Assembly (NCBI RefSeq): GCF_024223415.1
Contig: NZ_CP100500.1
Reading direction: 5' to 3' (one strand)
DNA from: Escherichia coli
Lineage (GTDB): Bacteria; Pseudomonadota; Gammaproteobacteria; Enterobacterales; Enterobacteriaceae
Length of the DNA stretch: 64,000 nt
Below the pieces are notes generated by a model, which worked only from the letters and a program-made list of their open reading frames with translations, was not told the origin of the DNA and did not search any database. Of the stretch, positions 1 through 64,000 are shown one piece after another. The position numbers and the translations under genes were made by a program. Positions within the stretch are counted from its first letter, which is position 1; each line of letters starts with the position of its first letter.

Positions 1-2
1 TG

Positions 3-1004
3 GTTATCAATAACTTCTCATTAGGTATCGCGGGGATGCTCCTTTGCCTGCTGGGTTTTGAAGTGATCGGCCCGGCGGTGTTAATTGCCAATACTTTCGT
101 CAAAGAGTGTATTGAGGCGCTGGTACATGCGGGTTATCTGCCTCTGCTGTCAGTCATCAATGAACCGGCGAAAGTGCTTTTCCTTAATAATGCGATCGAT
201 CAGGGCGTCTATTATCCGCTGGGAATGCAACAGGCTTCGGTTAACGGTAAATCCATCTTCTTTATGGTGGCCTCTAACCCAGGTCCGGGCCTGGGGCTGC
301 TGCTGGCGTTTACCTTGTTTGGTAAAGGGATGAGTAAACGTTCTGCGCCCGGGGCGATGATTATTCACTTCCTCGGTGGGATCCACGAACTGTATTTCCC
401 ATATGTGCTGATGAAGCCGCTGACTATTATTGCCATGATTGCGGGCGGTATGTCTGGCACCTGGATGTTTAACTTACTGGACGGTGGTCTGGTGGCTGGC
501 CCAAGTCCGGGGTCTATCTTTGCTTACCTGGCGCTGACGCCGAAAGGTTCGTTCCTGGCGACAATTGCCGGTGTTACGGTAGGTACCCTGGTGTCCTTTG
601 CTATCACTTCGCTGATACTGAAGATGGAAAAAACGGTGGAAACGGAGAGCGAAGATGAGTTTGCTCAGTCAGCCAATGCGGTTAAGGCGATGAAACAAGA
701 GGGTGCATTCTCGTTAAGCAGGGTTAAGCGTATCGCCTTTGTTTGCGATGCGGGGATGGGCTCCAGTGCGATGGGCGCGACCACCTTCCGTAAACGCCTG
801 GAAAAAGCGGGGCTGGCAATTGAAGTAAAACATTACGCCATAGAAAACGTGCCTGCGGATGCGGATATCGTCGTTACTCATGCCAGTCTGGAAGGGCGCG
901 TGAAACGTGTGACGGATAAACCACTGATATTGATTAATAACTATATTGGCGATCCAAAACTCGACACTTTATTTAATCAATTAACCGCCGAACATAAACA
1001 CTGA
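3..1004 (+). CDS. cmtA: PTS mannitol-like EIICB component, 5'-truncated by window edge
   Basis: Frame open from position 3 with no stop; C-terminal EIIB-like region with CDAGMGSS cysteine motif; synteny with yggP. Confidence 0.8.
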   Translation, partial: VINNFSLGIAGMLLCLLGFEVIGPAVLIANTFVKECIEALVHAGYLPLLSVINEPAKVLFLNNAIDQGVYYPLGMQQASVNGKSIFFMVASNPGPGLGLLLAFTLFGKGMSKRSAPGAMIIHFLGGIHELYFPYVLMKPLTIIAMIAGGMSGTWMFNLLDGGLVAGPSPGSIFAYLALTPKGSFLATIAGVTVGTLVSFAITSLILKMEKTVETESEDEFAQSANAVKAMKQEGAFSLSRVKRIAFVCDAGMGSSAMGATTFRKRLEKAGLAIEVKHYAIENVPADADIVVTHASLEGRVKRVTDKPLILINNYIGDPKLDTLFNQLTAEHKH

Positions 1005-1018
1005 TTACAGAGGTAAAA

Positions 1019-2296
1019 ATGAAAACCAAAGTTGCTGCTATTTATGGCAAGCGGGATGTCCGTCTGCGCGAATTTGAACTGCCAGAAATTACCGATAATG
1101 AATTACTGGTGAGTGTGATTTCTGACAGCGTCTGTTTATCCACCTGGAAAGCGGCGTTACTCGGTAGTGAACATAAACGCGTACCCGACGATTTAGAAAA
1201 TCATCCGGTCATTACCGGGCATGAATGTGCCGGGGTTATTGTCGAAGTGGGTAAAAATCTCACTGGCAAATATAAAAAAGGCCAGCGTTTTGTATTGCAA
1301 CCGGCGATGGGGTTACCAAGCGGATATTCAGCGGGCTACAGCTACGAATATTTTGGCGGCAATGCCACTTATATGATTATTCCCGAAATCGCCATTAATT
1401 TGGGCTGCGTATTACCGTATCACGGCTCTTATTTTGCTGCGGCGTCGCTGGCAGAGCCTATGTGCTGCATTATTGGTGCTTATCATGCCAATTATCACAC
1501 CACGCAATATGTTTATGAGCATCGCATGGGCGTCAAACCTGGCGGTAATATTGCACTGCTGGCGTGTGCAGGTCCGATGGGCATTGGCGCTATCGATTAC
1601 GCCATTAACGGCGGCATACAACCGTCGCGGGTGGTGGTGGTCGATATCGACGACAAACGTCTGGCGCAGGTACAGAAGCTGCTGCCGGTGGAACTGGCGG
1701 CCAGTAAAGGCATTGAGCTGGTGTATGTGAATACCAAAGGGATGAGCGATCCTGTCCAGATGCTGCGGGCGCTGACAGGAGATGCCGGGTTCGATGACAT
1801 TTTTGTTTATGCGGCGGTGCCTGCTGTCGTTGAGATGGCTGATGAATTACTGGCGGAAGATGGCTGTCTGAACTTCTTTGCCGGGCCGACGGATAAAAAC
1901 TTCAAAGTGCCGTTTAATTTCTACAACGTTCATTACAACAGCACGCACGTCGTCGGTACATCCGGCGGTTCAACGGGCGACATGAAAGAGGCGATTGCCC
2001 TTAGCGCCACTGGGCAGTTACAGCCGTCGTTTATGGTGACCCATATCGGTGGCCTGGATGCGGTGCCAGAAACCGTGCTCAATCTGCCGGATATCCCTGG
2101 CGGTAAAAAACTCATTTATAACGGCGTGACCATGCCGCTCACTGCCATTGCCGATTTTGCCGAAAAAGGCAAAACCGATCCGCTGTTTAAAGAGTTGGCG
2201 CGGCTGGTTGAGGAAACGCACGGCATCTGGAATGAACAGGCCGAGAAATATCTGCTGGCACAATTTGGCGTTGATATCGGGGAGGCCGCGCAATGA
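1019..2296 (+). CDS. yggP: putative zinc-binding alcohol/polyol dehydrogenase
   Basis: 425-aa ORF; synteny downstream of cmtA. Confidence 0.85.
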   Translation: MKTKVAAIYGKRDVRLREFELPEITDNELLVSVISDSVCLSTWKAALLGSEHKRVPDDLENHPVITGHECAGVIVEVGKNLTGKYKKGQRFVLQPAMGLPSGYSAGYSYEYFGGNATYMIIPEIAINLGCVLPYHGSYFAAASLAEPMCCIIGAYHANYHTTQYVYEHRMGVKPGGNIALLACAGPMGIGAIDYAINGGIQPSRVVVVDIDDKRLAQVQKLLPVELAASKGIELVYVNTKGMSDPVQMLRALTGDAGFDDIFVYAAVPAVVEMADELLAEDGCLNFFAGPTDKNFKVPFNFYNVHYNSTHVVGTSGGSTGDMKEAIALSATGQLQPSFMVTHIGGLDAVPETVLNLPDIPGGKKLIYNGVTMPLTAIADFAEKGKTDPLFKELARLVEETHGIWNEQAEKYLLAQFGVDIGEAAQ

Positions 2297-3258
2297 TGTC
2301 CCTGGCGTGGCCATTATTTCGCGTTACGGAACAGGCAGCGTTGGCTGCCTGGCCGCAAACCGGATGTGGCGACAAAAATAAAATTGATGGCCTGGCGGTC
2401 ACCGCGATGCGCCAGGCATTAAACGACGTCGCTTTTCGTGGACGAGTGGTTATCGGCGAAGGAGAAATTGACCATGCGCCGATGCTGTGGATTGGCGAAG
2501 ATGTGGGCAAAGGCGATGGACCAGAAGTCGATATCGCGGTTGATCCCATTGAAGGCACGCGGATGGTGGCGATGGGGCAGAGCAATGCGCTGGCGGTCAT
2601 GGCTTTCGCCCCTCGAGATAGCCTGTTACATGCGCCCGATATGTATATGAAAAAGCTGGTTGTTAATCGACTGGCTGCCGGGGCGATTGATCTGTCTTTG
2701 CCTCTGGCGGACAACTTGCGTAACGTGGCGCGGGCGTTAGGTAAACCGCTGGACAAGCTGCGCATGGTTACGCTGGATAAACCGCGTCTGAGTGCCGCGA
2801 TTGAGGAAGCAACACAGCTGGGGGTGAAAGTTTTTGCCCTGCCGGATGGCGATGTCGCCGCCAGCGTGCTGACCTGCTGGCAGGATAATCCTTACGATGT
2901 GATGTACACCATCGGCGGTGCGCCAGAAGGCGTGATTTCTGCCTGTGCCGTTAAAGCATTAGGCGGGGATATGCAGGCCGAGCTGATTGACTTTTGTCAG
3001 GCTAAAGGGGATTACACGGAAAATCGGCAGATTGCAGAGCAGGAGCGCAAGCGTTGCAAGGCAATGGGCGTTGACGTTAACCGTGTGTACTCGCTCGATG
3101 AACTGGTGAGGGGGAACGATATCCTCTTTAGCGCTACGGGCGTCACGGGCGGCGAGTTGGTGAACGGTATCCAACAGACGGCGAATGGGGTGCGGACGCA
3201 GACATTACTGATCGGCGGCGCGGACCAAACGTGTAATATAATAGACTCCCTGCATTGA
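2293..3258 (+). CDS. yggF: fructose-1,6-bisphosphatase class II (GlpX paralog)
   Basis: 321-aa ORF; 4-bp overlap with yggP stop; synteny. Confidence 0.85.
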   Translation: MMSLAWPLFRVTEQAALAAWPQTGCGDKNKIDGLAVTAMRQALNDVAFRGRVVIGEGEIDHAPMLWIGEDVGKGDGPEVDIAVDPIEGTRMVAMGQSNALAVMAFAPRDSLLHAPDMYMKKLVVNRLAAGAIDLSLPLADNLRNVARALGKPLDKLRMVTLDKPRLSAAIEEATQLGVKVFALPDGDVAASVLTCWQDNPYDVMYTIGGAPEGVISACAVKALGGDMQAELIDFCQAKGDYTENRQIAEQERKRCKAMGVDVNRVYSLDELVRGNDILFSATGVTGGELVNGIQQTANGVRTQTLLIGGADQTCNIIDSLH

Positions 3259-3279
3259 TGGTGATCTATCGGAAGACCA

Positions 3280-3789
3280 ATGGCGACGCTGACAGAAGAT
3301 GATGTGCTTGAGCAACTGGATGCACAGGACAATTTATTTTCATTTATGAAAACTGCGCATTCTATTTTGCTCCAGGGGATACGCCAGTTTCTGCCGTCGC
3401 TGTTTGTCGATAACGATGAAGAGATCGTCGAATATGCAGTGAAGCCGTTACTCGCCCAAAGCGGCCCGCTTGACGATATTGATGTCGCACTGCGTTTGAT
3501 TTATGCGCTGGGGAAAATGGATAAATGGCTGTACGCCGATATCACGCATTTTTCCCTGTTCTGGCATTACCTGAACGAACAGGATGAAGCGCCCGGATTT
3601 GCCGATGACATGACCTGGGATTTTATCAGCAACGTCAATAGCATAACCTGCAATGCGACGCTCTATGACGCGTTGAAAGCGATGAAGTTCGCCGATTTCG
3701 CCGTCTGGTCAGAGGCGCGTTTTAGCGGAATGGTCAAAACGGCGCTGACGCTGGCAGTAACGACCACCTTAAAGGAATTAACGCCGTGA
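3280..3789 (+). CDS. yggD: MtlR-like small protein (reported as fumarase E)
   Basis: 169-aa ORF; synteny. Confidence 0.8.
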   Translation: MATLTEDDVLEQLDAQDNLFSFMKTAHSILLQGIRQFLPSLFVDNDEEIVEYAVKPLLAQSGPLDDIDVALRLIYALGKMDKWLYADITHFSLFWHYLNEQDEAPGFADDMTWDFISNVNSITCNATLYDALKAMKFADFAVWSEARFSGMVKTALTLAVTTTLKELTP

Positions 3790-4499
3790 AAATTGAATTA
3801 ACGGTGAATGGGCTGAACGTGCAAGCGCAGTACCATGATGAAGAGATAGAACGCGTGCATAAACCGTTGCTGCGTATGCTGGCGGCCTTACAGACGGTAA
3901 ATCCGCAGCGCCGAACCGTGGTTTTTCTTTGCGCTCCGCCGGGGACGGGGAAATCTACCCTAACCACCTTCTGGGAATACCTCGCGCAACAAGACCCGGA
4001 ACTGCCCGCTATTCAGACGCTGCCGATGGATGGTTTTCACCATTACAATAGCTGGCTGGATGCGCATCAATTGCGCCCCTTCAAAGGCGCACCAGATACA
4101 TTCGATGTGGCGAAACTGGCGGAAAATCTGCGCCAGGTAGTGGAAGGGGATTGTACGTGGCCGCAATACGATCGACAAAAGCATGATCCGGTTGAAGATG
4201 CGTTGCACGTTACCGCACCACTCGTCATCGTCGAAGGAAACTGGTTGTTGCTGGACGACGAGAAGTGGTGCCAGCTTGCGCAATTTTGTGATTTCTCGAT
4301 CTTTATCAACGCGCCAGCTACTGCGTTGCGGGAACGACTGGTAGGGCGCAAGCTGGCGGGAGGGGTATCGCTGGCAGATGCAGAAGCTTTTTATGACCGT
4401 ACCGACGGGCCGAATGTTCGCCGGGTGCTGGAAGAGAGTCTGCCTGCAAATTTGACTTTAATGATGACCGCTACGGGTGAATATCGTCTGGTGGATTAA
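3786..4499 (+). CDS. yggC: P-loop nucleoside/pantothenate-kinase-like protein
   Basis: 237-aa ORF with Walker A motif PPGTGKST; overlaps yggD stop. Confidence 0.85.
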   Translation: MKIELTVNGLNVQAQYHDEEIERVHKPLLRMLAALQTVNPQRRTVVFLCAPPGTGKSTLTTFWEYLAQQDPELPAIQTLPMDGFHHYNSWLDAHQLRPFKGAPDTFDVAKLAENLRQVVEGDCTWPQYDRQKHDPVEDALHVTAPLVIVEGNWLLLDDEKWCQLAQFCDFSIFINAPATALRERLVGRKLAGGVSLADAEAFYDRTDGPNVRRVLEESLPANLTLMMTATGEYRLVD

Positions 4500-5148
4500 C
4501 GTTCCTGATTAGACCATCTTCCAGTCGCACCACACGAGAGAAATGACGCCGGGTAAATGCGGCGTCATGACTGATTGCTACGACGCTCGTGCCTCGCTGG
4601 CGGCACTTCTCCAGCCAGCTTTCAAACACGCTCAACCAATTTTCGTCAAAATCCCGACTCGGCTCGTCCAGCAGCAATAGTGGCGGAGAGAGTGCTTCCA
4701 GGCAGGCGACGGCGACCATCCGTCGCTGCGCACTATGCAGATCCAACGGGTGCGCGTTGGCAGTGTCTGCTAACTGACAACATTGCAGGGCAGCATGGGT
4801 ACGTTGAGTGATTTCATCCGCCGGGCATTTTTGCAGTTTCAAACCAAATGCGATCTCGTCAGCGACGGTGCTGTGAAAAAGTTGGTTTTCCGCTTCCTGA
4901 AACAGTACGCCAATCTTTGCCGCGCGCTGGCGGTTTTTCAGGTTTTTCATCGCCTGTTGTTGCAGCATAACCGTACCGGCTGTGGGCGTAAGAAGACCTG
5001 CCATTACTCGTAACAGCGTCGATTTCCCTGCGCCATTGTCGCCGGTCAGCGCCAACCATTCACCTTGTTTGAGTTGCAGAGAAATGTCGCAAAGACAATC
5101 CGTTGCCGCGCCAGGCCAGCGATAAGATATCTGATTTAACGTTAACAT
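4471..5148 (-). CDS. ECF/ABC transporter ATPase, second subunit, degenerate signature motif
   Basis: Walker A GDNGAGKST, Walker B LLLLDEP, H-loop ISHD, but LHSAQRR in place of LSGGQ; ATG at 5148 lies 1 nt upstream of the stop of the preceding ATPase gene (ATGnTAA); 3' end overlaps yggC convergently. Confidence 0.7.
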   Translation of the reverse strand: MLTLNQISYRWPGAATDCLCDISLQLKQGEWLALTGDNGAGKSTLLRVMAGLLTPTAGTVMLQQQAMKNLKNRQRAAKIGVLFQEAENQLFHSTVADEIAFGLKLQKCPADEITQRTHAALQCCQLADTANAHPLDLHSAQRRMVAVACLEALSPPLLLLDEPSRDFDENWLSVFESWLEKCRQRGTSVVAISHDAAFTRRHFSRVVRLEDGLIRNVNPPDDIHP

Positions 5149-5825
5149 AGTGGCTGGAGCGCTCCGTTTTGCAATTGCCACGCTTGCTGGCAGTAGTTCA
5201 GGAAAGGTGTGCGATGACGTTCAAAAAGAATAATCAGCGAACCACGTTCAAACGCCCAGTGTTGTAAGCGCTGCAACAGCATTTCGCTGGCCTGCGGCGT
5301 CAGGCGGCTAAAGGCTTCATCAAGAATTAATAGCTTTGGCTGCATCGCGATGGCGCAGGCGATGACCACGCGCTGTGTCTCTCCACCGGAGAGTGTTGCC
5401 GGGTGACGATGGCGCAACGGCTGGCACTCGGTCAGAGTCAGGGCGGCATCAATCCGAGCCATAATCTCTGCTTCAGCAAGACACAGATTTTCTGGCCCAA
5501 AGGCAACTTCTTCTTCCACGCTAAAGGTACAGCCGGAGAGCTGCAAATAGGGCGATTGCTGGACGAGCTGGATGGTGGCGGATTGTTCATTAAGCGGGAG
5601 ATGCCCAATGGGCGTACCGAGGAGCGTCCCCGTGCCTGTTATCTCTCCTGGCAGAAAGTCCGGATACCAGCCCGCCATCAGCTGTGCCAGCGTACTTTTG
5701 CCACTGCCGTTGTCACCAAAGATGGCGACCATCCCCGGTTTGACATAGTGAAAGTCATAACAGAACGGAGGATGTGTTGAGTGTGTCGGGCAATAACGGA
5801 ACTGTTCTAACGTAACCATATCCAC
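5142..5825 (-). CDS. ECF/ABC transporter ATPase, first subunit
   Basis: Walker A GDNGSGKST, canonical signature LSGGETQR, Walker B LLILDEA. Confidence 0.75.
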   Translation of the reverse strand: MDMVTLEQFRYCPTHSTHPPFCYDFHYVKPGMVAIFGDNGSGKSTLAQLMAGWYPDFLPGEITGTGTLLGTPIGHLPLNEQSATIQLVQQSPYLQLSGCTFSVEEEVAFGPENLCLAEAEIMARIDAALTLTECQPLRHRHPATLSGGETQRVVIACAIAMQPKLLILDEAFSRLTPQASEMLLQRLQHWAFERGSLIILFERHRTPFLNYCQQAWQLQNGALQPLC

Positions 5826-6514
5826 GCTCCGAATTCTGTCAGCATCAGCAAGATCATGGTGTAACGCGCTACGCGTTGTAGGGTGCTATCGGCTGGTGCC
5901 CACAACGTTGTTCGTCGATTGTGGATCCGAAATGCCCGCATATCCAGCGCCGCACCACGGACAGCAAGATCGTTTAGCGCATTGTGTGTTAGCGGAATAA
6001 TTAACGCGGGCATCGCACGTAAACGCTGATACCAGCCCTCATCCAGCGGCACGCCGCGGGCACGCTGCGCTTCATGAATAATCGCTAATTGCCGTTTTAA
6101 CTGCTCAACGACCAATAACGGCCCGGCAAACAGATAAGCGACGCCTGGCGGCAGGCGAGAAGCAAACAGAGCGCGGATAAAACATTGCACGGGGACGTAC
6201 TGCATCCACAACTGTGAGGTTGAAACAATCGCCAGAATCCGCAACCAGAGCGTAATAGCATGCGTCCAACGCTCCGGCGAACGCGGCGTGCCGCTTAGCC
6301 ATTCTGTTAGCCAGCCACCGTGTACCAGCCACAGCCCGGCTCCCAGCGAGAACATCAGCCAGACGACATATTTTGCCCGCCGCCGCGTGGCCTTTAGCGC
6401 AATAAGGCAGAAAAAGGTCGCCGCGCTATAGATCGGCAAAATGGTCTGCGCGGGCAGGATAAGCGTGGTGCAGGCCGCCAATGCCCACAGTGTTAATGAG
6501 GTAAATGGATGCAT
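5807..6514 (-). CDS. ECF transporter transmembrane T component (CbiQ/EcfT-like)
   Basis: Hydrophobic 235-aa protein with Ala-Arg-Gly motif (EAQRARGVP); start ATG directly abuts stop of upstream S gene (TAAATG). Confidence 0.65.
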   Translation of the reverse strand: MHPFTSLTLWALAACTTLILPAQTILPIYSAATFFCLIALKATRRRAKYVVWLMFSLGAGLWLVHGGWLTEWLSGTPRSPERWTHAITLWLRILAIVSTSQLWMQYVPVQCFIRALFASRLPPGVAYLFAGPLLVVEQLKRQLAIIHEAQRARGVPLDEGWYQRLRAMPALIIPLTHNALNDLAVRGAALDMRAFRIHNRRTTLWAPADSTLQRVARYTMILLMLTEFGAWIWLR

Positions 6515-7093
6515 TTAGCGCACGGCAGCCATTGCCGGAAAATGGCGCGTGGTGCGAATCGGCAGCTGGCGCAGTAAAAGCCAGACAATCACCGCTGTAA
6601 GAGTTTTATCGACCAGGTTCGCGCCTATCACCGTAATCGCCACCGACTCCACCAGGTTTTGCCCCATCGAGTGCATCCAGGCAACGAACAAATCGGCTCC
6701 GCTACCGGTGACACCGCCGAACAGCGCAGTACGCAGCGGTACAGCGACGACCGTTACCGCAAGCGTAATAATCACGCCGCTGACAACGACTTTTGGCAGG
6801 GTGCGGAACCAACCCGCTCGCGCCAGCCAACCGGCGACCAGGCCGATGACCATCGCCACGGGCGCAAATGCGGCGGCGATCGGGTCGGTCAGCAATCCCC
6901 AGAGTAAATTGGTCAGTAAACCGGTCAGCATCCCGATCACCGGACCAAGCAGTACCGCGCTAATAAGTGTGCCGATGGAGTCGAGAAATATAGGTAATTT
7001 GACCATGCTGGCCAGTTGCCCGCCGATCATATTGATGGCGATAGATATAACGATTAACACCAGCGCCTGACTGGAAAAGTGGCTACGCGCCAT
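6515..7093 (-). CDS. small integral membrane protein, candidate ECF substrate-specific S component
   Basis: About 192 aa of mostly hydrophobic helices; preferred start ATG 7093 with GAGAGG Shine-Dalgarno upstream (track ORF extends to 7192); position immediately upstream of T and A genes. Confidence 0.55.
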   Translation of the reverse strand: MARSHFSSQALVLIVISIAINMIGGQLASMVKLPIFLDSIGTLISAVLLGPVIGMLTGLLTNLLWGLLTDPIAAAFAPVAMVIGLVAGWLARAGWFRTLPKVVVSGVIITLAVTVVAVPLRTALFGGVTGSGADLFVAWMHSMGQNLVESVAITVIGANLVDKTLTAVIVWLLLRQLPIRTTRHFPAMAAVR

Positions 7094-7115
7094 AAGAAAA
7101 CCTCTCTGAAAGTAG

Positions 7116-7547
7116 TTATTTAACGGGGGAAATATGCAACTCGTCGTAACCAGAAAGCGCGCAAGGTTGGCGGCTAAACGCCAGTTCCTCAAGGCTACCG
7201 ATCACCAGTTCAAGCGTGGTCCGCACGGTACAGCCGGGCATCATATGACCGCCAAGCATCGTGCCGTGTGGATCGGAAACGCAGAGATGAAGATGCTCAC
7301 CACTCTGTTCCAACGTGCCGTTTAGTGAGATCACTTCGAATGTACCGTTCAGGAGCGTGGTGCCTTCTTGCCCGGCATAGCGCAAGGCGATGTCAGTCAG
7401 GCTACCGGTACAGCCTGCAATCCAGGCGGCATGAAGTTGCTGCTGCTGTGCAAAAGCGTGTAGCTGGGAAAAAACTTCCTGCCCGGGGAGGAGGCGCAGT
7501 GCGTAAAAGCGTGCGGAGGAAGAATATGGGTAGGGCAATGTCATCAT
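7116..7547 (-). CDS. small soluble protein, possibly DUF296/PPC-domain family
   Basis: 143-aa ORF, first gene of the minus-strand operon; family assignment from memory of sequence character only. Confidence 0.45.
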   Translation of the reverse strand: MMTLPYPYSSSARFYALRLLPGQEVFSQLHAFAQQQQLHAAWIAGCTGSLTDIALRYAGQEGTTLLNGTFEVISLNGTLEQSGEHLHLCVSDPHGTMLGGHMMPGCTVRTTLELVIGSLEELAFSRQPCALSGYDELHISPVK

Positions 7548-7918
7548 TGGAGTACTCCGAAACTCGGACGTATTGCGGATAATATCGACGCTGCATCAGT
7601 CATATTCTGATATAAGTCAGGGTTTGTGACGGCACAACGAAAAGATTTTGCTACGCTTATTCGTGATTCTGCAAAGTGGAATAAATTCCACAGGGGCGGG
7701 GCTGAAAACGTGACGTAAGTCAGATAATTGTCTTCTTTGACTGGACAATCATTCCTTTTATTCCACGTTTCGCTTATCCTAGCTGAAGCGTTTCAGTCGA
7801 TTAAATGTTCGACAATTAACCAATCAGTCGCAGTTTGCGACAGGTAAGGTTTCCCCGGACGATTTGCTGGATTACTCTGTCTGGCAAATTTGCTCAGGGA
7901 AAACCTTGCAGGAGATCT

Positions 7919-8938
7919 ATGACCGTACGCGTAGCGATAAATGGCTTCGGTCGCATCGGGCGTAATGTGGTTCGTGCTTTGTATGAATCCGGACGCCGGG
8001 CGGAAATTACCGTGGTGGCAATCAACGAACTGGCGGATGCTGCGGGCATGGCGCATTTGTTGAAATATGACACCAGCCATGGCCGTTTTGCATGGGAAGT
8101 ACGACAGGAACGCGATCAACTTTTTGTTGGTGATGACGCCATCCGCGTATTGCATGAACGTTCACTGCAATCGCTCCCCTGGCGTGAACTTGGCGTTGAT
8201 GTAGTCCTCGACTGCACCGGCGTATATGGCTCCCGCGAGCATGGCGAAGCGCATATTGCCGCCGGGGCCAAAAAAGTGCTCTTTTCACATCCTGGCAGTA
8301 ACGATCTCGACGCGACCGTTGTTTACGGCGTCAATCAGGATCAACTTCGTGCGGAACACCGCATCGTTTCTAACGCTTCCTGTACCACGAATTGCATAAT
8401 TCCCGTCATCAAATTGTTAGATGATGCGTACGGTATTGAGTCCGGCACTGTGACCACAATTCACTCCGCCATGCACGATCAACAGGTTATTGATGCATAC
8501 CATCCTGACCTGCGTCGCACCCGGGCAGCCAGCCAGTCGATCATTCCGGTCGATACTAAACTGGCCGCCGGTATCACACGATTTTTTCCGCAATTTAACG
8601 ATCGCTTTGAAGCGATTGCGGTACGTGTGCCAACCATAAATGTGACGGCAATCGATTTAAGCGTGACGGTGAAGAAACCTGTAAAAGCCAATGAAGTCAA
8701 CCTGTTGCTGCAAAAAGCAGCACAAGGTGCATTTCATGGTATAGTTGACTATACGGAATTGCCGTTGGTCTCTGTAGATTTTAACCACGATCCGCACAGT
8801 GCCATTGTCGATGGCACCCAAACCCGGGTCAGTGGCGCACACCTGATCAAAACGTTGGTCTGGTGCGATAACGAATGGGGCTTTGCTAACCGAATGCTCG
8901 ACACGACGTTAGCTATGGCTACTGTTGCTTTCAGGTAA
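7919..8938 (+). CDS. epd: D-erythrose-4-phosphate dehydrogenase
   Basis: Starts [15 protein letters not shown] (GAPDH-family NAD-binding motif), 339 aa; AGGAG Shine-Dalgarno; upstream part of the track ORF rejected. Confidence 0.95.
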
Positions 8939-8987
8939 GACGCAAGCAGCGTCTGCAAAACTTTTAGAATCAACGAGAGGATTCACC

Positions 8988-10151
8988 ATGTCTGTAATTA
9001 AGATGACCGATCTGGATCTTGCTGGGAAACGTGTATTTATCCGTGCGGATCTGAACGTACCAGTAAAAGACGGGAAAGTAACCAGCGACGCGCGTATCCG
9101 TGCTTCTCTGCCGACCATCGAACTGGCCCTGAAACAAGGCGCAAAAGTGATGGTAACTTCCCACCTGGGTCGTCCTACCGAAGGCGAGTACAACGAAGAA
9201 TTCTCTCTGCTGCCGGTTGTTAACTACCTGAAAGACAAACTGTCTAACCCGGTTCGTCTGGTTAAAGATTACCTCGACGGCGTTGACGTTGCTGAAGGTG
9301 AACTGGTTGTTCTGGAAAACGTTCGCTTCAACAAAGGCGAGAAGAAAGACGACGAAACCCTGTCCAAAAAATACGCTGCACTGTGTGACGTGTTCGTAAT
9401 GGACGCATTCGGTACTGCTCACCGCGCGCAGGCTTCTACTCACGGTATCGGTAAATTCGCTGACGTTGCGTGCGCAGGCCCGCTGCTGGCAGCTGAACTG
9501 GACGCGCTGGGTAAAGCACTGAAAGAACCTGCTCGCCCGATGGTGGCTATCGTTGGTGGTTCTAAAGTATCTACCAAACTGACCGTTCTGGACTCCCTGT
9601 CTAAAATCGCTGACCAGCTGATTGTTGGTGGTGGTATCGCTAACACCTTTATCGCGGCACAAGGCCACGATGTGGGTAAATCCCTGTACGAAGCTGACCT
9701 GGTTGACGAAGCAAAACGTCTGCTGACCACCTGCAACATCCCGGTTCCGTCTGATGTTCGCGTAGCAACCGAGTTCTCTGAAACCGCTCCGGCTACCCTG
9801 AAATCTGTTAACGACGTGAAAGCTGACGAGCAGATCCTGGATATCGGTGATGCTTCCGCTCAGGAACTGGCTGAAATCCTGAAGAATGCGAAAACCATTC
9901 TGTGGAACGGTCCGGTTGGCGTGTTCGAATTCCCGAACTTCCGCAAAGGTACTGAAATCGTGGCTAACGCTATCGCAGACAGCGAAGCGTTCTCCATCGC
10001 TGGCGGCGGCGACACTCTGGCAGCAATCGACCTGTTCGGCATTGCTGACAAAATTTCCTACATCTCCACTGGCGGCGGCGCATTCCTCGAATTCGTGGAA
10101 GGTAAAGTACTGCCTGCAGTAGCGATGCTCGAAGAGCGCGCTAAGAAGTAA
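8988..10151 (+). CDS. pgk: phosphoglycerate kinase
   Basis: Starts [25 protein letters not shown], 387 aa; GAGAGG Shine-Dalgarno upstream. Confidence 0.95.
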
Positions 10152-10158
10152 AAAATCA

Positions 10159-10186
10159 CAGGGCAGGGAAACCTGCCCTTGTTTCA
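10159..10186 (+). terminator. hairpin after pgk (agggcagg gaaa cctgccct) with short T tract
   Basis: Inverted repeat read directly from sequence. Confidence 0.5.
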
Positions 10187-10227
10187 GCGCGCTTTTAGAG
10201 CACGCATTTTTTCATACTCTAAATAAT

Positions 10228-10340
10228 TCGAGTTGCAGGAAGGCGACAAGAGAGTGAATCCCCAGGAGCTTACATAAGTAAGTGACTGGGGTGAGCGAAC
10301 GCAGACGCAGCACATGCAACTTGAAGTATGACGAGTATAA
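10228..10340. repeat. ERIC/IRU intergenic repeat
   Basis: Contains GTGAATCCCCAGGAGCTTACATAAGTAAGTGACTGGGGTGAGCG, matching the ERIC core (ERIC1R/ERIC2 primer sites) as I remember it. Confidence 0.8.
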
Positions 10341-10365
10341 GGCCCGACGATACAGGACAAGAGAC

Positions 10366-11445
10366 ATGTCTAAGATTTTTGATTTCGTAAAACCTGGCGT
10401 AATCACTGGTGATGACGTACAGAAAGTTTTCCAGGTAGCAAAAGAAAACAACTTCGCACTGCCAGCAGTAAACTGCGTCGGTACTGACTCCATCAACGCC
10501 GTACTGGAAACCGCTGCTAAAGTTAAAGCGCCGGTTATCGTTCAGTTCTCCAACGGTGGTGCTTCCTTTATCGCTGGTAAAGGCGTGAAATCTGACGTTC
10601 CGCAGGGTGCTGCTATCCTGGGCGCGATCTCTGGTGCGCATCACGTTCACCAGATGGCTGAACATTATGGTGTTCCGGTTATCCTGCACACTGACCACTG
10701 CGCGAAGAAACTGCTGCCGTGGATCGACGGTCTGCTGGACGCGGGTGAAAAACACTTCGCTGCTACCGGCAAGCCGCTGTTCTCTTCTCACATGATCGAC
10801 CTGTCTGAAGAATCTCTGCAAGAGAACATCGAAATCTGCTCTAAATACCTGGAGCGCATGTCCAAAATCGGCATGACTCTGGAAATCGAACTGGGTTGCA
10901 CCGGTGGTGAAGAAGACGGCGTGGACAACAGCCACATGGACGCTTCTGCACTGTACACCCAGCCGGAAGACGTTGATTACGCATACACCGAGCTGAGCAA
11001 AATCAGCCCGCGTTTCACCATCGCAGCGTCCTTCGGTAACGTACACGGTGTTTACAAGCCGGGTAACGTGGTTCTGACTCCGACCATCCTGCGTGATTCT
11101 CAGGAATATGTTTCTAAGAAACACAACCTGCCGCACAACAGCCTGAACTTCGTATTCCACGGTGGTTCCGGTTCTACTGCTCAGGAAATCAAAGACTCCG
11201 TAAGCTACGGCGTAGTGAAAATGAACATCGATACCGATACCCAATGGGCAACCTGGGAAGGCGTTCTGAACTACTACAAAGCGAACGAAGCTTATCTGCA
11301 GGGTCAGCTGGGTAACCCGAAAGGCGAAGATCAGCCGAACAAGAAATACTACGATCCGCGCGTATGGCTGCGTGCCGGTCAGACTTCGATGATCGCTCGT
11401 CTGGAAAAAGCATTCCAGGAACTGAACGCGATCGACGTTCTGTAA
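10366..11445 (+). CDS. fbaA: fructose-bisphosphate aldolase class II
   Basis: Starts MSKIFDFVKPGVITGDDVQKVF, 359 aa; the track ORF N-terminal extension runs through the ERIC repeat and is rejected. Confidence 0.95.
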   Translation: MSKIFDFVKPGVITGDDVQKVFQVAKENNFALPAVNCVGTDSINAVLETAAKVKAPVIVQFSNGGASFIAGKGVKSDVPQGAAILGAISGAHHVHQMAEHYGVPVILHTDHCAKKLLPWIDGLLDAGEKHFAATGKPLFSSHMIDLSEESLQENIEICSKYLERMSKIGMTLEIELGCTGGEEDGVDNSHMDASALYTQPEDVDYAYTELSKISPRFTIAASFGNVHGVYKPGNVVLTPTILRDSQEYVSKKHNLPHNSLNFVFHGGSGSTAQEIKDSVSYGVVKMNIDTDTQWATWEGVLNYYKANEAYLQGQLGNPKGEDQPNKKYYDPRVWLRAGQTSMIARLEKAFQELNAIDVL

Positions 11446-11470
11446 GATATTCCTTTCTGCTTATCTCAAG

Positions 11471-11494
11471 GCCCGCTCTGCGGGTCTTTTTTTT
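11471..11494 (+). terminator. rho-independent terminator of epd-pgk-fbaA
   Basis: cccgc-tct-gcggg hairpin followed by T8. Confidence 0.8.
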
Positions 11495-11509
11495 GCCAAA
11501 AGAAAAATT

Positions 11510-11610
11510 GCCTGATGCGCTACGCTTATCAGGCCTACACGTATCCTGCAATATATTGAATTCGCAGGTTTTTGTAGGCCGGATAAGGCGTTCACGCCGC
11601 ATCCGGCATG
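11510..11610. repeat. BIME: two REP palindromic units in opposite orientation
   Basis: gcctgatgcgctacgcttatcaggcctac and gtaggccggataaggcgttcacgccgcatccggcatg. Confidence 0.8.
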
Positions 11611-11638
11611 ACAAAGCGCACATTGATATCTGTCTGAG

Positions 11639-11661
11639 CCCCGCTCTGCGGGTCTTTTTTT
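11639..11661 (+). terminator. second copy of the fbaA terminator hairpin plus T7
   Basis: Near-identical cccgctctgcgggtcttttttt repeated about 165 bp downstream of the first copy, on the far side of the BIME. Confidence 0.6.
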
Positions 11662-11803
11662 CGCCAAAAGCAAGGTGATACAGATGAGAAATCTGTGATC
11701 TATTTGGCAAAATTATGCTTTATTGTTTACCCTTGTCAGACTGCCCGTCATAAGGCGGCGGAGTGTATTTCTCCATTTTGAGTCAGTTGAAAAGGAATAT
11801 TGA

Positions 11804-12679
<876 letters not shown>

Positions 12680-12688
12680 TCATGTGAA

Positions 12689-12711
12689 GCGCCCATGAAA
12701 TTCATGGGCGC
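12689..12711. terminator. hairpin gcgcccatg-aaatt-catgggcgc between convergent mscS and downstream gene
   Basis: Perfect 9-bp inverted repeat; no strong T tract on either side. Confidence 0.4.
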
Positions 12712-12720
12712 ACTACCAAT

Positions 12721-13764
12721 TTAACGCATTGTTTCATCAAGTATATTGGCAACTTTTTGCATGACTTCCCCGGCATTATCCACGCCTTCAGTTTTTTGCT
12801 GTTCTACCCACTGCGTTTGCTCTTGCTGATAACCAATCGCTTTCTGCCAGGCGTCCAGCTCTGATTTTTTCAAATAGCGAACCTGTGCACCTTCCTGCTC
12901 AAGCGTTTTTACCATGCTGATCAGGTTGTTATCTAATGCCTTGCCCAGCGCTTTCTCGGTTGTAATGGCCGCTCGTTGAATAGCCTCACGATCTCTGTTA
13001 TCAAGGTTTTCCCACGTTTGTTTATTCATTACCAACAGATAAACATGACCAAGCCAGAGCGAAGGGGAGAGCAACACATTCGGCGCAGCACGTTCAGCAT
13101 GGATGTCATATCCGCTATCAAGATTGACCATTAAGCCATCGAGTTGTCCGTCGCGGAGTGCTGTCGTAATTTGCTCATTCCACGGTAAGGTTACGGTTTT
13201 TGCCCCCGTATGAGTTAAATAAGCCCGGTGCCAGAAACTGGCTGTTCGCCAGGTGGTTCCCTGAAGTGCAGTCAATTTATCAATGGGCCTGGTAGAGAAA
13301 AAGCCTACCGGGTAGCCAAGGAAAAACTGTAAATTCACGATATTGTTACGCTCAAGTTCAGCGTTAAACTCGGGAATTTCCGCATATACGCGACGAAAGA
13401 ATTCTACCTGACTGGCTCCATGATCCGGGCCAATAGCAAAGCTCTTGAAGATTTGATGAAGCGGTAATTGTTTCGCTGTGTATTCCGGTACCACTATACC
13501 CATATCAGCTTTGCTACCATCACTTATTGTCGTCAGAGCGTCATAGCTGATGGCGGTTTCACCGTTCCAGTGTGGTTCGATTTTCAAACGCCCCTGCGAC
13601 TCTTTTTCAATTTCTGCAAAAAATATCTCTTTAATTATTTGTGTACGCATTCCCCCGTAGGGTTCATGGTCTGTATAACGAAGAATTTTTTCAGCGGCAA
13701 CGTTGTGGGAAGATATCAGAAGTAATCCTGATACCAGAGAAAGTAAAAAGTGTTTGAATGTCAT
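12721..13764 (-). CDS. secreted DctP-like (TRAP-type) solute-binding protein, orphan
   Basis: Signal-peptide-like N-terminus MTFKHFLLSLVSGLLLISSHNVAA when started at ATG 13764 (track ORF starts 13806); FFAEIEKESQGRLKIEPHWNG resembles the conserved N-terminal region of DctP-family binding proteins as I recall it; no permease genes adjacent. Confidence 0.55.
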   Translation of the reverse strand: MTFKHFLLSLVSGLLLISSHNVAAEKILRYTDHEPYGGMRTQIIKEIFFAEIEKESQGRLKIEPHWNGETAISYDALTTISDGSKADMGIVVPEYTAKQLPLHQIFKSFAIGPDHGASQVEFFRRVYAEIPEFNAELERNNIVNLQFFLGYPVGFFSTRPIDKLTALQGTTWRTASFWHRAYLTHTGAKTVTLPWNEQITTALRDGQLDGLMVNLDSGYDIHAERAAPNVLLSPSLWLGHVYLLVMNKQTWENLDNRDREAIQRAAITTEKALGKALDNNLISMVKTLEQEGAQVRYLKKSELDAWQKAIGYQQEQTQWVEQQKTEGVDNAGEVMQKVANILDETMR

Positions 13765-13818
13765 CTCAGTTCCATCTGTAATTTTATTGGTCGTCATTAA
13801 TATCAAAAACCGTGAACT

Positions 13819-14748
13819 TTAACAACTAAAATCGAACTTCATATTTTTAAAGTCCAGCCACGCATTGCCAGTACCAAAATTATACCCGCCGAAGTATTCT
13901 TCAAATTCAATATAAAAAGGTGACATTCCATCTGGTATAGATTGAAATGGAACCATTGAACCACCGAGATGATCGGGTTGATGTGCACTATGCCACTGGT
14001 GAGTTTCACATTTACTCTTTCCCTCTGCATCTTTAGAAAAATAACGAATGGACTGATATTCCGTATTATTTCTTTCTGTGGGGCTAATTCCCGCATTAGG
14101 ATCAAAAGCGCGCGGCTTACATGAAATCGCCAGATTGAAAGCCAGCGACTGCTCAGGAATGGTGCCCATTTTACGGTATACAAAATTGCTTTCAGGCGTA
14201 TCTTTTGGTCTGACGCTTGCCTGAAAATAACTAAACGCACTGCCGGTGGTCATCCATTCTGGTGTATCTTGCTGGTTGCGATAGTGATTAGGTATAAGTT
14301 CAGGCGGTTCACAAAATGGGCCGTTGAACTCTTGCTGGGTGAGTAAAATCACCGCATAAGAACAACCTAATATATCTTCCATCCGAAATAGCCGTGGATG
14401 TCGTTGCTTTTCTGCCAGCCAGAAAACATAAAGGTCTGGATCTTCGGGGGGGGTGCAGGACTCGAAACTCTCAAACACATCCAATATTTCTTCTGTACAT
14501 GGTGTTCTGCCATCGTTGTGCTCGGGCGCAACAGCAAAGAAAGATAACGCGACAATCTCTGGCCCATAAATCCGATAATCTTCTGGCAACAACAGGGTAA
14601 ATCCATGATTCAATGGGAAACCATTATTTGGATCCAGCGGCCACTGTTCGGGCGTTATGCCTGGCGGTAGGCCAAAGCACCAACCTTGTTGGCGCGGTAT
14701 ATTTTCGCGAATAGGATGGGGCAAGAGGGTAAGATCATAAGCATGCAT
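13819..14748 (-). CDS. hypothetical cytoplasmic protein, 309 aa, unknown function
   Basis: ATG at 14748 preceded by AAGGA Shine-Dalgarno; no signal peptide or transmembrane segment evident; hand-counted 60-nt stretches give roughly 37-40% GC versus about 50% in neighbouring genes. Confidence 0.6.
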   Translation of the reverse strand: MHAYDLTLLPHPIRENIPRQQGWCFGLPPGITPEQWPLDPNNGFPLNHGFTLLLPEDYRIYGPEIVALSFFAVAPEHNDGRTPCTEEILDVFESFESCTPPEDPDLYVFWLAEKQRHPRLFRMEDILGCSYAVILLTQQEFNGPFCEPPELIPNHYRNQQDTPEWMTTGSAFSYFQASVRPKDTPESNFVYRKMGTIPEQSLAFNLAISCKPRAFDPNAGISPTERNNTEYQSIRYFSKDAEGKSKCETHQWHSAHQPDHLGGSMVPFQSIPDGMSPFYIEFEEYFGGYNFGTGNAWLDFKNMKFDFSC

Positions 14749-14759
14749 TGTGTGAGTCC

Positions 14760-14951
14760 TTTATAAAGCGAGGCCGTAATGGCCGTAGCACGATTCCTGT
14801 GAGCGATATTGTTATCCAAAAAATAGCCACGCATCCTGACTGTTCGTTTTTTTATTAATATTATTAATATGCTATTAAAAATATCCATTTCCGCTAATGA
14901 TGCTCACACGCTATAGTCTGCAAATCAGATAATTAGCTCGGAATAAATTAC
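14760..14951 (+). promoter_or_regulatory. argO upstream control region (expected ArgP/Lrp-regulated promoter)
   Basis: AT-rich intergenic stretch upstream of the argO GTG start; individual sites not resolved. Confidence 0.4.
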
Positions 14952-15587
14952 GTGATTTCTTATTACTTTCAAGGTCTTGCACTTGGTGCTGCTATGATCC
15001 TACCGCTCGGTCCACAAAATGCTTTTGTGATGAATCAGGGCATTCGTCGTCAGTACCACATTATGATTGCCTTACTTTGCGCTATCAGCGATTTGGTCCT
15101 GATTTGCGCCGGGATTTTTGGTGGCAGCGCGTTATTGATGCAGTCGCCGTGGTTGCTGGCGCTGGTCACCTGGGGCGGCGTAGCCTTCTTGCTCTGGTAT
15201 GGTTTTGGCGCTTTTAAAACAGCGATGAGCAGTAATATTGAGTTAGCCAGTGCCGAAGTCCTGAAGCAAGGAAGATGGAAAATTATCGCCACCATGTTGG
15301 CAGTGACCTGGCTGAATCCGCATGTTTACCTGGATACTTTTGTTGTACTGGGCAGCCTTGGTGGGCAGCTTGACGTCGAACCAAAACGTTGGTTTGCGCT
15401 CGGGACAATTAGCGCCTCTTTCCTGTGGTTCTTTGGTCTGGCTATTCTCGCAGCCTGGCTGGCACCGCGCCTGCGCACGGCAAAATCACAGCGCATTATC
15501 AATCTGGTAGTGGGATGTGTCATGTGGTTTATAGCCTTGCAGCTGGCGAGAGACGGTATTGCTCATGCACAAGCCTTGTTCAGTTAG
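14952..15587 (+). CDS. argO: arginine exporter, LysE family
   Basis: GTG start, 211 aa, [26 protein letters not shown]. Confidence 0.9.
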
Positions 15588-15679
15588 GCGCTATCTGATG
15601 GAAAAATAAAACAGAGGCGCTAAGCTTGCCTCCAGAGGTCCTGAATTTTGGGCAAGTCAATTAACACGGAGAGACTAAC

Positions 15680-16420
15680 GTGAAGTTCAAAGTTATCGCC
15701 CTGGCGGCATTAATGGGTATTAGCGGGATGGCAGCGCAGGCTAACGAATTGCCGGATGGACCGCATATTGTCACCTCCGGTACGGCAAGCGTGGATGCGG
15801 TGCCAGACATTGCCACTCTTGCGATTGAAGTTAACGTGGCCGCGAAGGATGCCGCTACTGCCAAGAAACAGGCAGATGAGCGCGTCGCACAATACATTTC
15901 CTTCCTTGAACTCAATCAGATCGCGAAAAAAGATATCAGCTCAGCGAACTTACGCACCCAGCCAGATTATGATTATCAGGATGGTAAAAGTATCCTGAAA
16001 GGCTACCGCGCAGTGAGAACGGTGGAAGTCACGCTCCGTCAGTTAGACAAACTGAATTCCTTGCTGGACGGCGCGCTGAAGGCGGGTCTTAACGAAATTC
16101 GTTCTGTGTCGCTGGGCGTGGCGCAGCCGGATGCCTATAAAGACAAAGCGCGTAAGGCAGCGATTGATAACGCGATTCATCAGGCGCAGGAACTGGCGAA
16201 CGGCTTTCATCGTAAACTGGGGCCGGTATATAGCGTGCGCTACCATGTTTCCAACTATCAGCCCAGCCCAATGGTGCGGATGATGAAAGCCGATGCCGCG
16301 CCGGTCTCAGCCCAGGAAACTTACGAGCAGGCCGCTATTCAGTTTGATGATCAGGTCGATGTGGTCTTCCAGTTAGAACCTGTGGATCAACAACCCGCTA
16401 AAACACCTGCAGCACAATAA
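15680..16420 (+). CDS. yggE: periplasmic DUF541/SIMPL-domain protein
   Basis: GTG start, signal peptide MKFKVIALAALMGISGMAAQA, 246 aa; synteny. Confidence 0.85.
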   Translation: MKFKVIALAALMGISGMAAQANELPDGPHIVTSGTASVDAVPDIATLAIEVNVAAKDAATAKKQADERVAQYISFLELNQIAKKDISSANLRTQPDYDYQDGKSILKGYRAVRTVEVTLRQLDKLNSLLDGALKAGLNEIRSVSLGVAQPDAYKDKARKAAIDNAIHQAQELANGFHRKLGPVYSVRYHVSNYQPSPMVRMMKADAAPVSAQETYEQAAIQFDDQVDVVFQLEPVDQQPAKTPAAQ

Positions 16421-16587
16421 TACTTGTAGCCCGACGTATTCGTCGGGCTAATGCCTTTACCCGATATTGCCTCCTTTTTCTGTAATTTTCTGTAAAACCA
16501 TGACGTAATCACCTATCTTTGCTCGCGGTTTCATCAAGGATAGGCTGACTGAAACGGTTAAGCGGACAAGGATGCGGGGGAGGGGGG

Positions 16588-17484
16588 ATGGACATTTTTA
16601 TTTCGAAAAAGATGCGCAATTTCATTTTATTAGCGCAAACCAATAATATTGCCCGGGCGGCAGAAAAAATCCATATGACGGCTTCGCCATTTGGTAAAAG
16701 CATTGCCGCGCTGGAAGAACAAATTGGCTATACGCTATTTACCCGTAAAGATAATAATATCAGTCTCAATAAAGCCGGTCAGGAACTGTATCAAAAGCTG
16801 TTCCCGGTTTATCAACGGCTTTCTGCGATTGATAATGAAATCCATAACTCAGGACGTCGTTCACGAGAAATTGTGATAGGCATAGATAATACTTATCCGA
16901 CAATTATTTTTGATCAGTTGATTAGTCTCGGAGATAAGTATGAAGGCGTGACCGCCCAGCCAGTTGAGTTCAGCGAAAATGGCGTTATCGATAATCTTTT
17001 TGACCGCCAGTTAGATTTTATTATCTCCCCACAGCATGTATCTGCACGAGTTCAGGAACTGGAAAACCTGACTATCAGTGAACTACCACCGCTGCGATTA
17101 GGCTTTCTCGTTTCTCGCCGTTATGAAGAGCGTCAAGAGCAAGAGCTGCTTCAGGAGCTGCCCTGGCTACAAATGCGCTTTCAGAACCGGGCCAACTTCG
17201 AAGCAATGATTGATGCGAATATGCGACCTTGTGGGATCAATCCAACCATTATTTATCGTCCCTACAGTTTTATGGCCAAAATCAGCGCCGTGGAGCGCGG
17301 ACATTTTCTGACGGTGATCCCGCATTTTGCCTGGCGACTGGTGAATCCGGCAACGCTGAAATATTTTGATGCACCGCACAGGCCGATGTATATGCAGGAA
17401 TATCTTTATTCAATCAGAAATCATCGTTATACCGCCACGATGCTTCAGCATATTGCTGAAGATCGTGACGGGACGAGTCATTAA
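16588..17484 (+). CDS. ygfI: LysR-family transcriptional regulator
   Basis: 298 aa with N-terminal helix-turn-helix; synteny next to scpC. Confidence 0.8.
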   Translation: MDIFISKKMRNFILLAQTNNIARAAEKIHMTASPFGKSIAALEEQIGYTLFTRKDNNISLNKAGQELYQKLFPVYQRLSAIDNEIHNSGRRSREIVIGIDNTYPTIIFDQLISLGDKYEGVTAQPVEFSENGVIDNLFDRQLDFIISPQHVSARVQELENLTISELPPLRLGFLVSRRYEERQEQELLQELPWLQMRFQNRANFEAMIDANMRPCGINPTIIYRPYSFMAKISAVERGHFLTVIPHFAWRLVNPATLKYFDAPHRPMYMQEYLYSIRNHRYTATMLQHIAEDRDGTSH

Positions 17485-18959
17485 CCCAGCATCGAGCCGG
17501 TTGCAATTAAATTACGGTGTAAGTCGAAGACGTGGCTAAGATCGTGGTGAATATGTCCGCCAGGCGCATTTTCCAGATAGCGATGCAGATAATCCCGATA
17601 CATAGGATGTGCACAATTATCAATGATCGTGCGGGCGCGTTGAAGCGGGGAAAGACCGCGCAGATCGGCGATCCCTTGTTCGGTGATGATCACTTTGACG
17701 CTGTGTTCGCTGTGATCAACATGGCTGCACATTGGCACGACGGTTGAGATCTTGCCTTCTTTAGCAATCGACGGGGCCATAAAGATCGACAGATACGCGT
17801 TGCGTTCAAAATCACCGCTGCCGCCGATGCCGTTCATCAGATCGACCCCGGCTACGTGCGTTGAGTTGGCATGCCCGTAAATATCAAACTCCAGGCCGAC
17901 GTTCAGAGCGATGACGCCCAGACGACGGATGATTTCCGGGTTATTGGAAATCTCCTGCGGACGCAACACAATGCGGCTGGCAAAGTAATCCATATTGTCG
18001 TAAATCTTGCGCAGGGAATCGGCCGAGATTGTCAGGCTGGAGGCGCTGGCCCCGCTGATTTTGCCGGTTTCCAGTAAATGCACCACCGATTCCTGTAGCA
18101 CTTCCGAATACATCATAAACGGAGGAATTTCCGGGTTTTCCCCCAGACGCGCCATTACCGCATTATTGATATTGCCCACGCCACTTTGCAGCGGCAGAAA
18201 TTCCGGCGGAATACGCCCATGCGCCATTTCCTGCAATAAGAACGTGACCACGTTATCGGCAATCTGCTGGCACATGGGATTTTGCTTATCCAGCATATTA
18301 CCGGCGTCAGGCAAGTTGGTTTCCACGACGGCGACAATCTTTTTCGGATCGATTTGCACATAGCGGGTACCGACGCGATCCATTGCATGGAAGATCGACA
18401 CGCTATTACGCCGCGGTGGCGCGCCAGGAATCACAATATCTGCCAGTTCTGCAACGCGCGGATCGTGATAGTGATTAAGTTCAATGATCACTTTCTTCGC
18501 CCGCAGCAGCCATGTCGGCGCATTACCGATCCCGCTGGTTAACCAGACTCGACCATCCGGTGCCAGTGCCGATGCTTCGATGACGGCAACATCAATGTCG
18601 CCGAAGAAACCGTAATTGACCATTTGCGCCACTTCGCTCAAATGCAGGTCAACGAAACTCACCGCGCCCTGATTGATCTTTTTACGTAAACCGGACGATG
18701 TTTGATATGGCGCACGCCAGGAAACAGCATCGGCGTCAGAAAGTACATCGTCAGCGGCGGCGCTGATTGACGCCCCCGTCAGCAGGCGAATTTGATACGG
18801 CTTTTTGGCCTCATGCTGTTCGTTAGCTCTGCGGGCAATCGCGGTGGGTAGGGCTTTCGGCGAACCCGCTGGGGTAAAGCCGCTAAATGCCACCATGTCG
18901 TTATGCTGGATAATTTCTGCCGCTTCATCGGCGGTCATCCTTGTCCACTGAGTTTCCAT
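17481..18959 (-). CDS. scpC: propionyl-CoA:succinate CoA transferase
   Basis: 492-aa CoA-transferase-family ORF; synteny in sbm operon. Confidence 0.9.
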   Translation of the reverse strand: METQWTRMTADEAAEIIQHNDMVAFSGFTPAGSPKALPTAIARRANEQHEAKKPYQIRLLTGASISAAADDVLSDADAVSWRAPYQTSSGLRKKINQGAVSFVDLHLSEVAQMVNYGFFGDIDVAVIEASALAPDGRVWLTSGIGNAPTWLLRAKKVIIELNHYHDPRVAELADIVIPGAPPRRNSVSIFHAMDRVGTRYVQIDPKKIVAVVETNLPDAGNMLDKQNPMCQQIADNVVTFLLQEMAHGRIPPEFLPLQSGVGNINNAVMARLGENPEIPPFMMYSEVLQESVVHLLETGKISGASASSLTISADSLRKIYDNMDYFASRIVLRPQEISNNPEIIRRLGVIALNVGLEFDIYGHANSTHVAGVDLMNGIGGSGDFERNAYLSIFMAPSIAKEGKISTVVPMCSHVDHSEHSVKVIITEQGIADLRGLSPLQRARTIIDNCAHPMYRDYLHRYLENAPGGHIHHDLSHVFDLHRNLIATGSMLG

Positions 18960-18982
18960 TTTTACTCCTTCGTTCGCAGGGA

Positions 18983-19768
18983 TTAATGACCAACGAAATT
19001 AGGTTTACGTTTTTCGAGGAAAGCGCTCATCCCTTCCTGGTAATCTTCGCTGTCATAAACCGCGCGGCGCATCCCCTGAATACGTTCAAATTCATCGGAG
19101 TTCATGGTGTGCGCTTCGCCCAGTACACGCAGCTCTTCTTTGATAACGGCAATGGCTAACGGCGCTTTCTCAGAGATGTGGTGCGCCATTTGTAAGGTGA
19201 AATCTTCCAGTTCTTCCACTTCCACAACATGGTTGAGGATGCCGACAGCCAGCGCGCGTTGGGCGGTGATTGGCGAAGCGGTAAAAATCAGCTCTTTGAC
19301 AATGTGGAAGCCCGCGTCGCGGGTCAGGTTGTGAATGCCGACCAGGTTATACGGGACGCCGAGGTTTACAGGCGTCATTGAGAAGGTTGAGGTACTGGCG
19401 GCGATGATCAGATCGGAACTCATGATCATTTCAAATGCTCCACCCCAAACACTACCTTCCACCATCGAAATGATCGGTTTCGGGAATTTTTGGATCATGC
19501 GGGTGATTTGACGCAATGGATCATCATAGGAGAGCGGATCGCGACCGCCAGACGGCAGTTCGTGAATATCGTGACCTGCGGAGAAGACTTTGGATCCACT
19601 CGGCGCGCGCAAAATGATACAGCGAATTTCCGGCCGGTTGAGATCGCTTAACGCCTGCATAAGATCATCAATAAAGACTTTACTTAAGGCATTAAGTTTT
19701 CGGCCATAGTTAAACTCAATGACCGCCACTTTGTTGATAGTGGCAACGTTCACATACTGATAAGACAT
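18983..19768 (-). CDS. scpB: methylmalonyl-CoA decarboxylase (crotonase fold)
   Basis: Start chosen at MSYQYVNVATINKVAVIEFNYG, 261 aa; overlaps argK stop. Confidence 0.85.
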   Translation of the reverse strand: MSYQYVNVATINKVAVIEFNYGRKLNALSKVFIDDLMQALSDLNRPEIRCIILRAPSGSKVFSAGHDIHELPSGGRDPLSYDDPLRQITRMIQKFPKPIISMVEGSVWGGAFEMIMSSDLIIAASTSTFSMTPVNLGVPYNLVGIHNLTRDAGFHIVKELIFTASPITAQRALAVGILNHVVEVEELEDFTLQMAHHISEKAPLAIAVIKEELRVLGEAHTMNSDEFERIQGMRRAVYDSEDYQEGMSAFLEKRKPNFVGH

Positions 19769-19778
19769 AAAAATTCCT

Positions 19779-20774
19779 TTAATCAAAATATTGCGTCTGG
19801 ATAAATTCACTGAGCTGCCGCAGGCCGGTGCGCGGTGAGAGCGTATTGTTTTTGACCGCTAAAAGCGTCTGGCGGTAATAGCGATCGAAATCTTCATTCG
19901 CGAACAGGTGATTCAGTACTTCTTCTTCGGTCTGCTTACGCAGCCATTCCACCGATTGTTGTTGCCGCACTTGTTGTAAACGACCACTGGCAGTTAGCGC
20001 GGTTTTGAAGTCGATGATGGCGTGCCAGATCTCATCGATTCCACGTTTTTCCAGTGCGCTACAAGTCAGAACCCGTGGCTGCCATTCGTCGTATTTACGT
20101 CGCAGAATATGCAGGGCACTCTCGTACATATGCCGGGCAATGGCGACATTGGTATGGTTATCGCCATCGTCTTTGTTGATAACGATCAGATCAGCCACTT
20201 CCATCAGCCCTTTTTTAATGCCCTGCAGATCATCGCCGCCACCGGCAATTTGCAACGAGATAAAACAGTCCACCATGCGGGCGACTTCCGTTTCCGACTG
20301 CCCGACGCCAACCGTTTCGACAATCACTACGTCATAACCCGCCGCTTCGCATAACAGCATTAATTCCCGCGCTCGCTGACTGGCACCGCCCAGATGACCG
20401 GAGGATGGTACCGGGCGAATAAACGCCGTCTCGGCACGCGCCAGGTCATTCATGCGGGTTTTATCCCCGAGAATGCTACCGCCAGTGACCGGACTGCTGG
20501 GATCGACCGCAATAACCGCAACCTTTAATCCATCACGAATCAACAACATGCCAAAGGCTTCAAGAAAGGTACTTTTCCCCGCGCCGGGTGTGCCGGTAAC
20601 GCCCAGTCGCAGGGCGTTACCGCAGTACGGCATAATGGCATCAAGCAGTTGCGTACTTAGCGCCTGATGACGCGGGTGACGGCTTTCCACCAGCGTCATG
20701 GCTTGGGCGAGTGTGGCACGCTCACCCTGACGTAAGCGGCGAATACTTTCTGCCAGCGTGGCTTCATTAATCAT
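19779..20774 (-). CDS. argK: methylmalonyl-CoA mutase-associated GTPase (MeaB/ArgK)
   Basis: 331 aa, P-loop GTPGAGKST. Confidence 0.9.
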
Positions 20775-22911
20775 GATGCTGGCTTATCAGATTCAGTACG
20801 TCGCGCACACTGTCGAGCATAGGTGTACCTGGACCATAAATCGCCGCCACGCCGCGCTCTTGCAGGAAGGCGTAATCCTGCGGTGGAATGACGCCACCGG
20901 CGACTACGCAGATATCTTCGCGTCCCCATTTTTTCAGCGCTTCGACCAGTTCCGGGATCAGCGTTTTATGACCGGCAGCCAGTGAGGATGCGCCCACTAC
21001 GTGAACGTCATTTTCTACTGCCAGGCGGGCGATCTCTTCAGGTGTAGAGAACATCGGGCTTAAATCTACGTCGAAACCGAGATCGGAATAGGCGCTGGCG
21101 ATCACTTTCGCGCCGCGATCGTGCCCATCCTGGCCCATTTTGGCGATCAGAATGCGCGGGCGACGACCATTGTCGGCAAGGAACTGCTCCGTTTGCGCAA
21201 CAATGGCATCGAACTCGGAGGCCGATTTCTCAGATTGATGATAGCTTTGCGCAATCACGCCGGTAACACACTGGCTTGGCACCAGATAACGGTCGAAAGC
21301 GGCTTCCAGCGCATCGGAAATTTCACCCAGGGTGGCGCGAACGCGAGCGGCATTAACAGCGGCAGCCAGCAGGTTTTCGTTATGCTGTGCGGCGTGAGTC
21401 AGGGCGTTCAACGCGGCGGTTACGGCGGCATTATCACGGGTGGCGCGAATGCGTTCCAGCGAAGCAATTTGCTCGTTACGCACCATCACGTTGTCGATCT
21501 CAAGTACATCGGTTTCGTCTTCGTGATCCAGTTTGTACTTGTTGACACCAACGATGACACGTTTGCCCTGGTCGATAAGCGACTGTTCGCGCGCTGAGGC
21601 CTCTTCGATCATTCGTTTTGGCAGACCTGCTTCGATCGCTTTCGCCATGCCACCGGCTTCGTCGATCTGTTGGATAATAGCTCTGGCTTGTTTGACGATT
21701 TGATCGGTCAGCGACTCAATGTAATAGGATCCGGCCAGTGGATCGACGGTGCGGCAGAGTTCTGATTCTTCCTGGATGATGATCTGGGTGTTGCGGGCAA
21801 TGCGTGCTGAGAAATCGGTAGGCAAACCAAGCGCTTCGTCAAAGGCGTTGGTATGCAGTGACTGAGTACCGCCCAGCGTCGCAGCCAGTGCTTCAATGGT
21901 GGTGCGGATAACGTTGTTATACGGATCCTGTTCAGTCAGGCTCCAGCCTGAGGTCTGGCAGTGGGTACGCAGCGCCAGTGATTTCGGGTCCTGTGCGCCA
22001 AATCCACTGACCGCTTCGCTCCATAAATAACGTGCCGCACGCAACATGGCGACGTTCATAAACAGATCCATGCCGATGCCGAAGAAGAACGACAGGCGAG
22101 GAGCGAAGTCATCAATTTTCAGTCCGGCAGAGATTGCTGCTTTGATGTACTCAATCCCATCAGCGAGCGTAAATGCTACCTGCTGCACGCAGTTGGCACC
22201 CGCTTCACCCATGTGGTAACCGCTGATACTGATGGTATTAAATCGCGGCATGTTGCCGGAACACCAGGCGATGATGTCGGCGATAATGCGCATTGACGGT
22301 TTTGGCGGGTAAATATAGGTGTTGCGGCAGAGGTACTCTTTGAGGATATCGTTCTGAATGGTGCCGGTCAGTTTATCAGGTGTAACACCTTGCTCTTCCG
22401 CGGCGACGATATAAAACGCCAGTACTGGTAGCACTGCGCCATTCATGGTCATCGAAACCGACATTTTATCCAGCGGGATCTGGTCGAACAGGACTTTCAT
22501 ATCTTCCACGGTGTCGATAGCGACGCCCGCTTTGCCGACGTCGCCCGCCACGAGCGGGTTATCGGAGTCGTAGCCTCGGTGGGTGGCAAGGTCAAACGCA
22601 ACGGAAAGACCTTTTTGCCCGGCGGCCAGGTTACGGCGATAAAAAGCGTTGGACTCTTTTGCTGTTGAAAAACCAGCATACTGACGGATGGTCCACGGTT
22701 GGGCGGTATACATAGTGGCACGCGGGCCACGAACGTAGGGCGGCAAACCTGGAAGGGTACCTGTCACCTCCAGATTATCGAGATCGGCTTCGGTATACAG
22801 CGGCTTGATGGCGATCCCTTCCGCGGTTTGCTGAACCAGCGAGTCGACAGTTTTCTCCCGACGGCTCAATTCCTTGTTGGCAAGCTGTTGCCACTCCTGC
22901 ACGTTAGACAT
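20767..22911 (-). CDS. scpA: methylmalonyl-CoA mutase
   Basis: Start at [10 protein letters not shown], 714 aa; C-terminal B12-binding domain. Confidence 0.9.
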
Positions 22912-23114
22912 TATTTGCTCCGTAAAACGCAATCAAAATGAGGGTATTTGCGCCTACGGTGAGCTTTTTACGTGGGTTTGTCGCCAGCAAAAAAAATGCA
23001 TTCAGACGTCGTTTTTTGCCGCCTGAGATTTGTCTATTTTGTGATGTGATTCAAGGAATACAAAAAGAAGTGAGGGCAACGCCTGATATGTGCTATCAGG
23101 CATTATTTGGTGGA

Positions 23115-24008
23115 TTAATCCTGACGAAGGACTTTGTGACCATAATCGAGTAACGCATCAGTGACTTTACGCATCATGCGGCTTTCAGGAGCAAAGCGGT
23201 GCCAGTAGAGCATCCGTCGTTGAAATAGCCCAGGCGTTAAGTCAATCAGTTCACCGCAGGCCAGCTCTTTCTCGATTTGCAGGTGCGGGATCATACAGCA
23301 GGTGGTGCCCTGGCGAGCAAGTTGTACGAACGCTTCTGAAGAATTAACGATATGGCAGGGCACGCTGCCTGGAGGCAGATCGAAGTTTTGCTGCAAAAAG
23401 GCCTGGTGCATATCGTCAAGATGGTCAAACGCGACCACTGGCGCTTTCAGTAATGCCGAACGCGTTACGCCGTTAGGGAAATATTTTTCGGCAAAGGGTT
23501 TTGAGCTGACGAACAGATAGTCGAGCGCACCAAGTTTATCGACAAGACAACTCGGCAGCGCCTGATGTTGAATACTCACCGCGCCGACCACTTCGCCGCG
23601 ACGCAGACGTTCCTGAGTGCGGGTTTCATCTTCTACCTGCAAGTTGAGGCGGATAGGCGAATCAGCCAACACAGGAGCCAGTGCCGGAAGCAACCACGTC
23701 GCCAGACTGTCGGCATTGACCGCCAGTGAAAGCAGCAGCGGAGTCGAACCGGTTTGTTCATCGCCCAGCCACTCTTCTTCCAGCAACTCCACCTGGCGCA
23801 GCAGTGCCAGCAGTTTTTGACCTTGTTCCGTTGGGCGCGGCGGTACGGTACGCACCAACAGCGGCTGCCCGAACATATTTTCCAGTTGCTTAATGCGCTG
23901 TGAGACGGCTGATTGTGTAATGCACAGCTTTTGTGCCGCGCGCTCAAATCCTCGTTCACGTATCACCGCATCCAGTGCCTGTAATGTTCTGTAGTCCGGG
24001 CGTTTCAT
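23115..24008 (-). CDS. argP: LysR-family regulator ArgP (IciA)
   Basis: Start [43 protein letters not shown], 297 aa. Confidence 0.9.
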
Positions 24009-24428
24009 TGCTGTTGTCTGCTCCTGGTAAATGCTTTTTCCTGCACTATGACACAATTTTGTGTCAGGTTGCATATACCGAAGCCGTCGGCGGGTAACAT
24101 TTGTATTCGTGGTTAAACGCGCAGCTTAAAAGATCAGGGATTTGCGCTAATGCATTTCGCTCAGCGAGTTCGCGCCCTGGTTGTGTTGAATGGCGTGGCG
24201 TTATTGCCTCAATTTGCCTGTAAACAGGGGCTTGCGAACGGTGAACTGGTGCGCCTGTTTGCACCGTGGAGCGGCATACCCAGATTGTTGCATGCCTTAT
24301 TTGCGGGGCGAAAGGGGATGCCTGGCGATATTTTATGGATGAGTTAACCACGCGGCTTGCCAACGGGGTCTGAATCTCTTTTTTTGTATATAATGCGTGT
24401 GAAATTTCATACCACAGGCGAAACGATC

Positions 24429-25088
24429 ATGACGCAGGATGAATTGAAAAAAGCAGTAGGATGGGCGGCACTTCAGTATGTTCAGCCCGGCACCATTGTT
24501 GGTGTAGGTACAGGTTCCACCGCCGCACACTTTATTGACGCGCTCGGTACAATGAAAGGCCAGATTGAAGGGGCCGTTTCCAGTTCAGATGCTTCCACTG
24601 AAAAACTGAAAAGCCTCGGCATTCACGTTTTTGATCTCAACGAAGTCGACAGCCTTGGCATCTACGTTGATGGCGCAGATGAAATCAACGGCCACATGCA
24701 AATGATCAAAGGCGGCGGCGCGGCGCTGACCCGTGAAAAAATCATTGCTTCGGTTGCAGAAAAATTTATCTGTATTGCAGACGCTTCCAAGCAGGTTGAT
24801 ATTCTGGGTAAATTCCCGCTGCCAGTAGAAGTTATCCCGATGGCACGTAGTGCAGTGGCGCGCCAGCTGGTGAAACTGGGCGGTCGTCCGGAATACCGTC
24901 AGGGCGTGGTGACCGATAATGGCAACGTGATCCTCGACGTCCACGGCATGGAAATCCTTGACCCGATAGCGATGGAAAACGCCATAAATGCGATTCCTGG
25001 CGTGGTGACTGTTGGCTTGTTTGCTAACCGTGGCGCGGACGTTGCGCTGATTGGCACACCTGACGGTGTCAAAACCATTGTGAAATGA
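24429..25088 (+). CDS. rpiA: ribose-5-phosphate isomerase A
   Basis: Start [18 protein letters not shown], 219 aa. Confidence 0.9.
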
Positions 25089-25343
25089 TCTGACGGGGGA
25101 ACCTCCCCCGTTAAAAAAATTCTCTTCATTAAATTTGGTGACATGTGTCACGTTTTTACCTGGCTATTGTCGATTGCTCTAAATAAATCCTCTAAACCAG
25201 CATATTCATCCAAGAATTACCTTTGCGTGATATTTCCTCAACATCGCGACGCAAACGTTCATATTGCCGCAATATTATTTTTTGATATGTTGAAAGGCGG
25301 ACGCAAATCCGCACACAACATTTCAAAAGACAGGATTGGGTAA

Positions 25344-26576
25344 ATGGCAAAGGTATCGCTGGAGAAAGACAAGATTAAGTTTCTGCTGGTAGAAGGCGTG
25401 CACCAAAAGGCGCTGGAAAGCCTTCGTGCAGCTGGTTACACCAACATCGAATTTCACAAAGGCGCGCTGGATGATGAACAATTAAAAGAATCCATCCGCG
25501 ATGCCCACTTCATCGGCCTGCGATCCCGTACCCATCTGACTGAAGACGTGATCAACGCCGCAGAAAAGCTGGTCGCTATTGGCTGTTTCTGTATAGGAAC
25601 AAACCAGGTTGATCTGGATGCGGCGGCAAAGCGCGGGATCCCGGTATTTAACGCACCGTTCTCAAATACGCGCTCTGTTGCGGAGCTGGTGATTGGCGAA
25701 CTGCTGCTGCTATTGCGCGGCGTGCCGGAAGCCAATGCTAAAGCGCACCGTGGCGTGTGGAACAAACTGGCGGCGGGTTCTTTTGAAGCGCGCGGCAAAA
25801 AGCTGGGTATCATCGGCTACGGTCATATTGGTACGCAATTGGGCATTCTGGCTGAATCGCTGGGAATGTATGTTTACTTTTATGATATTGAAAATAAACT
25901 GCCGCTGGGCAACGCCACTCAGGTACAGCATCTTTCTGACCTGCTGAATATGAGCGATGTGGTGAGTCTGCATGTACCAGAGAATCCGTCCACCAAAAAT
26001 ATGATGGGCGCGAAAGAAATTTCACTAATGAAGCCCGGCTCGCTGCTGATTAATGCTTCGCGCGGTACTGTGGTGGATATTCCGGCGCTGTGTGATGCGC
26101 TGGCGAGCAAACATCTGGCGGGGGCGGCAATCGACGTATTCCCGACGGAACCGGCGACCAATAGCGATCCATTTACCTCTCCGCTGTGTGAATTCGACAA
26201 CGTCCTTCTGACGCCACACATTGGCGGTTCGACTCAGGAAGCGCAGGAGAATATTGGCCTGGAAGTTGCGGGTAAATTGATCAAGTATTCTGACAATGGC
26301 TCAACGCTCTCTGCGGTGAACTTCCCGGAAGTCTCGCTGCCACTGCACGGTGGGCGTCGTCTGATGCACATCCACGAAAACCGTCCGGGCGTGCTAACTG
26401 CGCTGAACAAAATCTTCGCCGAGCAGGGCGTCAACATCGCCGCGCAATATCTACAAACTTCCGCCCAGATGGGTTATGTGGTTATTGATATTGAAGCCGA
26501 CGAAGACGTTGCCGAAAAAGCGCTGCAGGCAATGAAAGCTATTCCGGGTACCATTCGCGCCCGTCTGCTGTACTAA
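25344..26576 (+). CDS. serA: D-3-phosphoglycerate dehydrogenase
   Basis: 410 aa, MAKVSLEKDKIKFLLVEGVHQ, NAD-binding GIIGYGHIG. Confidence 0.95.
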   Translation: MAKVSLEKDKIKFLLVEGVHQKALESLRAAGYTNIEFHKGALDDEQLKESIRDAHFIGLRSRTHLTEDVINAAEKLVAIGCFCIGTNQVDLDAAAKRGIPVFNAPFSNTRSVAELVIGELLLLLRGVPEANAKAHRGVWNKLAAGSFEARGKKLGIIGYGHIGTQLGILAESLGMYVYFYDIENKLPLGNATQVQHLSDLLNMSDVVSLHVPENPSTKNMMGAKEISLMKPGSLLINASRGTVVDIPALCDALASKHLAGAAIDVFPTEPATNSDPFTSPLCEFDNVLLTPHIGGSTQEAQENIGLEVAGKLIKYSDNGSTLSAVNFPEVSLPLHGGRRLMHIHENRPGVLTALNKIFAEQGVNIAAQYLQTSAQMGYVVIDIEADEDVAEKALQAMKAIPGTIRARLLY

Positions 26577-26597
26577 TTCCCCTTCTCTGAAAATCAA

Positions 26598-26627
26598 CGG
26601 GCAGGTCACTGACTTGCCCGTTTTTTT
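26598..26627 (+). terminator. serA rho-independent terminator
   Basis: gggcaggtc-act-gacttgccc hairpin followed by T7. Confidence 0.75.
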
Positions 26628-26764
26628 ATCCCTTCTCCACACCGTTGCCGCGTTGCGCATTCTACTTTGCGAGTCTGCTCCAGAAAATAAATCAAAGTCA
26701 GATCAATGCGTTGTGTTTATTTAATGGGGATTTACGATGGCGGGACAGCACAGGGCTGTAACGC

Positions 26765-26905
26765 TAAAGCCCTCACCGAAGCGAGGGCTTGAAGGAGAAG
26801 GGTTATGATGCGACTTGTCATCATACTGATTGTACTGTTACTCATAAGTTTCCCAGCTTATTAACAGTCAGTCTCAGGGGAGGAGTCATCCTCCCTTACC
26901 CTTAC
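26765..26905 (-). ncRNA. sibC: Sib antitoxin sRNA antisense to ibsC (ends approximate)
   Basis: Minus-strand sigma70-like promoter TTGACA (26940-26935), 18-nt spacer, TAATTT (26916-26911) downstream of the ibsC stop; known ibs/sib architecture. Confidence 0.55.
26805..26864 (+). CDS. ibsC: type I toxin, Ibs-family hydrophobic peptide (19 aa)
   Basis: atgatgcgacttgtcatcatactgattgtactgttactcataagtttcccagcttattaa encodes MMRLVIILIVLLLISFPAY; GAAGGAGAAG Shine-Dalgarno upstream; below the length cutoff of the ORF track. Confidence 0.75.
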   Translation: MMRLVIILIVLLLISFPAY

Positions 26906-26964
26906 TCACTAAATTAGGTTAAAGAATCAACGATGTCAATCAGGGCGATGCAGGTGTGTCGCCC

Positions 26965-27513
26965 TTACCACTCCCAGACTTTCGACGGTGTAATCACCGC
27001 AGGCAGTGGGATATCCCACTCTTCAGTGGGGAGTTTTTCCACCAACTGACAATCATGCGCATAACCCACCGGTTGCATTTTATAGTGCTGCCAGTTTTGT
27101 AAGGTCCGATCATAAAAACCACCGCCCATTCCCAGGCGCTGACCGTACTCATCAAAGGCGACCAGCGGTGTGATCAACACGTCTAATCGGGAAAGGGGTA
27201 GCACGTCACGCACATCCAATTTTGGCTCATGGATCTTCAACCTGTTCATCACCAGTTCGCTTTGCGGATGGTAATTCAGGAACAGCAAATTACCGGCACT
27301 AAAGGGATGCAAAACTGGAAGATATACGCGCTTACCGGCGCGCCAGAGTTGTTCTATGAGTGGCTGGGTGTCGAGTTCGCCATCAAAAGAGAGGAATACA
27401 GCGACCGTATGTGCCATCACCACCGGGGGATAAGTCATCATCCGGGTAGCGGCTTGTTGACCCATTTCCTGCTGTTGTTCCGGCGTTAACGTACGACGAC
27501 GTTGCCGAATCAT
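26965..27513 (-). CDS. ygfA: 5-formyltetrahydrofolate cyclo-ligase
   Basis: Start chosen at MIRQRRRTLTPEQQ (182 aa); alternative start MTQLPELPL at 27567. Confidence 0.8.
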   Translation of the reverse strand: MIRQRRRTLTPEQQQEMGQQAATRMMTYPPVVMAHTVAVFLSFDGELDTQPLIEQLWRAGKRVYLPVLHPFSAGNLLFLNYHPQSELVMNRLKIHEPKLDVRDVLPLSRLDVLITPLVAFDEYGQRLGMGGGFYDRTLQNWQHYKMQPVGYAHDCQLVEKLPTEEWDIPLPAVITPSKVWEW

Positions 27514-27585
27514 TTTGCGGATTTCTTGTCGGGATAATGTCAGTGGGAGTTCTGGTAGTTGCGTCATGGCTGGTGCCAGATAAGA

Positions 27586-27771
27586 AGGGAATCTCCGAGA
27601 TGCCGCCGCAGGCTGTAACCCTTGAACCCTTGGTTCAAGGTGAATGTGTCGTCGCAGTTTTAAGGCTTCTCGGACGGACCGAGCATGCTCACCAACCGCG
27701 GAGCGCCACATTCTTGTGGTATGAAATATCGGCTCAGGGGACTGGCCCGCTTGCGAACATCTCAGAGAAAT
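27586..27771 (-). ncRNA. ssrS: 6S RNA
   Basis: Reverse complement of AUUUCUCUGAGAUGUUCGCAAGCGGGCCAGUCCCCUGAGCC...GGCAUCUCGGAGAUUCCCU matches over the whole length. Confidence 0.9.
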
Positions 27772-27812
27772 TTTGTCTTCACGGTTACTCTACCACAGTA
27801 AACCGAAAAGTG

Positions 27813-28208
<396 letters not shown>

Positions 28209-28309
28209 CTATAGCTACCCTGATGAGAAGAGACAAGCCCTTTTCTGGTCCACCAGGGCCCAAAGTGGTAGCATATCATGAATATTCCTCCCTTTGACGA
28301 CGAATGCTT

Positions 28310-28888
28310 ATGTCTATACAGAACGAAATGCCTGGTTACAACGAAATGAACCAGTATCTGAACCAACAAGGGACGGGTCTGACCCCTGCTGAGATGCATG
28401 GTTTAATCAGTGGGATGATATGTGGCGGTAACGATGACAGCTCATGGCTGCCGCTACTTCACGACCTGACGAACGAAGGCATGGCTTTCGGTCATGAGCT
28501 GGCACAGGCACTGCGTAAAATGCACTCTGCCACCAGCGATGCCCTGCAAGATGACGGCTTCCTTTTTCAGCTTTATCTGCCTGATGGCGATGATGTCAGC
28601 GTTTTCGATCGGGCTGATGCACTGGCAGGTTGGGTCAATCACTTCCTGCTTGGTCTTGGCGTTACGCAACCGAAGCTGGACAAAGTGACCGGAGAAACCG
28701 GTGAAGCCATCGACGATCTGCGTAACATCGCGCAGCTGGGCTACGACGAAGACGAAGATCAGGAAGAGCTTGAAATGTCGCTTGAAGAGATCATCGAATA
28801 CGTTCGTGTTGCCGCGCTGTTATGCCACGACACCTTTACTCATCCGCAACCGACCGCGCCAGAAGTACAAAAACCGACTCTACACTAA
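28310..28888 (+). CDS. ygfB: UPF0149-family protein
   Basis: Start [13 protein letters not shown], 192 aa; synteny. Confidence 0.85.
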
Positions 28889-28913
28889 AAACAAAAAACG
28901 TAAGGAGAGTGTT

Positions 28914-30239
28914 ATGAGTGAGATATCCCGGCAAGAGTTTCAGCGTCGCCGTCAGGCCCTGGTGGAGCAAATGCAACCCGGCAGCGCCGCGCTGATTTTT
29001 GCTGCACCAGAAGTAACACGTAGCGCCGACAGCGAATACCCCTATCGTCAGAACAGTGACTTCTGGTACTTCACCGGCTTTAACGAACCGGAAGCGGTGC
29101 TGGTGCTGATTAAAAGCGATGACACTCATAACCACAGCGTTCTGTTTAACCGCGTTCGCGACCTGACGGCGGAGATCTGGTTTGGCCGTCGTTTAGGTCA
29201 GGATGCCGCGCCAGAGAAACTGGGCGTTGACCGCGCACTGGCATTCAGCGAAATTAATCAGCAACTTTATCAACTACTTAATGGTCTGGATGTGGTTTAC
29301 CACGCCCAGGGCGAATATGCATATGCTGATGAAATCGTGAACAGCGCGCTTGAGAAACTGCGTAAAGGTTCGCGGCAAAATCTCACCGCGCCGGCAACGA
29401 TGATCGACTGGCGTCCCATTGTTCATGAAATGCGCCTGTTCAAATCGCCGGAAGAGATTGCCGTACTTCGCCGCGCGGGTGAAATCACCGCCCTGGCGCA
29501 TACTCGGGCGATGGAAAAATGCCGTCCGGGAATGTTCGAGTACCACCTGGAAGGCGAAATTCACCACGAATTTAACCGCCACGGCGCGCGCAATCCTTCC
29601 TATAACACCATTGTCGGCAGCGGTGAAAACGGCTGCATTCTGCATTACACCGAAAACGAGTGTGAACTGCGCGACGGCGATCTGGTGTTGATTGACGCGG
29701 GTTGCGAATACAAAGGTTACGCTGGCGATATTACCCGCACCTTCCCGGTCAACGGCAAATTCACTCAGGCTCAGCGTGAAATCTACGACATTGTGCTGGA
29801 GTCTCTCGAAACCAGCCTGCGCCTGTATCGTCCGGGAACTTCCATTCAGGAAGTCACCGGTGAAGTGGTGCGCATCATGGTTAGCGGCCTGGTAAAACTC
29901 GGCATCCTGAAAGGTGATGTTGATGAACTGATCGCTCAGAACGCCCATCGTCCTTTCTTTATGCATGGCCTTAGCCACTGGTTAGGACTGGATGTCCATG
30001 ACGTGGGTGTTTATGGTCAGGATCGCTCGCGCATTCTGGAACCGGGCATGGTACTGACCGTAGAGCCAGGGCTGTATATTGCGCCGGATGCAGAAGTGCC
30101 AGAACAATATCGCGGTATCGGCATTCGTATTGAAGACGACATTGTGATTACCGAAACCGGTAACGAAAACCTCACCGCCAGCGTGGTGAAAAAGCCGGAA
30201 GAAATCGAAGCGTTGATGGCAGCTGCGAGAAAGCAATGA
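28914..30239 (+). CDS. pepP: Xaa-Pro aminopeptidase
   Basis: Start MSEISRQEFQRRRQAL, 441 aa; AGGAGAG Shine-Dalgarno. Confidence 0.9.
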   Translation: MSEISRQEFQRRRQALVEQMQPGSAALIFAAPEVTRSADSEYPYRQNSDFWYFTGFNEPEAVLVLIKSDDTHNHSVLFNRVRDLTAEIWFGRRLGQDAAPEKLGVDRALAFSEINQQLYQLLNGLDVVYHAQGEYAYADEIVNSALEKLRKGSRQNLTAPATMIDWRPIVHEMRLFKSPEEIAVLRRAGEITALAHTRAMEKCRPGMFEYHLEGEIHHEFNRHGARNPSYNTIVGSGENGCILHYTENECELRDGDLVLIDAGCEYKGYAGDITRTFPVNGKFTQAQREIYDIVLESLETSLRLYRPGTSIQEVTGEVVRIMVSGLVKLGILKGDVDELIAQNAHRPFFMHGLSHWLGLDVHDVGVYGQDRSRILEPGMVLTVEPGLYIAPDAEVPEQYRGIGIRIEDDIVITETGNENLTASVVKKPEEIEALMAAARKQ

Positions 30240-31414
30240 GCGTAATCATCGTCGGTGGCGGCATGGCGGGCGCGACGCTGGCGCTGGCTATTTCCCGGTT
30301 AAGTCACGGGGCGCTGCCGGTACATTTGATTGAAGCGACCGCGCCAGAATCACATGTTCATCCGGGCTTTGATGGGCGAGCGATTGCGCTGGCGGCGGGT
30401 ACCTGTCAGCAACTGGCGCGCATTGGCGTCTGGCAATCTCTGGCGGATTGCGCAACCGCCATCACTACCGTGCATGTCAGCGATCGTGGTCATGCCGGAT
30501 TCGTCACCCTCGCCGCAGAAGATTACCAACTGGCGGCGCTGGGGCAGGTTGTCGAATTGCACAATGTCGGGCAACGGCTGTTTGCATTGCTGCGCAAAGC
30601 ACCTGGCGTAACGCTGCATTGCCCGGATCGCGTGGCTAACGTTGCCCGTACTCAGAGTCATGTTGAAGTGACGCTGGAGTGTGGCGAGATGCTGACGGGC
30701 CGCGTGCTGGTAGCCGCTGATGGCACCCATTCAGCGTTAGCCACTGTGTGCGGCGTTGACTGGCTGCAGGAGCCTTACGAACAACTGGCTGTGATTGCCA
30801 ACGTTGCGACTTCCGTTGCGCATGAAGGGCGCGCTTTTGAACGCTTTACGCAACATGGCCCGCTGGCGATGTTGCCGATGTCTGACGGACGCTGTTCGCT
30901 GGTCTGGTGTCATCCACTGGAACGGCGCGAAGAGGTGCTGTCGTGGAGCGATGAGAAGTTTTGCCGTGAACTCCAGTCGGCCTTTGGCTGGCGACTTGGG
31001 AAAATTACCCACGCTGGTAAACGCAGTGCTTATCCGCTGGCGTTAACCCACGCCGCCAGATCTATTACCCATCGTACCGTGCTGGTGGGCAATGCGGCGC
31101 AAACCCTGCACCCGATTGCCGGGCAAGGGTTCAACCTCGGTATGCGAGATGTCATGAGTCTTGCGGAAACCCTGACTCAGGCGCAGGAGCGCGGAGAAGA
31201 CATGGGTGATTACGGCGTATTGTGTCGTTATCAGCAGCGTCGACAGAGCGATCGCGAAGCAACCATTGGCGTCACGGACAGCCTTGTACATCTTTTTGCC
31301 AACCGATGGGCGCCGCTGGTTGTCGGGCGCAACATCGGGCTGATGACGATGGAATTATTTACCCCGGCACGCGATGTGCTGGCGCAGCGCACCCTCGGTT
31401 GGGTGGCGCGTTGA
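30236..31414 (+). CDS. ubiH: 2-octaprenyl-6-methoxyphenol hydroxylase
   Basis: 392 aa, FAD-binding IVGGGMAGATLA. Confidence 0.9.
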   Translation: MSVIIVGGGMAGATLALAISRLSHGALPVHLIEATAPESHVHPGFDGRAIALAAGTCQQLARIGVWQSLADCATAITTVHVSDRGHAGFVTLAAEDYQLAALGQVVELHNVGQRLFALLRKAPGVTLHCPDRVANVARTQSHVEVTLECGEMLTGRVLVAADGTHSALATVCGVDWLQEPYEQLAVIANVATSVAHEGRAFERFTQHGPLAMLPMSDGRCSLVWCHPLERREEVLSWSDEKFCRELQSAFGWRLGKITHAGKRSAYPLALTHAARSITHRTVLVGNAAQTLHPIAGQGFNLGMRDVMSLAETLTQAQERGEDMGDYGVLCRYQQRRQSDREATIGVTDSLVHLFANRWAPLVVGRNIGLMTMELFTPARDVLAQRTLGWVAR

Positions 31415-31436
31415 AGGCGGTTTTAAGGAATAAACA

Positions 31437-32639
31437 ATGCAAAGTGTTGATGTAGCCATTGTTGGCGGCGGCATGGTGGGGCTGGCGGTTGCCTGCGGCT
31501 TACAGGGTAGCGGCTTACGCGTTGCCGTACTGGAGCAGCGCGTACCGGAACCTCTGGCGGCGGATGCACCACCACAACTGCGCGTTTCGGCTATCAATGC
31601 CGCCAGCGAAAAATTACTCACCCGTCTTGGCGTCTGGCAGGACATTCTCTCTCGTAGGGCCAGTTGCTATCACGGCATGGAAGTGTGGGACAAAGACAGT
31701 TTTGGTCACATTTCGTTTGACGATCAAAGCATGGGCTATAGCCATCTTGGGCATATCGTTGAAAACTCAGTGATTCACTACGCGCTGTGGAACAAAGCGC
31801 ATCAGTCGTCAGATATCACTCTGTTGGCCCCCGCAGAATTACAGCAGGTCGCCTGGGGAGAAAACGAAACCTTCCTGACGCTGAAAGATGGCAGCATGTT
31901 AACGGCGCGTCTGGTGATTGGTGCGGATGGCGCTAATTCCTGGTTGCGCAACAAAGCCGATATTCCGCTGACTTTCTGGGATTATCAGCATCACGCGCTG
32001 GTGGCGACCATTCGCACGGAAGAACCGCATGATGCGGTGGCGCGGCAGGTTTTCCACGGCGAAGGCATTCTGGCCTTTTTGCCGCTTAGCGATCCGCATC
32101 TTTGCTCGATTGTCTGGTCCCTATCGCCAGAGGAAGCGCAGCGGATGCAGCAGGCAGGGGAAGGCGAATTTAATCGCGCGTTAAATATCGCTTTTGATAA
32201 TCGCCTGGGCTTATGCAAGGTCGAGAGCGAGCGTCAGGTGTTCCCGCTGACGGGGCGTTATGCGCGCCAGTTTGCCGCACATCGTCTGGCGCTGGTGGGC
32301 GACGCCGCGCATACCATTCACCCACTGGCGGGGCAGGGCGTTAATCTCGGCTTTATGGACGCCGCAGAGCTGATTGCTGAACTGAAACGGTTGCATCGTC
32401 AGGGTAAAGACATCGGGCAGTACATTTATCTGCGCCGCTATGAGCGTAGTCGCAAGCACAGTGCGGCACTGATGCTGGCAGGTATGCAGGGCTTTCGCGA
32501 TCTCTTTTCCGGCGCTAATCCGGCGAAAAAACTGCTGCGCGATATTGGTCTGAAACTGGCTGATACACTTCCTGGCGTTAAGCCGCAACTTATCCGTCAG
32601 GCAATGGGATTAAACGATTTGCCTGAGTGGCTGCGTTAA
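31437..32639 (+). CDS. ubiI: 2-octaprenylphenol hydroxylase
   Basis: 400 aa, FAD-binding IVGGGMVGLAVA. Confidence 0.9.
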   Translation: MQSVDVAIVGGGMVGLAVACGLQGSGLRVAVLEQRVPEPLAADAPPQLRVSAINAASEKLLTRLGVWQDILSRRASCYHGMEVWDKDSFGHISFDDQSMGYSHLGHIVENSVIHYALWNKAHQSSDITLLAPAELQQVAWGENETFLTLKDGSMLTARLVIGADGANSWLRNKADIPLTFWDYQHHALVATIRTEEPHDAVARQVFHGEGILAFLPLSDPHLCSIVWSLSPEEAQRMQQAGEGEFNRALNIAFDNRLGLCKVESERQVFPLTGRYARQFAAHRLALVGDAAHTIHPLAGQGVNLGFMDAAELIAELKRLHRQGKDIGQYIYLRRYERSRKHSAALMLAGMQGFRDLFSGANPAKKLLRDIGLKLADTLPGVKPQLIRQAMGLNDLPEWLR

Positions 32640-32683
32640 AAATTTCTCTTCTGCTGTTTATTTGATACGCATCACACTTTCAT

Positions 32684-32710
32684 CTCCCGGTTTTTTCGCC
32701 GGGAGATTTT
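32684..32710 (+). terminator. hairpin ctcccgg...ccgggag plus T-rich tail after ubiI
   Basis: Inverted repeat read directly. Confidence 0.5.
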
Positions 32711-32749
32711 CCTCATTTGAAATAAACTAATTTCACTTCCATTTTCGCA

Positions 32750-33086
32750 TTATATTTTCTAATGTCATGAATTTTTGATTTAGTGATTTTTGACATTTTT
32801 TCAGCTCTTAATATTGCCTTATTCAAATTAACTTTCTCATTGCATCATCTTTGTATAGAAACTGGTGTGTTTTTTGGTTTTTTATTCTGTTGCGATTTTT
32901 GCGTTTTCTAACCATAAGCTAATGTGATGATCAATTTTACCTTATGGTTAACAGTCTGTTTCGGTGGTAAGTTCAGGCAAAAGAGAACGATTGCGTTGGG
33001 GACCGGGAGTGGCTCCGATGCTGGGTTTCGTGGTGATAATTTCACCATGAAAAAGTTGTCAGCCCCGCTTATTCAATGAGGACAAG
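32750..33086 (+). promoter_or_regulatory. gcvTHP control region (GcvA/Lrp/PurR/CRP-regulated promoter)
   Basis: Long AT-rich region upstream of gcvT; individual sites not resolved. Confidence 0.5.
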
Positions 33087-34181
33087 ATGGCACAACAGAC
33101 TCCTTTGTACGAACAACATACGCTTTGCGGCGCTCGCATGGTGGATTTCCACGGCTGGATGATGCCGCTGCATTACGGTTCGCAAATCGACGAACATCAC
33201 GCGGTACGTACCGACGCCGGAATGTTTGATGTGTCACATATGACCATCGTCGATCTTCGCGGCAGCCGCACCCGGGAGTTTCTGCGTTATCTGCTGGCGA
33301 ACGATGTGGCTAAGCTCACCAAAAGCGGCAAAGCCCTTTACTCGGGGATGTTGAATGCCTCTGGTGGTGTGATAGATGACCTCATCGTCTACTACTTTAC
33401 TGAAGATTTCTTCCGCCTCGTTGTTAACTCCGCCACCCGCGAAAAAGACCTCTCCTGGATTACCCAACACGCTGAACCTTTCGGCATCGAAATTACCGTT
33501 CGTGATGACCTTTCCATGATTGCCGTACAAGGGCCGAATGCGCAGGCAAAAGCTGCCACACTGTTTAATGACGCCCAGCGTCAGGCGGTGGAAGGGATGA
33601 AACCGTTCTTTGGCGTGCAGGCGGGCGATCTGTTTATTGCCACCACTGGTTATACCGGTGAAGCGGGCTACGAAATTGCGCTGCCCAATGAAAAAGCGGC
33701 GGATTTCTGGCGCGCGCTGGTGGAAGCGGGCGTTAAGCCATGCGGCTTGGGCGCGCGTGACACGCTGCGTCTGGAAGCGGGTATGAATCTTTATAGTCAG
33801 GAGATGGACGAAACCATCTCTCCTTTAGCCGCCAATATGGGCTGGACTATCGCCTGGGAACCGGCAGATCGTGACTTTATCGGTCGTGAAGCTCTGGAAG
33901 CGCAGCGTGAACATGGCACAGAAAAACTGGTTGGTCTGGTGATGACCGAAAAAGGCGTGCTGCGTAATGAACTGCCGGTACGTTTTACCGATGCGCAGGG
34001 CAACCAGCATGAAGGCATTATCACCAGCGGGACTTTCTCCCCGACGCTGGGTTACAGCATTGCGCTGGCGCGCGTGCCGGAAGGTATTGGTGAAACAGCG
34101 ATTGTGCAAATTCGCAACCGTGAAATGCCGGTTAAAGTGACGAAACCTGTTTTTGTGCGTAACGGCAAAGCCGTCGCGTGA
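33087..34181 (+). CDS. gcvT: glycine cleavage T protein (aminomethyltransferase)
   Basis: 364 aa, [11 protein letters not shown]. Confidence 0.95.
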
Positions 34182-34204
34182 TTTACTTTTTTGGAGATTG
34201 ATTG

Positions 34205-34594
34205 ATGAGCAACGTACCAGCAGAACTGAAATACAGCAAAGAACACGAATGGCTGCGTAAAGAAGCCGACGGCACTTACACCGTTGGCATCACCGAACAC
34301 GCCCAGGAGCTGTTAGGCGATATGGTGTTTGTTGACCTGCCGGAAGTAGGCGCAACGGTTAGCGCGGGCGATGACTGCGCGGTTGCTGAATCAGTAAAAG
34401 CGGCGTCAGACATTTATGCGCCAGTAAGCGGTGAAATCGTGGCGGTAAACGACGCACTGAGCGATTCCCCGGAACTGGTGAACAGCGAACCGTATGCAGG
34501 TGGCTGGATCTTTAAAATCAAAGCCAGCGATGAAAGCGAACTGGAATCACTGCTGGATGCGACCGCATACGAAGCATTGTTAGAAGACGAGTAA
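34205..34594 (+). CDS. gcvH: glycine cleavage H protein
   Basis: Start ATG 34205 (track ORF begins at upstream TTG), 129 aa. Confidence 0.95.
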
Positions 34595-34712
34595 CGGCTT
34601 TATTCCTCTTCTGCGGGAGAGGATCAGGGTGAGGAAAATTTATGCCTCACCCTCACTCTCTTCGCAAGGAGAGAGGTTCACAATTCACTGCACGTTTCAG
34701 GAACCATCGCTC

Positions 34713-37586
34713 ATGACACAGACGTTAAGCCAGCTTGAAAACCGCGGCGCTTTTATTGAACGCCATATCGGACCGGACGCCGCGCAACAGCAAGAAATGC
34801 TGAATGCCGTTGGCGCGCAATCGTTAAACGCGCTGACCGGCCAGATTGTACCGAAAGATATTCAGCTTGCGACCCCGCCGCAGGTTGGCGCACCGGCGAC
34901 CGAATACGCCGCGCTGGCGGAACTCAAGGCTATTGCCAGTCGCAATAAACGCTTCACGTCTTACATCGGCATGGGTTACACCGCCGTGCAGTTACCGCCG
35001 GTTATCCTGCGTAACATGCTGGAAAATCCGGGCTGGTATACCGCGTATACTCCGTATCAACCTGAAGTCTCGCAGGGCCGCCTTGAGGCACTGCTCAATT
35101 TCCAGCAGGTAACGCTGGATTTAACCGGGCTGGATATGGCCTCTGCTTCTCTTCTTGACGAAGCCACCGCTGCCGCCGAAGCAATGGCGATGGCGAAACG
35201 CGTCAGCAAACTGAAAAATGCCAACCGCTTCTTCGTGGCTTCCGATGTGCATCCGCAAACGCTGGATGTGGTCCGTACTCGTGCCGAAACCTTTGGTTTT
35301 GAAGTGATTGTCGATGATGCGCAAAAAGTGCTCGACCATCAGGACGTCTTCGGCGTGCTGTTACAGCAGGTTGGCACTACCGGTGAAATTCACGACTACA
35401 CTGCGCTTATCAGCGAACTGAAATCACGCAAAATTGTGGTCAGCGTTGCCGCTGATATTATGGCGCTGGTGCTGTTAACTGCGCCGGGTAAACAGGGCGC
35501 GGATATTGTTTTTGGTTCGGCGCAACGCTTTGGCGTACCGATGGGTTACGGTGGCCCCCACGCGGCATTCTTTGCGGCGAAAGACGAATACAAACGCTCA
35601 ATGCCAGGCCGTATTATCGGTGTATCGAAGGATGCAGCTGGCAATACCGCGCTGCGCATGGCGATGCAGACTCGCGAGCAACATATTCGTCGTGAGAAAG
35701 CGAACTCCAACATTTGTACTTCCCAGGTGCTGCTGGCAAACATTGCCAGTCTGTATGCCGTTTACCACGGTCCGGTTGGCCTGAAACGTATCGCAAACCG
35801 CATTCACCGTCTGACCGATATCCTGGCAGTGGGCCTGCAACAAAAAGGTCTGAAACTGCGCCATGCGCACTATTTCGACACTTTGTGTGTGGAAGTAGCC
35901 GACAAAGCGGGCGTACTGGCGCGTGCCGAAGCGGCTGAAATCAACCTGCGTAGCGATATTCTGAACGCGGTGGGGATCACCCTTGATGAAACCACCACGC
36001 GTGAAAACGTGATGCAGCTTTTCAGCGTGCTGCTGGGGGATAATCACGGGCTGGACATCGACACGCTGGACAAAGACGTGGCTCACGACAGCCGCTCTAT
36101 CCAGCCTGCGATGCTGCGCGACGACGAAATCCTCACCCATCCGGTGTTTAATCGCTACCACAGCGAAACCGAAATGATGCGCTATATGCACTCGCTGGAG
36201 CGTAAAGATCTGGCGCTGAATCAGGCGATGATCCCGCTGGGTTCCTGCACCATGAAATTGAACGCCGCCGCCGAGATGATCCCAATCACCTGGCCGGAAT
36301 TTGCCGAACTGCATCCGTTCTGCCCGCCGGAGCAGGCCGAAGGTTATCAGCAGATGATTGCGCAGCTGGCTGACTGGCTGGTGAAACTGACCGGTTACGA
36401 CGCCGTTTGTATGCAGCCGAACTCTGGCGCACAGGGCGAATACGCGGGCCTGCTGGCGATTCGTCATTATCATGAAAGCCGCAACGAAGGGCATCGCGAT
36501 ATCTGCCTGATCCCGGCTTCTGCGCACGGCACTAACCCTGCTTCTGCACATATGGCAGGAATGCAGGTGGTGGTTGTGGCATGTGATAAAAACGGCAACA
36601 TCGATCTGGCTGATCTGCGCGCGAAAGCGGAACAGGCGGGCGATAACCTCTCCTGTATCATGGTGACCTATCCTTCCACCCACGGCGTGTATGAAGAAAC
36701 GATCCGTGAAGTGTGTGAAGTCGTGCATCAGTTCGGCGGTCAGGTTTACCTTGATGGCGCGAACATGAACGCCCAGGTTGGCATCACCTCGCCGGGCTTT
36801 ATTGGTGCGGACGTTTCACACCTTAACCTACATAAAACTTTCTGCATTCCGCACGGCGGTGGTGGGCCGGGTATGGGACCGATCGGTGTGAAAGCGCATC
36901 TGGCTCCGTTTGTACCGGGTCATAGCGTGGTGCAAATCGAAGGCATGTTAACCCGTCAGGGCGCGGTTTCTGCGGCACCGTTCGGTAGCGCCTCTATCCT
37001 GCCAATCAGCTGGATGTACATCCGCATGATGGGCGCAGAAGGGCTGAAAAAAGCAAGCCAGGTGGCAATCCTCAACGCCAACTATATTGCCAGCCGCCTG
37101 CAGGATGCCTTCCCGGTGCTGTATACCGGTCGCGACGGTCGCGTGGCGCACGAATGTATTCTCGATATTCGCCCGCTGAAAGAAGAAACCGGCATCAGCG
37201 AGCTGGATATTGCCAAGCGCCTGATCGACTACGGTTTCCACGCGCCGACGATGTCGTTCCCGGTGGCGGGTACGCTGATGGTTGAACCGACTGAATCTGA
37301 AAGCAAAGTGGAACTGGATCGCTTTATCGACGCGATGCTGGCTATCCGCGCAGAAATTGATCAGGTGAAAGCCGGTGTCTGGCCGCTGGAAGATAACCCG
37401 CTGGTGAACGCGCCGCACATTCAGAGCGAACTGGTCGCCGAGTGGGCGCATCCGTACAGCCGTGAAGTTGCGGTATTCCCGGCAGGCGTGGCAGACAAAT
37501 ACTGGCCGACAGTGAAACGTCTGGATGATGTTTACGGCGACCGTAACCTGTTCTGCTCCTGCGTACCGATTAGCGAATACCAGTAA
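34713..37586 (+). CDS. gcvP: glycine dehydrogenase (decarboxylating), P protein
   Basis: Start [22 protein letters not shown], 957 aa. Confidence 0.95.
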
Positions 37587-37608
37587 TTCACTGATTCGAC
37601 TATCTTCT

Positions 37609-37631
37609 AAAGGCGCTTCGGCGCCTTTTTA
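37609..37631 (+). terminator. gcvTHP rho-independent terminator
   Basis: aggcgc-ttcg-gcgcct hairpin plus T-run. Confidence 0.75.
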
Positions 37632-37704
37632 GCTTGTTAATAAAGTGCGCTTTGTGTGTCGGATGAAGCGTAAATATAAAATCCTGGAGTTCAATATATG
37701 ACAG

Positions 37705-37740
37705 GAGCGCCAGGCCTGATGAGCGGGGCGCATCAGGCAC
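37705..37740. repeat. REP-like palindrome between convergent gcvP and bglA
   Basis: gccaggcctgatgagcggggcgcatcaggc. Confidence 0.5.
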
Positions 37741-37749
37741 ATCGGGTAA

Positions 37750-39210
<1,461 letters not shown>

Positions 39211-39227
39211 TTACAGGAAATAGTACC

Positions 39228-39539
39228 ATGCAGCCAAACGACATCACTTTTTTTCAACGTTTCCAGGATGACATTCTGGCTGGGCGTAAAACCATCACCA
39301 TCCGCGACGAGTCTGAATCGCACTTCAAAACGGGTGATGTGCTTCGTGTCGGGCGTTTTGAAGATGACGGTTATTTTTGCACGATTGAAGTCACCGCAAC
39401 CTCAACCGTAACGCTGGATACGCTGACGGAAAAACATGCAGAGCAGGAAAATATGACCCTGACTGAACTGAAAAAGGTCATTGCCGACATCTATCCCGGT
39501 CAGACACAGTTTTATGTGATTGAATTTAAATGTCTTTAA
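39228..39539 (+). CDS. yqfB: ASCH-domain protein
   Basis: 103 aa; synteny. Confidence 0.85.
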
Positions 39540-39699
39540 ATTGAACTCACGCCTGTTAGTTGAAATTTCGCATTTAATTTCATGATTTTTAGGGGATTAG
39601 TCTCAAATCAGAATTTATTTTAGCTAACAGGTGTTCACTGGAACTATTCTCAGTTACGCTGGAGAGGTATACATGTGCGTGTACGTTTCTCCGGAGTAA

Positions 39700-40362
<663 letters not shown>

Positions 40363-40371
40363 TGGGTATGC

Positions 40372-40397
40372 CTTTGTAGGCCTGATAAGACGCGCCA
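40372..40397. repeat. left half of a REP palindromic unit split by the IS
   Basis: gcctttgtaggcctgataagacgcgcca ending in GCCA at the IS boundary. Confidence 0.7.
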
Positions 40398-40927
40398 TGA
40401 ACTGCACCCCAAATGTTGGACATAATCTGACATCTGAAGGTGCAGTTTATGAAACATTCATTTGAAGTAAAACTTGCCGCTGTAAATCATTACCTGGCCG
40501 GTCATGCAGGCATCATTTCTACGGCAAAACTCTTTCAACTTTCTCACACCAGCCTCTCACACTGGATTAATCTTTTTCTTCTTCACGGTCCTCAGGCACT
40601 GGATTGCAGACACAAGCGTAGCTATTCTCCTGAAGATAAACTTTGCGTGGTTCTTTATGCTCTCGGGCATTCTGAGTCTCTACCCCGGGTAGCTGCCCGG
40701 TTTAACATTCCCAGCCACAACATGGTTAAAAACTGGATAAAAGGCTACCGCAAATCTGGTAATGAGGCCTTTATCAGGCGCAGGAAGGAGAAAAGCATGA
40801 CCCGTTCTGATGATACCCATGAAAACGAGGCAAACATGACGCCGGAAGAGATGAAGAATGAGCTGCGTTATCTTCGCGCAGAAAATGCATATCTGAAAGC
40901 CATGCAGGAGCATCTCCTGGAAAAAAA

Positions 40928-41829
<902 letters not shown>

Positions 41830-41870
41830 GCCAGCGTCGCATCAGGCGATAAATGCCTGATGCGACACAG
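41830..41870. repeat. right half of the REP palindromic unit split by the IS
   Basis: gccagcgtcgcatcaggcgataaatgcctgatgcgac. Confidence 0.7.
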
Positions 41871-41874
41871 AGAT

Positions 41875-42855
41875 TTACTCTTCGAGCGAATACGGCAGCG
41901 GCTCGATATGCAATGTATTCGCATCGTCACGCACGCGGAAGATGCTGTCCGGTTCCATATCGTTATTCATGACGACCTGTACCACGACCTGACCATCTTC
42001 CAGTTTTACCGCAGCCAGCACCGTACCGGTGCGACGCCAGTTCTCGCCCATTTTCAGCTCTAAATCTTCACCAGCTTCCGGCAGTCGGCTGGCACTACCT
42101 GTCAGCAACCAGAGCGCGCGTTTGTTGGCACCACGGAATTTTGCTCGCGCCACCATCTCTTGTCCGGTATAGCAGCCTTTCTTAAAGCTGATACCGCCCA
42201 GCGCCTGGAGATTGGTCGCCTGTGGAATAAACTGCCCGCTGTTGGCGGCATCAATCACCGGGAAACCCGCTTCAATGTTTAATGCCAGCCACTGTTGGCT
42301 ATTGTTCAGTTCCGCTTCACCGCGCAGTTTATCGGTCAGCATATTGGCAGTAGCTTCATCGGTTACGATCAGGAAACGTTCTGCCGGGTGTTCAAACCAT
42401 AGCAAAGTGGTCGCGCCTTCTTTAACTACCTGTTTTTCTTTCGAAGGCAGTTCACTAAAGAGATTGGCCAGTGCGGCGCGCGCCTGAAAACCGGCAACAC
42501 CAAGCAGCACACGCTCGTCGTCTGGCGCGATGGTCACTTTAGAGAATACCGCATATTTTTTCAGTTCAGTCAGCTGCGGTTCACGCACGCTGCGCCGTTC
42601 AATCCACGCAAAGCCATCGCCGTCGCGGAACAGACGTAAATTGCTCCACATTTTACCTTTGGCGTCGCAATGGGCGGCCAGCAGGTGCTGATCTACTGTC
42701 ATCTGGCTGACGTCTGCTGTCACCTGACCCTGCATATATTTTTCGCTGTCCGCGCCAGTAATGGTGGCAAGCGCCCAGTCATCAAGCGTCATCAGTGTCA
42801 GTGGCAAACGGGCAGAAGCCGTAGGCTGACGGGGAGGAAAAGGTGTAAAAGCCAT
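41875..42855 (-). CDS. ygfZ: folate-binding Fe-S cluster repair protein
   Basis: 326 aa; synteny. Confidence 0.85.
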
Positions 42856-43085
42856 AATAGAGTCCTGAGTTGCTTAACGGCGTATTAATAACTAATGGTA
42901 AAAGAGCTATGAGGCAATGCAAGTGCTTTCACTACGCGATCTGTGCCTTCTGCGAGGCGACTTCCAAAAAAATGAAGCCCTTGAATTGTTGTGAATTAAT
43001 TTCGCGATCGCGATTGTGTTTACTGATATTCCCGTAAAAGAAGTCGAAAAACACGTTACAATAGCGGGGTACTGGATTTTCGTGA

Positions 43086-43752
<667 letters not shown>

Positions 43753-43791
43753 AGATGACGGCAAAGCATATGCGCTAAGCCGTCAGTGAGA

Positions 43792-44313
43792 TCAGGCGTA
43801 ATGCTCTGCCATTTCGTTGAGGATTTGCTCGCACCAGCTCTGAATACGCTCGTCGCTAAGGTCATACTGGTTAGTTTCATCCAGCGCCAGACCCACGAAC
43901 AGTTGCCCGTCAGCAATCACCGGTTTCGGGCTGGTAAATTCATATCCTTCCGTTGGCCAGTAGCCGACGAACTTTACGCCTTTGGTCGAGAGTTTGTCAT
44001 GCAGCATACCGAGCGCATCGAGGAACCACTCGCCGTATCCCAGTTGATCGCCAAGCCCATACAGCGCAACAATTTTACCTTCGAGGTTCAGGTCGTCGAG
44101 CTGATCCCAGACGGCTTCCCAGTCTTCCTGGATTTCACCAAAATCCCAGGTCGGGATACCCAGAATGAGCACATCGTACTGCTCCATTAATTTCGGGGAG
44201 TCGTCCTTGAGGTTATGTAAGGTCACCAGTTCTGGGCCGATAATATCGCGGATTTTTTCTGCCGCCATTTCGGTGTAACAGGTGCTGGAACCGTAAAAAA
44301 GACCCATATTCAT
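43792..44313 (-). CDS. fldB: flavodoxin 2
   Basis: 173 aa, [15 protein letters not shown]. Confidence 0.9.
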
Positions 44314-44424
44314 AACGTAAGCTTCTCGATTCTGCTGTGGCTTTTGCGGCTAGTGTATCAGAATCGCTTTAGTCACGGCACAATAAGGCATAATGGATCA
44401 AATGAGTGACCATAAGGGGCGCAA

Positions 44425-45321
44425 GTGAAACAGGATCTGGCACGCATCGAGCAGTTTCTTGATGCTCTGTGGCTGGAAAAAAATCTGGCTGAAAATACGT
44501 TGAACGCTTACCGTCGCGATCTGTCAATGATGGTGGAGTGGTTGCATCACCGCGGGTTGACGCTGGCGACGGCGCAATGTGACGATTTGCAGGCATTACT
44601 GGCAGAACGGCTGGAGGGCGGGTATAAAGCCACCAGCTCAGCGCGTTTGCTGAGTGCAGTGCGCCGATTGTTCCAGTATCTTTATCGCGAAAAGTTTCGT
44701 GAAGACGATCCCAGTGCGCATCTCGCTTCACCGAAATTGCCCCAGCGTTTGCCAAAAGATTTAAGCGAAGCGCAGGTTGAACGTTTATTACAGGCTCCAT
44801 TAATTGATCAGCCACTGGAGCTACGCGATAAAGCCATGCTTGAAGTGTTGTATGCTACCGGGCTGCGTGTCTCTGAACTGGTCGGACTGACAATGAGTGA
44901 TATCAGCCTGCGTCAGGGCGTAGTGCGGGTCATTGGTAAAGGCAACAAAGAGCGCCTGGTGCCGTTAGGTGAAGAGGCGGTTTACTGGCTGGAAACCTAT
45001 CTGGAACATGGGCGTCCGTGGCTGCTGAATGGTGTGTCAATTGACGTGTTGTTTCCCAGCCAGCGTGCGCAGCAGATGACGCGACAGACCTTCTGGCACC
45101 GTATTAAACATTATGCCGTGCTGGCGGGTATCGACAGCGAAAAGCTGTCACCGCATGTGTTGCGTCACGCTTTTGCCACTCATTTATTAAATCATGGTGC
45201 GGATTTACGCGTGGTGCAGATGCTACTGGGCCACAGCGATCTTTCCACCACGCAAATTTATACGCATGTCGCTACCGAGCGTCTGCGGCAACTTCATCAA
45301 CAGCATCACCCGCGGGCGTGA
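44425..45321 (+). CDS. xerD: tyrosine recombinase XerD
   Basis: 298 aa, C-terminal RHxxxxH...Y catalytic region. Confidence 0.95.
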   Translation: MKQDLARIEQFLDALWLEKNLAENTLNAYRRDLSMMVEWLHHRGLTLATAQCDDLQALLAERLEGGYKATSSARLLSAVRRLFQYLYREKFREDDPSAHLASPKLPQRLPKDLSEAQVERLLQAPLIDQPLELRDKAMLEVLYATGLRVSELVGLTMSDISLRQGVVRVIGKGNKERLVPLGEEAVYWLETYLEHGRPWLLNGVSIDVLFPSQRAQQMTRQTFWHRIKHYAVLAGIDSEKLSPHVLRHAFATHLLNHGADLRVVQMLLGHSDLSTTQIYTHVATERLRQLHQQHHPRA

Positions 45322-45345
45322 TGTCTGAAAAGAACGGGAAGATTT

Positions 45346-46056
45346 ATGAAGAAAGGTTTTATGTTGTTTACTTTGTTAGCGGCGTTTTCAGGCTTTGCTC
45401 AGGCTGATGACGCGGCAATTCAACAAACGTTAGCCAAAATGGGCATCAAAAGCAGCGATATTCAGCCCGCGCCCGTAGCTGGCATGAAGACAGTTCTGAC
45501 TAACAGCGGTGTGTTGTACATCACCGATGATGGTAAACATATCATTCAGGGGCCAATGTATGACGTTAGCGGCACGGCTCCGGTCAATGTCACCAATAAG
45601 ATGCTGTTAAAGCAGTTGAATGCGCTTGAAAAAGAGATGATCGTTTATAAAGCGCCGCAGGAAAAACACGTCATCACCGTGTTTACTGATATTACCTGTG
45701 GTTACTGCCACAAACTGCATGAGCAAATGGCAGACTATAACGCGCTGGGGATCACCGTGCGTTATCTTGCCTTCCCGCGCCAGGGGCTGGACAGCGATGC
45801 AGAGAAAGAAATGAAAGCTATCTGGTGTTCGAAAGATAAAAACAAAGCGTTTGATGATGTGATGGCAGGTAAAAGCGTCGCACCAGCCAGCTGCGACGTG
45901 GATATTGCCGACCATTACGCACTTGGCGTCCAGCTTGGCGTTAGTGGTACTCCGGCAGTTGTGCTGAGCAATGGCACACTTGTTCCGGGTTACCAGCCGC
46001 CGAAAGAGATGAAAGAATTCCTCGACGAACACCAAAAAATGACCAGCGGTAAATAA
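45346..46056 (+). CDS. dsbC: thiol:disulfide interchange protein DsbC
   Basis: 236 aa, signal peptide, CGYC active site. Confidence 0.95.
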   Translation: MKKGFMLFTLLAAFSGFAQADDAAIQQTLAKMGIKSSDIQPAPVAGMKTVLTNSGVLYITDDGKHIIQGPMYDVSGTAPVNVTNKMLLKQLNALEKEMIVYKAPQEKHVITVFTDITCGYCHKLHEQMADYNALGITVRYLAFPRQGLDSDAEKEMKAIWCSKDKNKAFDDVMAGKSVAPASCDVDIADHYALGVQLGVSGTPAVVLSNGTLVPGYQPPKEMKEFLDEHQKMTSGK

Positions 46057-46061
46057 TTCGC

Positions 46062-47795
46062 GTGAAACAACAGATACAACTTCGTCGCCGTGAAGTCGAT
46101 GAAACGGCAGACTTGCCCGCTGAATTGCCTCCCTTGCTGCGCCGTTTATACGCCAGCCGGGGAGTACGCAGTGCGCAAGAACTGGAACGCAGTGTTAAAG
46201 GTATGCTGTCCTGGCAGCAACTGAGCGGTGTCGAAAAGGCCGTTGAGATCCTTTACAACGCCTTTCGCGAAGGAACGCGGATTATTGTGGTCGGTGATTT
46301 CGACGCCGACGGTGCCACCAGCACGGCTCTAAGCGTGCTGGCGATGCGCTCGCTTGGTTGCAGCGATATCGACTACCTGGTACCAAACCGTTTCGAAGAC
46401 GGTTACGGCTTAAGCCCGGAAGTGGTCGATCAGGCCCATGCCCGTGGCGCGCAGTTAATTGTCACGGTGGATAACGGTATTTCCTCCCATGCGGGGGTTG
46501 AGCACGCTCGCTCGTTGGGCATCCCGGTTATTGTTACCGATCACCATTTGCCAGGCGACACATTACCCGCGGCGGAAGCGATCATTAACCCTAACTTGCG
46601 CGACTGTAATTTCCCGTCGAAATCACTGGCAGGCGTGGGTGTGGCGTTTTATCTGATGCTGGCGCTGCGCACCTTTTTGCGCGATCAGGGCTGGTTTGAT
46701 GAGCGTAACATCGCAATTCCTAACCTGGCAGAACTGCTGGATCTGGTCGCGCTGGGGACAGTGGCGGACGTCGTGCCGCTGGACGCTAATAATCGCATTC
46801 TGACCTGGCAGGGGATGAGTCGCATCCGAGCCGGAAAGTGCCGTCCAGGGATTAAAGCGCTGCTTGAAGTGGCAAACCGTGATGCACAAAAACTCGCCGC
46901 CAGCGATTTAGGTTTTGCGCTGGGGCCACGTCTCAATGCTGCCGGACGACTGGACGATATGTCCGTCGGTGTGGCGCTCTTGCTGTGCGACAACATCGGC
47001 GAAGCGCGCGTGCTGGCAAATGAACTCGATGCGCTAAACCAGACGCGAAAAGAGATCGAACAAGGAATGCAGGTTGAAGCCCTGACCCTGTGCGAGAAAC
47101 TGGAGCGCAGCCGTGACACGCTACCCGGCGGGCTGGCAATGTATCACCCCGAATGGCATCAGGGGGTTGTCGGTATTCTGGCTTCCCGTATTAAAGAGCG
47201 TTTTCACCGTCCGGTTATCGCCTTTGCGCCCGCGGGTGATGGTACGCTGAAAGGTTCTGGTCGCTCCATTCAGGGGCTGCATATGCGTGATGCGCTGGAG
47301 CGATTAGACACACTCTACCCTGGCATGATGCTGAAGTTTGGCGGTCATGCGATGGCGGCGGGTTTGTCGCTGGAAGAGGATAAATTCGAACTCTTTCAAC
47401 AACGGTTTGGCGAACTGGTTACTGAGTGGCTGGACCCTTCGCTATTGCAAGGCGAAGTGGTGTCAGACGGTCCGTTAAGTCCAGCCGAAATGACCATGGA
47501 AGTGGCGCAGCTGCTGCGCGATGCTGGCCCGTGGGGGCAGATGTTCCCGGAGCCGCTGTTTGATGGTCATTTCCGTCTGCTGCAACAGCGGCTGGTGGGT
47601 GAACGTCATTTGAAAGTCATGGTCGAACCGGTCGGCGGCGGTCCGCTGCTGGATGGTATTGCTTTTAATGTCGATACCGCCCTCTGGCCGGATAACGGCG
47701 TGCGCGAAGTGCAACTGGCTTACAAGCTCGATATCAACGAGTTTCGCGGCAACCGCAGCCTGCAAATTATCATCGACAATATCTGGCCAATTTAG
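46062..47795 (+). CDS. recJ: single-strand DNA-specific exonuclease RecJ
   Basis: 577 aa, DHH motifs (VGDFDADG, TDHH). Confidence 0.95.
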   Translation: MKQQIQLRRREVDETADLPAELPPLLRRLYASRGVRSAQELERSVKGMLSWQQLSGVEKAVEILYNAFREGTRIIVVGDFDADGATSTALSVLAMRSLGCSDIDYLVPNRFEDGYGLSPEVVDQAHARGAQLIVTVDNGISSHAGVEHARSLGIPVIVTDHHLPGDTLPAAEAIINPNLRDCNFPSKSLAGVGVAFYLMLALRTFLRDQGWFDERNIAIPNLAELLDLVALGTVADVVPLDANNRILTWQGMSRIRAGKCRPGIKALLEVANRDAQKLAASDLGFALGPRLNAAGRLDDMSVGVALLLCDNIGEARVLANELDALNQTRKEIEQGMQVEALTLCEKLERSRDTLPGGLAMYHPEWHQGVVGILASRIKERFHRPVIAFAPAGDGTLKGSGRSIQGLHMRDALERLDTLYPGMMLKFGGHAMAAGLSLEEDKFELFQQRFGELVTEWLDPSLLQGEVVSDGPLSPAEMTMEVAQLLRDAGPWGQMFPEPLFDGHFRLLQQRLVGERHLKVMVEPVGGGPLLDGIAFNVDTALWPDNGVREVQLAYKLDINEFRGNRSLQIIIDNIWPI

Positions 47796-47885
47796 CGTCA
47801 TCTTCTCTATAAAAAAGAGCGTGGATTGGGTACAATCCCGCTCTTATCACCGCATTTTGACTAGCTCAATAAAAGAAATCAGACC

Positions 47886-48984
47886 ATGTTTGAAATTAAT
47901 CCGGTAAATAATCGCATTCAGGACCTCACGGAACGCTCCGACGTTCTTAGGGGGTATCTTTGACTACGACGCCAAGAAAGAGCGTCTGGAAGAAGTAAAC
48001 GCCGAGCTGGAACAGCCGGATGTCTGGAACGAACCCGAACGCGCACAGGCGCTGGGTAAAGAGCGTTCCTCCCTCGAAGCCGTTGTCGACACCCTCGACC
48101 AAATGAAACAGGGGCTGGAAGATGTTTCTGGTCTGCTGGAACTGGCTGTAGAAGCTGACGACGAAGAAACCTTTAACGAAGCCGTTGCTGAACTCGACGC
48201 CCTGGAAGAAAAACTGGCGCAGCTTGAGTTCCGCCGTATGTTCTCTGGCGAATATGACAGCGCCGACTGCTACCTCGATATTCAGGCGGGGTCTGGCGGT
48301 ACGGAAGCACAGGACTGGGCGAGCATGCTTGAGCGTATGTATCTGCGCTGGGCAGAATCGCGTGGTTTCAAAACTGAAATCATCGAAGAGTCGGAAGGTG
48401 AAGTGGCGGGTATTAAATCCGTGACGATCAAAATCTCCGGCGATTACGCTTACGGCTGGCTGCGTACAGAAACTGGTGTTCACCGCCTGGTGCGTAAGAG
48501 CCCGTTTGACTCCGGCGGTCGTCGCCATACGTCGTTCAGTTCCGCGTTTGTTTACCCGGAAGTCGATGACGATATCGATATCGAAATCAACCCGGCGGAT
48601 CTGCGCATTGACGTTTATCGCGCGTCCGGCGCGGGCGGTCAGCACGTTAACCGTACCGAATCTGCGGTGCGTATTACTCACATCCCAACCGGGATCGTGA
48701 CCCAGTGCCAGAACGACCGTTCCCAGCACAAGAACAAAGACCAGGCCATGAAGCAGATGAAAGCGAAGCTTTATGAACTGGAGATGCAGAAGAAAAATGC
48801 CGAGAAACAGGCGATGGAAGATAACAAATCCGACATCGGCTGGGGCAGCCAGATTCGTTCTTATGTCCTTGATGACTCCCGCATTAAAGATCTGCGCACC
48901 GGGGTAGAAACCCGCAACACGCAGGCCGTGCTGGACGGCAGCCTGGATCAATTTATCGAAGCAAGTTTGAAAGCAGGGTTATGA
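47886..48984 (+). CDS. prfB: peptide chain release factor 2, made by programmed +1 frameshift
   Basis: ATG 47886, 25 codons, then CUU UGA C slip site at 47958-47964 preceded by AGGGGG; downstream frame continues to 48984. Confidence 0.95.
47949..47964 (+). promoter_or_regulatory. prfB autoregulatory +1 frameshift site
   Basis: agggggtatctttgac read directly. Confidence 0.9.
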
Positions 48985-48993
48985 GGAACCAAC

Positions 48994-50511
48994 ATGTCTG
49001 AACAACACGCACAGGGCGCTGACGCGGTAGTCGATCTTAACAATGAACTGAAAACGCGTCGTGAGAAGCTGGCGAACCTGCGCGAGCAGGGGATTGCCTT
49101 CCCGAACGATTTCCGTCGCGATCATACCTCTGACCAATTGCACGCAGAATTCGACGGTAAAGAGAACGAAGAACTGGAAGCGCTGAACATCGAAGTCGCC
49201 GTTGCTGGCCGCATGATGACCCGTCGTATTATGGGTAAAGCGTCTTTCGTTACCCTGCAGGACGTTGGCGGTCGCATTCAGCTGTACGTTGCCCGTGACG
49301 ATCTGCCGGAAGGCGTTTACAACGAGCAGTTCAAAAAATGGGACCTCGGCGACATCCTCGGCGCGAAAGGTAAACTGTTCAAAACCAAAACCGGCGAACT
49401 GTCTATCCACTGTACCGAGCTGCGTCTGCTGACCAAAGCACTGCGTCCGCTGCCTGATAAATTCCACGGCTTGCAGGATCAGGAAGCGCGCTATCGTCAG
49501 CGTTATTTGGATCTCATCTCTAACGATGAATCCCGTAACACCTTTAAAGTGCGCTCGCAGATCCTCTCTGGTATTCGCCAGTTCATGGTGAACCGCGGCT
49601 TTATGGAAGTTGAAACGCCGATGATGCAGGTGATCCCAGGCGGTGCCGCTGCGCGTCCGTTTATCACCCACCATAACGCGCTGGATCTCGACATGTACCT
49701 GCGTATCGCGCCGGAACTGTACCTCAAGCGTCTGGTGGTCGGTGGCTTCGAGCGTGTATTCGAAATCAACCGTAACTTCCGTAACGAAGGTATCTCCGTA
49801 CGTCATAACCCAGAGTTCACCATGATGGAACTCTACATGGCTTACGCAGATTACAAAGATCTGATCGAGCTGACCGAATCGCTGTTCCGTACTCTGGCAC
49901 AGGATATTCTCGGTAAGACGGAAGTGACCTACGGCGACGTGACGCTGGACTTCGGTAAACCGTTCGAAAAACTGACCATGCGAGAAGCGATCAAGAAATA
50001 TCGCCCGGAAACCGACATGGCGGATCTGGATAACTTCGACTCTGCGAAAGCGATTGCTGAATCTATCGGTATCCACGTTGAGAAGAGCTGGGGTCTGGGC
50101 CGTATCGTTACCGAGATCTTCGAAGAAGTGGCAGAAGCACATCTGATTCAGCCGACCTTCATTACTGAATATCCGGCAGAAGTTTCTCCGCTGGCGCGTC
50201 GTAACGACATTAACCCGGAAATCACAGACCGCTTTGAGTTCTTCATTGGTGGTCGTGAAATCGGTAACGGCTTTAGCGAGCTGAATGACGCGGAAGATCA
50301 GGCGCAGCGCTTCCTGGATCAGGTTGCCGCGAAAGATGCAGGTGACGACGAAGCGATGTTCTACGATGAAGATTACGTTACCGCACTGGAACATGGCTTA
50401 CCGCCGACAGCAGGTCTAGGGATTGGCATCGACCGTATGGTAATGCTGTTCACCAACAGCCATACCATCCGCGACGTTATTCTGTTCCCGGCGATGCGTC
50501 CGGTGAAATAA
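48994..50511 (+). CDS. lysS: lysyl-tRNA synthetase
   Basis: 505 aa, [20 protein letters not shown]. Confidence 0.95.
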
Positions 50512-50531
50512 GCATTACGTTATGCTCACAA

Positions 50532-50556
50532 CCCCGGCAAATGTCGGGGTTTTTTA
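50532..50556 (+). terminator. lysS rho-independent terminator; T tract overlaps the idi stop codon
   Basis: ccccg-gcaaatgt-cgggg hairpin plus T6. Confidence 0.7.
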
Positions 50557-51102
50557 TTTAAGCTGGGTAAATGCAGATAATCGTATTCTGGCTTCGCGAT
50601 TTGTCGCCTGCATCACCATCCACGGACTGAACGCCCACGGCGTGGCATCAATACCGCGTAATACATCAGCTAAATCACACCATTGATAATCCATCACTTC
50701 ATCATCGTTGATCTGTAACGCACTGGTGGTGCGTGCGGCAAATACCGGACACACTTCATGTTCCACAATGCCATTCGGATCGGTGGCGCGATAGCGAAAG
50801 TCAGGATAGATAGATTCAGGAGGCGTAATTTCCACGCCAAGCTCATAACGGCAACGGCGGATCACCGCGTCTTCGTTGCTTTCTCCTAGTTGTGGGTGCC
50901 CACAAACCGAGTTAGTCCACACGCCAGGCCATGCTTTTTTGCTCAGAGCGCGACGGGTAACTAATAATTGTCCTTTGGCATTAAACAGCCAACTGGAGAA
51001 CGCGAGATGTAAGCGGGTGTCTGCCGTGTGTGCGGCATACTTTTCCAGCGTACCCGTGGGAACTCCCTGTGCATTCAATAAAATGACGTGTTCCGTTTGC
51101 AT
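50554..51102 (-). CDS. idi: isopentenyl-diphosphate delta-isomerase (Nudix)
   Basis: 182 aa; synteny. Confidence 0.9.
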
Positions 51103-51351
51103 AATTTCTCACATGTAATTCTGATCACTCATCATTATAGATAATTGAAGAGTGAAATGATTAACCAAGTGAGCGTTTATCGACAACCGCCCGTTTTGAG
51201 CGGATGTCGACAGGTAAAAACCATTTAAAAAAGTAGCATCATATATTTGAAGCGACTTTCAATGGCCATTGCAACACAGTCAGAAATGACAGGAATAGAG
51301 AGAGTAAAAAGCAACAACAGACTGAATATAGCGCGCATTAAAAGATTCATA

Positions 51352-52800
51352 TTATTCTCCATGCTCATTTTTCTTCAGCTTGCGCATCAGAAGCCACATA
51401 CGTACTGTCCTGACTTTTAAATCTTTATCAGAGACGGATTCCTTCACCAGGTCAGCATGATGCTGATAGCCATTAAAGAAGACGTTCAGCACAACGGCGC
51501 TAAGGGTTGCGAGCATAATGCCGCTATGTAGCAGCGGTTGCAGTACGGCCGGTAACTTAGAAAAGAAATCGTGAGAGAGCGTCGGAGTCATGCCAACGCC
51601 GAGACTGATCGCCACAATATAGAGGTTGTAACGGTTGGTGGTGTAGTTACAGCGCGACAGAATTCGAATCCCTGTCGCCAGTACCATGCCGAACATCACC
51701 AGCCCAGCGCCGCCCAGCACAAATTGCGGAATGGAGGCTACCAGCACCGCCATTTTTGGCACCATGCCAAACAGTATTAATATAATTCCCGAAGAAATAC
51801 ACACCCAGCGGCTATGAACGCGCGTCACGCTAACCAGGCCAACGTTTTGAGAAAATGACGTGTGGGGGAAGCTGTTAAACGTGCCACCAATCATTGTCCC
51901 TACGCCATCGACACGCAGCCCGCGAATAATATCGTGCGAAGAGAGTTTACGACCGACTATTTCACCCAGTGCCAGGAACATCCCCATCGACTCGATAAAC
52001 ACGATGATTAACACGGCAGTCATGGTCAGAATGGAAACGGGATCGAAAATCGGCATACCAAACGACATCGGCGTAACAATCGCAAACCACGAGGCATCAT
52101 GTAGCCCGGATAAATTGACTTCATTCATCATCCACGAAAGTAAAAAGCCAAATACAATCCCCAGTAATACGGCGACGTTGGACATAAATCCTTTCGCATA
52201 GCGAGTAATGAGCAAGATAAAAATTAAGACGGCAAAGGAGATACCTAAATAAACGGGATTACCATATTGCGGATTCCCTTTACCTCCGGCGGCCCAGTCA
52301 ATACCCACCTGAATGATGCTAAGCCCGATAGAAGTAATAACCACACCGGTAACCAGTGGCGGGAATAAAGGCATCAAGCGACCGATAAGTGGCGCTAATA
52401 ATGTGGTGATAAAACCCGCGGCGATAGTGGCACCAAATATACCCAGCAGGTCGATATCCGGGTTCATCCCAATGGCTATCATTGGTGTTACAGCAGCAAA
52501 GGTCACCGACATAATCACCGGCAGGCGGATCCCCATAAAGCGGCCGATACCTATACATTGCAATAATGTGACGATCCCGCAGCAAAAGAGATCCGAGCTA
52601 ATGAGCATCGCAATAGCTTCTTTTGAGAGGCCCAGTCGGTCACCAATCATAAGAGGAACAGCGACTGCACCTGCGTACATGACAAGGACGTGTTGCAGAC
52701 CGAGTATGATCAGCTTTCCTGGTGATAATATGCGGTCAACCTCATCAGTTGGGCGGTCTTGCCCAGAAGATGAGGGAAGTTGGGAATCTATGGCGCTCAT
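51352..52800 (-). CDS. uacT: uric acid:H+ symporter, NCS2 family
   Basis: Start MSAIDSQLPSSSGQ, 482 aa, polytopic membrane protein. Confidence 0.85.
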   Translation of the reverse strand: MSAIDSQLPSSSGQDRPTDEVDRILSPGKLIILGLQHVLVMYAGAVAVPLMIGDRLGLSKEAIAMLISSDLFCCGIVTLLQCIGIGRFMGIRLPVIMSVTFAAVTPMIAIGMNPDIDLLGIFGATIAAGFITTLLAPLIGRLMPLFPPLVTGVVITSIGLSIIQVGIDWAAGGKGNPQYGNPVYLGISFAVLIFILLITRYAKGFMSNVAVLLGIVFGFLLSWMMNEVNLSGLHDASWFAIVTPMSFGMPIFDPVSILTMTAVLIIVFIESMGMFLALGEIVGRKLSSHDIIRGLRVDGVGTMIGGTFNSFPHTSFSQNVGLVSVTRVHSRWVCISSGIILILFGMVPKMAVLVASIPQFVLGGAGLVMFGMVLATGIRILSRCNYTTNRYNLYIVAISLGVGMTPTLSHDFFSKLPAVLQPLLHSGIMLATLSAVVLNVFFNGYQHHADLVKESVSDKDLKVRTVRMWLLMRKLKKNEHGE

Positions 52801-53235
52801 CAGTGTTTCTCCTTTCGCCCGCCAGAGTAAAAAGCAACCGTTTACGTTAATGAAACTGTCTAAACACATGCTCGTGGAGTGCCAGTTTTTGCGAGGAAGG
52901 GGAGTTAGAGACAGGAATTGCGGAGGCAATCACATAATCGTGCTTAAACCACGAAAATGACAAGAGAACCTGACAATGGAATTATCTGTAATTTTCTCAT
53001 ATTGATATTTCATTAATCATTCTGGCATGTCGCACTCTCGCATTTAATCGTTTTTATCTGGATAGCGCTCTTTTGATCGGCAATGTTGAAATAATGAAAG
53101 CGGCATAGATTGAGGGGCAATAATTTGAACTCAGTAGCAAAATTATAATTAAAACGGTCATGCTACCTAATATATGCCCGTTTATTGCATCGCGAAATTT
53201 GAGAAGACATAACTCATTAAATGAAAGGGATGCAA

Positions 53236-55155
53236 ATGAATAAGTTTATCGCTGCTGAAGCTGCGGAATGTATAGGCTGTCATGCTTGTGAAATTGCCTG
53301 TGCGGTGGCACACAATCAAGAAAACTGGCCGCTGAGTCACAGTGACTTTCGACCGCGTATCCACGTTGTAGGGAAAGGCCAGGCTGCGAATCCGGTGGCC
53401 TGCCATCACTGCAACAATGCCCCTTGCGTTACGGCTTGTCCGGTTAATGCTCTGACTTTCCAGTCCGATAGCGTACAACTGGACGAGCAAAAATGTATTG
53501 GTTGTAAAAGATGCGCAATCGCTTGCCCCTTTGGCGTCGTTGAGATGGTCGATACGATTGCGCAGAAATGCGACCTTTGTAACCAGCGCAGTTCCGGCAC
53601 GCAAGCCTGTATTGAAGTCTGCCCAACACAGGCGTTACGGCTGATGGACGATAAAGGGTTACAGCAGATAAAGGTGGCCCGCCAGCGCAAAACGGCAGCA
53701 GGAAAAGCGTCATCAGACGCTCAGCCATCTCGCAGTGCAGCGTTGCTCCCCGTTAACTCGCGTAAAGGCGCAGATAAAATTTCAGCGAGTGAACGGAAAA
53801 CCCACTTTGGCGAAATCTATTGCGGGCTGGATCCACTGCAAGCGACTTATGAGAGTGACCGCTGTGTTTATTGTGCCGAAAAAGCTAACTGCAACTGGCA
53901 TTGCCCGCTGCATAACGCTATTCCGGATTACATCCGTCTGGTACAGGAAGGAAATATTATTGAAGCGGCAGAACTTTGCCACCAGACCAGTTCCTTACCA
54001 GAAATCTGCGGCAGGGTATGCCCACAGGACCGTCTTTGTGAAGGCGCATGTACTTTGAAAGATCACTCTGGCGCAGTCACTATCGGTAATCTGGAACGCT
54101 ACATCACCGATACCGCGCTGGCGATGGGCTGGCGTCCCGATGTCAGCAAAGTTGTTCCCCGTAGCGAAAAAGTGGCGGTGATTGGGGCTGGGCCAGCAGG
54201 GTTAGGGTGTGCTGATATTCTGGCGCGCGCAGGAGTTCAGGTTGATGTCTTTGATCGCCATCCAGAAATTGGCGGTATGCTGACTTTTGGCATACCTCCT
54301 TTCAAACTCGATAAAACGGTATTAAGCCAGCGGCGAGAGATATTCACCGCAATGGGAATCGACTTTCATCTTAACTGTGAAATTGGCCGCGATATTACCT
54401 TTAGCGATTTAACTTCTGAATATGATGCAGTTTTCATCGGCGTGGGGACTTACGGGATGATGCGAGCTGATCTGCCGCATGAAGATGCGCCCGGTGTCAT
54501 TCAGGCTCTACCGTTCTTGACTGCCCATACCCGCCAGCTCATGGGGTTGCCGGAGTCTGAAGAGTATCCGCTGACGGACGTGGAAGGTAAGCGAGTCGTG
54601 GTATTGGGCGGTGGCGATACGACAATGGATTGTTTGCGGACTTCCATCCGCCTCAATGCCGCCAGCGTGACCTGCGCGTATCGTCGTGATGAAGTCAGTA
54701 TGCCGGGCTCGCGCAAAGAGGTGGTCAATGCGCGCGAGGAAGGTGTCGAGTTTCAATTCAATGTTCAGCCGCAATATATCGCTTGTGACGAAGATGGGCG
54801 TTTAACTGCGGTGGGCCTGATTCGTACCGCCATGGGTGAGCCGGGGCCGGATGGTCGCCGTCGTCCTCGTCCGGTTGCGGGTTCAGAGTTTGAATTGCCC
54901 GCCGATGTTCTCATTATGGCCTTTGGTTTCCAGGCGCATGCCATGCCGTGGTTGCAGGGCAGCGGAATTAAACTCGATAAATGGGGCCTGATTCAAACCG
55001 GCGACGTTGGGTATTTACCTACCCAGACGCATCTGAAAAAAGTCTTTGCTGGTGGGGATGCAGTTCATGGCGCGGATCTGGTTGTCACTGCCATGGCCGC
55101 AGGAAGGCAGGCGGCGCGCGATATGTTAACTCTGTTTGATACGAAGGCATCGTGA
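53236..55155 (+). CDS. ygfT: Fe-S/FAD oxidoreductase (glutamate synthase small-subunit-like)
   Basis: N-terminal 4Fe-4S cysteine clusters plus C-terminal dinucleotide-binding GAGPAG; start MNKFIAAEA. Confidence 0.85.
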
Positions 55156-55643
55156 TGAAATCGTTAATTATCGTTAATCCGGCTGACTGTATTGGCTGCC
55201 GTACTTGTGAAGTGGCCTGTGTGGTCGCTCACCCTTCAGAACAGGAGTTGAATGCCGATATCTTTTTACCCCGGCTGAAGGTACAGCGACTGGACTGCAT
55301 CAGTGCGCCGGTGATGTGCCACCAATGTGAAAACGCCCCTTGTGTTGGCGCTTGCCCCGTGGGGGCGCTGACGATGGGCGAGCAGGTGGTGCAGACCAAT
55401 TCTGCCCGTTGTATTGGCTGTCAGAGTTGCGTCAGTGCGTGCCCGTTTGGAATGATCACCATTCAGTCGTTGCCGGGGGATACCCGGCAACAAATCGTGA
55501 AATGCGATCTCTGTGAACAGCGGGAAGAGGGGCCTGCCTGCGTTGAATCTTGCCCAACACAGGCGCTGCAGTTGCTTACTGAAAGAGAACTCAGGCGAGT
55601 CCGCCAGCAGCGTATTGTTGCCAGCGGTGAGAATCCTCTGTGA
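55152..55643 (+). CDS. ygfS: 4Fe-4S ferredoxin-type subunit
   Basis: 163 aa with multiple CxxCxxCxxxCP motifs; overlaps ygfT stop. Confidence 0.85.
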
Positions 55644-55678
55644 AAGAAATCTCCGCGCTGAAAGGCGCGGAGAATCTA

Positions 55679-57046
55679 TTAGATTGCCCAACCACCTGCG
55701 TAAAATGCGACCAGTGCGGCAGTAATGATCACCGTACCAATATTCAGCTTTTGCCATTCGCGTGCAAAGACGCGGCCTACGACCAGTGTCACAAAGCCCA
55801 GCATAATACCGGTAACGATATTACAAGTCAGAACGATGAACACGGCACACACCAGGCCAGCCATAGCGTCAATAAAATCATTGAAATCCAGCTTCGAGAC
55901 GTTACTTAACATCAGCAAACCTACGTACATCAGGGCGGGTGCAGTGGCGTAACCAGGGATCAAAAATGACAGCGGTGATAAGAACAGAATCAGCAGGAAT
56001 AACGCCCCCACTACGGTTGCGGTTAACCCTGTTTTACCCCCGGCGGCGGTTCCTGCCGCTGATTCGATATAAACCGCTGCGGGCGCTGCGCCCACCAGGC
56101 CGGAGAATATTGAACTTACTGAGTCACTGGTCAGGGCTTTGCCGCCGTTGATGATCTGGTTGTCTTTATCCAACAAATTCGCCTGACCGGCGACGGCACG
56201 GATGGTGCCAGTAGCGTCGAACACTGCGGTCATCACCAATGCCAGTACACTCGGAAGTACAGTTGGCTGGAGTGCGCCCATAATATCGAGGCTGAAAATC
56301 AGAGACTTACCATCTTCGCCAGTCAGGCTTGGCATCGCCACCAGACCGTGGTATTTCACCGCTGGGTCAAAGATTAAGCCGATGATCGAAATTGCAATAA
56401 TCACCAACAAGATCCCGCCGGGTACGCGACACTTCTCCAGACCGAAGATGACCGCCAGCCCCAGCAAGCTCATCATCACCGGGAAGGAGGTAAACGCACC
56501 GAGCGCCACTGGCAAGCCTTCAATCGGGTTTTTGATAACCATTCCCACACCGTTAGCAGCAATCAGCAGCAGAAACAGCCCGATACCGATACCTGTACCG
56601 TGAGCGATCCCCATCGGTAAATTACGTAAGATCCAGGTACGCACACCGGTTACGGAAATGGCGGTGAAGATGACGCCCATCAGAAATACCGCGCCCAGTG
56701 CGACAGGAACGCTAATTTGTTGCCCGAGTACCAGACTGAATGCGGTAAACGCCGTCAAGGAAATCGCGCAACCAATCGCCATTGGCAAATTGGCCCATAA
56801 TCCCATCAGCAACGAGCCGAAGCCCGCGACCAGACAGGTGGCAACAAACACAGCTGCGGGAGGAAAACCTGCTTTGCCCAGCATTCCCGGAACGACGATA
56901 ACGGAATAAACCATGGCCAGAAAGGTCGTTAAGCCAGCCAGTACTTCCTGACGAACGGTACTGCCACGAGCGGTAATTTTAAAATAATTATCCAGCGCGC
57001 CCTGTGGCTTTGGTGCGTCCGGTGTTTGTAGGATGTCTCCAGACAT
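55679..57046 (-). CDS. ghxQ: guanine/hypoxanthine permease
   Basis: 455 aa, polytopic membrane protein; synteny. Confidence 0.85.
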
Positions 57047-57081
57047 AATGATGTCCTCACGAGGATGTAAAAGTTTTATTA

Positions 57082-58401
57082 TTAGTTGCGTTCGTACACC
57101 AGACGACCATCAACGTAGGTGCGGTAGATCGAACGGTCATCGCCCAACGTCATCATCACGAACAATTTGTCGACTAAAGAAACAGAGTTGTCATAGCGCA
57201 GCTGCTGTAGCGGAGTGGCGGTGGGTTCCATCACCACGAAATCAGCCTCTTTGCCAGGTAAAAAGTTGCCAATCAAATCGTCAAGGCCCAGAGATTTCGC
57301 TCCGCCGAGCGTGGCCAGGTAAAACGCTTCATATGCCGAGAGGCGATAGCCTTGTAATTGCAACACTTTGTAGGCTTCGTTCAGCGTTTGCAGCATGTTG
57401 AAAGTGGTTCCGGCACCGATATCCGTTCCCATGCCCACTTTGACTTTCTTCTGCCATGCTTTTTTCAAGTTGAATAAGCCGCTGCCGAGGTAAAGGTTGG
57501 AGGTCGGACAGAAAGCAATGCTGGATTTGGTTTCGCTGAGACGATCCCACTCTTTTTCTTCGAGATGGACGCAGTGAGCAAAGACACAGTTTTTACCGGT
57601 CAGGCCGTACTGATGGTAAACATCCAGATAACCATCATGGTCAGGATAAAGCGATTTCACCCAGGCAATTTCATCTTTGTTTTCACAGAGATGGGTATGT
57701 ACCCACGTATCTGGATATTCCTCTTTCAGGCGTTGCGCCATCGCCATCTGTTCAGGAGATGAGGTAGGGGCGAATCGTGGCGTAATCGCATACAACAGAC
57801 GACCATTTTTGTGCCAGCGTTCGATCAGTTCTTTGCTTTGGTGATAGCTGCTTTCGGCAGTGTCGAGCAGATAATCCGGTGCGTTGCGGTCCATCATCAC
57901 CTTACCGGCAATCATACGCATATTGATATGACTGGCGGCTTCAAACAGCGCATCAACAGATTGCGGATGAACAGTGCCAAACACCAGCGCCGTGGTGGTT
58001 CCGTTACGTAAAAGCTGCTTGATGAAGAACGCCGACATTTCGCGGGCGTACTCTAAATCCTCATAACGACGTTCAGTAGGGAAGGTGTGTTTATTCAACC
58101 ACTCCAGCAATTGCTCACCATAGGCCCCCACCATTTCACTTTGCGGATAATGGATATGTGTATCGACAAAGCCCGGTACTATCAGTTTGCCGCGATAGTC
58201 GCGCACGCGAATGGTGTCAGGAATTTGATGCCTTCCGTCTTCCCATTCGCCAAACCATTCCACTTTTCCCTGTTTAATGAGTAATAAACCATCCTCAATA
58301 AACCGCAGCGCAGAGGCAATCTCTTCCGGGTTATCGACCGTACGGGTGACATCAATAAAACTGCCTCGTACCGCTTTTAACGTGTGTTCTCCTGACATCA
58401 T
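57082..58401 (-). CDS. guaD: guanine deaminase
   Basis: Start [15 protein letters not shown], 439 aa, amidohydrolase HxH motif. Confidence 0.9.
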
Positions 58402-58415
58402 TGACTCCTTTACTG

Positions 58416-59816
58416 TTAATCCATCTCTTCCGCTGAGGTAATACCAGGCAGAACGTTTTCCTGTCGGTAGCCACCAGGGAGGATAATATTTAATAAAATC
58501 GCAGTTAACCCGCCAGCACAAATAGGGTTTTCAACTAATACATAAATAGAGGCTGGCAATATTTTAAAAATTTCGGGATCGTAGGAGACGCCAAGCCCTA
58601 AACCTAAAGAAGTGGCGACAATAAGTGTTTCACGCCGCTTTAATCCGTTGGTGATGATGATGCGAATCCCAGCGATGGCAATCATGGAAAACATCAACGT
58701 CATTGCGCCTCCCAGAACTGCCGAGGGAATGGTCGTGAAGAAGCCGCCAATCATCGGAAATAAGCCGAGGATAACCAGCATTACCGCGATGGTTCGCCCG
58801 ACATAACGTGAAGCGACGCCAGTCATCTGAATAACCCCATTATTTTGCGCAAACGTGGTTAATGGTAATGAACCAACAGCGGAGGCGATAACAGAAACCA
58901 GACCATCTGCCAGCACGCCGCCTTTCAGTCGGGACTGATACTCTTCCCCCTGAATGGGGCGGCGGGAAACCATTGCCGTGGCGGTGATATCGCCGACTGC
59001 TTCCAGCACGCTAAGCAGATAAATCGTGCCAACCACCAGGAACTGATGGAAGCTAAAACTAAAGCCGTATTTGAACGGATGCGGGATGGTGATTAACGGC
59101 AGATTGCGCATACTGCTGAAATCCACCATGCCCAGGCATAACGATGCGATATAGCCGACACATAGCCCAATGGCGATCCCTCCCATGCGTAGCAACGGAC
59201 TGCGACAGCAGTTAAATCCGATCACCACAATTAAAACCAATAAACCAACGCCGAGATGTTCGTAATTGCCGAACGTACCGCTGCTTTTGGCTGCAAATCC
59301 TCCACCAAAATCGATAATGCCGACTTTAATCAGGCTTAAGCCGATCATCAGTACCACAATACCGCTGACGGTAGGCGTAATAACCCGACGTAAATAGGGC
59401 AAGATAAATGAAGATCCGACAACCAGAAATGCGCCAACGAAGGAGACGCCGAGAAGCGACGACATGATTAACTCTTCGTGAAAACCGTCGCTTTTCATGC
59501 TGCTGCCCAGCGCAATCATGACCGTAACAAATGAAAAATTGACTGACTGAATTGAGAGTAGGCCAGAACCGACGATGCCGTAGCGGTTTACTTGTAACCA
59601 GGTACCAATACCAGAGGCGATCATCGCCATAGAAACAAGATAGGCGGTTGTTTCAGCGGAAAGCTGTAAGGCCGCACCCACGATTAACGCGGGGGTTACC
59701 ATCGGAACGAAAATTGCCAACAGATGGGTAATGGCACCAACGAGAGCCTGATGAAAGGGAGGGCGATCCTCCAGTTCAAATATAAGGTCAGAACCTGCAT
59801 GGTTTATATCAGACAT
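58416..59816 (-). CDS. xanQ: xanthine permease, NCS2 family
   Basis: Start MSDINHAGSDLIFELEDRPPFHQ, 466 aa. Confidence 0.9.
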   Translation of the reverse strand: MSDINHAGSDLIFELEDRPPFHQALVGAITHLLAIFVPMVTPALIVGAALQLSAETTAYLVSMAMIASGIGTWLQVNRYGIVGSGLLSIQSVNFSFVTVMIALGSSMKSDGFHEELIMSSLLGVSFVGAFLVVGSSFILPYLRRVITPTVSGIVVLMIGLSLIKVGIIDFGGGFAAKSSGTFGNYEHLGVGLLVLIVVIGFNCCRSPLLRMGGIAIGLCVGYIASLCLGMVDFSSMRNLPLITIPHPFKYGFSFSFHQFLVVGTIYLLSVLEAVGDITATAMVSRRPIQGEEYQSRLKGGVLADGLVSVIASAVGSLPLTTFAQNNGVIQMTGVASRYVGRTIAVMLVILGLFPMIGGFFTTIPSAVLGGAMTLMFSMIAIAGIRIIITNGLKRRETLIVATSLGLGLGVSYDPEIFKILPASIYVLVENPICAGGLTAILLNIILPGGYRQENVLPGITSAEEMD

Positions 59817-59980
59817 CCCTTCACTCCTTTTAAAGTAAATTTGATCATCTGAATTAGTAAAATAAATTCCCACGAATTTGGGGCGCAGGACGCCTTGAGA
59901 ACGGCTTATCTCATTTTCGCAGTCACTATTTAGTCATCGTTCAAACAGAGAAACAGGCCGCCGAAGCGGCCATTTATTAC

Positions 59981-62851
59981 TTATATTTTTTCCAGCGCGG
60001 TGAGTATTTTCTCCGGTGTGAAATGCCATTCGCGTAACCAGATGCCGCAGGCATCGTGAATTGCGGTAGCAATCGCCGGAGCTGCGCCATTTACACCAAT
60101 TTCCGAGATCGATTTCGCCCCGAACGGGCCGACTTTATCGTCGCTCGGCACCAACACAGCGCGGAAATCACGCGGAATGTCACCAATTTTCGGTGCGCCG
60201 TAACTGCGTAAATCACGCGTTAACGGGTGACCTTCGGCGTCATAAATGATCTCTTCGCTCATACTGTGGCCGATAGCACGCAGGGTGGCACCGTAGATTT
60301 GTCCCAACGCTAACTCTGGATTGACCGGTGTACCGCAGTCCAGCAGGGCGTAGAATTTATCCAGGCGGATTTCACCCGTACGCGTGTTGACGGCAACTTC
60401 AGCGAAGTTTGCGCCATACGGGAAAGCGAAATCAGGCGTGATATAACTGCCAGTTCCCACCAGTGAACCAAAGCCGGTGCCGGTTTCGCCTTTATGGGCA
60501 ATATCCCCGAAACTAACTTCGCCTTTCTTGCCGCGCACGACGCCCGGCGTTGCTAGTTGAACATCTGCCACTGGCTCACCCAACATTTGCGCGCCGTGGA
60601 ACAGAATTTTCTCCCGCAGATTTTCCGCTGCCAAACGCGCCGCGTTACCCGAGAAGCAAGTACCGGACGAGGCATATGCGCCTTTATCAAACAACGCATG
60701 ATCGGTATCACCGGAGATAACATGCACGTCCTGCGGTGGGCAGTGCAGCACTTCTGCTGCCAGTTTCGTCACTACAGTATCCAGACCAGTACCAATATCC
60801 GCACCGCCAGAATGAACGATAAAGGTGCCGTCCGATTCCAGTTTGATCATGCAGTTAGCCTGATCGATATCCGGGATACCCGATTTCTGCATGATAATGG
60901 CGACGCCGCGACCGATGTGCCAGTCACCATTTTGCGGTTTCGGTGAAGACCATTGGATCATCTCGCGACCCTGGCGCAGGATCTCTTCCAGTGCGCAGCT
61001 GGCGGCGGAAGGAACGGAGGTTGGCGCTTTACCTTCACCAATTGCACCGAGAATTTTCAGCTCTTGCCCTTCGTGTACCCGGTTACGTTCGATAATTTCC
61101 AGTTGGTCGATCTGTAACTGTTCAGCAAGTTCCGCTAATGCCATGGTGATAGCGAAGTTACCTTTCGGTGCTCCATAACCCTGATAAGCACCATTTGGGC
61201 AAATGTTGCTGTAGTAGGTGGTGACCTGGAAATCGACGTTATCGCACGGATATAAGGGCAGCGACAGCGCCGGTCCGTTACACGGTACGGTGAGTGAGTG
61301 GTTGCCGTAAGGGCCAGTGTTGGCGCGGAAATCCATCTTCACTGCCGTCAGGCGACCATCTTTTTTCGCTCCCAGTTTGACGGTGACTTTCGCGACGTGA
61401 CGAGAGGTGTTAGCAATAAACTCTTCTTCACGGGTGTAGCGGAACAGTACCGGACGCCCGGTCACGCAGGTTGCCCATGCGCACACTTCTTCCAGCAGGA
61501 TGTCCTGTTTGGAACCAAAACCGCCGCCAACTCGCTCTTTAATGACATGAACTTTATGCTGTTTCATGCCCACGAGGCGCGCGACCTGGCGGCGTAAGTG
61601 CCATGGTACCTGGGTGGAGGCGTGGATAACCAGACGATCGCCATCCATGCGGGTAAAGCAGATATGTGTTTCAGTCGGGCACTGCTGCGCCTGCGTTGAG
61701 TTATAGGTTCGCTCAATGATCACATCGGCATCGGCAAAGCCTTTGTCCATATCGCCAATATGACCATGAATACTGGCGGCGATATTTTTGCGGGGGCGAG
61801 AACCGATCGGGAAGTTAATGATCATATGCTCGCCGCGCTGGGCTGCATGGCTGTTATCGTCTTCCAGAGTATCTGGCGCACCAGCAACATACACCACCGG
61901 TTCATCGTGCACGACAGGCGCATCTTCCGCCATTGCTTCGTCGATCGACATTACCGGCTTAAGCACTTCATATTCAACGTCGATAAGCTTCAGTGCTTCG
62001 AGCGCAATTTCTTCACTTTCTGCGACCACCGCAGCAACACGATCGCCGACGTGACGCATTTTCTTGCCGAACATACGGCGGTCAAGCGGTGACGGTTCCG
62101 GTGCGCTCTGCCCCCCCGGGGTATAGTAGATATCCGGGCAATTCAGATGAGTAATAACGTGAACGACGCCCGGTAAGGCTTCAGCTTTGCTGACATCCAG
62201 ATGAGTAATCAGTGCGTGAGCGTGTGGGCTACGTAACATTTTAATGACGCAGGCGTCAGCCGTTACGCGGTCTTCAACATAGCAGGGTTTCGCCTGCACC
62301 ATTTTCGCGGCATCAGTTTTAGGATAATGCTTGCCAATGACTTCAAGGTCGTCACGGAAAGTCGGAGCGATATCAATGGTGGCCTGCGGATTATTTTTAC
62401 GTGCAACCGCCAGTTCAATGACCTGATAGTATTGCTGCCAGCCAGCATCGCGGCTGAACAAACCAGAAAGCGCGTCGTCGATCTCTTCGCGGGTAGGTGC
62501 GGCGATACGATCGAGAAGATCGGTGATAATCAGAGCCGCAGCTGGATCGTTATAACCAGACTGCACCACGCCAACATCAACCATTGCCTGTTGAACCAGA
62601 CTTAACTCGTTCCATTTGCCCAGAGATTCTGCGGTACGAATATCTGCCTTCTCTAACTGTGCGGCAATAAGCAAGGACGCGTTAACGATATTACCGTTAA
62701 AGATTATTGCGTCAGAACCGGCAAACCCGAAGCCATCATCACTGTTGCGTACAGAGTGCATTCCCATGTTAAACAACAGCTTTTGCACGTTTTCGCCTGG
62801 ATTAACGGTTAGCTCCTGAGGCGCGCCATTTAAAGTAAAGTGGATGATCAT
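59981..62851 (-). CDS. xdhD: molybdopterin-dependent xanthine-dehydrogenase-family oxidoreductase (fused 2Fe-2S and Mo-binding domains)
   Basis: 956 aa; synteny. Confidence 0.9.
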   Translation of the reverse strand: MIIHFTLNGAPQELTVNPGENVQKLLFNMGMHSVRNSDDGFGFAGSDAIIFNGNIVNASLLIAAQLEKADIRTAESLGKWNELSLVQQAMVDVGVVQSGYNDPAAALIITDLLDRIAAPTREEIDDALSGLFSRDAGWQQYYQVIELAVARKNNPQATIDIAPTFRDDLEVIGKHYPKTDAAKMVQAKPCYVEDRVTADACVIKMLRSPHAHALITHLDVSKAEALPGVVHVITHLNCPDIYYTPGGQSAPEPSPLDRRMFGKKMRHVGDRVAAVVAESEEIALEALKLIDVEYEVLKPVMSIDEAMAEDAPVVHDEPVVYVAGAPDTLEDDNSHAAQRGEHMIINFPIGSRPRKNIAASIHGHIGDMDKGFADADVIIERTYNSTQAQQCPTETHICFTRMDGDRLVIHASTQVPWHLRRQVARLVGMKQHKVHVIKERVGGGFGSKQDILLEEVCAWATCVTGRPVLFRYTREEEFIANTSRHVAKVTVKLGAKKDGRLTAVKMDFRANTGPYGNHSLTVPCNGPALSLPLYPCDNVDFQVTTYYSNICPNGAYQGYGAPKGNFAITMALAELAEQLQIDQLEIIERNRVHEGQELKILGAIGEGKAPTSVPSAASCALEEILRQGREMIQWSSPKPQNGDWHIGRGVAIIMQKSGIPDIDQANCMIKLESDGTFIVHSGGADIGTGLDTVVTKLAAEVLHCPPQDVHVISGDTDHALFDKGAYASSGTCFSGNAARLAAENLREKILFHGAQMLGEPVADVQLATPGVVRGKKGEVSFGDIAHKGETGTGFGSLVGTGSYITPDFAFPYGANFAEVAVNTRTGEIRLDKFYALLDCGTPVNPELALGQIYGATLRAIGHSMSEEIIYDAEGHPLTRDLRSYGAPKIGDIPRDFRAVLVPSDDKVGPFGAKSISEIGVNGAAPAIATAIHDACGIWLREWHFTPEKILTALEKI

Positions 62852-63627
62852 ACGGCTTCCTCCCCAGCCTGTTGGCAGTCGGCATACAGGTCGGCTACCA
62901 GAACTCCCGTGATATAGCGTTTATAGGCCACGCTGCCCCGCAAATCTTCCTGCGGGAAAATGGCGTTGGCGACAGCCTGTTCAAGTGCATTGCCTTCCAG
63001 ATTTTGTTTTTCGACATCGTGCAGACGCAGTGCTTTACTGGCGACGCCATCCAGCGCAATTCGCATACCGTCGTGGTCTGTCATTGCAACGGCTGCCGTC
63101 ACGACGGTTAAACCTGCCTGAGAACGGCTAATTTTCCGGGTCGCACAGGTGCGATACGGATCTTTAATGATAATTTCGGTTAGCAGGCGATCGCATGGGC
63201 AGGCCAGGTAGTCCTCGATTGACAGCGTTTCGCCGTTGCCAAAAACCAGTTCAGCATCCAGTGCCAGCAGGACGGGAAGCAGCACCGACTCTTCCTGGCG
63301 GGCGGCGATTTCACCACCAATGGTCGACTGATTACGAACATGGCGTGAGTAAACAAAACCGAGGGCTTCACGCAGTGCTGCAGGAATAAATCGCGCATCA
63401 CGCAGTGGCTGCAAGCGAGACATTGCACCAATCCGCAGAGCACCGTTATCCCAGTCAACCCAGTCTAGTTCCAGATCCTGTAAGGAAATGGCAATCTTTT
63501 TATCGGTACGGGTTGGTGTAGCGTTGAGTTTGCTGCCCCCGGCGAACCAGACGGCTTCATCCTGGTAGCGGCGCTTCAGTTCCAGCGCCTGTTCGACAGA
63601 GTCGGGCCTGAAAAATTGTTCAATCAT
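62848..63627 (-). CDS. ygfM: FAD-binding subunit of xanthine-dehydrogenase-like enzyme
   Basis: 259 aa; overlaps xdhD start. Confidence 0.85.
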   Translation of the reverse strand: MIEQFFRPDSVEQALELKRRYQDEAVWFAGGSKLNATPTRTDKKIAISLQDLELDWVDWDNGALRIGAMSRLQPLRDARFIPAALREALGFVYSRHVRNQSTIGGEIAARQEESVLLPVLLALDAELVFGNGETLSIEDYLACPCDRLLTEIIIKDPYRTCATRKISRSQAGLTVVTAAVAMTDHDGMRIALDGVASKALRLHDVEKQNLEGNALEQAVANAIFPQEDLRGSVAYKRYITGVLVADLYADCQQAGEEAV

Positions 63628-63677
63628 CTTCTTTCCTTATTTAACCCTCTTCCCTGCGGGAAGAGGGCATCTGTCAT

Positions 63678-64000
63678 TTATGCCAGCGCATCCATCCGAC
63701 GCCACATACTGGCAGCGGCTTTTCTGGCTTGTGCATAAATGGAATCGCAATCGAAGTTAAACTGACGGTCTTCATAGACCATCACACCATTGACCATCAC
63801 GCTGTGAACGCTGCCTGAGCCCATACCGAAAGCGATATGCCCGGCGATATTGTCTGCCAGCAGCGGCGTCGGCGAGTTGTAATCGCAAATGGTTAAATCA
63901 GCTTTGTAACCGGCTTCCAGAAGCCCAAATTTCGCGCCAAAGTTGCGGCTCATCAGTTCGTTACCGTTAGTCAGGGCTTTGGCAAAACTGTCAGGCCACA
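63678..64000 (-). CDS. ssnA: putative aminohydrolase (chlorohydrolase family), C-terminal part; 5' end beyond window
   Basis: Open minus-strand frame running to the window edge; synteny. Confidence 0.75.
   Translation of the reverse strand, partial: WPDSFAKALTNGNELMSRNFGAKFGLLEAGYKADLTICDYNSPTPLLADNIAGHIAFGMGSGSVHSVMVNGVMVYEDRQFNFDCDSIYAQARKAAASMWRRMDALA

What the first reader, a model, noticed from the sequence alone, without database searches (positions are those of the whole stretch)
11471..11661. Duplicated terminator hairpin bracketing a BIME between fbaA and mscS
The motif gcccgctctgcgggtc plus T-run plus gccaaaag occurs twice in direct orientation (11471-11500 and 11639-11670), separated by two REP units. 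The pattern looks like a composite element that carried or duplicated the terminator. It could provide tandem termination for the highly expressed epd-pgk-fbaA operon or mark a mobile BIME insertion with flanking duplication.
Basis: seen in the sequence. Interest (0 to 1): 0.35.

Follow-up and report, generated by a model that had tools for sequence, protein, structure and literature searches.

The report
BIME-1 insertion duplicated the fbaA terminator
A small mobile repeat (a BIME-1 pair of REP sequences) landed on the transcription terminator of the aldolase gene fbaA and left a copy of that terminator on each side of itself; the same footprint appears at many other BIME-1 sites, which gives a clue to how these abundant bacterial repeats insert.

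Summary
A 37-nt direct repeat (11469-11505 and 11637-11673, 34/37 identical, 168 nt apart) holds the fbaA terminator hairpin, its T-run and GCCAAAAG. It brackets a 131-nt BIME-1: Y-REP, L linker with an IHF-like site, Z1-REP and a right-end motif.

About 31% of 5,425 complete E. coli genomes, including UTI89, are exactly 168 bp shorter, with one hairpin and no BIME. About 45 other enterobacterial species also have a single-hairpin spacer of about 190 nt. Rare alleles carry three hairpins and two BIMEs. So the BIME-1 inserted at the terminator with a target duplication, and the repeats now drive gain and loss of copies.

Published K-12 Term-seq shows RNA 3' ends at both copies. The first dominates; the second appears only at OD 2.0.

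This is not special to fbaA. In 22 distinct BIME-1 loci from metagenomes, 10 have a locus-specific GC hairpin directly repeated against both element ends. At all 5 loci checked, the empty site holds exactly one hairpin.

The fbaA case is atypical in one respect: the duplication also copied the U-tract, so the gene-proximal copy still terminates.

I found no description of this footprint in the papers I could read. The key 1997 paper was not available.

The parts
10366..11445 (+). fbaA coding sequence (class II fructose-bisphosphate aldolase); stop codon TAA at 11443-11445
   Evidence: The ORF runs to 11445. It is annotated as fbaA in matching E. coli genomes. The ATG is visible at 10366.
11469..11505 (+). 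Direct-repeat copy 1. This is the working fbaA intrinsic terminator: hairpin 11468-11488 (core CCCGC-TCT-GCGGG at 11472-11484), U-tract 11487-11494, then GCCAAAAGAAA.
   Evidence: The orthologous position in K-12 is the dominant fbaA RNA 3' end (3070118/9) in all three Term-seq conditions.
11506..11509 (+). AATT, all that clearly remains of the BIME-1 left-end motif. The canonical motif is TGAGACTGATGACAAACGCAAAA(T/C)T.
   Evidence: Comparison with 11 complete BIME-1 copies.
11510..11538 (+). Y-type REP in iREP orientation (GCCTGATGCGCTACGCTTATCAGGCCTAC, ending in CTAC)
   Evidence: The inverted repeat with the second REP is (I1). The nomenclature follows PMC3333891.
11539..11573 (.). BIME-1 long (L) linker. 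It carries an IHF-consensus-like site, ATTCAATATATTG, on the minus strand at 11549-11561 (1 mismatch to WATCAANNNNTTR).
   Evidence: In K-12 the L core TGCAANNNATTGAATTTGCA matches 60 BIME-1 copies in metagenomes; the window has one substitution in it. Rfam RF02751 (ES036/CssrF) hits 11531-11573 on the minus strand at 42.5 bits, above the gathering score of 37.6.
11574..11608 (+). Z1-type REP (GTAGGCCGGATAAGGCGTTCACGCCGCATCCGGCA, starting with GTAG)
   Evidence: A sub-threshold naRNA4 (REP) Rfam hit covers it.
11609..11636 (+). BIME-1 right-end motif (TGACAAAGCGCACATTGATATCTGTCTG). The family consensus is TGAACAAAGCGCACTTTGTCAACAATCTG(A).
   Evidence: The E. whittamii ortholog matches the consensus almost exactly.
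11637..11673 (+). Direct-repeat copy 2, a back-up terminator: hairpin 11640-11652 (weakened by a G-to-C change at 11639), U-tract 11655-11661, then CGCCAAAAGCAA.
   Evidence: The K-12 ortholog (CCCCGCTCTGCGGGGATTTTTT) gives an RNA 3' end at 3069950 in LB at OD 2.0.
11674..11803 (+). Conserved mscS upstream region (presumed promoter and 5' UTR), untouched by the insertion
   Evidence: It is nearly identical in short and long alleles and across Escherichia species: 125/130 between K-12 and E. whittamii. A TGTGATC block is shared across Enterobacteriaceae. The promoter role is inferred.
11804..12679 (+). mscS coding sequence (small-conductance mechanosensitive channel)
   Evidence: annotation.

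Best explanation
A BIME-1 element inserted at the intrinsic terminator of fbaA in an ancestor of E. coli and its close sister species. BIME-1 is the RIP/RIB class of REP doublet: Y-REP, long linker with an IHF site, Z1-REP and conserved end motifs. The insertion duplicated 37 bp of the target (terminator hairpin, U-tract and 11 nt), so the element is now bracketed by two direct copies 168 bp apart.

Shown: the empty site contains exactly one copy. The difference between occupied and empty sites is exactly one period. The same geometry, a hairpin copy abutting each element end, recurs at many unrelated BIME-1 loci, each with its own local hairpin.

Inferred: the duplication arises because the two target strands are cut at opposite feet of the extruded hairpin. 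The cut is defined by structure, which would explain the variable duplication length of 18-37 bp. The element is then joined in and the gaps are filled. The enzyme is unknown. The REP-associated Y1 transposase (TnpA-REP/RAYT) is the obvious candidate, but its IS200/IS605 relatives make no target duplication.

Consequences at this locus:
(a) Copy 1 kept a U-tract, so it remains the main fbaA terminator. Copy 2 catches read-through. Shown for K-12 by Term-seq; inferred for this strain.
(b) The direct repeats mediate unequal recombination or slippage, giving 1-, 2- and 3-hairpin alleles in nature.
(c) The mscS upstream region is left intact.
For: Structure and statistics.

Population: 3,724 of 5,425 E. 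coli genomes carry the long allele. All 12 sampled genomes from the remainder are exactly 168 bp shorter. The alignment shows one hairpin and no BIME in UTI89 and p11B.

Outgroups: about 45 species of Citrobacter, Klebsiella, Enterobacter, Kosakonia and others have a 174-194-nt fbaA-mscS spacer with one terminator.

Age: E. whittamii and Escherichia sp. E1V33 have the BIME at the same junctions.

Three-hairpin, two-BIME alleles: Escherichia sp. E1V33 (527 nt) and E. coli SW070917 (524 nt).

Generality: 22 distinct BIME-1 loci. In 7 of 22, the up/down flank match exceeds the 99th percentile of mismatched-pair controls. In 10 of 22, a hairpin is directly repeated within 0-4 nt of both element ends.

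Empty sites with exactly one hairpin: pitA-uspB, metE-ysgA, artJ-rlmC and tcdA-mltA.

RNA 3' ends: fbaA 3070118/9 (scores 160555, 54607 and 120854) and 3069950 (44902, LB OD 2.0 only), from PMC7815308 supplementary file 1. At uspB, artJ and mltA the 3' end lies at the hairpin copy distal to the gene.
Against: No transposition event was observed; all evidence is comparative.

The left-end motif of the element is missing at this locus, and the duplication is 12-19 nt longer than at canonical sites. The target sequence GCCAAAAGCAAAA resembles the missing motif GACAAACGCAAAA (11/13) at the same distance from the hairpin. The original event may therefore have been canonical (hairpin-only duplication) and later altered by a short conversion or microhomology event. 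I could not distinguish these.

I could not settle whether the short allele in E. coli (B2 strains and others) is retained from the ancestor or is a secondary deletion between the repeats. Both predict the same sequence.

E. albertii, E. fergusonii and Salmonella were not among the 80 loci returned.

Twelve of the 22 BIME-1 loci show no clear flanking repeat. These are decayed, truncated or different.

The Term-seq data are from K-12, whose copy 2 (GGGGATTTTTT) differs from this strain's (GGGTCTTTTTTT).

Known Y1 (IS200/IS605-type) transposition makes no target duplication (PMC3333891).
Confidence: 0.85

Rival explanations
1. The duplication came second and was not coupled to insertion. A BIME-1 first inserted just downstream of the terminator without any duplication. 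A later tandem duplication of the terminator-plus-BIME unit, followed by loss of one BIME, or a separate local duplication, produced the second hairpin.
For: The 168-nt unit does behave as a tandem repeat today: three-copy alleles exist. The long 37-nt repeat and the missing left-end motif make this locus atypical.
Against: This needs three steps where one suffices. The same arrangement, hairpin-element-hairpin with a single-hairpin empty site, recurs independently at pitA-uspB, metE-ysgA, artJ-rlmC, tcdA-mltA and at least five more loci, each with its own hairpin. That is not expected from accidental secondary duplications. No allele of the form terminator-BIME without a second copy was seen among the sampled genomes.
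Confidence: 0.06
2. The second hairpin exists because selection favoured a tandem terminator behind the highly expressed epd-pgk-fbaA operon, to shield mscS. On this view the BIME is incidental.
For: Both copies give RNA 3' ends in K-12. Copy 2 keeps a hairpin plus T-run in E. coli strains that have diverged at other positions.
Against: About 31% of E. coli genomes and all outgroup genera manage with one terminator. In E. whittamii the copy-2 hairpin has decayed to GGCCGCCAGGATAGAGGGGA while the BIME persists. In this window copy 2 carries a stem-weakening change, -9.9 versus -14.1 kcal/mol. The same duplication occurs at loci where the proximal copy has no U-tract and does not terminate. Selection may help to maintain the copy, but it does not explain its origin.
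Confidence: 0.07
3. Quasi-palindrome or template-switch extension. The BIME-1 is itself a long imperfect palindrome. Intramolecular strand switching during replication copied the flanking hairpin from one side to the other.
For: BIME-1 end motifs are inverted repeats, 12/16. The flanking sequences are themselves palindromic, so an inverted copy would look similar (inverted scores are also raised at L137 and L146).
Against: This model predicts that the second copy is the reverse complement of the first. Here the repeat includes the asymmetric T-run and GCCAAAAG in direct orientation. At tcdA-mltA, pitA-uspB and others the loop and the asymmetric stem positions are direct: direct versus inverted scores are 22 vs 9, 18 vs 6, 12 vs 7, 12 vs 8 and 11 vs 6.
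Confidence: 0.02

Closest known systems
BIME-1 (also called RIP or RIB elements): Y and Z1 REP doublet with a long IHF-binding linker, at the 3' ends of E. coli transcription units
   Same: Two inverted REPs with GTAG/CTAC tags, a conserved L linker with an IHF-like site, a single unit, an extragenic position behind an operon, and presence/absence polymorphism between strains. That polymorphism is reported in PMC1187871, citing Bachellier 1997. The definition is in PMC3333891.
   Different: The descriptions I could read give BIME-1 as REP-L-REP of about 140 bp. They do not mention target duplications. Here, and at 9 other loci, the element is bracketed by a direct duplication of a local hairpin. 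The complete element is 153 bp with imperfect terminal inverted repeats.
Bacterial MITEs (for example Correia, ERIC/IRU, Nezha, RUP): non-autonomous elements with terminal inverted repeats and target-site duplications
   Same: A short element with no coding capacity, imperfect terminal inverted repeats, flanking direct repeats, filled and empty sites in related genomes, and the ability to fold into a long hairpin.
   Different: MITE duplications are short and of fixed length (2-10 bp), set by a DDE transposase. Here the duplication is 18-37 bp and its length follows the size of the target hairpin. A review states that REPs do not display MITE signatures (PMC3184786).
REPIN/RAYT system and IS200/IS605 single-strand transposition
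   Same: REP doublets are the proposed mobile unit. Hairpins are recognised as structures on single-stranded DNA. RAYT cuts at CT dinucleotides beside or at a distance from REPs and can take in flanking sequence (PMC3333891).
   Different: IS200/IS605-type transposition inserts 3' of a short target motif and makes no direct repeats. The published models for BIME spread do not predict a duplicated target hairpin.
Mobile elements that home to intrinsic terminators, such as bacterial class C group II introns (recalled from memory, not tested here)
   Same: A terminator stem-loop serves as the landing site, which keeps insertions out of genes.
   Different: Those elements insert just after the hairpin and do not duplicate it.
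Tandem intrinsic terminators (for example rrnB T1-T2) and deletion or expansion between short direct repeats
   Same: Two hairpin-plus-U-tract signals in series, with 3' ends at both. Direct repeats 168 bp apart generate 1-, 2- and 3-copy alleles.
   Different: The two terminators here are copies of one another, made as a by-product of an insertion, and are separated by a REP doublet.

Membership tests
BIME-1 (RIP/RIB) | Two REP/PU sequences of types Y and Z1 in inverted orientation with GTAG/CTAC tetranucleotides | tested here: met
   11510-11538 ends in CTAC and 11574-11608 starts with GTAG. The arms are 93% complementary. The Y/Z1 assignment rests on sequence resemblance to the published types (plus my own knowledge).
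BIME-1 (RIP/RIB) | Conserved long (L) linker carrying an IHF consensus | tested here: met
   ATTCAATATATTG at 11549-11561 on the minus strand has 1 mismatch to WATCAANNNNTTR. The K-12 allele matches the L core shared by 60 metagenomic BIME-1 copies. Rfam ES036 hits above the gathering score.
BIME-1 (RIP/RIB) | IHF actually binds | not testable with these tools
   This needs a gel shift or ChIP.
BIME-1 (RIP/RIB) | A single unit, extragenic, at the 3' end of a transcription unit | tested here: met
   One unit lies between the fbaA stop codon and mscS. Rare alleles with two units arise by unequal recombination.
MITE-like transposable element | Flanking direct repeat that is single-copy in empty sites (target-site duplication) | tested here: met
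   fbaA-mscS and four other loci.
MITE-like transposable element | Terminal inverted repeats | tested here: inconclusive
   The family consensus ends match 12/16 as inverted repeats. At this locus the left end is missing.
MITE-like transposable element | Short, fixed-length duplication and a cognate transposase with matching ends | tested here: not met
   Duplication lengths are 18-37 bp and follow hairpin size. No cognate insertion sequence was identified, and I did not search for one systematically.
IS200/IS605-type (RAYT-mobilised) REPIN | Insertion without a target duplication | tested here: not met
   A duplication is present here and at 9 other loci. The family property is stated in PMC3333891.
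IS200/IS605-type (RAYT-mobilised) REPIN | Mobilisation by TnpA-REP | not testable with these tools
   This needs biochemical or genetic work.
Intrinsic (Rho-independent) terminator, both copies | GC-rich hairpin immediately followed by a U-tract | tested here: met
Intrinsic (Rho-independent) terminator, both copies | RNA 3' ends in the U-tract in vivo | tested here: met
   Term-seq in K-12: copy 1 in 3 of 3 conditions, copy 2 in 1 of 3. Not measured in the window strain, whose copy 2 differs by 3 positions.

The most novel reading that the evidence does not exclude
BIME-1 elements are a hairpin-homing class of miniature transposon. They integrate at GC-rich stem-loops, mostly intrinsic terminators, and duplicate the whole stem-loop. 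The target duplication is defined by structure and varies in length (18-37 bp), which implies staggered cleavage at the two feet of an extruded hairpin on opposite strands. This would explain three things: why BIMEs sit at operon 3' ends, why they end up inside 3' UTRs in front of a working terminator, and why they can be lost precisely. It is not predicted by current RAYT/IS200-type models, and I did not find it described in the literature I could read.
Probability: 0.45. Interest if true: 0.75.

Novelty: new variant of a known kind. Interest (0 to 1): 0.55.

Why it matters
REP/BIME sequences are among the most abundant repeats in enterobacterial genomes; about 580 REPs are reported in K-12. 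How they reach new sites is still open. The main mechanistic paper says that neither the mechanism nor the frequency is known.

A reproducible insertion footprint gives concrete predictions for RAYT biochemistry and for genetic trap assays. The footprint has three parts: the target is a terminator-like hairpin, the whole hairpin is duplicated, and the element has inverted-repeat ends.

It also explains the genomic position of BIMEs at 3' ends. It shows how an insertion can be almost harmless: a working terminator is always regenerated on the far side. And it shows why BIME-1 presence/absence is such a frequent polymorphism: the duplication is a built-in excision and expansion device.

For annotation, it warns that paired look-alike terminators around a REP doublet are one event, not two independent signals.

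At this locus it adds a usable natural series of 1, 2 or 3 terminators between a very highly expressed glycolytic operon and mscS.

Tried and rejected
- Chance repeat: rejected. None was found in 100 shuffles.
- The terminator was carried in by the element: rejected. The hairpin is the native fbaA terminator in genomes without the BIME, and each BIME-1 locus has its own hairpin.
- A donor locus for the 26-28 nt after the Z1 REP: not needed. That stretch is the conserved BIME-1 right-end motif.
- Quasi-palindrome extension: rejected because the copies are direct, not inverted.
- Independent REP-type insertions with duplications at the same spacer in other genera: L026 (405 nt) and L038 (494 nt) show no direct repeats of 12 nt or more and no BIME.
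- Literature search for a prior description. The following do not mention direct repeats or duplications flanking BIME-1: PMC3333891, PMC2817692, PMC3337134, PMC8049555, PMC3184786, PMC3733652, PMC12306157, PMC1187871 and PMC2884548. Bachellier 1997 (PMC1207841), Boccard and Prentki 1993 (PMC413762) and Gilson 1991 (PMC333889) are not held. Prior description therefore cannot be excluded.
- One paper search was wasted because 'mscS' matched mesenchymal stem cells.
- The Dar and Sorek Term-seq supplement is not held.
- The RefSeq K-12 record lists no repeat feature in this spacer.

Full report
**1. The observation**

The window is E. coli chromosome. fbaA ends at 11445 and mscS starts at 11804.

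The repeat finder reports one direct-repeat family in the spacer: 11469-11505 and 11637-11673, 37 nt, 34/37 identical, 168 nt apart. The 31-nt core occurs exactly twice in 64 kb and never in 100 shuffles.

Each copy is a GC hairpin (CCCGC-TCT-GCGGG) followed by a T-run and GCCAAAAG. Both are called terminator-like. Copy 1 folds at -14.1 kcal/mol. Copy 2 carries a G-to-C change at the foot of its stem and folds at -9.9 kcal/mol.

**2. What lies between the copies**

The 131 nt between the copies are, in order:
- AATT
- a Y-type REP ending in CTAC (11510-11538)
- a 35-nt linker (11539-11573) with an IHF-like site (ATTCAATATATTG on the minus strand, one mismatch to the consensus)
- a Z1-type REP starting with GTAG (11574-11608)
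- TGACAAAGCGCACATTGATATCTGTCTG (11609-11636)

This is the architecture of a BIME-1 as defined in PMC3333891: Y plus Z1, a long conserved L linker with an IHF site, and single-unit occurrence.

Rfam's ES036/CssrF family, in effect the L linker, hits 11531-11573 on the minus strand above its gathering score.

The last 28 nt are not locus-specific. The same motif follows the Z1 REP in a decayed BIME-1 elsewhere in the window (about 37640-37760, minus strand) and in most BIME-1 copies sampled from metagenomes.

**3. Comparison with other genomes**

A 451-nt query across the spacer was run against 5,426 complete E. coli genomes.
- It is covered in full in 3,724 genomes. All 12 sampled genomes from the remainder span exactly 168 bp less.
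- UTI89 and p11B have a single hairpin, AAGGCCCGCTCTGCGGGTCTTTTTTTCGCCAAAAGCAAGGTGAT, and no BIME.
- K-12 has the long allele, with a 357-nt spacer.

A protein-guided scan of one genome per species returned 80 loci.
- In the 49 loci where the end of fbaA could be located, 45 non-Escherichia species had a spacer. These include Citrobacter, Klebsiella, Raoultella, Enterobacter, Kosakonia, Pluralibacter, Phytobacter, Leclercia and Buttiauxella. Forty-three of them have spacers of 158-218 nt, nearly all 174-194, each with one terminator hairpin.
- The one-hairpin state is therefore ancestral for the family.
- Within Escherichia, two divergent 'E. coli' species representatives are short (190 and 191 nt).
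- E. whittamii is long (361 nt), but its second hairpin has decayed.
- Escherichia sp. E1V33 has 527 nt: three hairpins and two BIMEs.
- A three-hairpin allele also exists in E. coli strain SW070917. Its spacer is 524 nt, and copies 2 and 3 are identical, as expected from a recent unequal exchange in a K-12-like allele.

The BIME in the sister species sits at the same junctions but is more diverged than the mscS upstream region: 117/136 identical between K-12 and E. whittamii, against 125/130. The insertion is old.

**4. Interpretation of the locus**

A BIME-1 inserted at the fbaA terminator, and 37 bp of target were duplicated. The two copies have since acted as substrates for unequal recombination or slippage, producing one-, two- and three-copy alleles.

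I cannot tell whether today's short E. coli alleles are ancestral survivors or secondary deletions.
- A crossover within the 22 identical nucleotides CCCGCTCTGCGGGTCTTTTTTT of a window-like allele would regenerate exactly the UTI89 sequence.
- Short alleles occur on both flank haplotypes (GATATT... and GTCATT...) that also carry long alleles. This suggests recurrent loss or recombination.

**5. RNA evidence**

Adams et al. 2021 (PMC7815308, supplementary file 1) list curated 3' ends for K-12 MG1655.
- 3070119 or 3070118 (minus strand, 'primary, fbaA'): score 160,555 in LB at OD 0.4, 54,607 in LB at OD 2.0, and 120,854 in M63. By my coordinate conversion this is the fifth or sixth U of the copy-1 U-tract.
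- 3069950 ('orphan'): score 44,902, in LB at OD 2.0 only. This is the last U of the copy-2 U-tract.

So copy 1 is the main terminator. Copy 2 yields a defined 3' end in stationary phase. That end could come from read-through, or from greater stability of the longer REP-containing RNA; the data do not say which.

The window strain's copy 2 differs from K-12's (GGGTCTTTTTTTC against GGGGATTTTTTC). Its activity is therefore inferred, not shown.

**6. The pattern is general**

To see whether the flanking duplication is peculiar to fbaA, I scanned metagenome contigs for the L-linker core TGCAANNNATTGAATTTGCA.
- Of 120 matching stretches, 60 had REP tags on both sides. Fifty-three of these had full flanks, and they fall into 22 distinct genomic loci.
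- Aligned on the L core, 11 loci show a complete element of constant length (153 nt). Its conserved ends are TGAGACTGATGACAAACGCAAAA on the left and AACAAAGCGCACTTTGTCAACAATCTG(A) on the right. These are imperfect inverted repeats, 12/16.
- In 8 of those 11, plus two loci with a truncated left end (fbaA-mscS and tcdA-mltA), a GC-rich hairpin specific to the locus is present in direct repeat within 0-4 nt of both element ends.
- In a control that pairs the upstream flank of one locus with the downstream flank of another, the null maximum score is 11 and the 99th percentile is 10. Seven of the 22 true pairs exceed that percentile, with scores of 22, 18, 14, 14, 12, 12 and 11.
- Direct scores beat inverted scores at most of these loci.

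**7. Empty sites at other loci**

Four further loci were checked against the E. coli genome collection.

| Locus | Genomes occupied | Unoccupied allele |
|---|---|---|
| pitA-uspB | 1,940 | 173 bp shorter; one hairpin, AAAAAAAGCGGGCCAGTAAACTGACCCGCTCGTTTT |
| metE-ysgA | none (occupied only in the metagenomic relative) | about 170 bp shorter; one hairpin |
| artJ-rlmC | 3,192 | one hairpin, AAAGCCGCACCTGCGGCTTTTTT |
| tcdA-mltA | 2,751 | one hairpin |

With fbaA-mscS, that makes five of five loci in which the empty site holds exactly one copy of the sequence that flanks the element twice. The duplicated segment is the whole stem-loop, 18-27 bp at the canonical loci.

At bidirectional terminators the A-tract stays with the left copy and the T-tract with the right copy.

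**8. How fbaA differs from the canonical case**

At canonical loci the gene-proximal hairpin loses its U-tract.
- K-12 Term-seq places the 3' ends of uspB (3639154), artJ (899644) and mltA (2945855) at the distal copy, after the BIME-1. The element there lies inside the 3' UTR.
- At fbaA the duplication extends 19 nt further, through the T-run and GCCAAAAGCAA, and the element's left-end motif is absent. The proximal copy therefore keeps a U-tract and still terminates.
- The target's GCCAAAAGCAAAA resembles the missing motif GACAAACGCAAAA (11/13) at the same distance from the hairpin. Two routes are possible. Either the left junction formed at this microhomology, or a canonical insertion was later patched by conversion from copy 2. 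The second route would have restored a terminator directly behind a very highly expressed gene.
- I could not discriminate between these routes.

**9. Mechanism (inference)**

A duplication whose length follows the size of the target stem-loop suggests cleavage positioned by structure rather than by a fixed stagger. Each strand would be cut at the same foot of its own hairpin (in single-stranded DNA or a cruciform), the element joined in, and the gaps filled.

TnpA-REP (RAYT) binds REP hairpins, cuts at CT dinucleotides beside or at a distance from them, and was proposed to integrate BIMEs next to existing REPs. Terminator hairpins are REP-like in size and GC content.

However, IS200/IS605-type transposition makes no direct repeats. 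Either RAYT acts differently here or another activity is involved. The enzyme and the cut geometry remain untested.

**10. Novelty and caveats**

None of the nine papers I could read on REP, BIME, RAYT or REPIN mentions flanking direct repeats or target duplication for BIME-1. One review states that REPs lack MITE signatures.

The three older primary papers most likely to have noted the duplication are not held, so a prior description is possible.

The sample is 22 loci, selected through an exact linker core. This favours young copies. Twelve of the 22 loci lack a clear repeat.

I rate the locus itself as an ordinary, old BIME-1 insertion polymorphism. The general footprint it exposes is a possibly new and mechanistically informative property of a known element class.

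Noticed in passing
window 11804-12679: The mscS ORF encodes 291 aa and ends ...[15 protein letters not shown]-12 MscS has 286 aa ending ...KRVKEDKAA, and the annotated 861-nt mscS of UTI89 and O157 matches the K-12 length. This is an alternative C-terminal tail in this strain.
   Followed up: no
window 10211-10335: An ERIC/IRU repeat (…GAGTGAATCCCCAGGAGCTTACATAAGTAAGTGACTGGGGTGAGCG…) sits between pgk and fbaA. K-12 Term-seq lists an 'orphan' 3' end inside the orthologous element, at 3071314.
   Followed up: partly
window about 37640-37760, minus strand: A decayed BIME-1: Y-like REP, an L core of CATATATTGAAC, a degenerate second REP and the right-end motif CACAAAGCGCACTTTATTAACAAGCT. It is followed by a bidirectional terminator hairpin, AAAAAGGCGCCGAAGCGCCTTT. 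No matching hairpin copy is visible on the other side.
   Followed up: partly
window 11447-11456 and 11791-11800: A perfect 10-nt inverted repeat, ATATTCCTTT / AAAGGAATAT. One arm lies directly after the fbaA stop codon and the other covers the mscS Shine-Dalgarno region. In read-through RNA the arms could pair and occlude the mscS ribosome-binding site. Both arms are present in short and long alleles. This may be chance.
   Followed up: no
window 11446-11672: In the predicted fold of the full read-through RNA, the 5' arm of hairpin 1 pairs with the 3' arm of hairpin 2 and encloses the whole BIME (-81.1 kcal/mol, z = -4.6). This alternative structure exists only because the hairpin is duplicated.
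   Followed up: no
window 11531-11573, minus strand: The BIME-1 L linker matches Rfam RF02751 (ES036/CssrF 'sRNA') above the gathering score. That Rfam family therefore seems to be the BIME-1 linker rather than a single-locus sRNA.
   Followed up: no
L006 (E. whittamii), fbaA-mscS spacer positions about 190-225: The second hairpin copy is replaced or decayed (GGCCGCCAGGATAGAGGGGA), while its T-run and CGCCAAAAGCAAGG remain. This suggests little constraint on copy 2 in that species.
   Followed up: partly
window 40376-40395 and 41838-41864: A truncated REP (GTAGGCCTGATAAGACGCGCC, followed by unrelated sequence) and a small REP-derived palindrome (CGCATCAGGCGATAAATGCCTGATGCG).
   Followed up: no
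L026 (Intestinirhabdus alba) and L038 (Entomohabitans teleogrylli), fbaA-mscS spacers: These spacers are unusually long (405 and 494 nt). L026 contains an ERIC-like segment. Neither has a BIME or a direct repeat of 12 nt or more.
   Followed up: partly

What the first reader, a model, noticed from the sequence alone, without database searches (positions are those of the whole stretch)
12721..13764. Orphan DctP-like solute-binding protein without TRAP permease partners
The mature N-terminal region (EKILRYTDHEPYGGMRTQIIKEIFFAEIEKESQGRLKIEPHWNG) resembles the conserved beginning of DctP-family TRAP binding proteins as I remember them. Neither small nor large TRAP membrane subunits (DctQ/DctM) are encoded in the window. 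Orphan binding proteins can serve as ligand sensors for chemoreceptors or kinases, or as partners of other proteins.
Basis: partly seen in the sequence, partly recalled or inferred. Interest (0 to 1): 0.55.

Follow-up and report, generated by a model that had tools for sequence, protein, structure and literature searches.

The report
Binding protein that lost its transporter
This rare E. coli gene encodes a secreted binding protein of the TRAP-transporter (DctP) family, from a branch that is not found next to the usual membrane transporter genes in any of 82 surveyed loci, so it probably does a transporter-independent job that nobody has yet tested.

Summary
Window 12721-13764 (-) encodes a 347-aa secreted DctP-family protein (Pfam PF03480, E 9e-20; AlphaFold model matches solved TRAP binding proteins, TM 0.74-0.79). 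No DctQ/DctM gene lies in the 64-kb window.

The lack of a permease partner is a property of the whole clade. In 82 loci carrying clade members (43-96% identity; Enterobacterales, Alphaproteobacteria, Synergistaceae, Bacteroidia), none has dctQM in an operon with it. The nearest out-group relatives (26-33% identity) have DctQ-DctM directly downstream in 7 of 7 places.

In 23 Enterobacteriaceae loci the gene occupies the same site, divergent from argO and convergent with mscS. It is therefore an old resident, kept intact in only 37 of 5426 complete E. coli genomes, under purifying selection (dN/dS about 0.15). 31 of those 37 genomes also lack yiaMN, the only TRAP permease I know of in E. coli K-12.

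The carboxylate-binding Arg is retained. Elsewhere the domain is fused to periplasmic hydrolases, or sits beside a TonB-dependent receptor, a two-component system or single regulators.

The upstream 309-aa gene is an unrelated cytoplasmic YwqG-fold protein, present only in the E. coli loci.

Verdict: a real, probably TRAP-permease-independent variant of a known family. Ligand and partner are unknown. Interest is moderate.

The parts
12721..13764 (-). CDS of the orphan DctP-clade periplasmic binding protein (347 aa; RefSeq WP_000142899.1)
   Evidence: ORF list and RefSeq CDS with the same coordinates. Pfam PF03480 E 8.9e-20. AlphaFold model pLDDT 91.7 with a long helix at residues 256-290. Foldseek matches to TRAP binding proteins with TM 0.74-0.79. 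dN/dS 0.13-0.17 against Escherichia orthologs.
13693..13764 (-). Signal peptide, residues 1-24 (MTFKHFLLSLVSGLLLISSHNVAA, cleavage before EKIL). There is no lipobox cysteine.
   Evidence: Read directly from the translation. This stretch is hydrophobic and variable across 20 homologs, while conservation starts at LRYTDHEP. Low pLDDT at residues 1-20. No signal-peptide predictor was available.
13246..13248 (-). Codon of Arg173 (motif GTTWRTASFWH), the counterpart of the carboxylate-binding arginine of TRAP binding proteins
   Evidence: Invariant in the 20-sequence clade alignment. It aligns with the Arg of the corresponding G-x-x-x-R motif in 4NAP/4PGN, 2PFZ, 4N6D and 7NRR. The ligand-binding role of this Arg (SiaP R147) comes from my own knowledge of the family.
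13819..14748 (-). Upstream co-directional gene: 309-aa cytoplasmic YwqG/DUF1963-fold (TYPP superfamily) protein, WP_071337506.1. It was inserted in the E. coli lineage and is not a conserved partner.
12689..12711 (.). Perfect GC-rich inverted repeat (GCGCCCATGAA-A-TTCATGGGCGC) in the 41-nt gap between the convergent mscS and binding-protein stop codons. It may be a shared transcription-termination hairpin.
   Evidence: Sequence read. The consensus terminator scan did not call it, because there is no T-run, so this function is inferred only.
12649..14870 (.). Approximate extent of the DNA absent from E. coli K-12 (about 2.2 kb). The left edge lies inside the last ~30 nt of mscS and the right edge about 80-115 nt upstream of argO.
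   Evidence: Alignments of the window with the 138-bp K-12 mscS-argO spacer. There are no flanking repeats, integrase or IS element. The full two-gene stretch is present in 37 of 5426 complete E. coli genomes.
14749..14951 (.). Divergent regulatory region between the 309-aa gene and argO. In most of the other syntenic genera the binding-protein gene itself faces argO directly across 107-299 nt.
   Evidence: Gene maps of 23 syntenic loci. One promoter-like match on the minus strand at 14887-14860, but promoter-like matches are at chance level in this region. The best Fur-box match is 12 of 19, which is background.

Best explanation
The gene encodes a secreted, stand-alone ligand-binding protein with the two-lobed Venus-flytrap fold of DctP-type TRAP binding proteins. 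It belongs to a tight clade that has separated from the DctQM membrane permease.

Shown:
- The fold and family assignment.
- The signal peptide (by eye).
- Retention of the family's carboxylate-binding arginine (Arg173).
- Purifying selection.
- Absence of dctQM beside the gene throughout the clade, while the nearest out-group relatives keep dctQM.

Inferred:
- In the periplasm the protein closes around a small organic-acid-type ligand.
- The liganded form then acts through something other than a TRAP permease. Depending on lineage this could be a membrane signal transducer, an unrelated transporter, or an attached or neighbouring periplasmic hydrolase whose carboxylate product or substrate it holds.

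In E. coli it is a relict accessory gene of the ancestral Enterobacteriaceae argO/mscS locus, kept by about 1% of sequenced strains. Its ligand and its downstream partner are unknown. The adjacent 309-aa YwqG-like gene is a later, unrelated insertion.
For: Family and fold.

Arg173 conserved and aligned with the Arg of solved TRAP binding proteins.

Clade definition: exhaustive phmmer gives only 43 cluster representatives at E<=1e-30. There are clade-specific invariant motifs (YTDHEP, VPEY, LPLHQIFKSF, WRTASFWH, NLDSGY, LWLGH).

Orphan state:
- 82 loci surveyed, 61 of them with at least 3 kb on both sides.
- DctM/DctQ-like ORFs within 10 kb in only 3 loci. Each of those comes with its own YiaO-like binding protein, and none is co-oriented with or adjacent to the clade gene as an operon.
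- Precomputed Pfam contexts agree.
- Positive control: the same YiaN query finds DctM in 7 of 7 out-group loci. Those out-group proteins (26-33% identity) have DctQ and DctM directly downstream.

E. coli: 31 of the 37 genomes with the intact islet, including the one 99.9% identical to the window, have no megablast match to yiaMN.

The gene is functional: dN/dS 0.13-0.17. It stays intact in O145:H28 strains in which the neighbouring gene is cut by an IS3 element.

Use as a free-standing module:
- Fusions to a carboxylesterase (Pfam E 4e-120), an alpha/beta-hydrolase-like domain, and a metallo-beta-lactamase-fold domain in several independent assemblies.
- An EnvZ/OmpR-like two-component pair adjacent in 5 loci.
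- A TonB-dependent receptor directly upstream in 8 Rahnella loci.

Precedent: a TAXI-type TRAP binding protein works with a non-TRAP transporter, GltS (PMC12344293).
Against: - No ligand, partner or phenotype is known. Everything downstream of 'binds a ligand' is inference.
- Whole genomes could not be scanned at the protein level. A divergent DctM gene elsewhere in the yiaMN-negative E. coli strains, or in the other species, is therefore not excluded.
- In Enterobacillus tribolii (L056) a complete TRAP operon lies about 490 nt away on the opposite strand, so sharing a permease is conceivable there.
- The neighbourhoods are heterogeneous, so no single non-TRAP partner is supported.
- Retention of the Arg shows only that carboxylate binding is plausible.
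- Many loci come from metagenome-assembled genomes with short flanks: 21 of 82 have less than 3 kb on one side.
Confidence: 0.55

Rival explanations
1. It is an ordinary TRAP binding protein whose DctQM permease is encoded elsewhere in the genome. It would be an extra binding protein that widens the substrate range of a shared permease such as YiaMN.
For: It has the full TRAP binding-protein fold and the conserved Arg. 6 of the 37 islet-bearing E. coli genomes do carry yiaMN. In L056 a complete TRAP operon lies next to the gene. Orphan binding proteins that presumably share permeases are accepted in the TTT and TRAP literature (PMC5812351; PMC12344293).
Against: 31 of the 37 islet-bearing E. 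coli genomes have no yiaMN. There is no dctQM operon link in any of 82 loci across several phyla, whereas the out-group is linked in 7 of 7 places. The protein has no BLAST-level similarity to YiaO. N-terminal fusions of 200-670 residues to enzymes are hard to reconcile with docking on a permease.
Confidence: 0.15
2. It is specifically a periplasmic co-receptor for signalling. The liganded protein would dock on a sensor kinase or chemoreceptor and switch gene expression or taxis, as other binding proteins such as LuxP, TorT and ChvE are known to do.
For: An EnvZ-like kinase and an OmpR-like regulator are adjacent in 5 loci (Pantoea, Tritonibacter, Albibacillus, a Hyphomicrobiales plasmid, a Rhodospirillaceae MAG). 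The gene often lies next to a single regulator (TetR, AraC, LysR or MarR type) and no transporter. Binding-protein-mediated signalling is reviewed in PMC8050422. The LuxP, TorT and ChvE examples come from my own knowledge.
Against: Only 5 of 82 loci have the two-component pair. No kinase or chemoreceptor is adjacent in E. coli or in the other 22 argO/mscS loci. The passages I retrieved from that review list DctP-type proteins (SiaP, TarP) only in a table of transporter binding proteins, not as a signalling case. The enzyme fusions point elsewhere.
Confidence: 0.12
3. The two genes of the E. coli islet, the YwqG-like protein and the binding protein, form one functional module.
For: They are co-directional and 54 nt apart, with a plausible ribosome-binding site before each and no terminator called between them. 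They co-occur in all 37 intact-islet genomes, and possibly on one 2580-nt metagenomic contig.
Against: The 309-aa protein has no signal peptide, so the two products would be in different compartments. It is absent from 21 of the 23 syntenic loci and from every non-syntenic locus. Its homologs in Pseudomonas and elsewhere have no binding protein nearby. In O145:H28 it is disrupted by IS3 while the binding-protein gene stays intact.
Confidence: 0.05
4. It is a periplasmic shuttle for a metal, haem or metallophore-type ligand brought in by a TonB-dependent outer-membrane receptor.
For: In 8 Rahnella loci a TonB-dependent hemoglobin/transferrin/lactoferrin-family receptor (TIGR01786, 313 bits, just under the cutoff of 324) lies directly upstream on the same strand. 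In Citrobacter an ABC system with its own binding protein and a fused double permease follows the gene; its resemblance to Fe3+ importers is my own reading. Many His, Tyr, Asp and Glu residues are invariant in the clade.
Against: There is no Fur-box-like sequence above background near the E. coli genes. The Citrobacter ABC system has its own binding protein. No receptor is adjacent in 74 of 82 loci. The conserved Arg argues for a carboxylate ligand, not a bare metal.
Confidence: 0.06
5. It is a decaying remnant with no current function in E. coli.
For: It has been lost from about 99% of complete E. coli genomes. It is split into two ORFs in Escherichia sp. MOD1-EC7003 (L014).
Against: The reading frame is intact in all 37 full-islet genomes and in about 20 O145 genomes, with 98.6-99.9% identity. 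dN/dS is 0.13-0.17. The signal peptide and all clade-invariant residues are retained.
Confidence: 0.05

Closest known systems
DctP-type TRAP substrate-binding proteins (Pfam PF03480), for example TarP (7NR2/7NRA), Desulfovibrio alaskensis Dde_0634 (4NAP/4PGN), Bordetella DctP6/DctP7 (2PFZ/2PFY) and SiaP
   Same: Secreted protein of about 320 mature residues. Two alpha/beta lobes with a long helix at residues 256-290. Conserved Arg on the strand after the G-x-x-x-R motif. Foldseek TM 0.74-0.79 and E about 1e-20.
   Different: Only 15-21% identical to any solved member, and none is clearly closest. It carries its own invariant motifs (YTDHEP, LPLHQIFKSF, ASFWH, LWLGH). It is never in an operon with dctQM in the 82 surveyed loci, and in some lineages it is fused to enzymes. 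The literature describes DctP-type proteins as mostly operonic with their permease and composed only of the two lobes (PMC12344293).
Canonical out-group DctPQM systems at 26-33% identity (P0257, P0265, P0269)
   Same: They share part of the N-terminal signature (YSD(S/H)DPPG..RT) and score 199-257 bits against the clade profile.
   Different: They have DctQ and DctM immediately downstream in 7 of 7 places, together with catabolic genes.
Orphan binding proteins of the TTT family (Bordetella Bug proteins; AdpC of Rhodopseudomonas palustris)
   Same: Periplasmic binding proteins of a secondary-transporter family, encoded without membrane components nearby (PMC5812351).
   Different: They belong to a different protein family (TctC, PF03401). 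Those orphans are massively expanded paralogs thought to share a few TctAB permeases. Here there is a single-copy, deeply conserved ortholog, in strains that mostly lack the only TRAP permease I know of in the species.
TAXI-GltS system of Bordetella pertussis (BP0403)
   Same: A TRAP-type binding protein that has left the TRAP permease and works with a different membrane protein (PMC12344293).
   Different: It is TAXI-type, not DctP-type. It has an extra domain, and its new partner (GltS) is encoded alongside. Here no membrane partner is encoded nearby.
E. coli YiaO (binding protein of the YiaMNO 2,3-diketo-L-gulonate TRAP transporter)
   Same: The other DctP-family protein of E. coli.
   Different: There is no detectable pairwise similarity (BLASTP E 2.5). 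yiaO lies in an operon with yiaMN. yiaMN is absent from 31 of the 37 genomes that carry the intact islet.

Membership tests
DctP-type TRAP substrate-binding protein family (Pfam PF03480 / NCBIfam NF037995) | Significant match to the family sequence profile | tested here: met
   PF03480 E 8.9e-20, 71.6 bits. NF037995 61.4 bits, above its cutoff of 50. The stricter TIGR00787 model gives only 20 bits against a cutoff of 175.
DctP-type TRAP substrate-binding protein family (Pfam PF03480 / NCBIfam NF037995) | Two-lobed Venus-flytrap fold with a long helix spanning both lobes | tested here: met
   AlphaFold pLDDT 91.7, with a helix at residues 256-290. Foldseek top 50 PDB matches are all periplasmic solute-binding proteins, nearly all named TRAP/DctP, with TM 0.64-0.79. 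That this helix is a family hallmark comes from my own knowledge.
DctP-type TRAP substrate-binding protein family (Pfam PF03480 / NCBIfam NF037995) | Export to the periplasm (signal peptide) | tested here: met
   An N-terminal positively charged, hydrophobic and A-x-A-like segment, read by eye. The segment is variable across homologs. No predictor was available.
DctP-type TRAP substrate-binding protein family (Pfam PF03480 / NCBIfam NF037995) | Conserved arginine that binds the ligand carboxylate (SiaP R147 equivalent) | tested here: met
   Arg173 is invariant in the clade. It aligns with the motif Arg of 4PGN, 2PFZ, 4N6D and 7NRR. Its functional role is assumed from knowledge of the family.
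Functional TRAP transporter (DctPQM tripartite system) | Binding-protein gene encoded with DctQ and DctM membrane subunits (operon or neighbourhood) | tested here: not met
   None in the window. None in an operon arrangement in 82 clade loci, while the control detects DctM in 7 of 7 out-group loci.
Functional TRAP transporter (DctPQM tripartite system) | A DctQM permease somewhere in the same genome | tested here: inconclusive
   31 of 37 islet-bearing E. coli genomes have no megablast match to yiaMN. A protein-level scan of whole genomes for other DctM genes was not possible.
Functional TRAP transporter (DctPQM tripartite system) | Binding-protein-dependent, Na+-coupled uptake of the ligand | not testable with these tools
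   This needs transport assays or reconstitution.
C4-dicarboxylate-binding DctP (the RefSeq product name) | Orthology to, or ligand specificity of, C4-dicarboxylate DctP proteins | tested here: not met
   No close relationship to any characterised binding protein. The best PDB matches (15-21% identity) bind aromatic acids, pyroglutamate or sialic acid. The name is a generic transfer. The ligand itself was not tested.
TYPP / YwqG (DUF1963) superfamily (for the 309-aa neighbour) | YwqG-like duplicated all-beta fold | tested here: met
TYPP / YwqG (DUF1963) superfamily (for the 309-aa neighbour) | GGxP-like motif and conserved Q (Burroughs and Aravind 2014, PMC4275035) | tested here: inconclusive
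   The family has invariant H260, G262 and G263 and near-invariant P267 and Q269 (HLGGSMVPFQ). The spacing differs from GGxP. The Pfam DUF1963 profile does not match even at E<=10.

The most novel reading that the evidence does not exclude
This clade may be the first DctP-type binding-protein lineage that works entirely without a TRAP permease. It would be a periplasmic carboxylate-recognition module re-used as a free-standing receptor in Enterobacteriaceae, wired to a two-component system in Rhodobacterales and Pantoea, placed behind a TonB-dependent receptor in Rahnella, and welded onto secreted esterases and other hydrolases in Synergistaceae. That would parallel the recent TAXI-GltS discovery, but with no transporter at all.
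Probability: 0.4. Interest if true: 0.65.

Novelty: new variant of a known kind. Interest (0 to 1): 0.45.

Why it matters
TRAP binding proteins are normally read as markers of a transporter and are named accordingly. Here RefSeq calls the protein a 'C4-dicarboxylate TRAP transporter substrate-binding protein'.

A whole clade that is conserved and under selection, yet not linked to the permease in any surveyed locus, has three consequences:
- The annotation is misleading for hundreds of genomes.
- It offers a clean system for asking what a DctP-fold protein does when it is not feeding a transporter.
- It supplies natural enzyme-binding-domain fusions that could reveal the ligand class.

For E. 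coli biology it marks a small, old, strain-variable locus next to argO and mscS. That locus distinguishes about 1% of strains, including O145:H28 STEC and O78 isolates. The practical impact is modest until a ligand is found.

Tried and rejected
1. The 309-aa upstream gene as a functional partner. Rejected on its distribution, its cytoplasmic location and the IS3 disruption in O145 strains.

2. ABC transporters as new partners. L090 has an RbsA/RbsC-like pair directly downstream, L045 has a complete ABC system downstream, and Hafnia has araFGH upstream. Each system has its own conventional binding protein, so there is no support.

3. The N-terminal ~125-aa 'LISGAT' repeats of the Synergistaceae fusions as FMN-binding (flavinylation) domains. 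Pfam, NCBIfam and the PDB sequence search gave no match, so this is unconfirmed.

4. Iron regulation. The best Fur-box consensus match near the islet is 12 of 19, which is background.

5. Promoter and terminator scans of 12550-15050 were at or below chance and uninformative.

6. The islet as a mobile element. There are no repeats, integrase or IS at its edges in the window. Allele diversity of 98.6-99.9%, and the same site being used in 23 loci across many genera, argue for ancestry and loss rather than recent import.

7. Defence-system and phage libraries gave no hit for either protein.

9. Ligand inference from the nearest structures was not attempted beyond 'carboxylate likely', because identity is only 15-21%.

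Full report
**Observation**

The window is E. coli chromosome, with the gene order epd-pgk-fbaA-mscS-[two extra genes]-argO-yggE-srsR-scpCBA.

The ORF at 12721-13764 on the minus strand is 347 codons. Its extent is identical to RefSeq CDS WP_000142899.1 in a genome 99.9% identical over this region. Its translation starts with a Sec-type signal peptide, MTFKHFLLSLVSGLLLISSHNVAA.

It matches Pfam DctP PF03480 at E 8.9e-20. It also matches NCBIfam NF037995 above that model's cutoff, but falls far below the cutoff of the stricter TIGR00787 model. It is therefore a real but divergent family member.

An AlphaFold model built from 20 homologs is confident (pLDDT 91.7) and includes a long helix at residues 256-290. 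It superposes on solved TRAP binding proteins with TM 0.74-0.79 at only 15-21% identity. No single structure stands out as closest.

The arginine of the G-x-x-x-R motif (Arg173) is invariant in the clade. From my knowledge of the family, the equivalent residue holds the ligand carboxylate (SiaP R147). Arg173 aligns with that Arg in 4PGN, 2PFZ, 4N6D and 7NRR.

No DctQ or DctM is encoded in the 64 kb. tblastn with YiaM and YiaN gives nothing better than E 0.2. The RefSeq annotation of the matching stretch, which I assumed to be collinear with the window, lists none.

**The orphan state belongs to the whole clade**

An exhaustive phmmer search of 1.84 billion cluster representatives found only 43 at E<=1e-30. 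Three full-length representatives have 43-53% identity. A second tier follows at 26-33%.

With a clade alignment I fetched 80 loci from one-genome-per-species contigs and added two found earlier. Of these 82 loci, 61 have at least 3 kb on both sides and 51 have at least 8 kb.

A YiaN/YiaM search and an iterated DctM profile found TRAP membrane genes within 10 kb in only three loci (L056, L063, L071). In each case they come with their own YiaO-like binding protein, and none is arranged as an operon with the clade gene. Precomputed Pfam labels for five further contexts agree.

The control is clean. The second-tier relatives P0257, P0265 and P0269 have DctQ and DctM immediately downstream in 7 of 7 places. 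My YiaN query recovers all seven DctM genes at E<=4e-37.

The link to the permease was therefore lost at the base of this clade. It was not lost locally in E. coli.

**History in Enterobacteriaceae and E. coli**

In 23 loci the gene sits at the same place. These include Escherichia, Superficieibacter, Huaxiibacter, Citrobacter, Silvania, Lelliottia, Kluyvera, Klebsiella spallanzanii and Yokenella. In most of them it is divergent from argO across 107-299 nt and convergent with mscS across about 41-54 nt.

K-12 has only a 138-bp spacer there. The extra DNA in the window runs from inside the last ~30 nt of mscS, which changes the MscS C-terminus, to about 80-115 nt upstream of argO. It has no mobile-element signature.

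Only 37 of 5426 complete E. coli genomes carry the intact two-gene stretch. About 20 O145:H28 genomes carry it with the upstream gene cut by an IS3 and an integrase-bearing insertion, and the binding-protein gene is intact in them.

Alleles differ by up to 1.4% within E. coli. dN/dS against other Escherichia orthologs is 0.13-0.17. This is the pattern of an old gene under purifying selection that most lineages have deleted.

A chimeric islet+yiaMN query showed that 31 of the 37 intact-islet genomes have no match to yiaMN. That includes the genome nearest to the window. Across all genomes 4430 of 5426 have yiaMN. Other DctM genes in those strains could not be excluded, because no protein-level search of whole genomes was available.

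**The neighbour**

The 309-aa gene at 13819-14748 has no signal peptide. It has no hit in Pfam, NCBIfam, PADLOC or PHROGs.

Among the surveyed loci it occurs only in the window and L012. Its homologs in Pseudomonas and elsewhere stand alone. It is a separate insertion between argO and the binding-protein gene, not a partner.

**Clues to function**

Contexts outside the argO/mscS site are varied:
- 8 Rahnella loci: a TonB-dependent hemoglobin/transferrin/lactoferrin-family receptor directly upstream on the same strand.
- 5 loci from Pantoea, Rhodobacterales and relatives: an EnvZ/OmpR-like kinase and regulator adjacent.
- Other loci: a single TetR-, AraC-, LysR- or MarR-type regulator adjacent.
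- One Synergistaceae locus: the gene follows dapA-dapB-dapD.

In Synergistaceae and another low-GC lineage the domain is the C-terminal part of larger secreted proteins, seen in several independent assemblies:
- A type-B carboxylesterase (Pfam E 4e-120).
- An alpha/beta-hydrolase-like domain (not profile-checked).
- A metallo-beta-lactamase-fold domain with a copper-amine-oxidase N-terminal domain.
- Two copies of an unassigned ~125-aa repeat.

CocE/NonD hydrolase, S9 peptidase-like, aldo-keto reductase and nitroreductase-like genes lie around these fusions.

The literature describes DctP-type proteins as consisting only of the two lobes and as overwhelmingly operonic with their permease, with some orphans acknowledged (PMC12344293). 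It also gives a precedent for a TRAP-type (TAXI) binding protein that adopted a non-TRAP partner.

**Mechanism**

I commit to the following reading. The protein is a periplasmic, carboxylate-recognising Venus-flytrap protein that acts without a TRAP permease. Its output differs by lineage: signalling, hand-off to an unrelated transporter, or substrate or product capture beside a hydrolase.

The family, fold, conserved Arg, selection and absence of linked dctQM are shown. Ligand binding and the nature of the downstream step are inferred. My confidence is about 0.55.

The main rival is a shared permease encoded elsewhere. It is weakened by the yiaMN result and by the clade-wide pattern, but it is not excluded.

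**Comparison and novelty**

By sequence, fold and conserved Arg the protein is a member of the DctP family. It fails the genomic criterion for being part of a TRAP transporter.

Orphan binding proteins are a known phenomenon, best documented for the TTT family (PMC5812351). In the literature I searched I found no description of a coherent, deeply conserved DctP clade that is systematically orphan and is recruited into enzyme fusions.

I rate it a new variant of a known kind, of moderate interest. The RefSeq name 'C4-dicarboxylate' has no specific support.

Noticed in passing
window 12649-12679 (3' end of mscS, 11804-12679 +): The boundary of the extra DNA lies inside mscS. MscS here is 291 aa and ends ...[14 protein letters not shown], whereas the K-12 protein is 286 aa. 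The 291-aa form (WP_000389820.1) is also annotated in the O78 and O145 genomes, and Yokenella MscS is also 291 aa.
   Followed up: partly
L078:11342-12115 (+); N-termini of L061:1615-3375, L088:6103-7815 and L076:7883-10936; P0243: A secreted ~125-aa domain, usually in two tandem copies, each ending in NPDL(I/L)SGAT. It occurs alone or fused in front of the DctP-clade domain in Synergistaceae. The motif resembles the flavinylation site of FMN-binding domains, but Pfam, NCBIfam and the PDB sequence search gave no match.
   Followed up: partly
window 13819-14748 (-); relatives P0135, P0141, P0147 and others: The 309-aa YwqG-fold family is widespread in Proteobacteria (399 hits) and is not covered by any Pfam model. 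About a quarter of the listed relatives are ~470 aa and carry an extra DUF7256 (PF23917) domain. One relative (P0152, Bordetella) has an N-terminal extension that looks like a Tat signal.
   Followed up: partly
L099 (NZ_CP028379.1, E. coli O145 RM9872), locus 4599-8794: In about 20 O145:H28-type genomes the 309-aa gene is truncated to 234 aa by an IS3-family element. This is followed by a tyrosine recombinase and a DEAD/DEAH helicase, so another island has landed in this spot.
   Followed up: partly
E. coli genome collection: yiaMN is missing from about 18% of complete E. coli genomes, and 560 genomes match it at only 60-80% identity. It is strongly under-represented among islet carriers (6 of 37, against 82% overall). 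This is probably a phylogenetic effect, but it was not examined.
   Followed up: no
window about 4000-7550 (ORFs 5807-6514, 6515-7192, 7116-7547, all on the minus strand): An ECF-type transporter cluster (S component, T component, two ATPases) and a PPC-domain protein lie between epd and the yggC-like kinase gene, as annotated in NZ_CP084096.1. The corresponding Yokenella region lacks them, so this may be a second accessory islet in the window.
   Followed up: no
L014:10001-10978 (Escherichia sp. MOD1-EC7003): The ortholog is split into two ORFs (177 and 136 aa). It is apparently a pseudogene in this lineage.
   Followed up: no
L013 ('Collinsella sp.' MAG), L022 ('Chryseobacterium sp. 18061'), P0062 and P0122 ('Acinetobacter sp.' MAG): Contigs carrying Escherichia- or Citrobacter-like versions of this locus (60-96% identity, with the argO/mscS flanks in L022) are filed under unrelated taxa. 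Mis-binning or contamination of those assemblies is likely.
   Followed up: no
L067:2059-5480: In one Synergistaceae MAG the clade gene follows dapA-dapB-dapD (acetyltransferase type) with a 3-nt gap. Together with the argO neighbourhood in Enterobacteriaceae, this is a faint hint of a link to lysine/arginine-related metabolites.
   Followed up: no

What the first reader, a model, noticed from the sequence alone, without database searches (positions are those of the whole stretch)
26765..26905. Type I toxin-antitoxin locus ibsC/sibC between serA and ygfA, invisible to the ORF track
A 19-codon ORF with a strong Shine-Dalgarno encodes the hydrophobic peptide MMRLVIILIVLLLISFPAY. On the opposite strand a near-consensus sigma70 promoter (TTGACA, 18-nt spacer, TAATTT) would drive a fully overlapping antisense RNA. 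This matches the Ibs/Sib family, and the peptide differs by at least one residue from the IbsC sequence I recall.
Basis: partly seen in the sequence, partly recalled or inferred. Interest (0 to 1): 0.4.

Follow-up and report, generated by a model that had tools for sequence, protein, structure and literature searches.

The report
Known ibsC/sibC toxin-antitoxin locus, common allele
This is the well-known E. coli ibsC/sibC type I toxin-antitoxin pair, a 19-residue membrane toxin gene fully covered by an antisense RNA, sitting in its usual place between serA and fau (ygfA) as a common natural allele, so it is real but ordinary.

Summary
Rfam's SIB_RNA model matches 26789-26939 (-) end to end (136.5 bits against a gathering score of 56, E = 5e-28). 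The 19-codon ORF at 26805-26864 (+) encodes MMRLVIILIVLLLISFPAY, behind an AAGGAG Shine-Dalgarno 7 nt upstream.

The locus lies between serA and fau (ygfA), as sibC/ibsC does in K-12. Mapped onto the K-12 annotation, SibC is 26763-26903 (-) and the ibsC mRNA is about 26745-26903 (+).

SibC here differs from K-12 SibC at 6 of 141 positions, all predicted unpaired. Three of them are the triplet G49CU51 changed to UGG, in the apical loop of target-recognition domain 1. This is the same change as codon 17 AGC (Ser) to CCA (Pro). TRD2, the anti-SD domain, is identical to K-12.

This exact ORF occurs in 1199 of 5426 complete E. coli genomes, and PGAP already names it IbsC. The locus is already known and of low interest. 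A minor side observation is that codon 17, the TRD1 triplet, is hypervariable, and about a third of genomes carry two tandem copies here.

The parts
26763..26903 (-). SibC antitoxin sRNA, 141 nt. The 5' end is the A of AAGGGUAAGGG; the 3' end follows the P7 terminator hairpin.
   Evidence: Mapped base for base from the K-12 sibC annotation b4446, 135/141 identical. Rfam SIB_RNA hit at 26789-26939 (-), 136.5 bits; that model also spans the promoter. MFE fold -55.3 kcal/mol, z = -5.3, same structure as K-12.
26911..26939 (-). SibC promoter: -35 TTGACA (26939-26934), 17-nt spacer, -10 TAATTT (26916-26911). The transcript start lies 7 nt downstream, at 26903.
   Evidence: Read directly from the sequence. 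It is identical to K-12 except for one spacer base. It was not flagged by the consensus scan because the -10 matches only 3/6. E-sigmaS binding to the K-12 sibC promoter is reported in PMC4447067.
26805..26864 (+). ibsC ORF: 19 codons plus stop, encoding MMRLVIILIVLLLISFPAY.
   Evidence: Translation. The identical ORF is annotated as IbsC (WP_071525914.1) in strain SCU-316. It is 18/19 identical to K-12 IbsC. The exact 60-nt sequence occurs in 1199 of 5426 complete E. coli genomes.
26792..26797 (+). Shine-Dalgarno AAGGAG of ibsC, 7 nt upstream of the first ATG.
   Evidence: Sequence. It lies inside the target site of SibC TRD2.
26745..26903 (+). ibsC mRNA as defined for K-12: 159 nt, with an 18-nt 5' overhang beyond the SibC 3' end.
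   Evidence: Transferred by homology from primer-extension data and the pairing register G50/G51/G53 with C110/C109/C107 in PMC2943612. That register reproduces exactly in window coordinates. Fold -63.1 kcal/mol, z = -4.9. The natural 3' end is not defined in the paper.
26711..26738 (+). Putative ibsC promoter: TTGTGT (26711-26716), 16-nt spacer, TACGAT (26733-26738), 6 nt before the inferred +1 at 26745.
   Evidence: This is my inference from the spacing to the K-12 start site. The -10 and its flanks are conserved with K-12. It is a weak match and the consensus scan did not flag it.
26836..26858 (-). TRD1 of SibC (nt +46 to +68, P5 loop). The variable triplet +49 to +51, UGG, is at 26855-26853 and is the reverse complement of codon 17 (CCA).
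   Evidence: TRD1 limits are from PMC2943612, mapped. K-12 has GCU here. The triplet lies in the predicted 8-nt apical loop.
26789..26805 (-). TRD2 of SibC (nt +99 to +115, J1/7). This is the anti-SD and anti-start-codon segment.
   Evidence: Limits from PMC2943612. It is identical to K-12, and positions 107-113 are predicted single-stranded.
26767..26790 (-). SibC P7 terminator hairpin: 10-bp stem, GCUUCGGU-type loop, followed by UUUAGC.
   Evidence: Fold. It is conserved with K-12. The U tract is short (3 U), so the terminator scan did not list it.

Best explanation
This is the chromosomal ibsC/sibC type I toxin-antitoxin module of Escherichia coli, orthologous to K-12 b4665/b4446, in its usual serA-fau intergenic position.

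How it works:
- The + strand makes a roughly 160-nt mRNA for IbsC, a 19-residue hydrophobic inner-membrane peptide. Overproduction of IbsC depolarises the membrane and stops growth.
- The - strand makes SibC, a 141-nt RNA perfectly complementary to the SD, the ORF and the 3' region of that mRNA.
- SibC contacts the mRNA through two independent recognition domains. TRD1 is the P5 apical loop and pairs inside the ORF around codon 17. TRD2 is the single-stranded J1/7 segment and pairs with the SD and start codon.
- Pairing then spreads outward. Translation is blocked and the duplex is degraded; RNase III cleaves it in vitro.

Shown here: the sequence anatomy, the covariance-model match, the synteny, the conserved predicted folds and the allele frequency.

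Inferred by homology from K-12 experiments: transcription of both strands, toxicity, and repression.

The copy in the window is a common natural allele. It differs from K-12 in the TRD1 loop triplet (GCU to UGG, which is Ser17 to Pro) and in the P2 loop. Because the antitoxin is cis-encoded, cognate complementarity stays perfect.
For: - Full-length SIB_RNA match: 136.5 bits, E = 5.4e-28.
- SibC is 135/141 identical to annotated K-12 sibC, and IbsC 18/19 identical to K-12 IbsC.
- Gene order matches K-12: rpiA-serA-[ibsC/sibC]-fau-ssrS-zapA-ygfB.
- PGAP names the identical ORF IbsC.
- The locus is present in 5425 of 5426 complete E. coli genomes, and this exact ORF in 1199.
- All 6 differences from K-12 SibC fall in predicted unpaired positions (the P2 loop, the P5 loop, the 3' tail), and the MFE structure is unchanged.
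- TRD2 is identical to K-12.
- Pro at the equivalent residue occurs in K-12 IbsB (SFPAY) and IbsE (SFPTY). The record annotates IbsE as 'toxic peptide IbsE'.
- The mechanism (TRD1/TRD2, RNase III cleavage, mRNA degradation, membrane depolarisation) comes from PMC2943612 and the review PMC8309996.
Against: - Nothing in the sequence argues against it.
- No expression or toxicity data exist for this strain or for the Pro17 allele specifically.
- The -10 elements of both promoters are weak matches to consensus.
- In the ibsC mRNA the TRD1 target loop is predicted to shrink from 6 nt (UUCAGC, which contains a YUNR motif) in K-12 to 4 nt (UCCC, no YUNR) here. This could slow the TRD1 kissing contact.
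- The window carries one base not seen in any complete genome searched: G at 26766, SibC position 140. The best matches over the 195-nt locus are 99.5% identical.
Confidence: 0.95

Rival explanations
1. The locus is an inactivated remnant. Ser17 to Pro, in the C-terminal segment needed for IbsC toxicity, would have killed the toxin, leaving SibC as an orphan sRNA.
For: Mutagenesis summarised in PMC8309996 says that residues 6-19, including the C-terminal residues, are needed for toxicity. Proline is a helix breaker. Three adjacent nucleotides changed in one codon.
Against: - The ORF, the SD and both promoters are intact.
- The exact ORF is kept in 1199 complete genomes.
- Paralogs IbsB and IbsE carry Pro at the same place, and IbsE is annotated as toxic.
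- Residue 17 is S, P, A, Q or G across the copies examined, so it looks like a tolerant site.
Confidence: 0.04
2. The allele is a natural specificity switch. The TRD1 triplet change would make this SibC/ibsC pair orthogonal to K-12-type SibC/ibsC, or would create cross-talk with ibsD.
For: - The changed triplet is exactly G49CU51. Han et al. replaced it with SibD's UGC to redirect TRD1 to ibsD.
- UGG here is one base from SibD's UGC.
- In the TRD1 region, the longest uninterrupted match to SibD/ibsD rises from 12 nt (K-12 allele) to 14 nt.
Against: - TRD2 is identical to K-12. Han et al. showed that either TRD alone suffices for repression and that only changing both abolishes it. The two alleles should therefore cross-repress.
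- Against the paralogs of the closest genome (SCU-316), TRD1 keeps at least 2 mismatches and TRD2 8-10 mismatched alignment columns, indels included. This is well short of the 22-25 bp contiguous helices that gave retargeting.
Confidence: 0.1
3. The ORF and antisense promoter are chance features of a repeated intergenic element (the old 'QUAD' repeat) with no coding or regulatory role.
For: Before 2008 the repeat was catalogued only as an intergenic repeat. The ORF is too short for any statistical gene call.
Against: - The covariance-model match has E = 5e-28.
- All six copies in one genome keep an 18-19-codon hydrophobic ORF in the same register.
- Published toxicity and repression experiments exist for the K-12 ortholog.
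Confidence: 0.01

Closest known systems
E. coli K-12 MG1655 sibC (b4446) / ibsC (b4665), type I toxin-antitoxin
   Same: - Same intergenic site, serA-fau.
- Same length, 141 nt, with 135/141 identity.
- Identical TRD2, terminator, SD and promoter hexamers.
- Identical predicted SibC fold.
- Peptide 18/19 identical.
   Different: - SibC positions 17-18 (P2 loop, UG to GA).
- Positions 49-51 (TRD1 loop, GCU to UGG, which is Ser17 to Pro).
- Position 140 (C to G).
- One base in the Sib promoter spacer and a few in the ibsC 5' UTR.
- The K-12 ORF allele occurs in 2160 complete genomes and this one in 1199.
Tandem two-copy ibs/sib arrangement at serA-fau, e.g. strain 2014C-4423 (NZ_CP027454.1)
   Same: Same locus and same family. 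The fau-proximal copy has the CCA (Pro17) codon found in the window, and its ORF differs from the window's ORF by 1 nt.
   Different: - The window has one copy in a 388-nt intergenic region, against 780 nt for the two-copy form.
- The serA-proximal copy has GGA (Gly17) and one TRD2 change.
- The window copy is a patchwork of markers from both copies.
Paralogs SibA/IbsA, SibB/IbsB (yegL-mdtA) and SibD/IbsD, SibE/IbsE (yqiK-hldE)
   Same: Same Rfam family, same architecture and the same 18-19-residue hydrophobic peptide. IbsB and IbsE share the ...SFP.Y C-terminus.
   Different: Different loci. TRD1 differs at 2-7 positions and TRD2 at 8-10 alignment columns. P2 and terminator sequences also differ.
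Other E. coli type I systems (hok/sok, ldr/rdl, tisB/istR-1, shoB/ohsC)
   Same: A small hydrophobic membrane toxin repressed by an antisense RNA (PMC2943612; PMC8309996).
   Different: Sib covers the entire functional mRNA, including the translation initiation region and the ORF. The others are either trans-encoded (IstR-1, OhsC) or overlap only part of the mRNA. There is no sequence relationship.

Membership tests
Sib RNA (Rfam RF00113) / SibC ortholog | Match to the SIB_RNA covariance model above the gathering score | tested here: met
   136.5 bits against a gathering score of 56, E = 5.4e-28, model positions 1-147 of 147.
Sib RNA (Rfam RF00113) / SibC ortholog | Orthologous position between serA and fau (ygfA), as for K-12 sibC | tested here: met
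   The flanking genes were identified by collinearity with K-12 and SCU-316.
Sib RNA (Rfam RF00113) / SibC ortholog | Sib secondary structure: P1 closing stem, P2/P5/P6 hairpins, single-stranded J1/7, P7 terminator | tested here: met
   The MFE fold is identical to that of K-12 SibC, z = -5.3. All 6 substitutions fall at unpaired positions. This is a prediction only; no probing was done.
Sib RNA (Rfam RF00113) / SibC ortholog | TRD1 and TRD2 recognition domains perfectly complementary to the cognate ibs mRNA | tested here: met
   The RNA is cis-encoded, so complementarity is perfect by construction. TRD2 is identical to K-12. TRD1 carries a 3-nt loop change.
Sib RNA (Rfam RF00113) / SibC ortholog | Abundant antisense transcript of about 140 nt | not testable with these tools
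   No transcriptome data are available. The promoter hexamers and the start-site context are conserved with K-12.
Ibs toxin family (IbsC) | An 18-19-codon ORF for a highly hydrophobic peptide on the strand opposite Sib and fully inside it, with its own SD | tested here: met
   ORF at 26805-26864 inside SibC at 26763-26903, with AAGGAG 7 nt upstream.
Ibs toxin family (IbsC) | Sequence similarity to characterised IbsC | tested here: met
   18/19 identical to K-12 IbsC. The identical protein, WP_071525914.1, is named IbsC by PGAP. Pfam and NCBIfam scans could not be run because the peptide is below the tools' length minima.
Ibs toxin family (IbsC) | Toxicity (membrane depolarisation, growth arrest) on overexpression, relieved by the cognate Sib | not testable with these tools
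   Known for K-12 IbsC (PMC2943612, PMC8309996). The Pro17 allele was not tested.

The most novel reading that the evidence does not exclude
Codon 17 of ibs, which is the TRD1 apical-loop triplet of Sib, may be a within-species hotspot where all three bases turn over. At the serA-fau locus alone it reads GCU, UGG or UCC, and 8 different triplets appear among 9 distinct copies. The peptide tolerates S, P, A, Q or G there, so the RNA-level 'address' is free to diversify. Together with the tandem duplication and collapse seen at serA-fau (two copies in about a third of genomes), this would be ongoing selection for orthogonality between Sib paralogs, visible as allelic variation.
Probability: 0.3. 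Interest if true: 0.3.

Novelty: already known. Interest (0 to 1): 0.08.

Why it matters
It matters little for discovery. The locus has been characterised experimentally in K-12 since 2008-2010 and is annotated by PGAP in essentially every E. coli genome.

Its practical value is as a positive control. A reader working from raw sequence correctly recognised a 19-codon gene and its antisense RNA, which length-thresholded ORF tracks miss.

One point is mildly useful. The natural alleles differ exactly at the TRD1 triplet that was mutated experimentally to change target specificity, so they are ready-made material for testing how Sib/ibs pairs stay orthogonal.

Tried and rejected
- **Consensus scans.** The scan found no sigma-70-like site for either promoter and did not list the SibC terminator. 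The elements are there but weak: -10 elements at 3/6 and 4/6, and a 3-U tract. The scan is therefore uninformative, not contradictory.
- **Pfam/NCBIfam scans of the peptide.** These were not possible, because 19 aa is below the 20-30 aa minima. I relied on identity to annotated proteins instead.
- **Primary papers.** I tried to read Fozo et al. 2008 (PMC2597788) and Mok et al. 2010 (PMC3009890) for toxicity and mutagenesis at residue 17. Neither is held, so I used Han et al. 2010 and a 2021 review.
- **Pseudogene reading (Pro17 kills the toxin).** Rejected on allele frequency and the paralog precedent.
- **Specificity-switch reading of the TRD1 change.** Judged unlikely to matter functionally, because TRD2 is identical to K-12 and either TRD suffices.
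- **Origin by a single crossover between the two tandem copies.** The markers are interleaved, so this is not supported. The history cannot be resolved from the few sequences compared.

Full report
**1. Observation**

- The ORF runs from 26805 to 26864 on the + strand and translates to MMRLVIILIVLLLISFPAY followed by a stop.
- AAGGAG at 26792-26797 lies 7 nt upstream of the first ATG, which is a strong and well-spaced Shine-Dalgarno.
- On the minus strand, TTGACA (26939-26934) is followed after 17 nt by TAATTT (26916-26911).
- The -35 is a perfect consensus match. The -10 matches TATAAT only at T1, A2 and T6, and the generic promoter scan did not flag it.
- The ORF is absent from the mechanical ORF list because the list starts at 20 aa.

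**2. Identity**

- An Rfam scan of the whole window gave one SIB_RNA (RF00113) match, at 26789-26939 on the minus strand. It covers all 147 model positions at 136.5 bits, against a gathering score of 56, with E = 5.4e-28.
- The adjacent 6S RNA (27588-27771, -) fits the K-12 gene order. The flanking ORFs are serA (25344-26576, +) and fau/ygfA (from 26965, -).
- A megablast of the intergenic region found it in 5425 of 5426 complete E. coli genomes. The features under the match were 'ibsC: type I toxin-antitoxin system toxin IbsC' and fau.
- In MG1655 the same site carries sibC (b4446, 141 nt) and ibsC (b4665) between fau and serA.
This SibC is 135/141 identical to K-12 SibC.
- The closest complete genome at this locus is SCU-316, at 99.7% over 391 nt. 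It has the identical ORF, annotated as IbsC WP_071525914.1.

**3. Anatomy in relation to the published mechanism**

Han et al. 2010 (PMC2943612) made the following findings for K-12:

- SibC has two independent target-recognition domains.
- TRD1 is nt +46 to +68, in the P5 loop, and targets a site inside the ORF.
- TRD2 is nt +99 to +115, in J1/7. It targets the translation-initiation region and needs the P1 stem.
- Either domain alone represses ibsC. Only changing both abolishes repression.
- Pairing spreads from these contacts, RNase III cleaves the duplex in vitro, and repression leads to mRNA degradation.
- The ibsC mRNA used in that work is 159 nt and has an 18-nt 5' overhang beyond SibC.

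In window coordinates this gives:

| Element | Window coordinates |
|---|---|
| TRD1 | 26836-26858 |
| TRD2 | 26789-26805 |
| ibsC mRNA | 26745-26903 |

The published pairing register is ibsC G50, G51 and G53 with SibC C110, C109 and C107. It reproduces exactly in window coordinates (and my arithmetic).

A TACGAT hexamer at 26733-26738, 6 nt before the inferred +1 and conserved with K-12, is the likely ibsC -10. This last point is my inference.

The review PMC8309996 summarises that IbsC overexpression depolarises the membrane within minutes. It also reports that residues 6-19 are needed for toxicity.

The sibC promoter is bound by sigma-S RNA polymerase, and SibC is rpoS-dependent at 28 °C in K-12 (PMC4447067). 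The C immediately upstream of TAATTT fits a sigma-S-favoured -13C. That fit rests on established knowledge and was not tested here.

**4. What differs from K-12**

The six SibC differences are:

| SibC position | Change (K-12 to window) | Location |
|---|---|---|
| 17-18 | UG to GA | P2 loop |
| 49-51 | GCU to UGG | TRD1 / P5 apical loop |
| 140 | C to G | 3' tail |

- ViennaRNA gives the same MFE structure and the same energy (-55.3 kcal/mol) for both alleles.
- All six changes fall in predicted unpaired positions: the 4-nt P2 loop, the 8-nt P5 apical loop and the 3' tail.
- The 49-51 triplet is exactly G49CU51. Han et al. replaced it with SibD's UGC to redirect TRD1 to ibsD. On the coding strand it is codon 17, AGC changed to CCA.
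- TRD2 is unchanged.
- In the ibsC mRNA the predicted TRD1 target loop shrinks from UUCAGC (6 nt) in K-12 to UCCC (4 nt). That removes the YUNR motif Han et al. speculated might seed the contact. This rests on a fold prediction only.

**5. How common the allele is**

| Query | Complete genomes with an exact match |
|---|---|
| Window's 60-nt ORF | 1199 of 5426 (includes an O127:H6 strain) |
| K-12 60-nt ORF | 2160 |
| Window's full 195-nt locus | none; best 99.5%, one mismatch |

In SCU-316 the single mismatch is at 26766, SibC position 140. That base lies in the 3' tail and looks like a private SNP.

**6. Locus polymorphism**

- About 1870 genomes give two matches. In the two I examined, both matches are tandem ibs/sib copies between serA and fau, in a 780-nt intergenic region.
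- The serA-proximal copy ends ...SFGAY (codon GGA). The fau-proximal copy ends ...SFPAY (CCA).
- The window has a single copy in a 388-nt intergenic region. Its markers are interleaved between the two tandem copies, so its history is not a simple crossover.

**7. Paralog comparison**

- SCU-316 has six Sib loci: three at yegL-mdtA, two at yqiK-hldE and one at serA-fau. All are full-length Rfam hits.
- Against these, the window's SibC has 2-7 mismatches in TRD1 and 8-10 mismatched alignment columns in TRD2, indels included.
- The nearest non-cognate is the SibD-position copy. In the TRD1 region its longest uninterrupted match is 14 nt, against 12 nt for the K-12 allele.
- Both figures are well below the 22-25-bp helices that gave retargeting in Han et al..
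- Across the copies examined, the TRD1 triplet takes eight different values while its flanks (AAGC...GAA) are conserved.
- The encoded residue 17 is S, P, A, Q or G. K-12 IbsE, annotated as a toxic peptide, has Pro there.

**8. Verdict**

- This is the known ibsC/sibC type I toxin-antitoxin locus, present as a common natural allele.
- Function is inferred by close homology to the experimentally studied K-12 pair. Transcription and toxicity of this allele were not testable here.
- Because TRD2 is identical and either TRD suffices, the allele most likely behaves like K-12's.
- The only mildly new angle is the within-species hypervariability of the TRD1 triplet (codon 17) and the copy-number polymorphism at this site. 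Strain-to-strain copy-number variation in Ibs/Sib is, to my knowledge, discussed in the literature (Fozo 2012, RNA Biol., listed in the reference list seen and not read here).
- Interest is low.

Noticed in passing
window 26577-26964; loci L013 and L010: The serA-fau intergenic region varies in copy number across E. coli. About 1870 of about 5420 complete genomes have two tandem ibs/sib modules here, in a 780-nt intergenic region. Their codon 17 is GGA (Gly) in one copy and CCA (Pro) in the other, and they differ by one base in TRD2. The window has a single copy whose markers are a mosaic of the two.
   Followed up: partly
window 26853-26855 (codon 17 of ibsC, SibC nt 49-51): The TRD1 loop triplet takes 8 different values among 9 distinct Sib copies examined, while its flanks are conserved. 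It is the same triplet Han et al. mutated to switch target specificity. The predicted ibsC target loop here is 4 nt (UCCC) and lacks the YUNR motif present in K-12.
   Followed up: partly
window 4431-7709: A 3.3-kb segment absent from K-12 lies between epd and yggC. It is an ECF-type transporter cluster: two ECF ATPases, a membrane ORF with no family hit, a CD3073-family S component and a 143-aa ORF with no family hit.
   Followed up: partly
window 12611-14873: A 2.2-kb segment absent from K-12 lies between mscS and argO. It holds a TRAP-type substrate-binding-protein-like ORF (12721-13806, -) and a 309-aa ORF (13819-14748, -) with no NCBIfam match.
   Followed up: partly
window 40398-41829: An IS3-family insertion sequence (orfA 40440-40970, orfB 41075-41797) lies between ygfZ and trhA (yqfA). 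It is absent from K-12 at this site.
   Followed up: partly
window 37633-37749: K-12 ygfF, about 1 kb between bglA and gcvP, is replaced by a 117-nt segment that does not align to K-12. The gene appears to be absent from this strain.
   Followed up: no
window 27588-27771 (-) and 26965-27711 (-): 6S RNA (ssrS) is a full-length Rfam hit at 139.8 bits. The mechanical 248-aa ORF at 26965-27711 runs from fau up into ssrS, so the true fau start must be internal (K-12 gives 182 aa, PGAP 200 aa).
   Followed up: partly
window 11531-11573 (-): A small Rfam hit to ES036 (CssrF) sRNA, 42.5 bits against a gathering score of 37.6, lies upstream of mscS in the fbaA-mscS intergenic region.
   Followed up: no
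hit H89, NZ_CM183442.1 (strain BHUCD01): This genome is almost exactly the size of MG1655 (4,641,498 bp) and has MG1655-like coordinates for this locus. Yet it matches the window's allele at 99.5% rather than the K-12 allele. This may be a reference-guided assembly artefact.
   Followed up: no

Follow-up and report, generated by a model that had tools for sequence, protein, structure and literature searches.

The genes gcvP (glycine decarboxylase) and bglA (6-phospho-beta-glucosidase A) stand end to end in the 64,000-nt stretch of Escherichia coli DNA analysed here (contig NZ_CP100500.1; hereafter the window), and a sequence-only reading of the stretch had remarked that ygfF, which lies between them in K-12, appears to be missing, either through a strain-specific deletion or because the site is ancestrally empty. 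Which of these, if either, accounts for the short spacer is the question that we address here. The K-12 gene order given there was correct: MG1655 carries bglA (b2901, + strand), ygfF (b2902, − strand, 744 bp) and gcvP (b2903, − strand), and K-12 is thus not itself without a gene at this site. YgfF acts as a glucose 1-dehydrogenase in vitro (PMC10645960) and falls in the SDR63C subgroup (PMC12506659). A full-text literature search on ygfF returned no paper on a presence/absence polymorphism at the site.

Alignment of the K-12 proteins to the window placed GcvP residues 1-957 at 34713-37583 (99.5% aa identity), followed by a TAA stop codon at 37584-37586, and BglA residues 1-479 at 39189-37753 (98.7% aa identity), with a stop codon at 37750-37752 (TTA on the + strand); the RefSeq annotation of identical genomes concurs with both calls. 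The 163-bp spacer that remains, 37587-37749, is as devoid of genes as had been claimed. Its only ORFs are two mechanical ones on the minus strand, of 46 and 48 aa, none being longer than 48 aa, and the RefSeq records show zero annotated features inside it. A tblastn search with K-12 YgfF against the whole 64-kb window yielded no match (best E = 5.1), and neither the gcvP-bglA interval nor the rest of the window contains an ORF of ~247 aa matching NF007273 or adh_short; for reference, K-12 YgfF scores 531.6 bits on NF007273. The spacer contains neither a ygfF coding remnant nor a clear deletion scar. The slot is the same as that of the K-12 ygfF locus (b2902; NF007273 SDR family oxidoreductase), downstream of gcvP and convergent with bglA, but the gene is wholly absent from it, and the strain would be expected to lack YgfF activity. 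We considered whether the spacer might instead hide an RNA or a peptide and rejected this, as Rfam gave no match to it at E ≤ 1, no promoter-like site was found in it, both short ORFs are unannotated everywhere, and the two spacer haplotypes described below differ by ~13%, with indels. The features of the interval are collected in Table 1.

Table 1. Features of the gcvP-bglA interval and the flanking genes, with positions in the window
Feature	Position	Strand	Evidence
gcvP (glycine decarboxylase; last gene of gcvTHP)	34713..37586	+	K-12 GcvP alignment, RefSeq annotation
gcvP intrinsic-terminator-like hairpin and T run	37609..37633	+	inverted repeat, fold, conservation
Unique non-REP stretch common to the transporter allele	37634..37656		identity to E. 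coli LD67-1
y-type REP remnant (TGTCGGATGAAGCGTAA)	37657..37674	+	alignment with LD67-1, MOD1-EC7003, E. whittamii and SCPM-O-B-8794; local match 13/15
BIME-type linker, core TTCAATATAT at 37690-37699	37675..37713		collinear match, alignment
REP-like palindrome (z-type, degenerate)	37714..37738	+	inverted repeat, pattern search, fold
Palindrome right arm and 11-nt spacer	37729..37749		orthology with the stretch between ygfF and bglA in the E1V33 (Escherichia sp.) ygfF allele
bglA (6-phospho-beta-glucosidase A), convergent with gcvP	37750..39189	−	K-12 BglA alignment, RefSeq annotation

We searched 5,426 complete E. coli genomes for the contents of this slot. The ygfF gene matched 3,057 genomes, 3,053 of them near full-length (~56%), and the empty spacer, with window positions 37630-37749 as the query, matched 2,372 genomes, 2,349 near full-length (~43%). 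A third content, a transporter gene, matched 18 genomes, 17 at full length (~0.3%). Since the near-full-length classes total 5,419 of the 5,426 genomes, the three slot states are mutually exclusive, and the complementary counts imply that, at the sensitivity of megablast, the empty-spacer genomes do not carry ygfF elsewhere. The gene was never plasmid-borne and was present in at most two copies per genome. The empty spacer itself occurs as two haplotypes, one in 423 genomes that are at least 95% identical to the window and the other in 1,949 genomes at 80-90% identity; upon alignment the two were ~13% apart with the same layout and the same junctions. The second haplotype includes O157:H7 and APEC O2:K1:H4, and the empty-spacer genomes together come from a wide range of hosts, countries and serotypes, O157:H7, O145 and APEC O2:K1:H4 among them. 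By phylogroup, ygfF is carried by K-12 (A) and by O111:H8 and O121 (B1), and the empty allele by O157:H7 (E) and O2:K1:H4 ST95 (B2). B2 and E strains branch early in E. coli.

The empty spacer is a frequent, old and lineage-wide allele, not a private deletion. A recent loss of ygfF confined to this strain or its clone, the first of the two origins suggested for the spacer, would account for the absence of the gene relative to K-12, and the alignments to K-12 and other E. coli genomes upheld that absence; that it is peculiar to the strain did not survive the comparison. Such a deletion is refuted by the ~2,350 of 5,426 complete genomes that have the same spacer in two diverged haplotypes, and excision of ygfF from a K-12-like allele would leave a remainder that differs from the window spacer, most of which is homologous to the transporter allele instead. 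We assign a private deletion negligible probability.

The transporter allele is built differently. In E. whittamii, Escherichia sp. MOD1-EC7003 and E. coli SCPM-O-B-8794, the slot is filled by a 298-aa ORF with a signal peptide together with ~450 bp of spacer. The ORF matches Pfam PF13557 (Phenol_MetA_deg; E = 6e-13) and is named "transporter" in RefSeq, an outer-membrane protein. The copy in E. coli Z0117EC0005 is intact, that in E. coli LD67-1 is interrupted by an in-frame TAG, and ygfF is absent alongside the transporter gene in both strains. The available E. albertii locus ends short of the ORF, its spacer aligns with the region upstream of the transporter gene, and the E. albertii slot probably holds that gene as well. 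The 90% protein cluster of the transporter has 2,745 members, of which the named ones are nearly all from Salmonella and one is from E. albertii. We rejected E. coli WB61 as an intermediate toward the empty allele, as its deletion is a separate one, extending from the gcvP 3' end into the transporter gene. At 2493-2617 of the WB61 locus, the gcvP 3' end is fused to the last 117 bp of the transporter gene, both being annotated as pseudogenes; if the assembly is correct, this is a strain without an intact gcvP.

When we compared the transporter gene of a Salmonella enterica assembly (GCA_053164955.1, 4546-5941 of its locus) with that of MOD1-EC7003, the two were 96% identical at the nucleotide level, against 90-91% for the adjoining 900 bp of gcvP and bglA in the same pair. 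The whole gcvP of the Salmonella assembly is ~87% identical to that of the E. coli window, and the E. whittamii transporter copy is 90% identical. The 96% identity of the transporter gene between flanks of 87-91% looks like a recombination tract, that is, a cassette exchanged between genera.

Both structures that had been noticed in the window spacer, a terminator and a REP-like palindrome, are present there. The first is a hairpin of the form AAAGGCGC-TTCG-GCGCCTTT, followed by TT, at 37609-37630; it begins 22 nt past the gcvP stop codon and comprises an 8-bp stem and a 4-nt loop, with GCGCCTTTTT on the 3' side. Its folding energy is −12.7 kcal/mol (z = −2.9), and the hairpin with its T run presents the arrangement expected of a putative rho-independent terminator, in which a G+C-rich stem-loop past a stop codon leads directly into a T run. 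It went unflagged by a simple consensus terminator scanner, probably because the maximal stem takes in three of the five T's. The hairpin is invariant or nearly so across the alignments, which include all three E. coli allele types and the other Escherichia species aligned, and it is most likely the gcvTHP terminator.

The second structure is a palindrome of the form GCCTGATGAGC-GGG-GCGCATCAGGC, with 11-nt arms (91% complementary, one mismatch) around a 3-nt loop. It is extragenic, lying 11 nt past the bglA stop codon, and its pattern has a single match in the window, with 0 expected by chance in 64 kb. The minus strand folds with −16.1 kcal/mol and is without a T run. We observed 23/28 identities between the palindrome and a canonical z-REP of E1V33, and 19-20/24 with the REP that holds the equivalent position in E. 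whittamii and E. albertii. Because a generic z-REP fits the palindrome no worse than do its positional counterparts, we rejected it as proof of orthology with the hairpin found downstream of ygfF, and only the non-REP segments count as evidence of orthology in what follows.

REPs have been defined as imperfect palindromes of 30-40 nt with a conserved GTAG 5' of the foot, and a pair of REPs in inverse orientation with a linker constitutes a BIME (PMC3333891). Like the REP/BIME elements of E. coli described there, the element in the spacer is extragenic, lies between convergent gene ends, can form a hairpin, and combines what is left of a y-like REP with a linker and, in inverted orientation, a z-like palindrome that ends in CGCATCAGGCA. 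E. whittamii and MOD1-EC7003 have fuller copies with which the y-REP remnant, the linker core and the palindrome are collinear, and relative to which the y-REP of the window is truncated, with a 15-bp gap against the fuller copy in the transporter allele; the linker matched the MOD1-EC7003 and Salmonella transporter alleles collinearly at 14/15 positions (p = 0.002-0.004). Unlike a typical REP/BIME, the element is degenerate: the palindrome measures 25 nt, or ~31 nt if the conserved flanks are counted, against the 30-40 nt of the definition, the y-REP is ~15 bp short, and the conserved 5' GTAG is absent from the palindrome foot, which reads CCAG-GCCTGATG on the + strand and ATGT-GCCTGATG on the − strand. 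For comparison, an intact REP in the same window (40377-40397 / 41830-41846) reads GTAG-GCCTGATAAG. Judged from these departures, the element appears to be a decayed BIME relic and not an active RAYT substrate, for which "REP-like" is the apt term. In bglA transcripts, this hairpin probably serves as a 3' end or stabiliser, and the reverse side of the gcvP hairpin, which would be encountered next, may act as a bidirectional terminator.

The intact REP used for comparison is itself split by a copy of IS1397 (IS3 family; 1,432 bp) at 40398-41829, between trhA and ygfZ. The insertion sequence sits in the loop of this canonical z-REP, with GTAGGCCTGATAAGACGCGCCA before it and GCCAGCGTCGCATCAGGCG after it, and the 4 bp GCCA occur on either side of it, at 40394-40397 and 41830-41833. 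IS1397 is known to target REPs (PMC1525189), and the insertion in the window fits this behaviour. The copy is absent in K-12 and Combat11I9. It is present in NCTC10444, KV7, GPEC1446, NCTC9112, SCU-316 and O78 strain 3, six genomes with 100% identity to the window across 33000-43000.

With the repeat-derived blocks set apart, the spacer can be compared with its counterparts piece by piece. It shares the gcvP terminator with K-12, retains partial similarity up to ~37650 (window ATAAAGTGC, K-12 ACAAAGTAC) and is unrelated to K-12 past that point. From 37587 to ~37740, it is collinear in alignment with the gcvP-proximal spacer of the transporter allele, and 37634-37656 is identical to the transporter allele of E. 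coli LD67-1 through TTTAGCTTGTTAATAAAGTGCGCTTTGT. Unique sequence is limited to 37587-37656 and the 11-nt spacer next to bglA; the REP and linker blocks are members of a repeat family that numbers hundreds of copies, and some of their likeness to the transporter allele could thus reflect common family membership and not orthology. The tail of the spacer aligns in register with the E1V33 ygfF allele (18/21 identities in the window, 18/20 in the B2-type empty allele; shuffle p ≤ 0.0005), and its similarity to the transporter-allele tail is not significant (shuffle p = 0.09-0.96). By these alignments the spacer is a mosaic, its first ~150 bp resembling the transporter allele and its last ~20 nt the ygfF allele. 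A mosaic of this kind would be the expected residue of losing both genes, or of a crossover between two single-gene alleles at their common REP. No flanking repeats at the variable segment survived the shuffle test in any of the alignments.

The same comparison bears on a simpler derivation, in which the empty allele would have arisen directly from the transporter allele by one ~1.3-kb deletion between the short direct repeats GCAAC and GTAAC, located after the REP and before the bglA stop codon. The collinearity of the first ~150 bp would follow from such a deletion, and the last 13 nt of the spacer bear, by eye, a loose resemblance to the final 13 nt of that allele. That resemblance is no better than that of shuffled sequence, however, whereas the ygfF allele matches the tail in register at the p value given above, and we regard a single deletion from the transporter allele as highly improbable.

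Outgroup loci were collected by scanning genome contigs with a GcvP C-terminal codon pattern, which gave 15 loci; E. fergusonii, E. marmotae, E. ruysiae and reference Salmonella and Citrobacter genomes lie outside this sample, and the Salmonella and Citrobacter loci were reached through the transporter protein. A ygfF gene directly follows gcvP in Pluralibacter, [Erwinia] mediterraneensis and Winslowiella arboricola (63-78% aa identity to K-12 YgfF), and the order gcvP-ygfF-bglA is found in Pantoea anthophila and Escherichia sp. E1V33. The order gcvP-transporter-bglA occurs in the Salmonella enterica assembly, E. whittamii and Escherichia sp. MOD1-EC7003. Two loci have the order gcvP-ygfF-transporter-bglA; the cluster that contains their transporter is named Citrobacter (C. 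freundii, C. werkmanii and others), and it is by this protein-cluster name that we assign them to Citrobacter. Given the presence of ygfF and of the transporter gene in the slot across enterobacteria, both appear to be long-standing residents of the interval. An ancestral empty site, in the sense of one that was never occupied, is accordingly an unlikely description of the window, as ygfF or the transporter gene fills the slot in related taxa.

Several of these loci have peculiarities of their own. The two-gene loci (3850-5903 and 1961-4014 of Logan assemblies) contain an extra RpiR-type regulator gene (HTH_6/SIS) between bglA and yqfB. The unrelated Enterobacteriaceae MAG UBA2655 has an independent empty site of 75 bp. 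In the uncultured Enterobacteriaceae MAG Lapin-020 bin56, the C-terminal 47 aa of a YgfF homologue alone (aa 201-247, 74% identity) are encoded ~500 bp past gcvP, at ~3600-3741, which suggests that ygfF was independently truncated there. The gcvP-ygfF spacer of E1V33 (~1677-2080 of its locus) contains three copies of the gcvP terminator hairpin, with a BIME after each of the first two, and it is therefore a tandem-repeat spacer that has expanded to ~400 bp.

Since both genes have long been resident in relatives, the empty allele is most likely derived by loss. We consider it likely that the 163-bp spacer represents a common and old empty allele of a multi-allelic slot, produced when an ancestor of the lineages now carrying it lost the resident gene or genes. 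In the simplest history, an ancestor would have had both ygfF and the transporter gene, and differential loss would have left ygfF alone, the transporter gene alone, or neither. The empty allele would have a single origin, and it may have spread later by homologous recombination through the conserved flanks. What would remain in the window is the gcvTHP terminator hairpin, the decayed BIME as in the transporter allele, and the 11-nt bglA-proximal spacer as in the ygfF allele.

The ygfF alleles of E. coli are themselves diverse. The E21 type, present in ~15 genomes, is ~91-94% identical to the K-12 type at the nucleotide level (up to about 6-9% apart), and the alleles also differ strongly in their gcvP-ygfF spacers. 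This divergence exceeds what would be expected for E. coli core genes and suggests either an old polymorphism or introgression. The K-12 spacer, at 5903-6168 of the K-12 locus, contains a G-rich palindromic element of ~110 bp (CCCCTCGCCCCTTTGGGGAGAGGGTTAGGGTGAGGGG...) that is absent from the E21-type allele, in which ygfF begins 59 bp past gcvP; putative G-quadruplex/hairpin sites have been listed for the gcvP-ygfF interval (entries 32 and 33 in PMC5100583). E. coli HH97 was rejected as an informative case of ygfF loss, as only the last 47 bp of ygfF align by BLAST; at 960-1500 of its locus, a garbled G+C-rich stretch stands in place of the gene, most likely an assembly or polishing error.

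These alleles are also relevant to a different chronology, in which the ygfF-less state would be ancestral for E. coli as a species and ygfF in phylogroups A and B1 would have been regained through homologous recombination from a different Escherichia or enterobacterial lineage that had retained it. E. whittamii and MOD1-EC7003 are without ygfF at the site, and the partial E. albertii locus shows none. The two deep empty haplotypes ~13% apart would suit an old ygfF-less state, the unusual divergence of the ygfF alleles (up to ~9% nt) and their very different spacers hint at introgression, and the transporter cassette that is 96% identical between Salmonella and Escherichia illustrates exchange between lineages at this interval. 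The distribution over the phylogroups, with the empty allele in early-branching B2 and E and ygfF in A and B1, also fits a ygfF-less ancestor followed by re-import. Deeper in time, however, the slot is occupied, with ygfF present in the Citrobacter-assigned loci, Pantoea and others, so this chronology would only shift the timing of the loss, and the 11-nt bglA-proximal spacer that the empty allele shares in register with the E1V33 ygfF allele fits descent in situ. We regard re-acquisition as unlikely and retain loss in an ancestor of the empty-allele lineages as the preferred explanation.

In its organisation, the locus resembles the replacement slots of the E. coli pan-genome, with core flanks (gcvTHP and bglA), alternative contents that vary by lineage, mutually exclusive alleles and no mobile-element signatures: neither integrase or transposase genes, terminal repeats, a target-site duplication nor a tRNA attachment site was found in the ygfF, transporter or empty alleles. 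It differs from the usual replacement slot in a small way, in that two resident genes appear to have been differentially lost and the Citrobacter-assigned loci keep both. We also entertained the stronger proposal that gcvP-bglA is a replacement locus maintained by recombination (ygfF, transporter, both or neither), with cassettes moving among Escherichia and to and from Salmonella via the flanks and with the proportions of 56, 43 and 0.3% shaped by selection rather than neutral loss. We consider this speculative and rather improbable; if it is true, selection might act, for example, on the surface-exposed outer-membrane protein or on glucose oxidation.

We conclude that the ygfF-less site is ordinary gene-content variation, already visible in RefSeq annotation. 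The K-12 y-gene ygfF, whose product is a glucose 1-dehydrogenase in vitro, is dispensable, as it is missing from nearly half of the sequenced E. coli genomes, and this is worth bearing in mind when K-12 annotation or metabolic models are extrapolated beyond K-12. With its three states, the slot might be used as a simple marker of lineage. Differential loss of two adjacent genes would make the interval a textbook case of the diversification of a core-flanked slot, one that leaves the current understanding of such slots unchallenged.

Follow-up and report, generated by a model that had tools for sequence, protein, structure and literature searches.

The plus-strand segment 47886-48984 of the Escherichia coli DNA analysed here (a stretch of 64,000 nucleotides, referred to throughout as the window) is almost certainly the prfB gene encoding RF2, and positions 47949-47964 within it are, with the same near certainty, its canonical autoregulatory +1 programmed frameshift site. 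Nothing in the sequence counts against this reading. The data presented below document directly each sequence element of the site, the phase and spacing of these elements, the absence of stops in the +1 frame, what the product is, and the near-invariance of the site across E. coli. The gene and its frameshift signal are composed of the following features, listed together with the adjacent gene downstream.

47886..47960, plus strand: prfB ORF1, zero frame, codons 1-25, the last of which is the shift codon CTT; identical to K-12 MG1655.
47949..47954, plus strand: internal Shine-Dalgarno-like AGGGGG, with CTT located 3 nt and TGA 6 nt downstream.
47955..47957, plus strand: spacer and E-site codon TAT (Tyr24); the 3-nt spacing is that of the conserved motif of PMC12421855.
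47958..47961, plus strand: slippery run CTT_T, on which peptidyl-tRNA-Leu would re-pair from CUU to UUU (role from the literature).
47958-47960, plus strand: shift codon CTT (Leu25).
47961..47964, plus strand: stop codon TGA (codon 26), in frame and specific to RF2, with C as the next base, which makes up the weak termination context UGAC (role from the literature).
47962..48984, plus strand: prfB ORF2, +1 frame, from GAC (Asp26) to Leu365, followed by the TGA stop.
48994..50511, plus strand: lysS (505 aa), given for context and not part of the frameshift signal.

The 16-mer AGGGGGTATCTTTGAC lies at 47949-47964 on the plus strand and is parsed as AGGGGG-TAT-CTT-TGA-C. With codons counted from ATG 47886, AGG GGG corresponds to codons 22-23, TAT to codon 24, CTT to codon 25 and TGA to codon 26. 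The preliminary description had reported an intact classical prfB site at this position, and its assignment of AGGGGG and CTT TGA C is correct to the base and in phase; it had named a sense codon in place of the UGA as the observation that would speak against it, and codon 26 is TGA. The 16-mer is unique in the 64 kb window even when up to two mismatches are permitted, with 0.02 occurrences expected from dinucleotide-preserving shuffles. The attributes that define a prfB autoregulatory +1 site are all present, namely an RF2 host gene, an early UGA, an overlapping CUU_U, AGGGGG with a 3-nt gap, the UGAC context and an open +1 frame.

Pairing of AGGGGG with the 3' end of 16S rRNA is predicted to yield a duplex of -12.6 kcal/mol, and the strongest computed anti-SD pairing in the whole prfB mRNA falls in the 10-nt windows covering this element. 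RNA folding of 47940-48060 gives -39.3 kcal/mol, a z-score of -2.08; 7 of 200 shuffles were equally stable. This weak signal offers no convincing additional structure and is assigned no role, the published frameshift mechanism requiring none. A scan of the whole window with Rfam at the gathering score returned no family at the prfB site, a result that is informative only if Rfam contains such a family. Only one CTTTGA site besides that of prfB is preceded by an SD-like element, at 22338 (GGCAGAGGTACT CTTTGAGG). This site has neither the G-run nor the spacing, nor the C, and was judged to have arisen by chance.

The zero frame from ATG 47886 encodes a 25-aa peptide that ends at the TGA at 47961-47963, and it contains 21 stops between 47961 and 48990, the next one past UGA26 being at 48057. 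The +1 frame is free of stops from 47908 to the terminal TGA at 48982-48984, with 340 codons open from GAC 47962. Before 48200 it offers a single start codon, ATG 48103, and there is no ATG, GTG or TTG in this frame between 47962 and 48103. Joining 47886-47960 to 47962-48984 yields a protein of 365 aa with the motifs SPF at residues 205-207 and GGQ at 250-252; translation with a +1 shift at CTT, which the preliminary description had proposed as a check, thus gives a full-length RF2, one residue different from that of K-12. The joined product matches the NCBIfam model TIGR00020 (prfB), where the cut-off is 370, with a score of 525.9 bits in one stretch spanning residues 12-362, and none of the RF1 models reaches its cut-off. 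Pfam assigns PCRF to residues 31-219 and RF-1 to residues 228-337. Residues 1-365 align with residues 1-365 of E. coli RF2 in PDB 1gqe, and many ribosome-bound RF2 chains also align. As indicated by the single TIGR00020 stretch and the alignments to RF2 structures, homology is unbroken across the junction between residues 25 and 26, and this continuity is direct evidence, at the level of sequence, that both frames are read as one protein.

A mechanical ORF lister splits the gene into a 25-aa ORF (47886..47963) and a 293-aa ORF (48103..48984), bearing out an earlier caution that naive ORF calling would do so. For annotation, prfB must be called as join (47886..47960, 47962..48984), as otherwise it will be split or flagged as a pseudogene. 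A further ORF of 334 aa with a TTG start lies antisense to prfB on the minus strand (47947..48951) and covers nearly all of it. The most likely reading is that it is a shadow ORF opposite a highly conserved coding sequence.

The lysS gene starts 9 nt past the prfB stop, and a scan for promoters and terminators over 47600-50700 identified a plausible terminator-like hairpin with a T-run after lysS, at 50530-50561. A simple sigma-70 scan of the recJ-prfB spacer found no consensus promoter, and its hits were fewer than those in shuffled sequence; as K-12 has the very same spacer, this carries little weight.

The frameshift site is near-invariant across E. coli. The prfB region is present once in 5,425 of 5,426 complete genomes, and the 32-nt segment 47935-47966, which contains the site, occurs without any change in 5,416 of the 5,425 that have the region. 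A 61-nt query is matched exactly in 4,410 genomes. Four variant genomes were sampled, with changes at 47967 (synonymous, TAC>TAT), 47971 and 48036, and the 16-mer is intact in all four.

That prfB is unreadable as a single ORF is what would be expected of a pseudogene produced by an inactivating frameshift mutation, or of a sequencing error. However, the same interruption is present base-for-base in K-12 and in the 5,416 of 5,425 complete genomes noted above, and it is accompanied by the full stimulatory motif of SD-like element, 3-nt spacer, CTTT, TGA and C. RF2 is, moreover, the only factor that reads UGA, and the +1 frame is intact for its 340 codons and retains the SPF and GGQ motifs; we regard inactivation or error as exceedingly improbable. 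The context of the stop raises a different prospect, as UGA followed by C is known to be leaky (PMC12421855), and UGA26 could be decoded in frame by readthrough or as selenocysteine with no +1 shift taking place. The zero frame nevertheless stops again at 48057, with 20 more stops after it, and the product would be a peptide of ~57 aa with no release-factor domains, leaving this option with a vanishingly small probability.

The 293-aa ORF listed from ATG 48103 would suit an arrangement with two products and no frameshift, in which the 25-aa peptide is made alongside an N-terminally truncated RF2 that is initiated independently in the +1 frame, at ATG 48103 for example. Such initiation has no ATG, GTG or TTG at its disposal between 47962 and 48103, and a product begun at 48103 would be missing residues 1-72, a part of the protein for which RF2 profiles and solved structures give alignments. 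The zero-frame residues 1-25 also belong to the alignment with 1gqe, which pairs residues 1-365 with 1-365, and independent initiation is accordingly given a negligible probability. The favoured reading is the programmed +1 frameshift that fuses the two frames into RF2.

The elements reported for RF2 frameshifting are an SD-like AGGGGG, CTTT 3 nucleotides downstream, TGA, and then a C that weakens termination (PMC12421855). Experiments on K-12, whose sequence here is identical, have established both the +1 shift and the RF2 feedback (as summarised in PMC12421855 and PMC5373646), and it is from this published work that we infer slippage and feedback in the window. After translation of 25 codons, peptidyl-tRNA-Leu would occupy CUU in the P site with UGA in the A site, where the C following UGA would make it a poor stop. 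When RF2 is plentiful, termination is expected at UGA26 with release of the 25-aa peptide; when it is scarce, the ribosome would pause at UGA26. AGGGGG would pair with the 3' end of 16S rRNA, and in the accepted mechanism this SD:anti-SD pairing, together with release of the E-site tRNA, favours slippage (PMC12421855). The tRNA-Leu would then slip from CUU to UUU, and GAC would be read as codon 26 to give the full-length 365-aa RF2. As RF2 would terminate at UGA26 and the frameshift would occur when it is scarce, RF2 is predicted to limit its own synthesis.

A small number of E. coli genomes carry prfB alleles that differ at the site. AGGGG replaces AGGGGG in three of the 5,425 complete assemblies (51008369SK1, BH100 substr. 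MG2014 and O145 RM8995-C1; loci L010:19952-21049, L011:19952-21049 and L012:19952-21049), the affected spot being equivalent to 47949-47954 of the window, and in six more assemblies the 32-mer shows a single difference of another kind. Loss of one G from the G5 run places prfB in frame and removes UGA26, and the product (WP_105166511.1) is annotated without a join. It is encoded by the same gene, with the same length of 365 aa and the same Ala246 as in the window, and differs only at residues 24-25 (Y24I/L25F). This allele needs no frameshift, whereas the window, with its G5 run complete, does need one. The three in-frame assemblies have 63-149 pairwise differences over the 6-kb xerD-lysS stretch and therefore represent separate lineages, and no pseudogene is flagged within 40 kb around prfB in any of the three.

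Either these in-frame alleles are genuine and autoregulation has been lost recurrently, or they stem from sequencing errors in the homopolymer. Evolution experiments with Pseudomonas fluorescens have yielded frame-restoring single-nucleotide deletions as compensatory mutations (PMC13245932). If the E. coli alleles are real, natural E. coli would repeatedly lose RF2 feedback by a single-base deletion like that in P. fluorescens. That a single mutation separates the site from losing autoregulation, and that this step is actually taken in nature, is a tentative suggestion that we consider possible and rather unlikely. It concerns relatives of the strain described here; in the window itself the site is intact.

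The window is collinear with MG1655 from 3,078,474 to 3,020,167, in reverse orientation and with 97-99% identity, and several segments distinguish the two. On the minus strand at 4431-7709, between yggC and epd, a 3.3-kb block stands in place of ~145 bp of K-12. Two ABC ATPases are encoded in it, along with a weak CbiQ-like transmembrane component, the S component of an ECF transporter and a protein with a PCC domain (PF03479), and the block looks like an ECF-type transporter operon. A 2.2-kb block on the same strand at 12657-14873, between mscS and argO, replaces ~70 bp of K-12, and codes for a 361-aa solute-binding protein of the DctP family (TRAP type) and for a protein of 309 aa without a Pfam match. 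Between gcvP and bglA, 117 bp (37633-37749) replace ~1 kb of K-12 that contains ygfF (SDR oxidoreductase). Rfam matches above the gathering score are to 6S RNA (ssrS; 27588-27771), the SibC antitoxin RNA (26789-26939, overlapping ibsC) and the sRNA ES036/CssrF (11531-11573), all on the minus strand and all expected residents of this chromosomal region.

An insertion sequence, IS1397 (IS3 family), is present between trhA and ygfZ at 40398-41829 on the plus strand (1,432 bp) and is absent from K-12 at this location. The copy lies inside a REP-like palindrome (gcctgataagacgcg ... cgcatcaggc), and the element occurs, complete or in part, in 3,496 of the 5,426 E. coli genomes. Its orfA (40440-40970) contains an in-phase heptamer A_AAA_AAG at 40922-40928, at which a -1 shift produces OrfAB, a transposase of 452 aa that has rve domains. 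The heptamer is the second programmed-frameshift (recoding) signal in the window.

Alignment with K-12 prfB, a check named in the preliminary description, shows that the 16-nt site is base-for-base that of MG1655 (b2891, NP_417367.1), with the same Leu25 CUU, the same UGA26 and the same length of 365 aa. The genes are found in a shared neighbourhood, xerD-dsbC-recJ-prfB-lysS-idi. The two strains share the first 588 nt of prfB and the preceding 150 nt without a difference, and the 13 nucleotide substitutions in the 1099 nt of the gene all lie beyond position 588, in the 3' half. One of these, at window position 48621 in prfB codon 246 (GCC here, ACC in K-12), accounts for the single amino-acid difference from K-12 RF2, with Ala here and Thr in K-12 at residue 246. 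The earlier statement that RF2 is produced as in K-12 thus holds for the cis site, which is identical, but not for the protein.

Thr246 is a peculiarity of K-12 with reduced termination activity, Ala or Ser being canonical at this residue (PMC5373646), and the Ala246 codon indicates that the window derives from a non-K-12 E. coli with a more active release factor. When MG1655 is given the Ala246 (B-type) allele, apparent prfB frameshifting falls from ~28% to ~21% by ribosome-profiling estimates (PMC5373646), and a ~40% lower RF2 level had previously been reported for this allele (in PMC5373646). Given that the strain encodes the fully active Ala246 RF2 and not the Thr246 form, it probably stands somewhat below K-12 in steady-state frameshifting and in RF2 level, with a correspondingly lower set point of the feedback. 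Residue 246 therefore bears on how far K-12 measurements of termination and frameshifting can be transferred to the source strain.

DNA 100% identical to 47700-49100 of the window occurs in several RefSeq chromosomes, where prfB is annotated between recJ and lysS as a two-piece join with the remark "programmed frameshift" (WP_001701073.1), and no difference was detected between these records and the window. The feature is thus already known in exactly this form; it is an instance of ordinary textbook +1 programmed frameshifting and biologically nothing new. When compared with the survey of prfB motifs in >12,000 genomes (PMC12421855), the window has every element of the consensus, AGGGGG, the 3-nt spacer, CTTT, TGA and C, with no difference, and its site is the type example of the bacterial prfB frameshift motif.

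Follow-up and report, generated by a model that had tools for sequence, protein, structure and literature searches.

Gene content and colinearity with K-12

Positions 51352 to 64000 of the window (the whole 64,000-nucleotide stretch of Escherichia coli DNA that was analyzed) very probably represent one end, from uacT to ssnA, of the conserved chromosomal locus through which E. coli takes up and interconverts purines and breaks down uric acid anaerobically; the arrangement is the standard one of K-12, and the complete genes are open. The uacT-ssnA cluster and the functions of its genes are already known. At least 80% of the region is found in one piece in 5,165 of 5,426 complete E. coli genomes (approximately 95%), and the finding that one more strain keeps the standard purine and uric acid genes in this segment means little beyond bookkeeping.

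Gene content, order, and orientation were those of K-12 b2879 to b2888. When positions 50554 to 64000 were compared with E. coli K-12 MG1655, 13,447 bp aligned with no indels and 139 substitutions (98.97% identity). The equal segment length and the lack of an indel exclude an inserted gene within 50554 to 64000 and therefore bear out the claim of an earlier, sequence-only reading of this DNA that no accessory gene had been inserted. The counterpart in MG1655 (NC_000913.3 3,020,167 to 3,032,815; ssnA-ygfM-xdhD-xanQ-guaD-ghxQ-ygfS-ygfT-uacT) shares with the window the genes, their order, orientation, and lengths, the intergenic lengths, and the two gene overlaps described below.

The eight complete genes (uacT, ygfT, ygfS, ghxQ, guaD, xanQ, xdhD, and ygfM) aligned without gaps from end to end with their K-12 counterparts and had identical lengths, starts, and stops. 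The careful alignment to K-12 that the sequence-only reading had proposed revealed no frameshift, premature stop, or other internal stop codon in these eight genes. That reading had claimed full-length frames for nine genes; the claim holds at K-12 length for the eight and not for ssnA, of which the window includes 106 of 442 codons. A further suggestion, to look for selenocysteine UGA codons or SECIS elements in adjacent genes, had no counterpart within the window. No gene in 51352 to 64000 needs a read-through UGA, all frames closing normally, and an Rfam scan of 50000 to 64000 (E ≤ 1) returned two unrelated, subthreshold matches, neither of them credible.

Summed over the eight complete genes, there were nine amino acid differences from K-12, and the overall pN/pS relative to K-12 was 0.026. 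This ratio, together with the curated Pfam and NCBIfam thresholds that were reached, indicates that the reading frames of the uacT-ssnA segment are not chance open reading frames. Judged from these comparisons, the genes of the segment are under purifying selection.

Genes of the segment

The K-12-like gene identities and order proposed earlier were confirmed by the gapless alignment and by matches to family profiles. Three of the genes, all on the minus strand, encode permeases. The gene uacT (ygfU; 51352 to 52800; K-12 b2888) encodes a 482-amino-acid urate:H+ symporter of the NAT/NCS2 family and differs from K-12 by 11 nucleotides over a gapless 1,449 nt and by one amino acid (G117D). UacT scored 414 bits against Pfam PF00860 (cutoff, 27), 507 bits against NCBIfam pbuX (cutoff, 414), and 454 bits against TIGR00801 (cutoff, 292). 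Position 51352, the start coordinate used in the earlier reading, coincides exactly with the final nucleotide of the uacT stop codon. The full-length guanine/hypoxanthine permease gene ghxQ (ygfQ; 55679 to 57046; K-12 b4464; 455 amino acids) had 12 synonymous differences and no amino acid differences from K-12, without gaps, and its product scored 271 bits against PF00860. The same was true of the full-length xanthine:H+ symporter gene xanQ (58416 to 59816; K-12 b2882; 466 amino acids), with 8 synonymous differences, no amino acid differences, no gaps, and scores of 370 bits for PF00860 (cutoff, 27) and 455 bits for TIGR00801 (cutoff, 292).

Between ghxQ and xanQ, on the same strand, lies the guanine deaminase gene guaD (57082 to 58401; K-12 b2883; 439 amino acids), gapless against K-12 with three amino acid differences (I22V, N55D, and K57R). 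GuaD scored 633 bits against the NCBIfam equivalog TIGR02967 (cutoff, 375). Its length is 439 amino acids when counted from the K-12 start; PGAP takes the second methionine, which gives 438.

The two plus-strand genes encode iron-sulfur proteins. The gene ygfT (53236 to 55155; K-12 b2887) encodes a full-length 639-amino-acid Fe-S flavoprotein of formate-dependent uric acid utilization, gapless against K-12 with 28 nucleotide and three amino acid differences (Q201L, K240N, and S282T). It scored 1501.7 bits against the NCBIfam equivalog NF009451 (cutoff, 1154) over model positions 1 to 639 of 639 and contains an N-terminal 4Fe-4S domain followed by Fer4_20 and Pyr_redox_2. The ygfT stop and the ygfS start share 1 nt (TGATG), as in K-12. 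The gene ygfS (55155 to 55643; K-12 b2886) encodes a 162-amino-acid HydN-like ferredoxin that matches Pfam Fer4 families and is gapless against K-12 with two amino acid differences (V36I and S48C). YgfS, which is of the 4x[4Fe-4S] type, keeps all 16 cluster cysteines in four CxxCxxCxxxC-type motifs (12, 15, 18, 22; 55, 58, 63, 67; 86, 89, 92, 96; and 117, 120, 129, 133). The S48C difference adds a 17th cysteine outside the cluster motifs.

The remaining genes are on the minus strand. The full-length gene xdhD (59981 to 62851; K-12 b2881) encodes the 956-amino-acid Mo/Fe-S subunit of uric acid reductase and is gapless against K-12 with 33 nucleotide differences, all of them synonymous and none nonsynonymous. 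XdhD scored 2,123 bits against the hypothetical-equivalog model TIGR03313 (cutoff, 1102) and has all four Pfam domains (Fer2_2, a/b hammerhead, and two MoCo-binding domains), as well as Glu606, a residue highlighted in a recent study of uric acid degradation (PMC12507026). Its FAD-binding partner subunit is encoded by ygfM (62848 to 63627; K-12 b2880; 259 amino acids; gapless), whose stop shares 4 nt with the xdhD start, as in K-12. YgfM scored 490 bits against the hypothetical-equivalog model TIGR03312 (cutoff, 241) and has FAD_binding_5 and CO_deh_flav_C domains. Neither XdhD nor YgfM differs in any amino acid from the K-12 protein, and the E. coli XdhD-YgfM enzyme has already been characterized. 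The gene ssnA runs past the end of the window, which includes its C-terminal 106 codons and stop (63678 to 64000), that is, the last 323 nt or 24% of the gene. This portion is 100% identical to nt 1007 to 1329 of the 1,329-nt K-12 ssnA and covers positions 339 to 441 of the 441-position SsnA model. In the nearly identical strain NCTC9112, a different genome, ssnA is intact.

Control regions

The divergent uacT-ygfT control region (52801 to 53235; 435 bp; 39% GC) had three substitutions and no indels relative to K-12 and was gapless across all 11 E. coli loci compared. Upstream of ygfT, 47 nt before its ATG, it contains the published sigma-54 binding motif TATGCCCGTTTATTGCA (53173 to 53189, plus strand), an exact match to the ChIP-seq site OS32 that was assigned to ygfT (PMC4591121). 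Within the ygfT coding sequence (53513 to 53528, minus strand) is an exact match to the PurR motif GGGCAAGCGATTGCGC, which was listed for "ygfT-ygfS" by ChIP-chip (PMC3159470). Both published motifs are unchanged in the window. The PurR-box-like palindrome AAGCAACCGTTTACGT (52832 to 52847), 32 to 47 nt upstream of the uacT ATG, is a candidate site and was the sole match to ACGCAAACGTTTGCGT with three or fewer mismatches within 50500 to 64000. It falls short of the PurR region mapped by ChIP-chip (PMC3159470) by approximately 90 bp.

A consensus scan also suggested two terminator-like hairpins. One, GC rich, lies between the convergent genes ygfS and ghxQ (55650 to 55673) and has a 9-bp stem, 7 of whose pairs are GC, ahead of a T-run; the other, GGCCGC-loop-GCGGCC, is just downstream of the xdhD stop (59956 to 59971). 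The genes uacT, ygfT, xdhD, ygfM, and ssnA are members of one coexpressed YgeV iModulon.

Proposed roles in purine and uric acid metabolism

The comparisons here establish the identity of the genes, their integrity and colinearity, the purifying selection on them, and the presence of the published motifs; the enzymatic roles and the regulation we infer from work published on K-12 and Nissle. Substrates would be imported by the three NCS2 permeases, UacT for urate, XanQ for xanthine, and GhxQ for guanine and hypoxanthine, and GuaD would convert guanine to xanthine by deamination. The molybdenum/Fe-S/FAD enzyme XdhD-YgfM would reduce uric acid to 2,8-dioxopurine, which YgfK (encoded outside the window) and SsnA (partly inside it) would dearomatize and ring open, in keeping with the biochemistry of XdhD-YgfM, YgfK, and SsnA (Li et al. 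2025, PMC12507026). For urate use, a formate-linked electron route would come from YgfT, probably acting together with the ferredoxin YgfS, as suggested by ygfT genetics and formate-dependent urate use (Liu et al., bioRxiv 10.1101/2022.07.24.501321). The sigma-54 activator YgeV, whose gene lies outside the window, is expected to be needed for expression, which PurR would modulate.

With the reductive uric acid degradation cluster of anaerobic and gut bacteria (PMC12507026; 10.1101/2022.07.24.501321), the window shares XdhD-YgfM, the C-terminal part of SsnA, and the accessory protein YgfT, and the two are the same in kind. YgfK, HyuA, YgeW, YgeY, YgeX, YqeA, and YgeV are missing from the window because it ends inside ssnA; ygfK, mocA, yqeB/C, yqeA, hyuA, ygeY/X/W, ygeV, and xdhABC belong beyond position 64000. 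The earlier statement that the purine utilization cluster is preserved therefore stands for the uacT-to-ssnA part, and its extension to the whole cluster is an extrapolation, since most of the uric acid pathway genes lie beyond the window edge. In the different genome NCTC9112, ssnA, ygfK, mocA, yqeC, and yqeB are present and unflagged.

An aspartate at an invariant glycine of UacT

The nearest complete genomes are those of NCTC9112 (NZ_LR134079.1 1009451 to 1022099) and KV7 (NZ_LT795502.1), which are identical to the window over the 12,649 bp from 51352 to 64000 except at two bases. One of these, 52451 (T rather than C), changes uacT codon 117 (52450 to 52452, minus strand) to GAC (Asp) from the GGC (Gly) of K-12 and NCTC9112. 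UacT (YgfU) was reportedly described by Papakostas and Frillingos in 2012 (J Biol Chem 287:15684) as a urate transporter of NAT/NCS2. Position 117 is glycine in 51 of 51 orthologues, down to 60% identity, and in 11 of 11 comparator E. coli loci; other columns that are invariant in the orthologue alignments match the window by construction of the invariant list. Gly117 lies within the near-invariant motif GLxGIFGATI, and the predicted TM4 helix begins with it. The UacT of the window, 482 amino acids long, is 99.8% identical to the common E. coli protein, with full Xan_ur_permease domain coverage, and departs from the subfamily in having Asp for this invariant glycine. The description of the cluster as intact thus applies to the open frames; with Asp at an invariant glycine of UacT, a full-length frame does not equate to intact function.

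The substitution may reduce or alter urate transport. We regard it as possible, though doubtful, that the cluster is structurally intact and functionally degraded at entry, with Gly117Asp inactivating or retuning UacT so that urate import is poor or altered in specificity. The strain would then join other E. coli lineages in which peripheral genes of this locus have sporadically decayed, as is evident from a uacT frameshift in MS6198, an IS insertion in ygfT and a nonsense codon in ygfS in O157:H7 Z1830, frameshifts in xanQ and ygfK in O145 RM12275, and an IS1-bounded deletion at the purine/uric acid locus in Z226-6. The conservation of Gly117 and its place at the opening of TM4 are consistent with such a loss. 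So is the rarity of the allele: 30-mers with Asp117, in both uacT haplotypes tested, were found in none of the 5,426 complete E. coli genomes, whereas those with Gly117 were found in 4,738 (319 and 4,419 for the two haplotypes). However, position 117 is not conserved across the wider family; XanQ has isoleucine, and at this site the alignment with UapA is unreliable. Furthermore, aspartate is a favorable residue at the N terminus of a helix. In addition, at least 45 public contigs (NCBI, ENA, Logan, and UniRef; one is 5.56 Mb long) carry the exact 482-amino-acid Asp117 protein, in at least two haplotypes, and this persistence argues against strong deleteriousness.

In the public draft assemblies, Asp117 occurs on a uacT DNA haplotype different from that of the window, as verified in two assemblies. 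Therefore, Gly117Asp probably arose at least twice. It seems rather improbable that what lies behind this recurrence on at least two haplotypes is selection in certain lineages for urate uptake that is altered or reduced, and not neutral drift. Degradation of uric acid by gut bacteria influences urate levels in the host, and probiotics are being engineered to perform it (PMC12507026); knowledge of natural variants of the urate transporter could therefore be useful. If Gly117Asp does alter urate uptake, it marks a functionally important TM4 position in UacT, one apparently unaddressed by the mutagenesis literature that was checked.

It is highly improbable that errors of sequencing or assembly, without biological meaning, account for the two bases at which the region departs from NCTC9112 and KV7. 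In favor of error, just 16 substitutions and two single-base indels separate the entire window from NCTC9112 (99.97% identity), and neither variant 30-mer (52451 or 61172) is in any complete genome. Against it, the Asp117 protein is recorded independently in the public collections and assemblies described above, and the change at 52451 is a clean transition with no homopolymer indel. The second difference, at 61172 (T rather than G), is a private, synonymous change in xdhD (Gly560, GGC to GGA).

Identity and integrity of the purine locus

The open reading frames at 51352-64000 and a search against 5,426 complete E. coli genomes identified this 12,649-bp stretch as the chromosomal uacT / ygfT-ygfS / ghxQ-guaD-xanQ / xdhD-ygfM-ssnA region. 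The top matches were NCTC9112 and KV7 (100.0%, 2 mismatches), and the annotations of NCTC9112 and K-12 MG1655 agree on these nine genes and on their order. Each K-12 gene was aligned to the window and the translations were compared. Eight genes aligned end to end without gaps and encode proteins of K-12 length: uacT (482 aa), ygfT (639 aa), ygfS (162 aa), ghxQ (455 aa), guaD (439 aa), xanQ (466 aa), xdhD (956 aa), and ygfM (259 aa). All eight have the start and stop codons of K-12 and no internal stops. The sequence-only reading had described nine full-length frames, which holds for these eight genes but not for ssnA, of which only nt 1007-1329 (106 codons plus the stop, at 63678-64000) are present. 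Against the 441-position SsnA model, the ssnA fragment aligns at positions 339-441 only. In the annotation of NCTC9112, a different genome, ssnA, ygfK, and the genes inspected further on (mocA, yqeC, and yqeB) are intact. Because ssnA is cut at the window end, the preservation demonstrated here is limited to the genes from uacT to ygfM; the locus runs on for about 25 kb.

The alignment of 50554-64000 with the K-12 segment bears out the further claim that no accessory genes are inserted. Both sequences are 13,447 bp long and differ by 139 substitutions (98.97% identity), with no insertions or deletions, intergenic regions included. The same K-12 comparison, proposed with the sequence-only reading, revealed no frameshift or premature stop in the eight complete genes. 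Apart from ssnA, and with a rare amino acid change in UacT as a second qualification, that observation is correct; the locus is known and conserved, and it is nothing new in kind.

Nine amino acid differences separate the window from K-12: G117D in UacT; Q201L, K240N, and S282T in YgfT; V36I and S48C in YgfS; and I22V, N55D, and K57R in GuaD. XdhD, YgfM, XanQ, and GhxQ are identical to the K-12 proteins, and xdhD carries 33 synonymous differences. Over the eight genes, pS was 0.040 and pN 0.0010 (Nei-Gojobori, versus K-12), and the ratio of 0.026 is, at the sequence level, a signature of functional genes. Every protein scored above the curated thresholds in Pfam and NCBIfam scans, including YgfT with its equivalog model (1501.7 bits versus a cut-off of 1154), XdhD with TIGR03313, YgfM with TIGR03312, and the guanine deaminase with TIGR02967. 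XdhD retains Glu606, and YgfS has all 16 cysteines of its four 4Fe-4S motifs. Disturbance of an Fe-S motif by YgfS S48C was considered and rejected; Cys48 is an extra cysteine outside the four canonical motifs. The overlaps of ygfT with ygfS (1 base) and of ygfM with xdhD (4 bases) are the same as in K-12.

The predicted functions of the window genes are carried over from publications on K-12 and Nissle. UacT is a permease for urate, XanQ for xanthine, and GhxQ for guanine/hypoxanthine, and GuaD is a guanine deaminase (RefSeq product names; PMC3809563). Uric acid is reduced to 2,8-dioxopurine by XdhD, which copurifies with YgfM; the product is then dearomatized and ring-opened by YgfK plus SsnA (PMC12507026). 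Formate-dependent urate consumption requires ygfT, which is urate-induced (10.1101/2022.07.24.501321, citing Iwadate and Kato 2019). Coexpression places uacT, ygfT, xdhD, ygfM, and ssnA in the "YgeV" iModulon (PMC10602906, PMC12133099).

At least 80% of the region was found in one place in 5,165 of the 5,426 complete genomes, which makes an intact region the rule, though not a universal one. In O157:H7 Z1830, the ygfT-ygfS stretch (3285-7005 of the fetched locus, corresponding to window 53236-55643) has an IS1203-family (IS3-like) element interrupting ygfT and the nonsense codon E29* in ygfS. The formate-linked branch is therefore inactivated in this one O157:H7 genome, with the other cluster genes open. 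Other lesions are a frameshifted uacT in MS6198, frameshifts in xanQ and ygfK in O145 RM12275, and an IS1-adjacent deletion of everything from ygfT onwards in Z226-6.

A rare Gly117Asp change in UacT

Only two bases in 51352-64000 differ from NCTC9112. The difference at 61172 is synonymous (xdhD Gly560, GGC>GGA). The difference at 52451 changes uacT codon 117 (52450-52452) from GGC to GAC, replacing glycine with aspartate. Gly117 is present in all 11 other fetched E. coli loci and in 51/51 UacT orthologues, with identities down to 60%, in an alignment that took in Enterobacterales, Aeromonas, Pandoraea, and Chromobacteriaceae. It lies within a motif, GLxGIFGATI, that is near-invariant in this alignment. 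In the AlphaFold2 model (mean pLDDT 83), residue 117 is the first of the TM4 helix, following the TM3 strand-helix that holds Thr100, a residue that Papakostas and Frillingos in 2012 reportedly linked to the substrate selectivity of UacT. The aligned residue in the paralogue XanQ is isoleucine and the alignment with UapA is unreliable at that point; therefore, the constraint on Gly117 is specific to the UacT subfamily.

The frequency of the change was evaluated with 30-base probes centered on the SNP, in two flanking haplotypes and with Gly controls, among the 5,426 complete genomes. The Asp version matched none of these genomes on either haplotype, about 640 of them having other flanking haplotypes that lie outside the coverage of the probes, and the corresponding Gly probes matched 319 and 4,419 genomes. 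Gly117Asp is very unlikely to be an error, because the exact 482-aa Asp117 protein, UPI000BE6EDA4 in UniRef, is found on at least 45 public contigs. By these counts, it is a rare change.

Asp117 also occurs (at 10349-10351) in two fetched loci from the draft assemblies GCA_052393245.1 and GCA_050886665.1. Relative to the window, the uacT DNA of these drafts has 22 and 16 synonymous differences, and its closest match is strain STEC1575. Thus, Asp117 is present on at least two uacT haplotypes, NCTC9112-like in the window and STEC1575-like in the drafts. Import of the change into the window lineage by recombination is one possible explanation, but the window uacT is one base from that of NCTC9112 and the nearest haplotype-distinguishing sites are at nt 249 and 360 of the gene, which makes an independent mutation more parsimonious. 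Gly117Asp probably arose at least twice, and the pattern suggests that a glycine invariant among orthologues has mutated repeatedly. With regard to a possible effect on transport, the invariance of Gly117 argues for constraint, whereas the persistence of Asp117 in several lineages argues for tolerance. Aspartate suits a helix N terminus, which also counts toward tolerance.

Regulatory sites and selenium-related features

The motif that sigma-54 ChIP-seq assigns to ygfT, with no site for uacT (PMC4591121), is unchanged at 53173-53189, 47 nt 5' of the ygfT ATG. The motif that PurR ChIP assigns to ygfT-ygfS (PMC3159470) is likewise unchanged, at 53513-53528 inside ygfT. A candidate PurR-box-like palindrome (AAGCAACCGTTTACGT) lies 5' of uacT at 52832-52847 and is the sole match with up to 3 mismatches in 13.5 kb. 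The published PurR ChIP motif differs from it in sequence, and the ChIP region stops about 90 bp before the palindrome. A sigma-54-like -24/-12 match (TGGCACTCCACGAGCA, 52869-52884, minus strand) is correctly oriented toward uacT and invariant in 11 E. coli loci. It is not claimed as a site; its -12 element has two mismatches, and ten similar matches fall inside genes of the same 13.5 kb. Neither TGGCACTCCACGAGCA nor AAGCAACCGTTTACGT is supported upstream of uacT in these ChIP papers. Promoter-like sites were not enriched in the promoter scan (15 versus 14.9 expected in shuffled sequence), and terminator-like sites were slightly more common (21 versus 14.5 expected). Only two intergenic hairpins were kept from these scans, as descriptive features.

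A check for selenocysteine or SECIS elements in adjacent genes outside the window had also been proposed; within the window, such a check came out negative. None of the frames in the window depends on UGA read-through, and Rfam, applied to 50000-64000 with permissive filters, returned nothing credible. Two subthreshold Rfam hits, an archaeal snoRNA and an Enterococcus sRNA, were rejected as unrelated families. Outside the window, yqeB, yqeC, and ygfK have selenium-related product names in RefSeq (NCTC9112 annotation). Haft and Self in 2008 reportedly traced this link to a labile selenium cofactor of molybdenum hydroxylases rather than to selenocysteine.

Other features of the window

Comparison of the full 64 kb with NCTC9112 gave a total of 16 substitutions and 2 one-base indels. 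At 47810, in the intergenic region between recJ and prfB, the window lacks one base present in NCTC9112. At 12721-13806 (minus strand), a gene for a TRAP-transporter substrate-binding protein is a single unbroken 361-codon frame; the NCTC9112 annotation marks it as frameshifted, with a single-base indel between the sequences at window 13652. Together with a 309-aa neighbor, this gene lies between mscS and argO; both look like non-K-12 accessory content.

The block at about 3786-7547, between fumE and epd, may also be accessory relative to K-12. It encodes a nucleoside/nucleotide kinase family protein, two ABC ATPases, ECF transporter T and S components, and a PPC-domain DNA-binding protein (NCTC9112 annotation). 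An IS3-family element, IS1397 by the NCTC9112 annotation, lies between trhA and ygfZ at about 40398-41831; it is absent from the two Asp117 draft loci, where the ygfZ-trhA spacing is about 195 bp. Between idi and uacT, at 51157-51350, yqfH (23 aa, plus strand) and yqfG (41 aa, minus strand) overlap by 4 nt; both are open, and yqfG has F3L relative to K-12.
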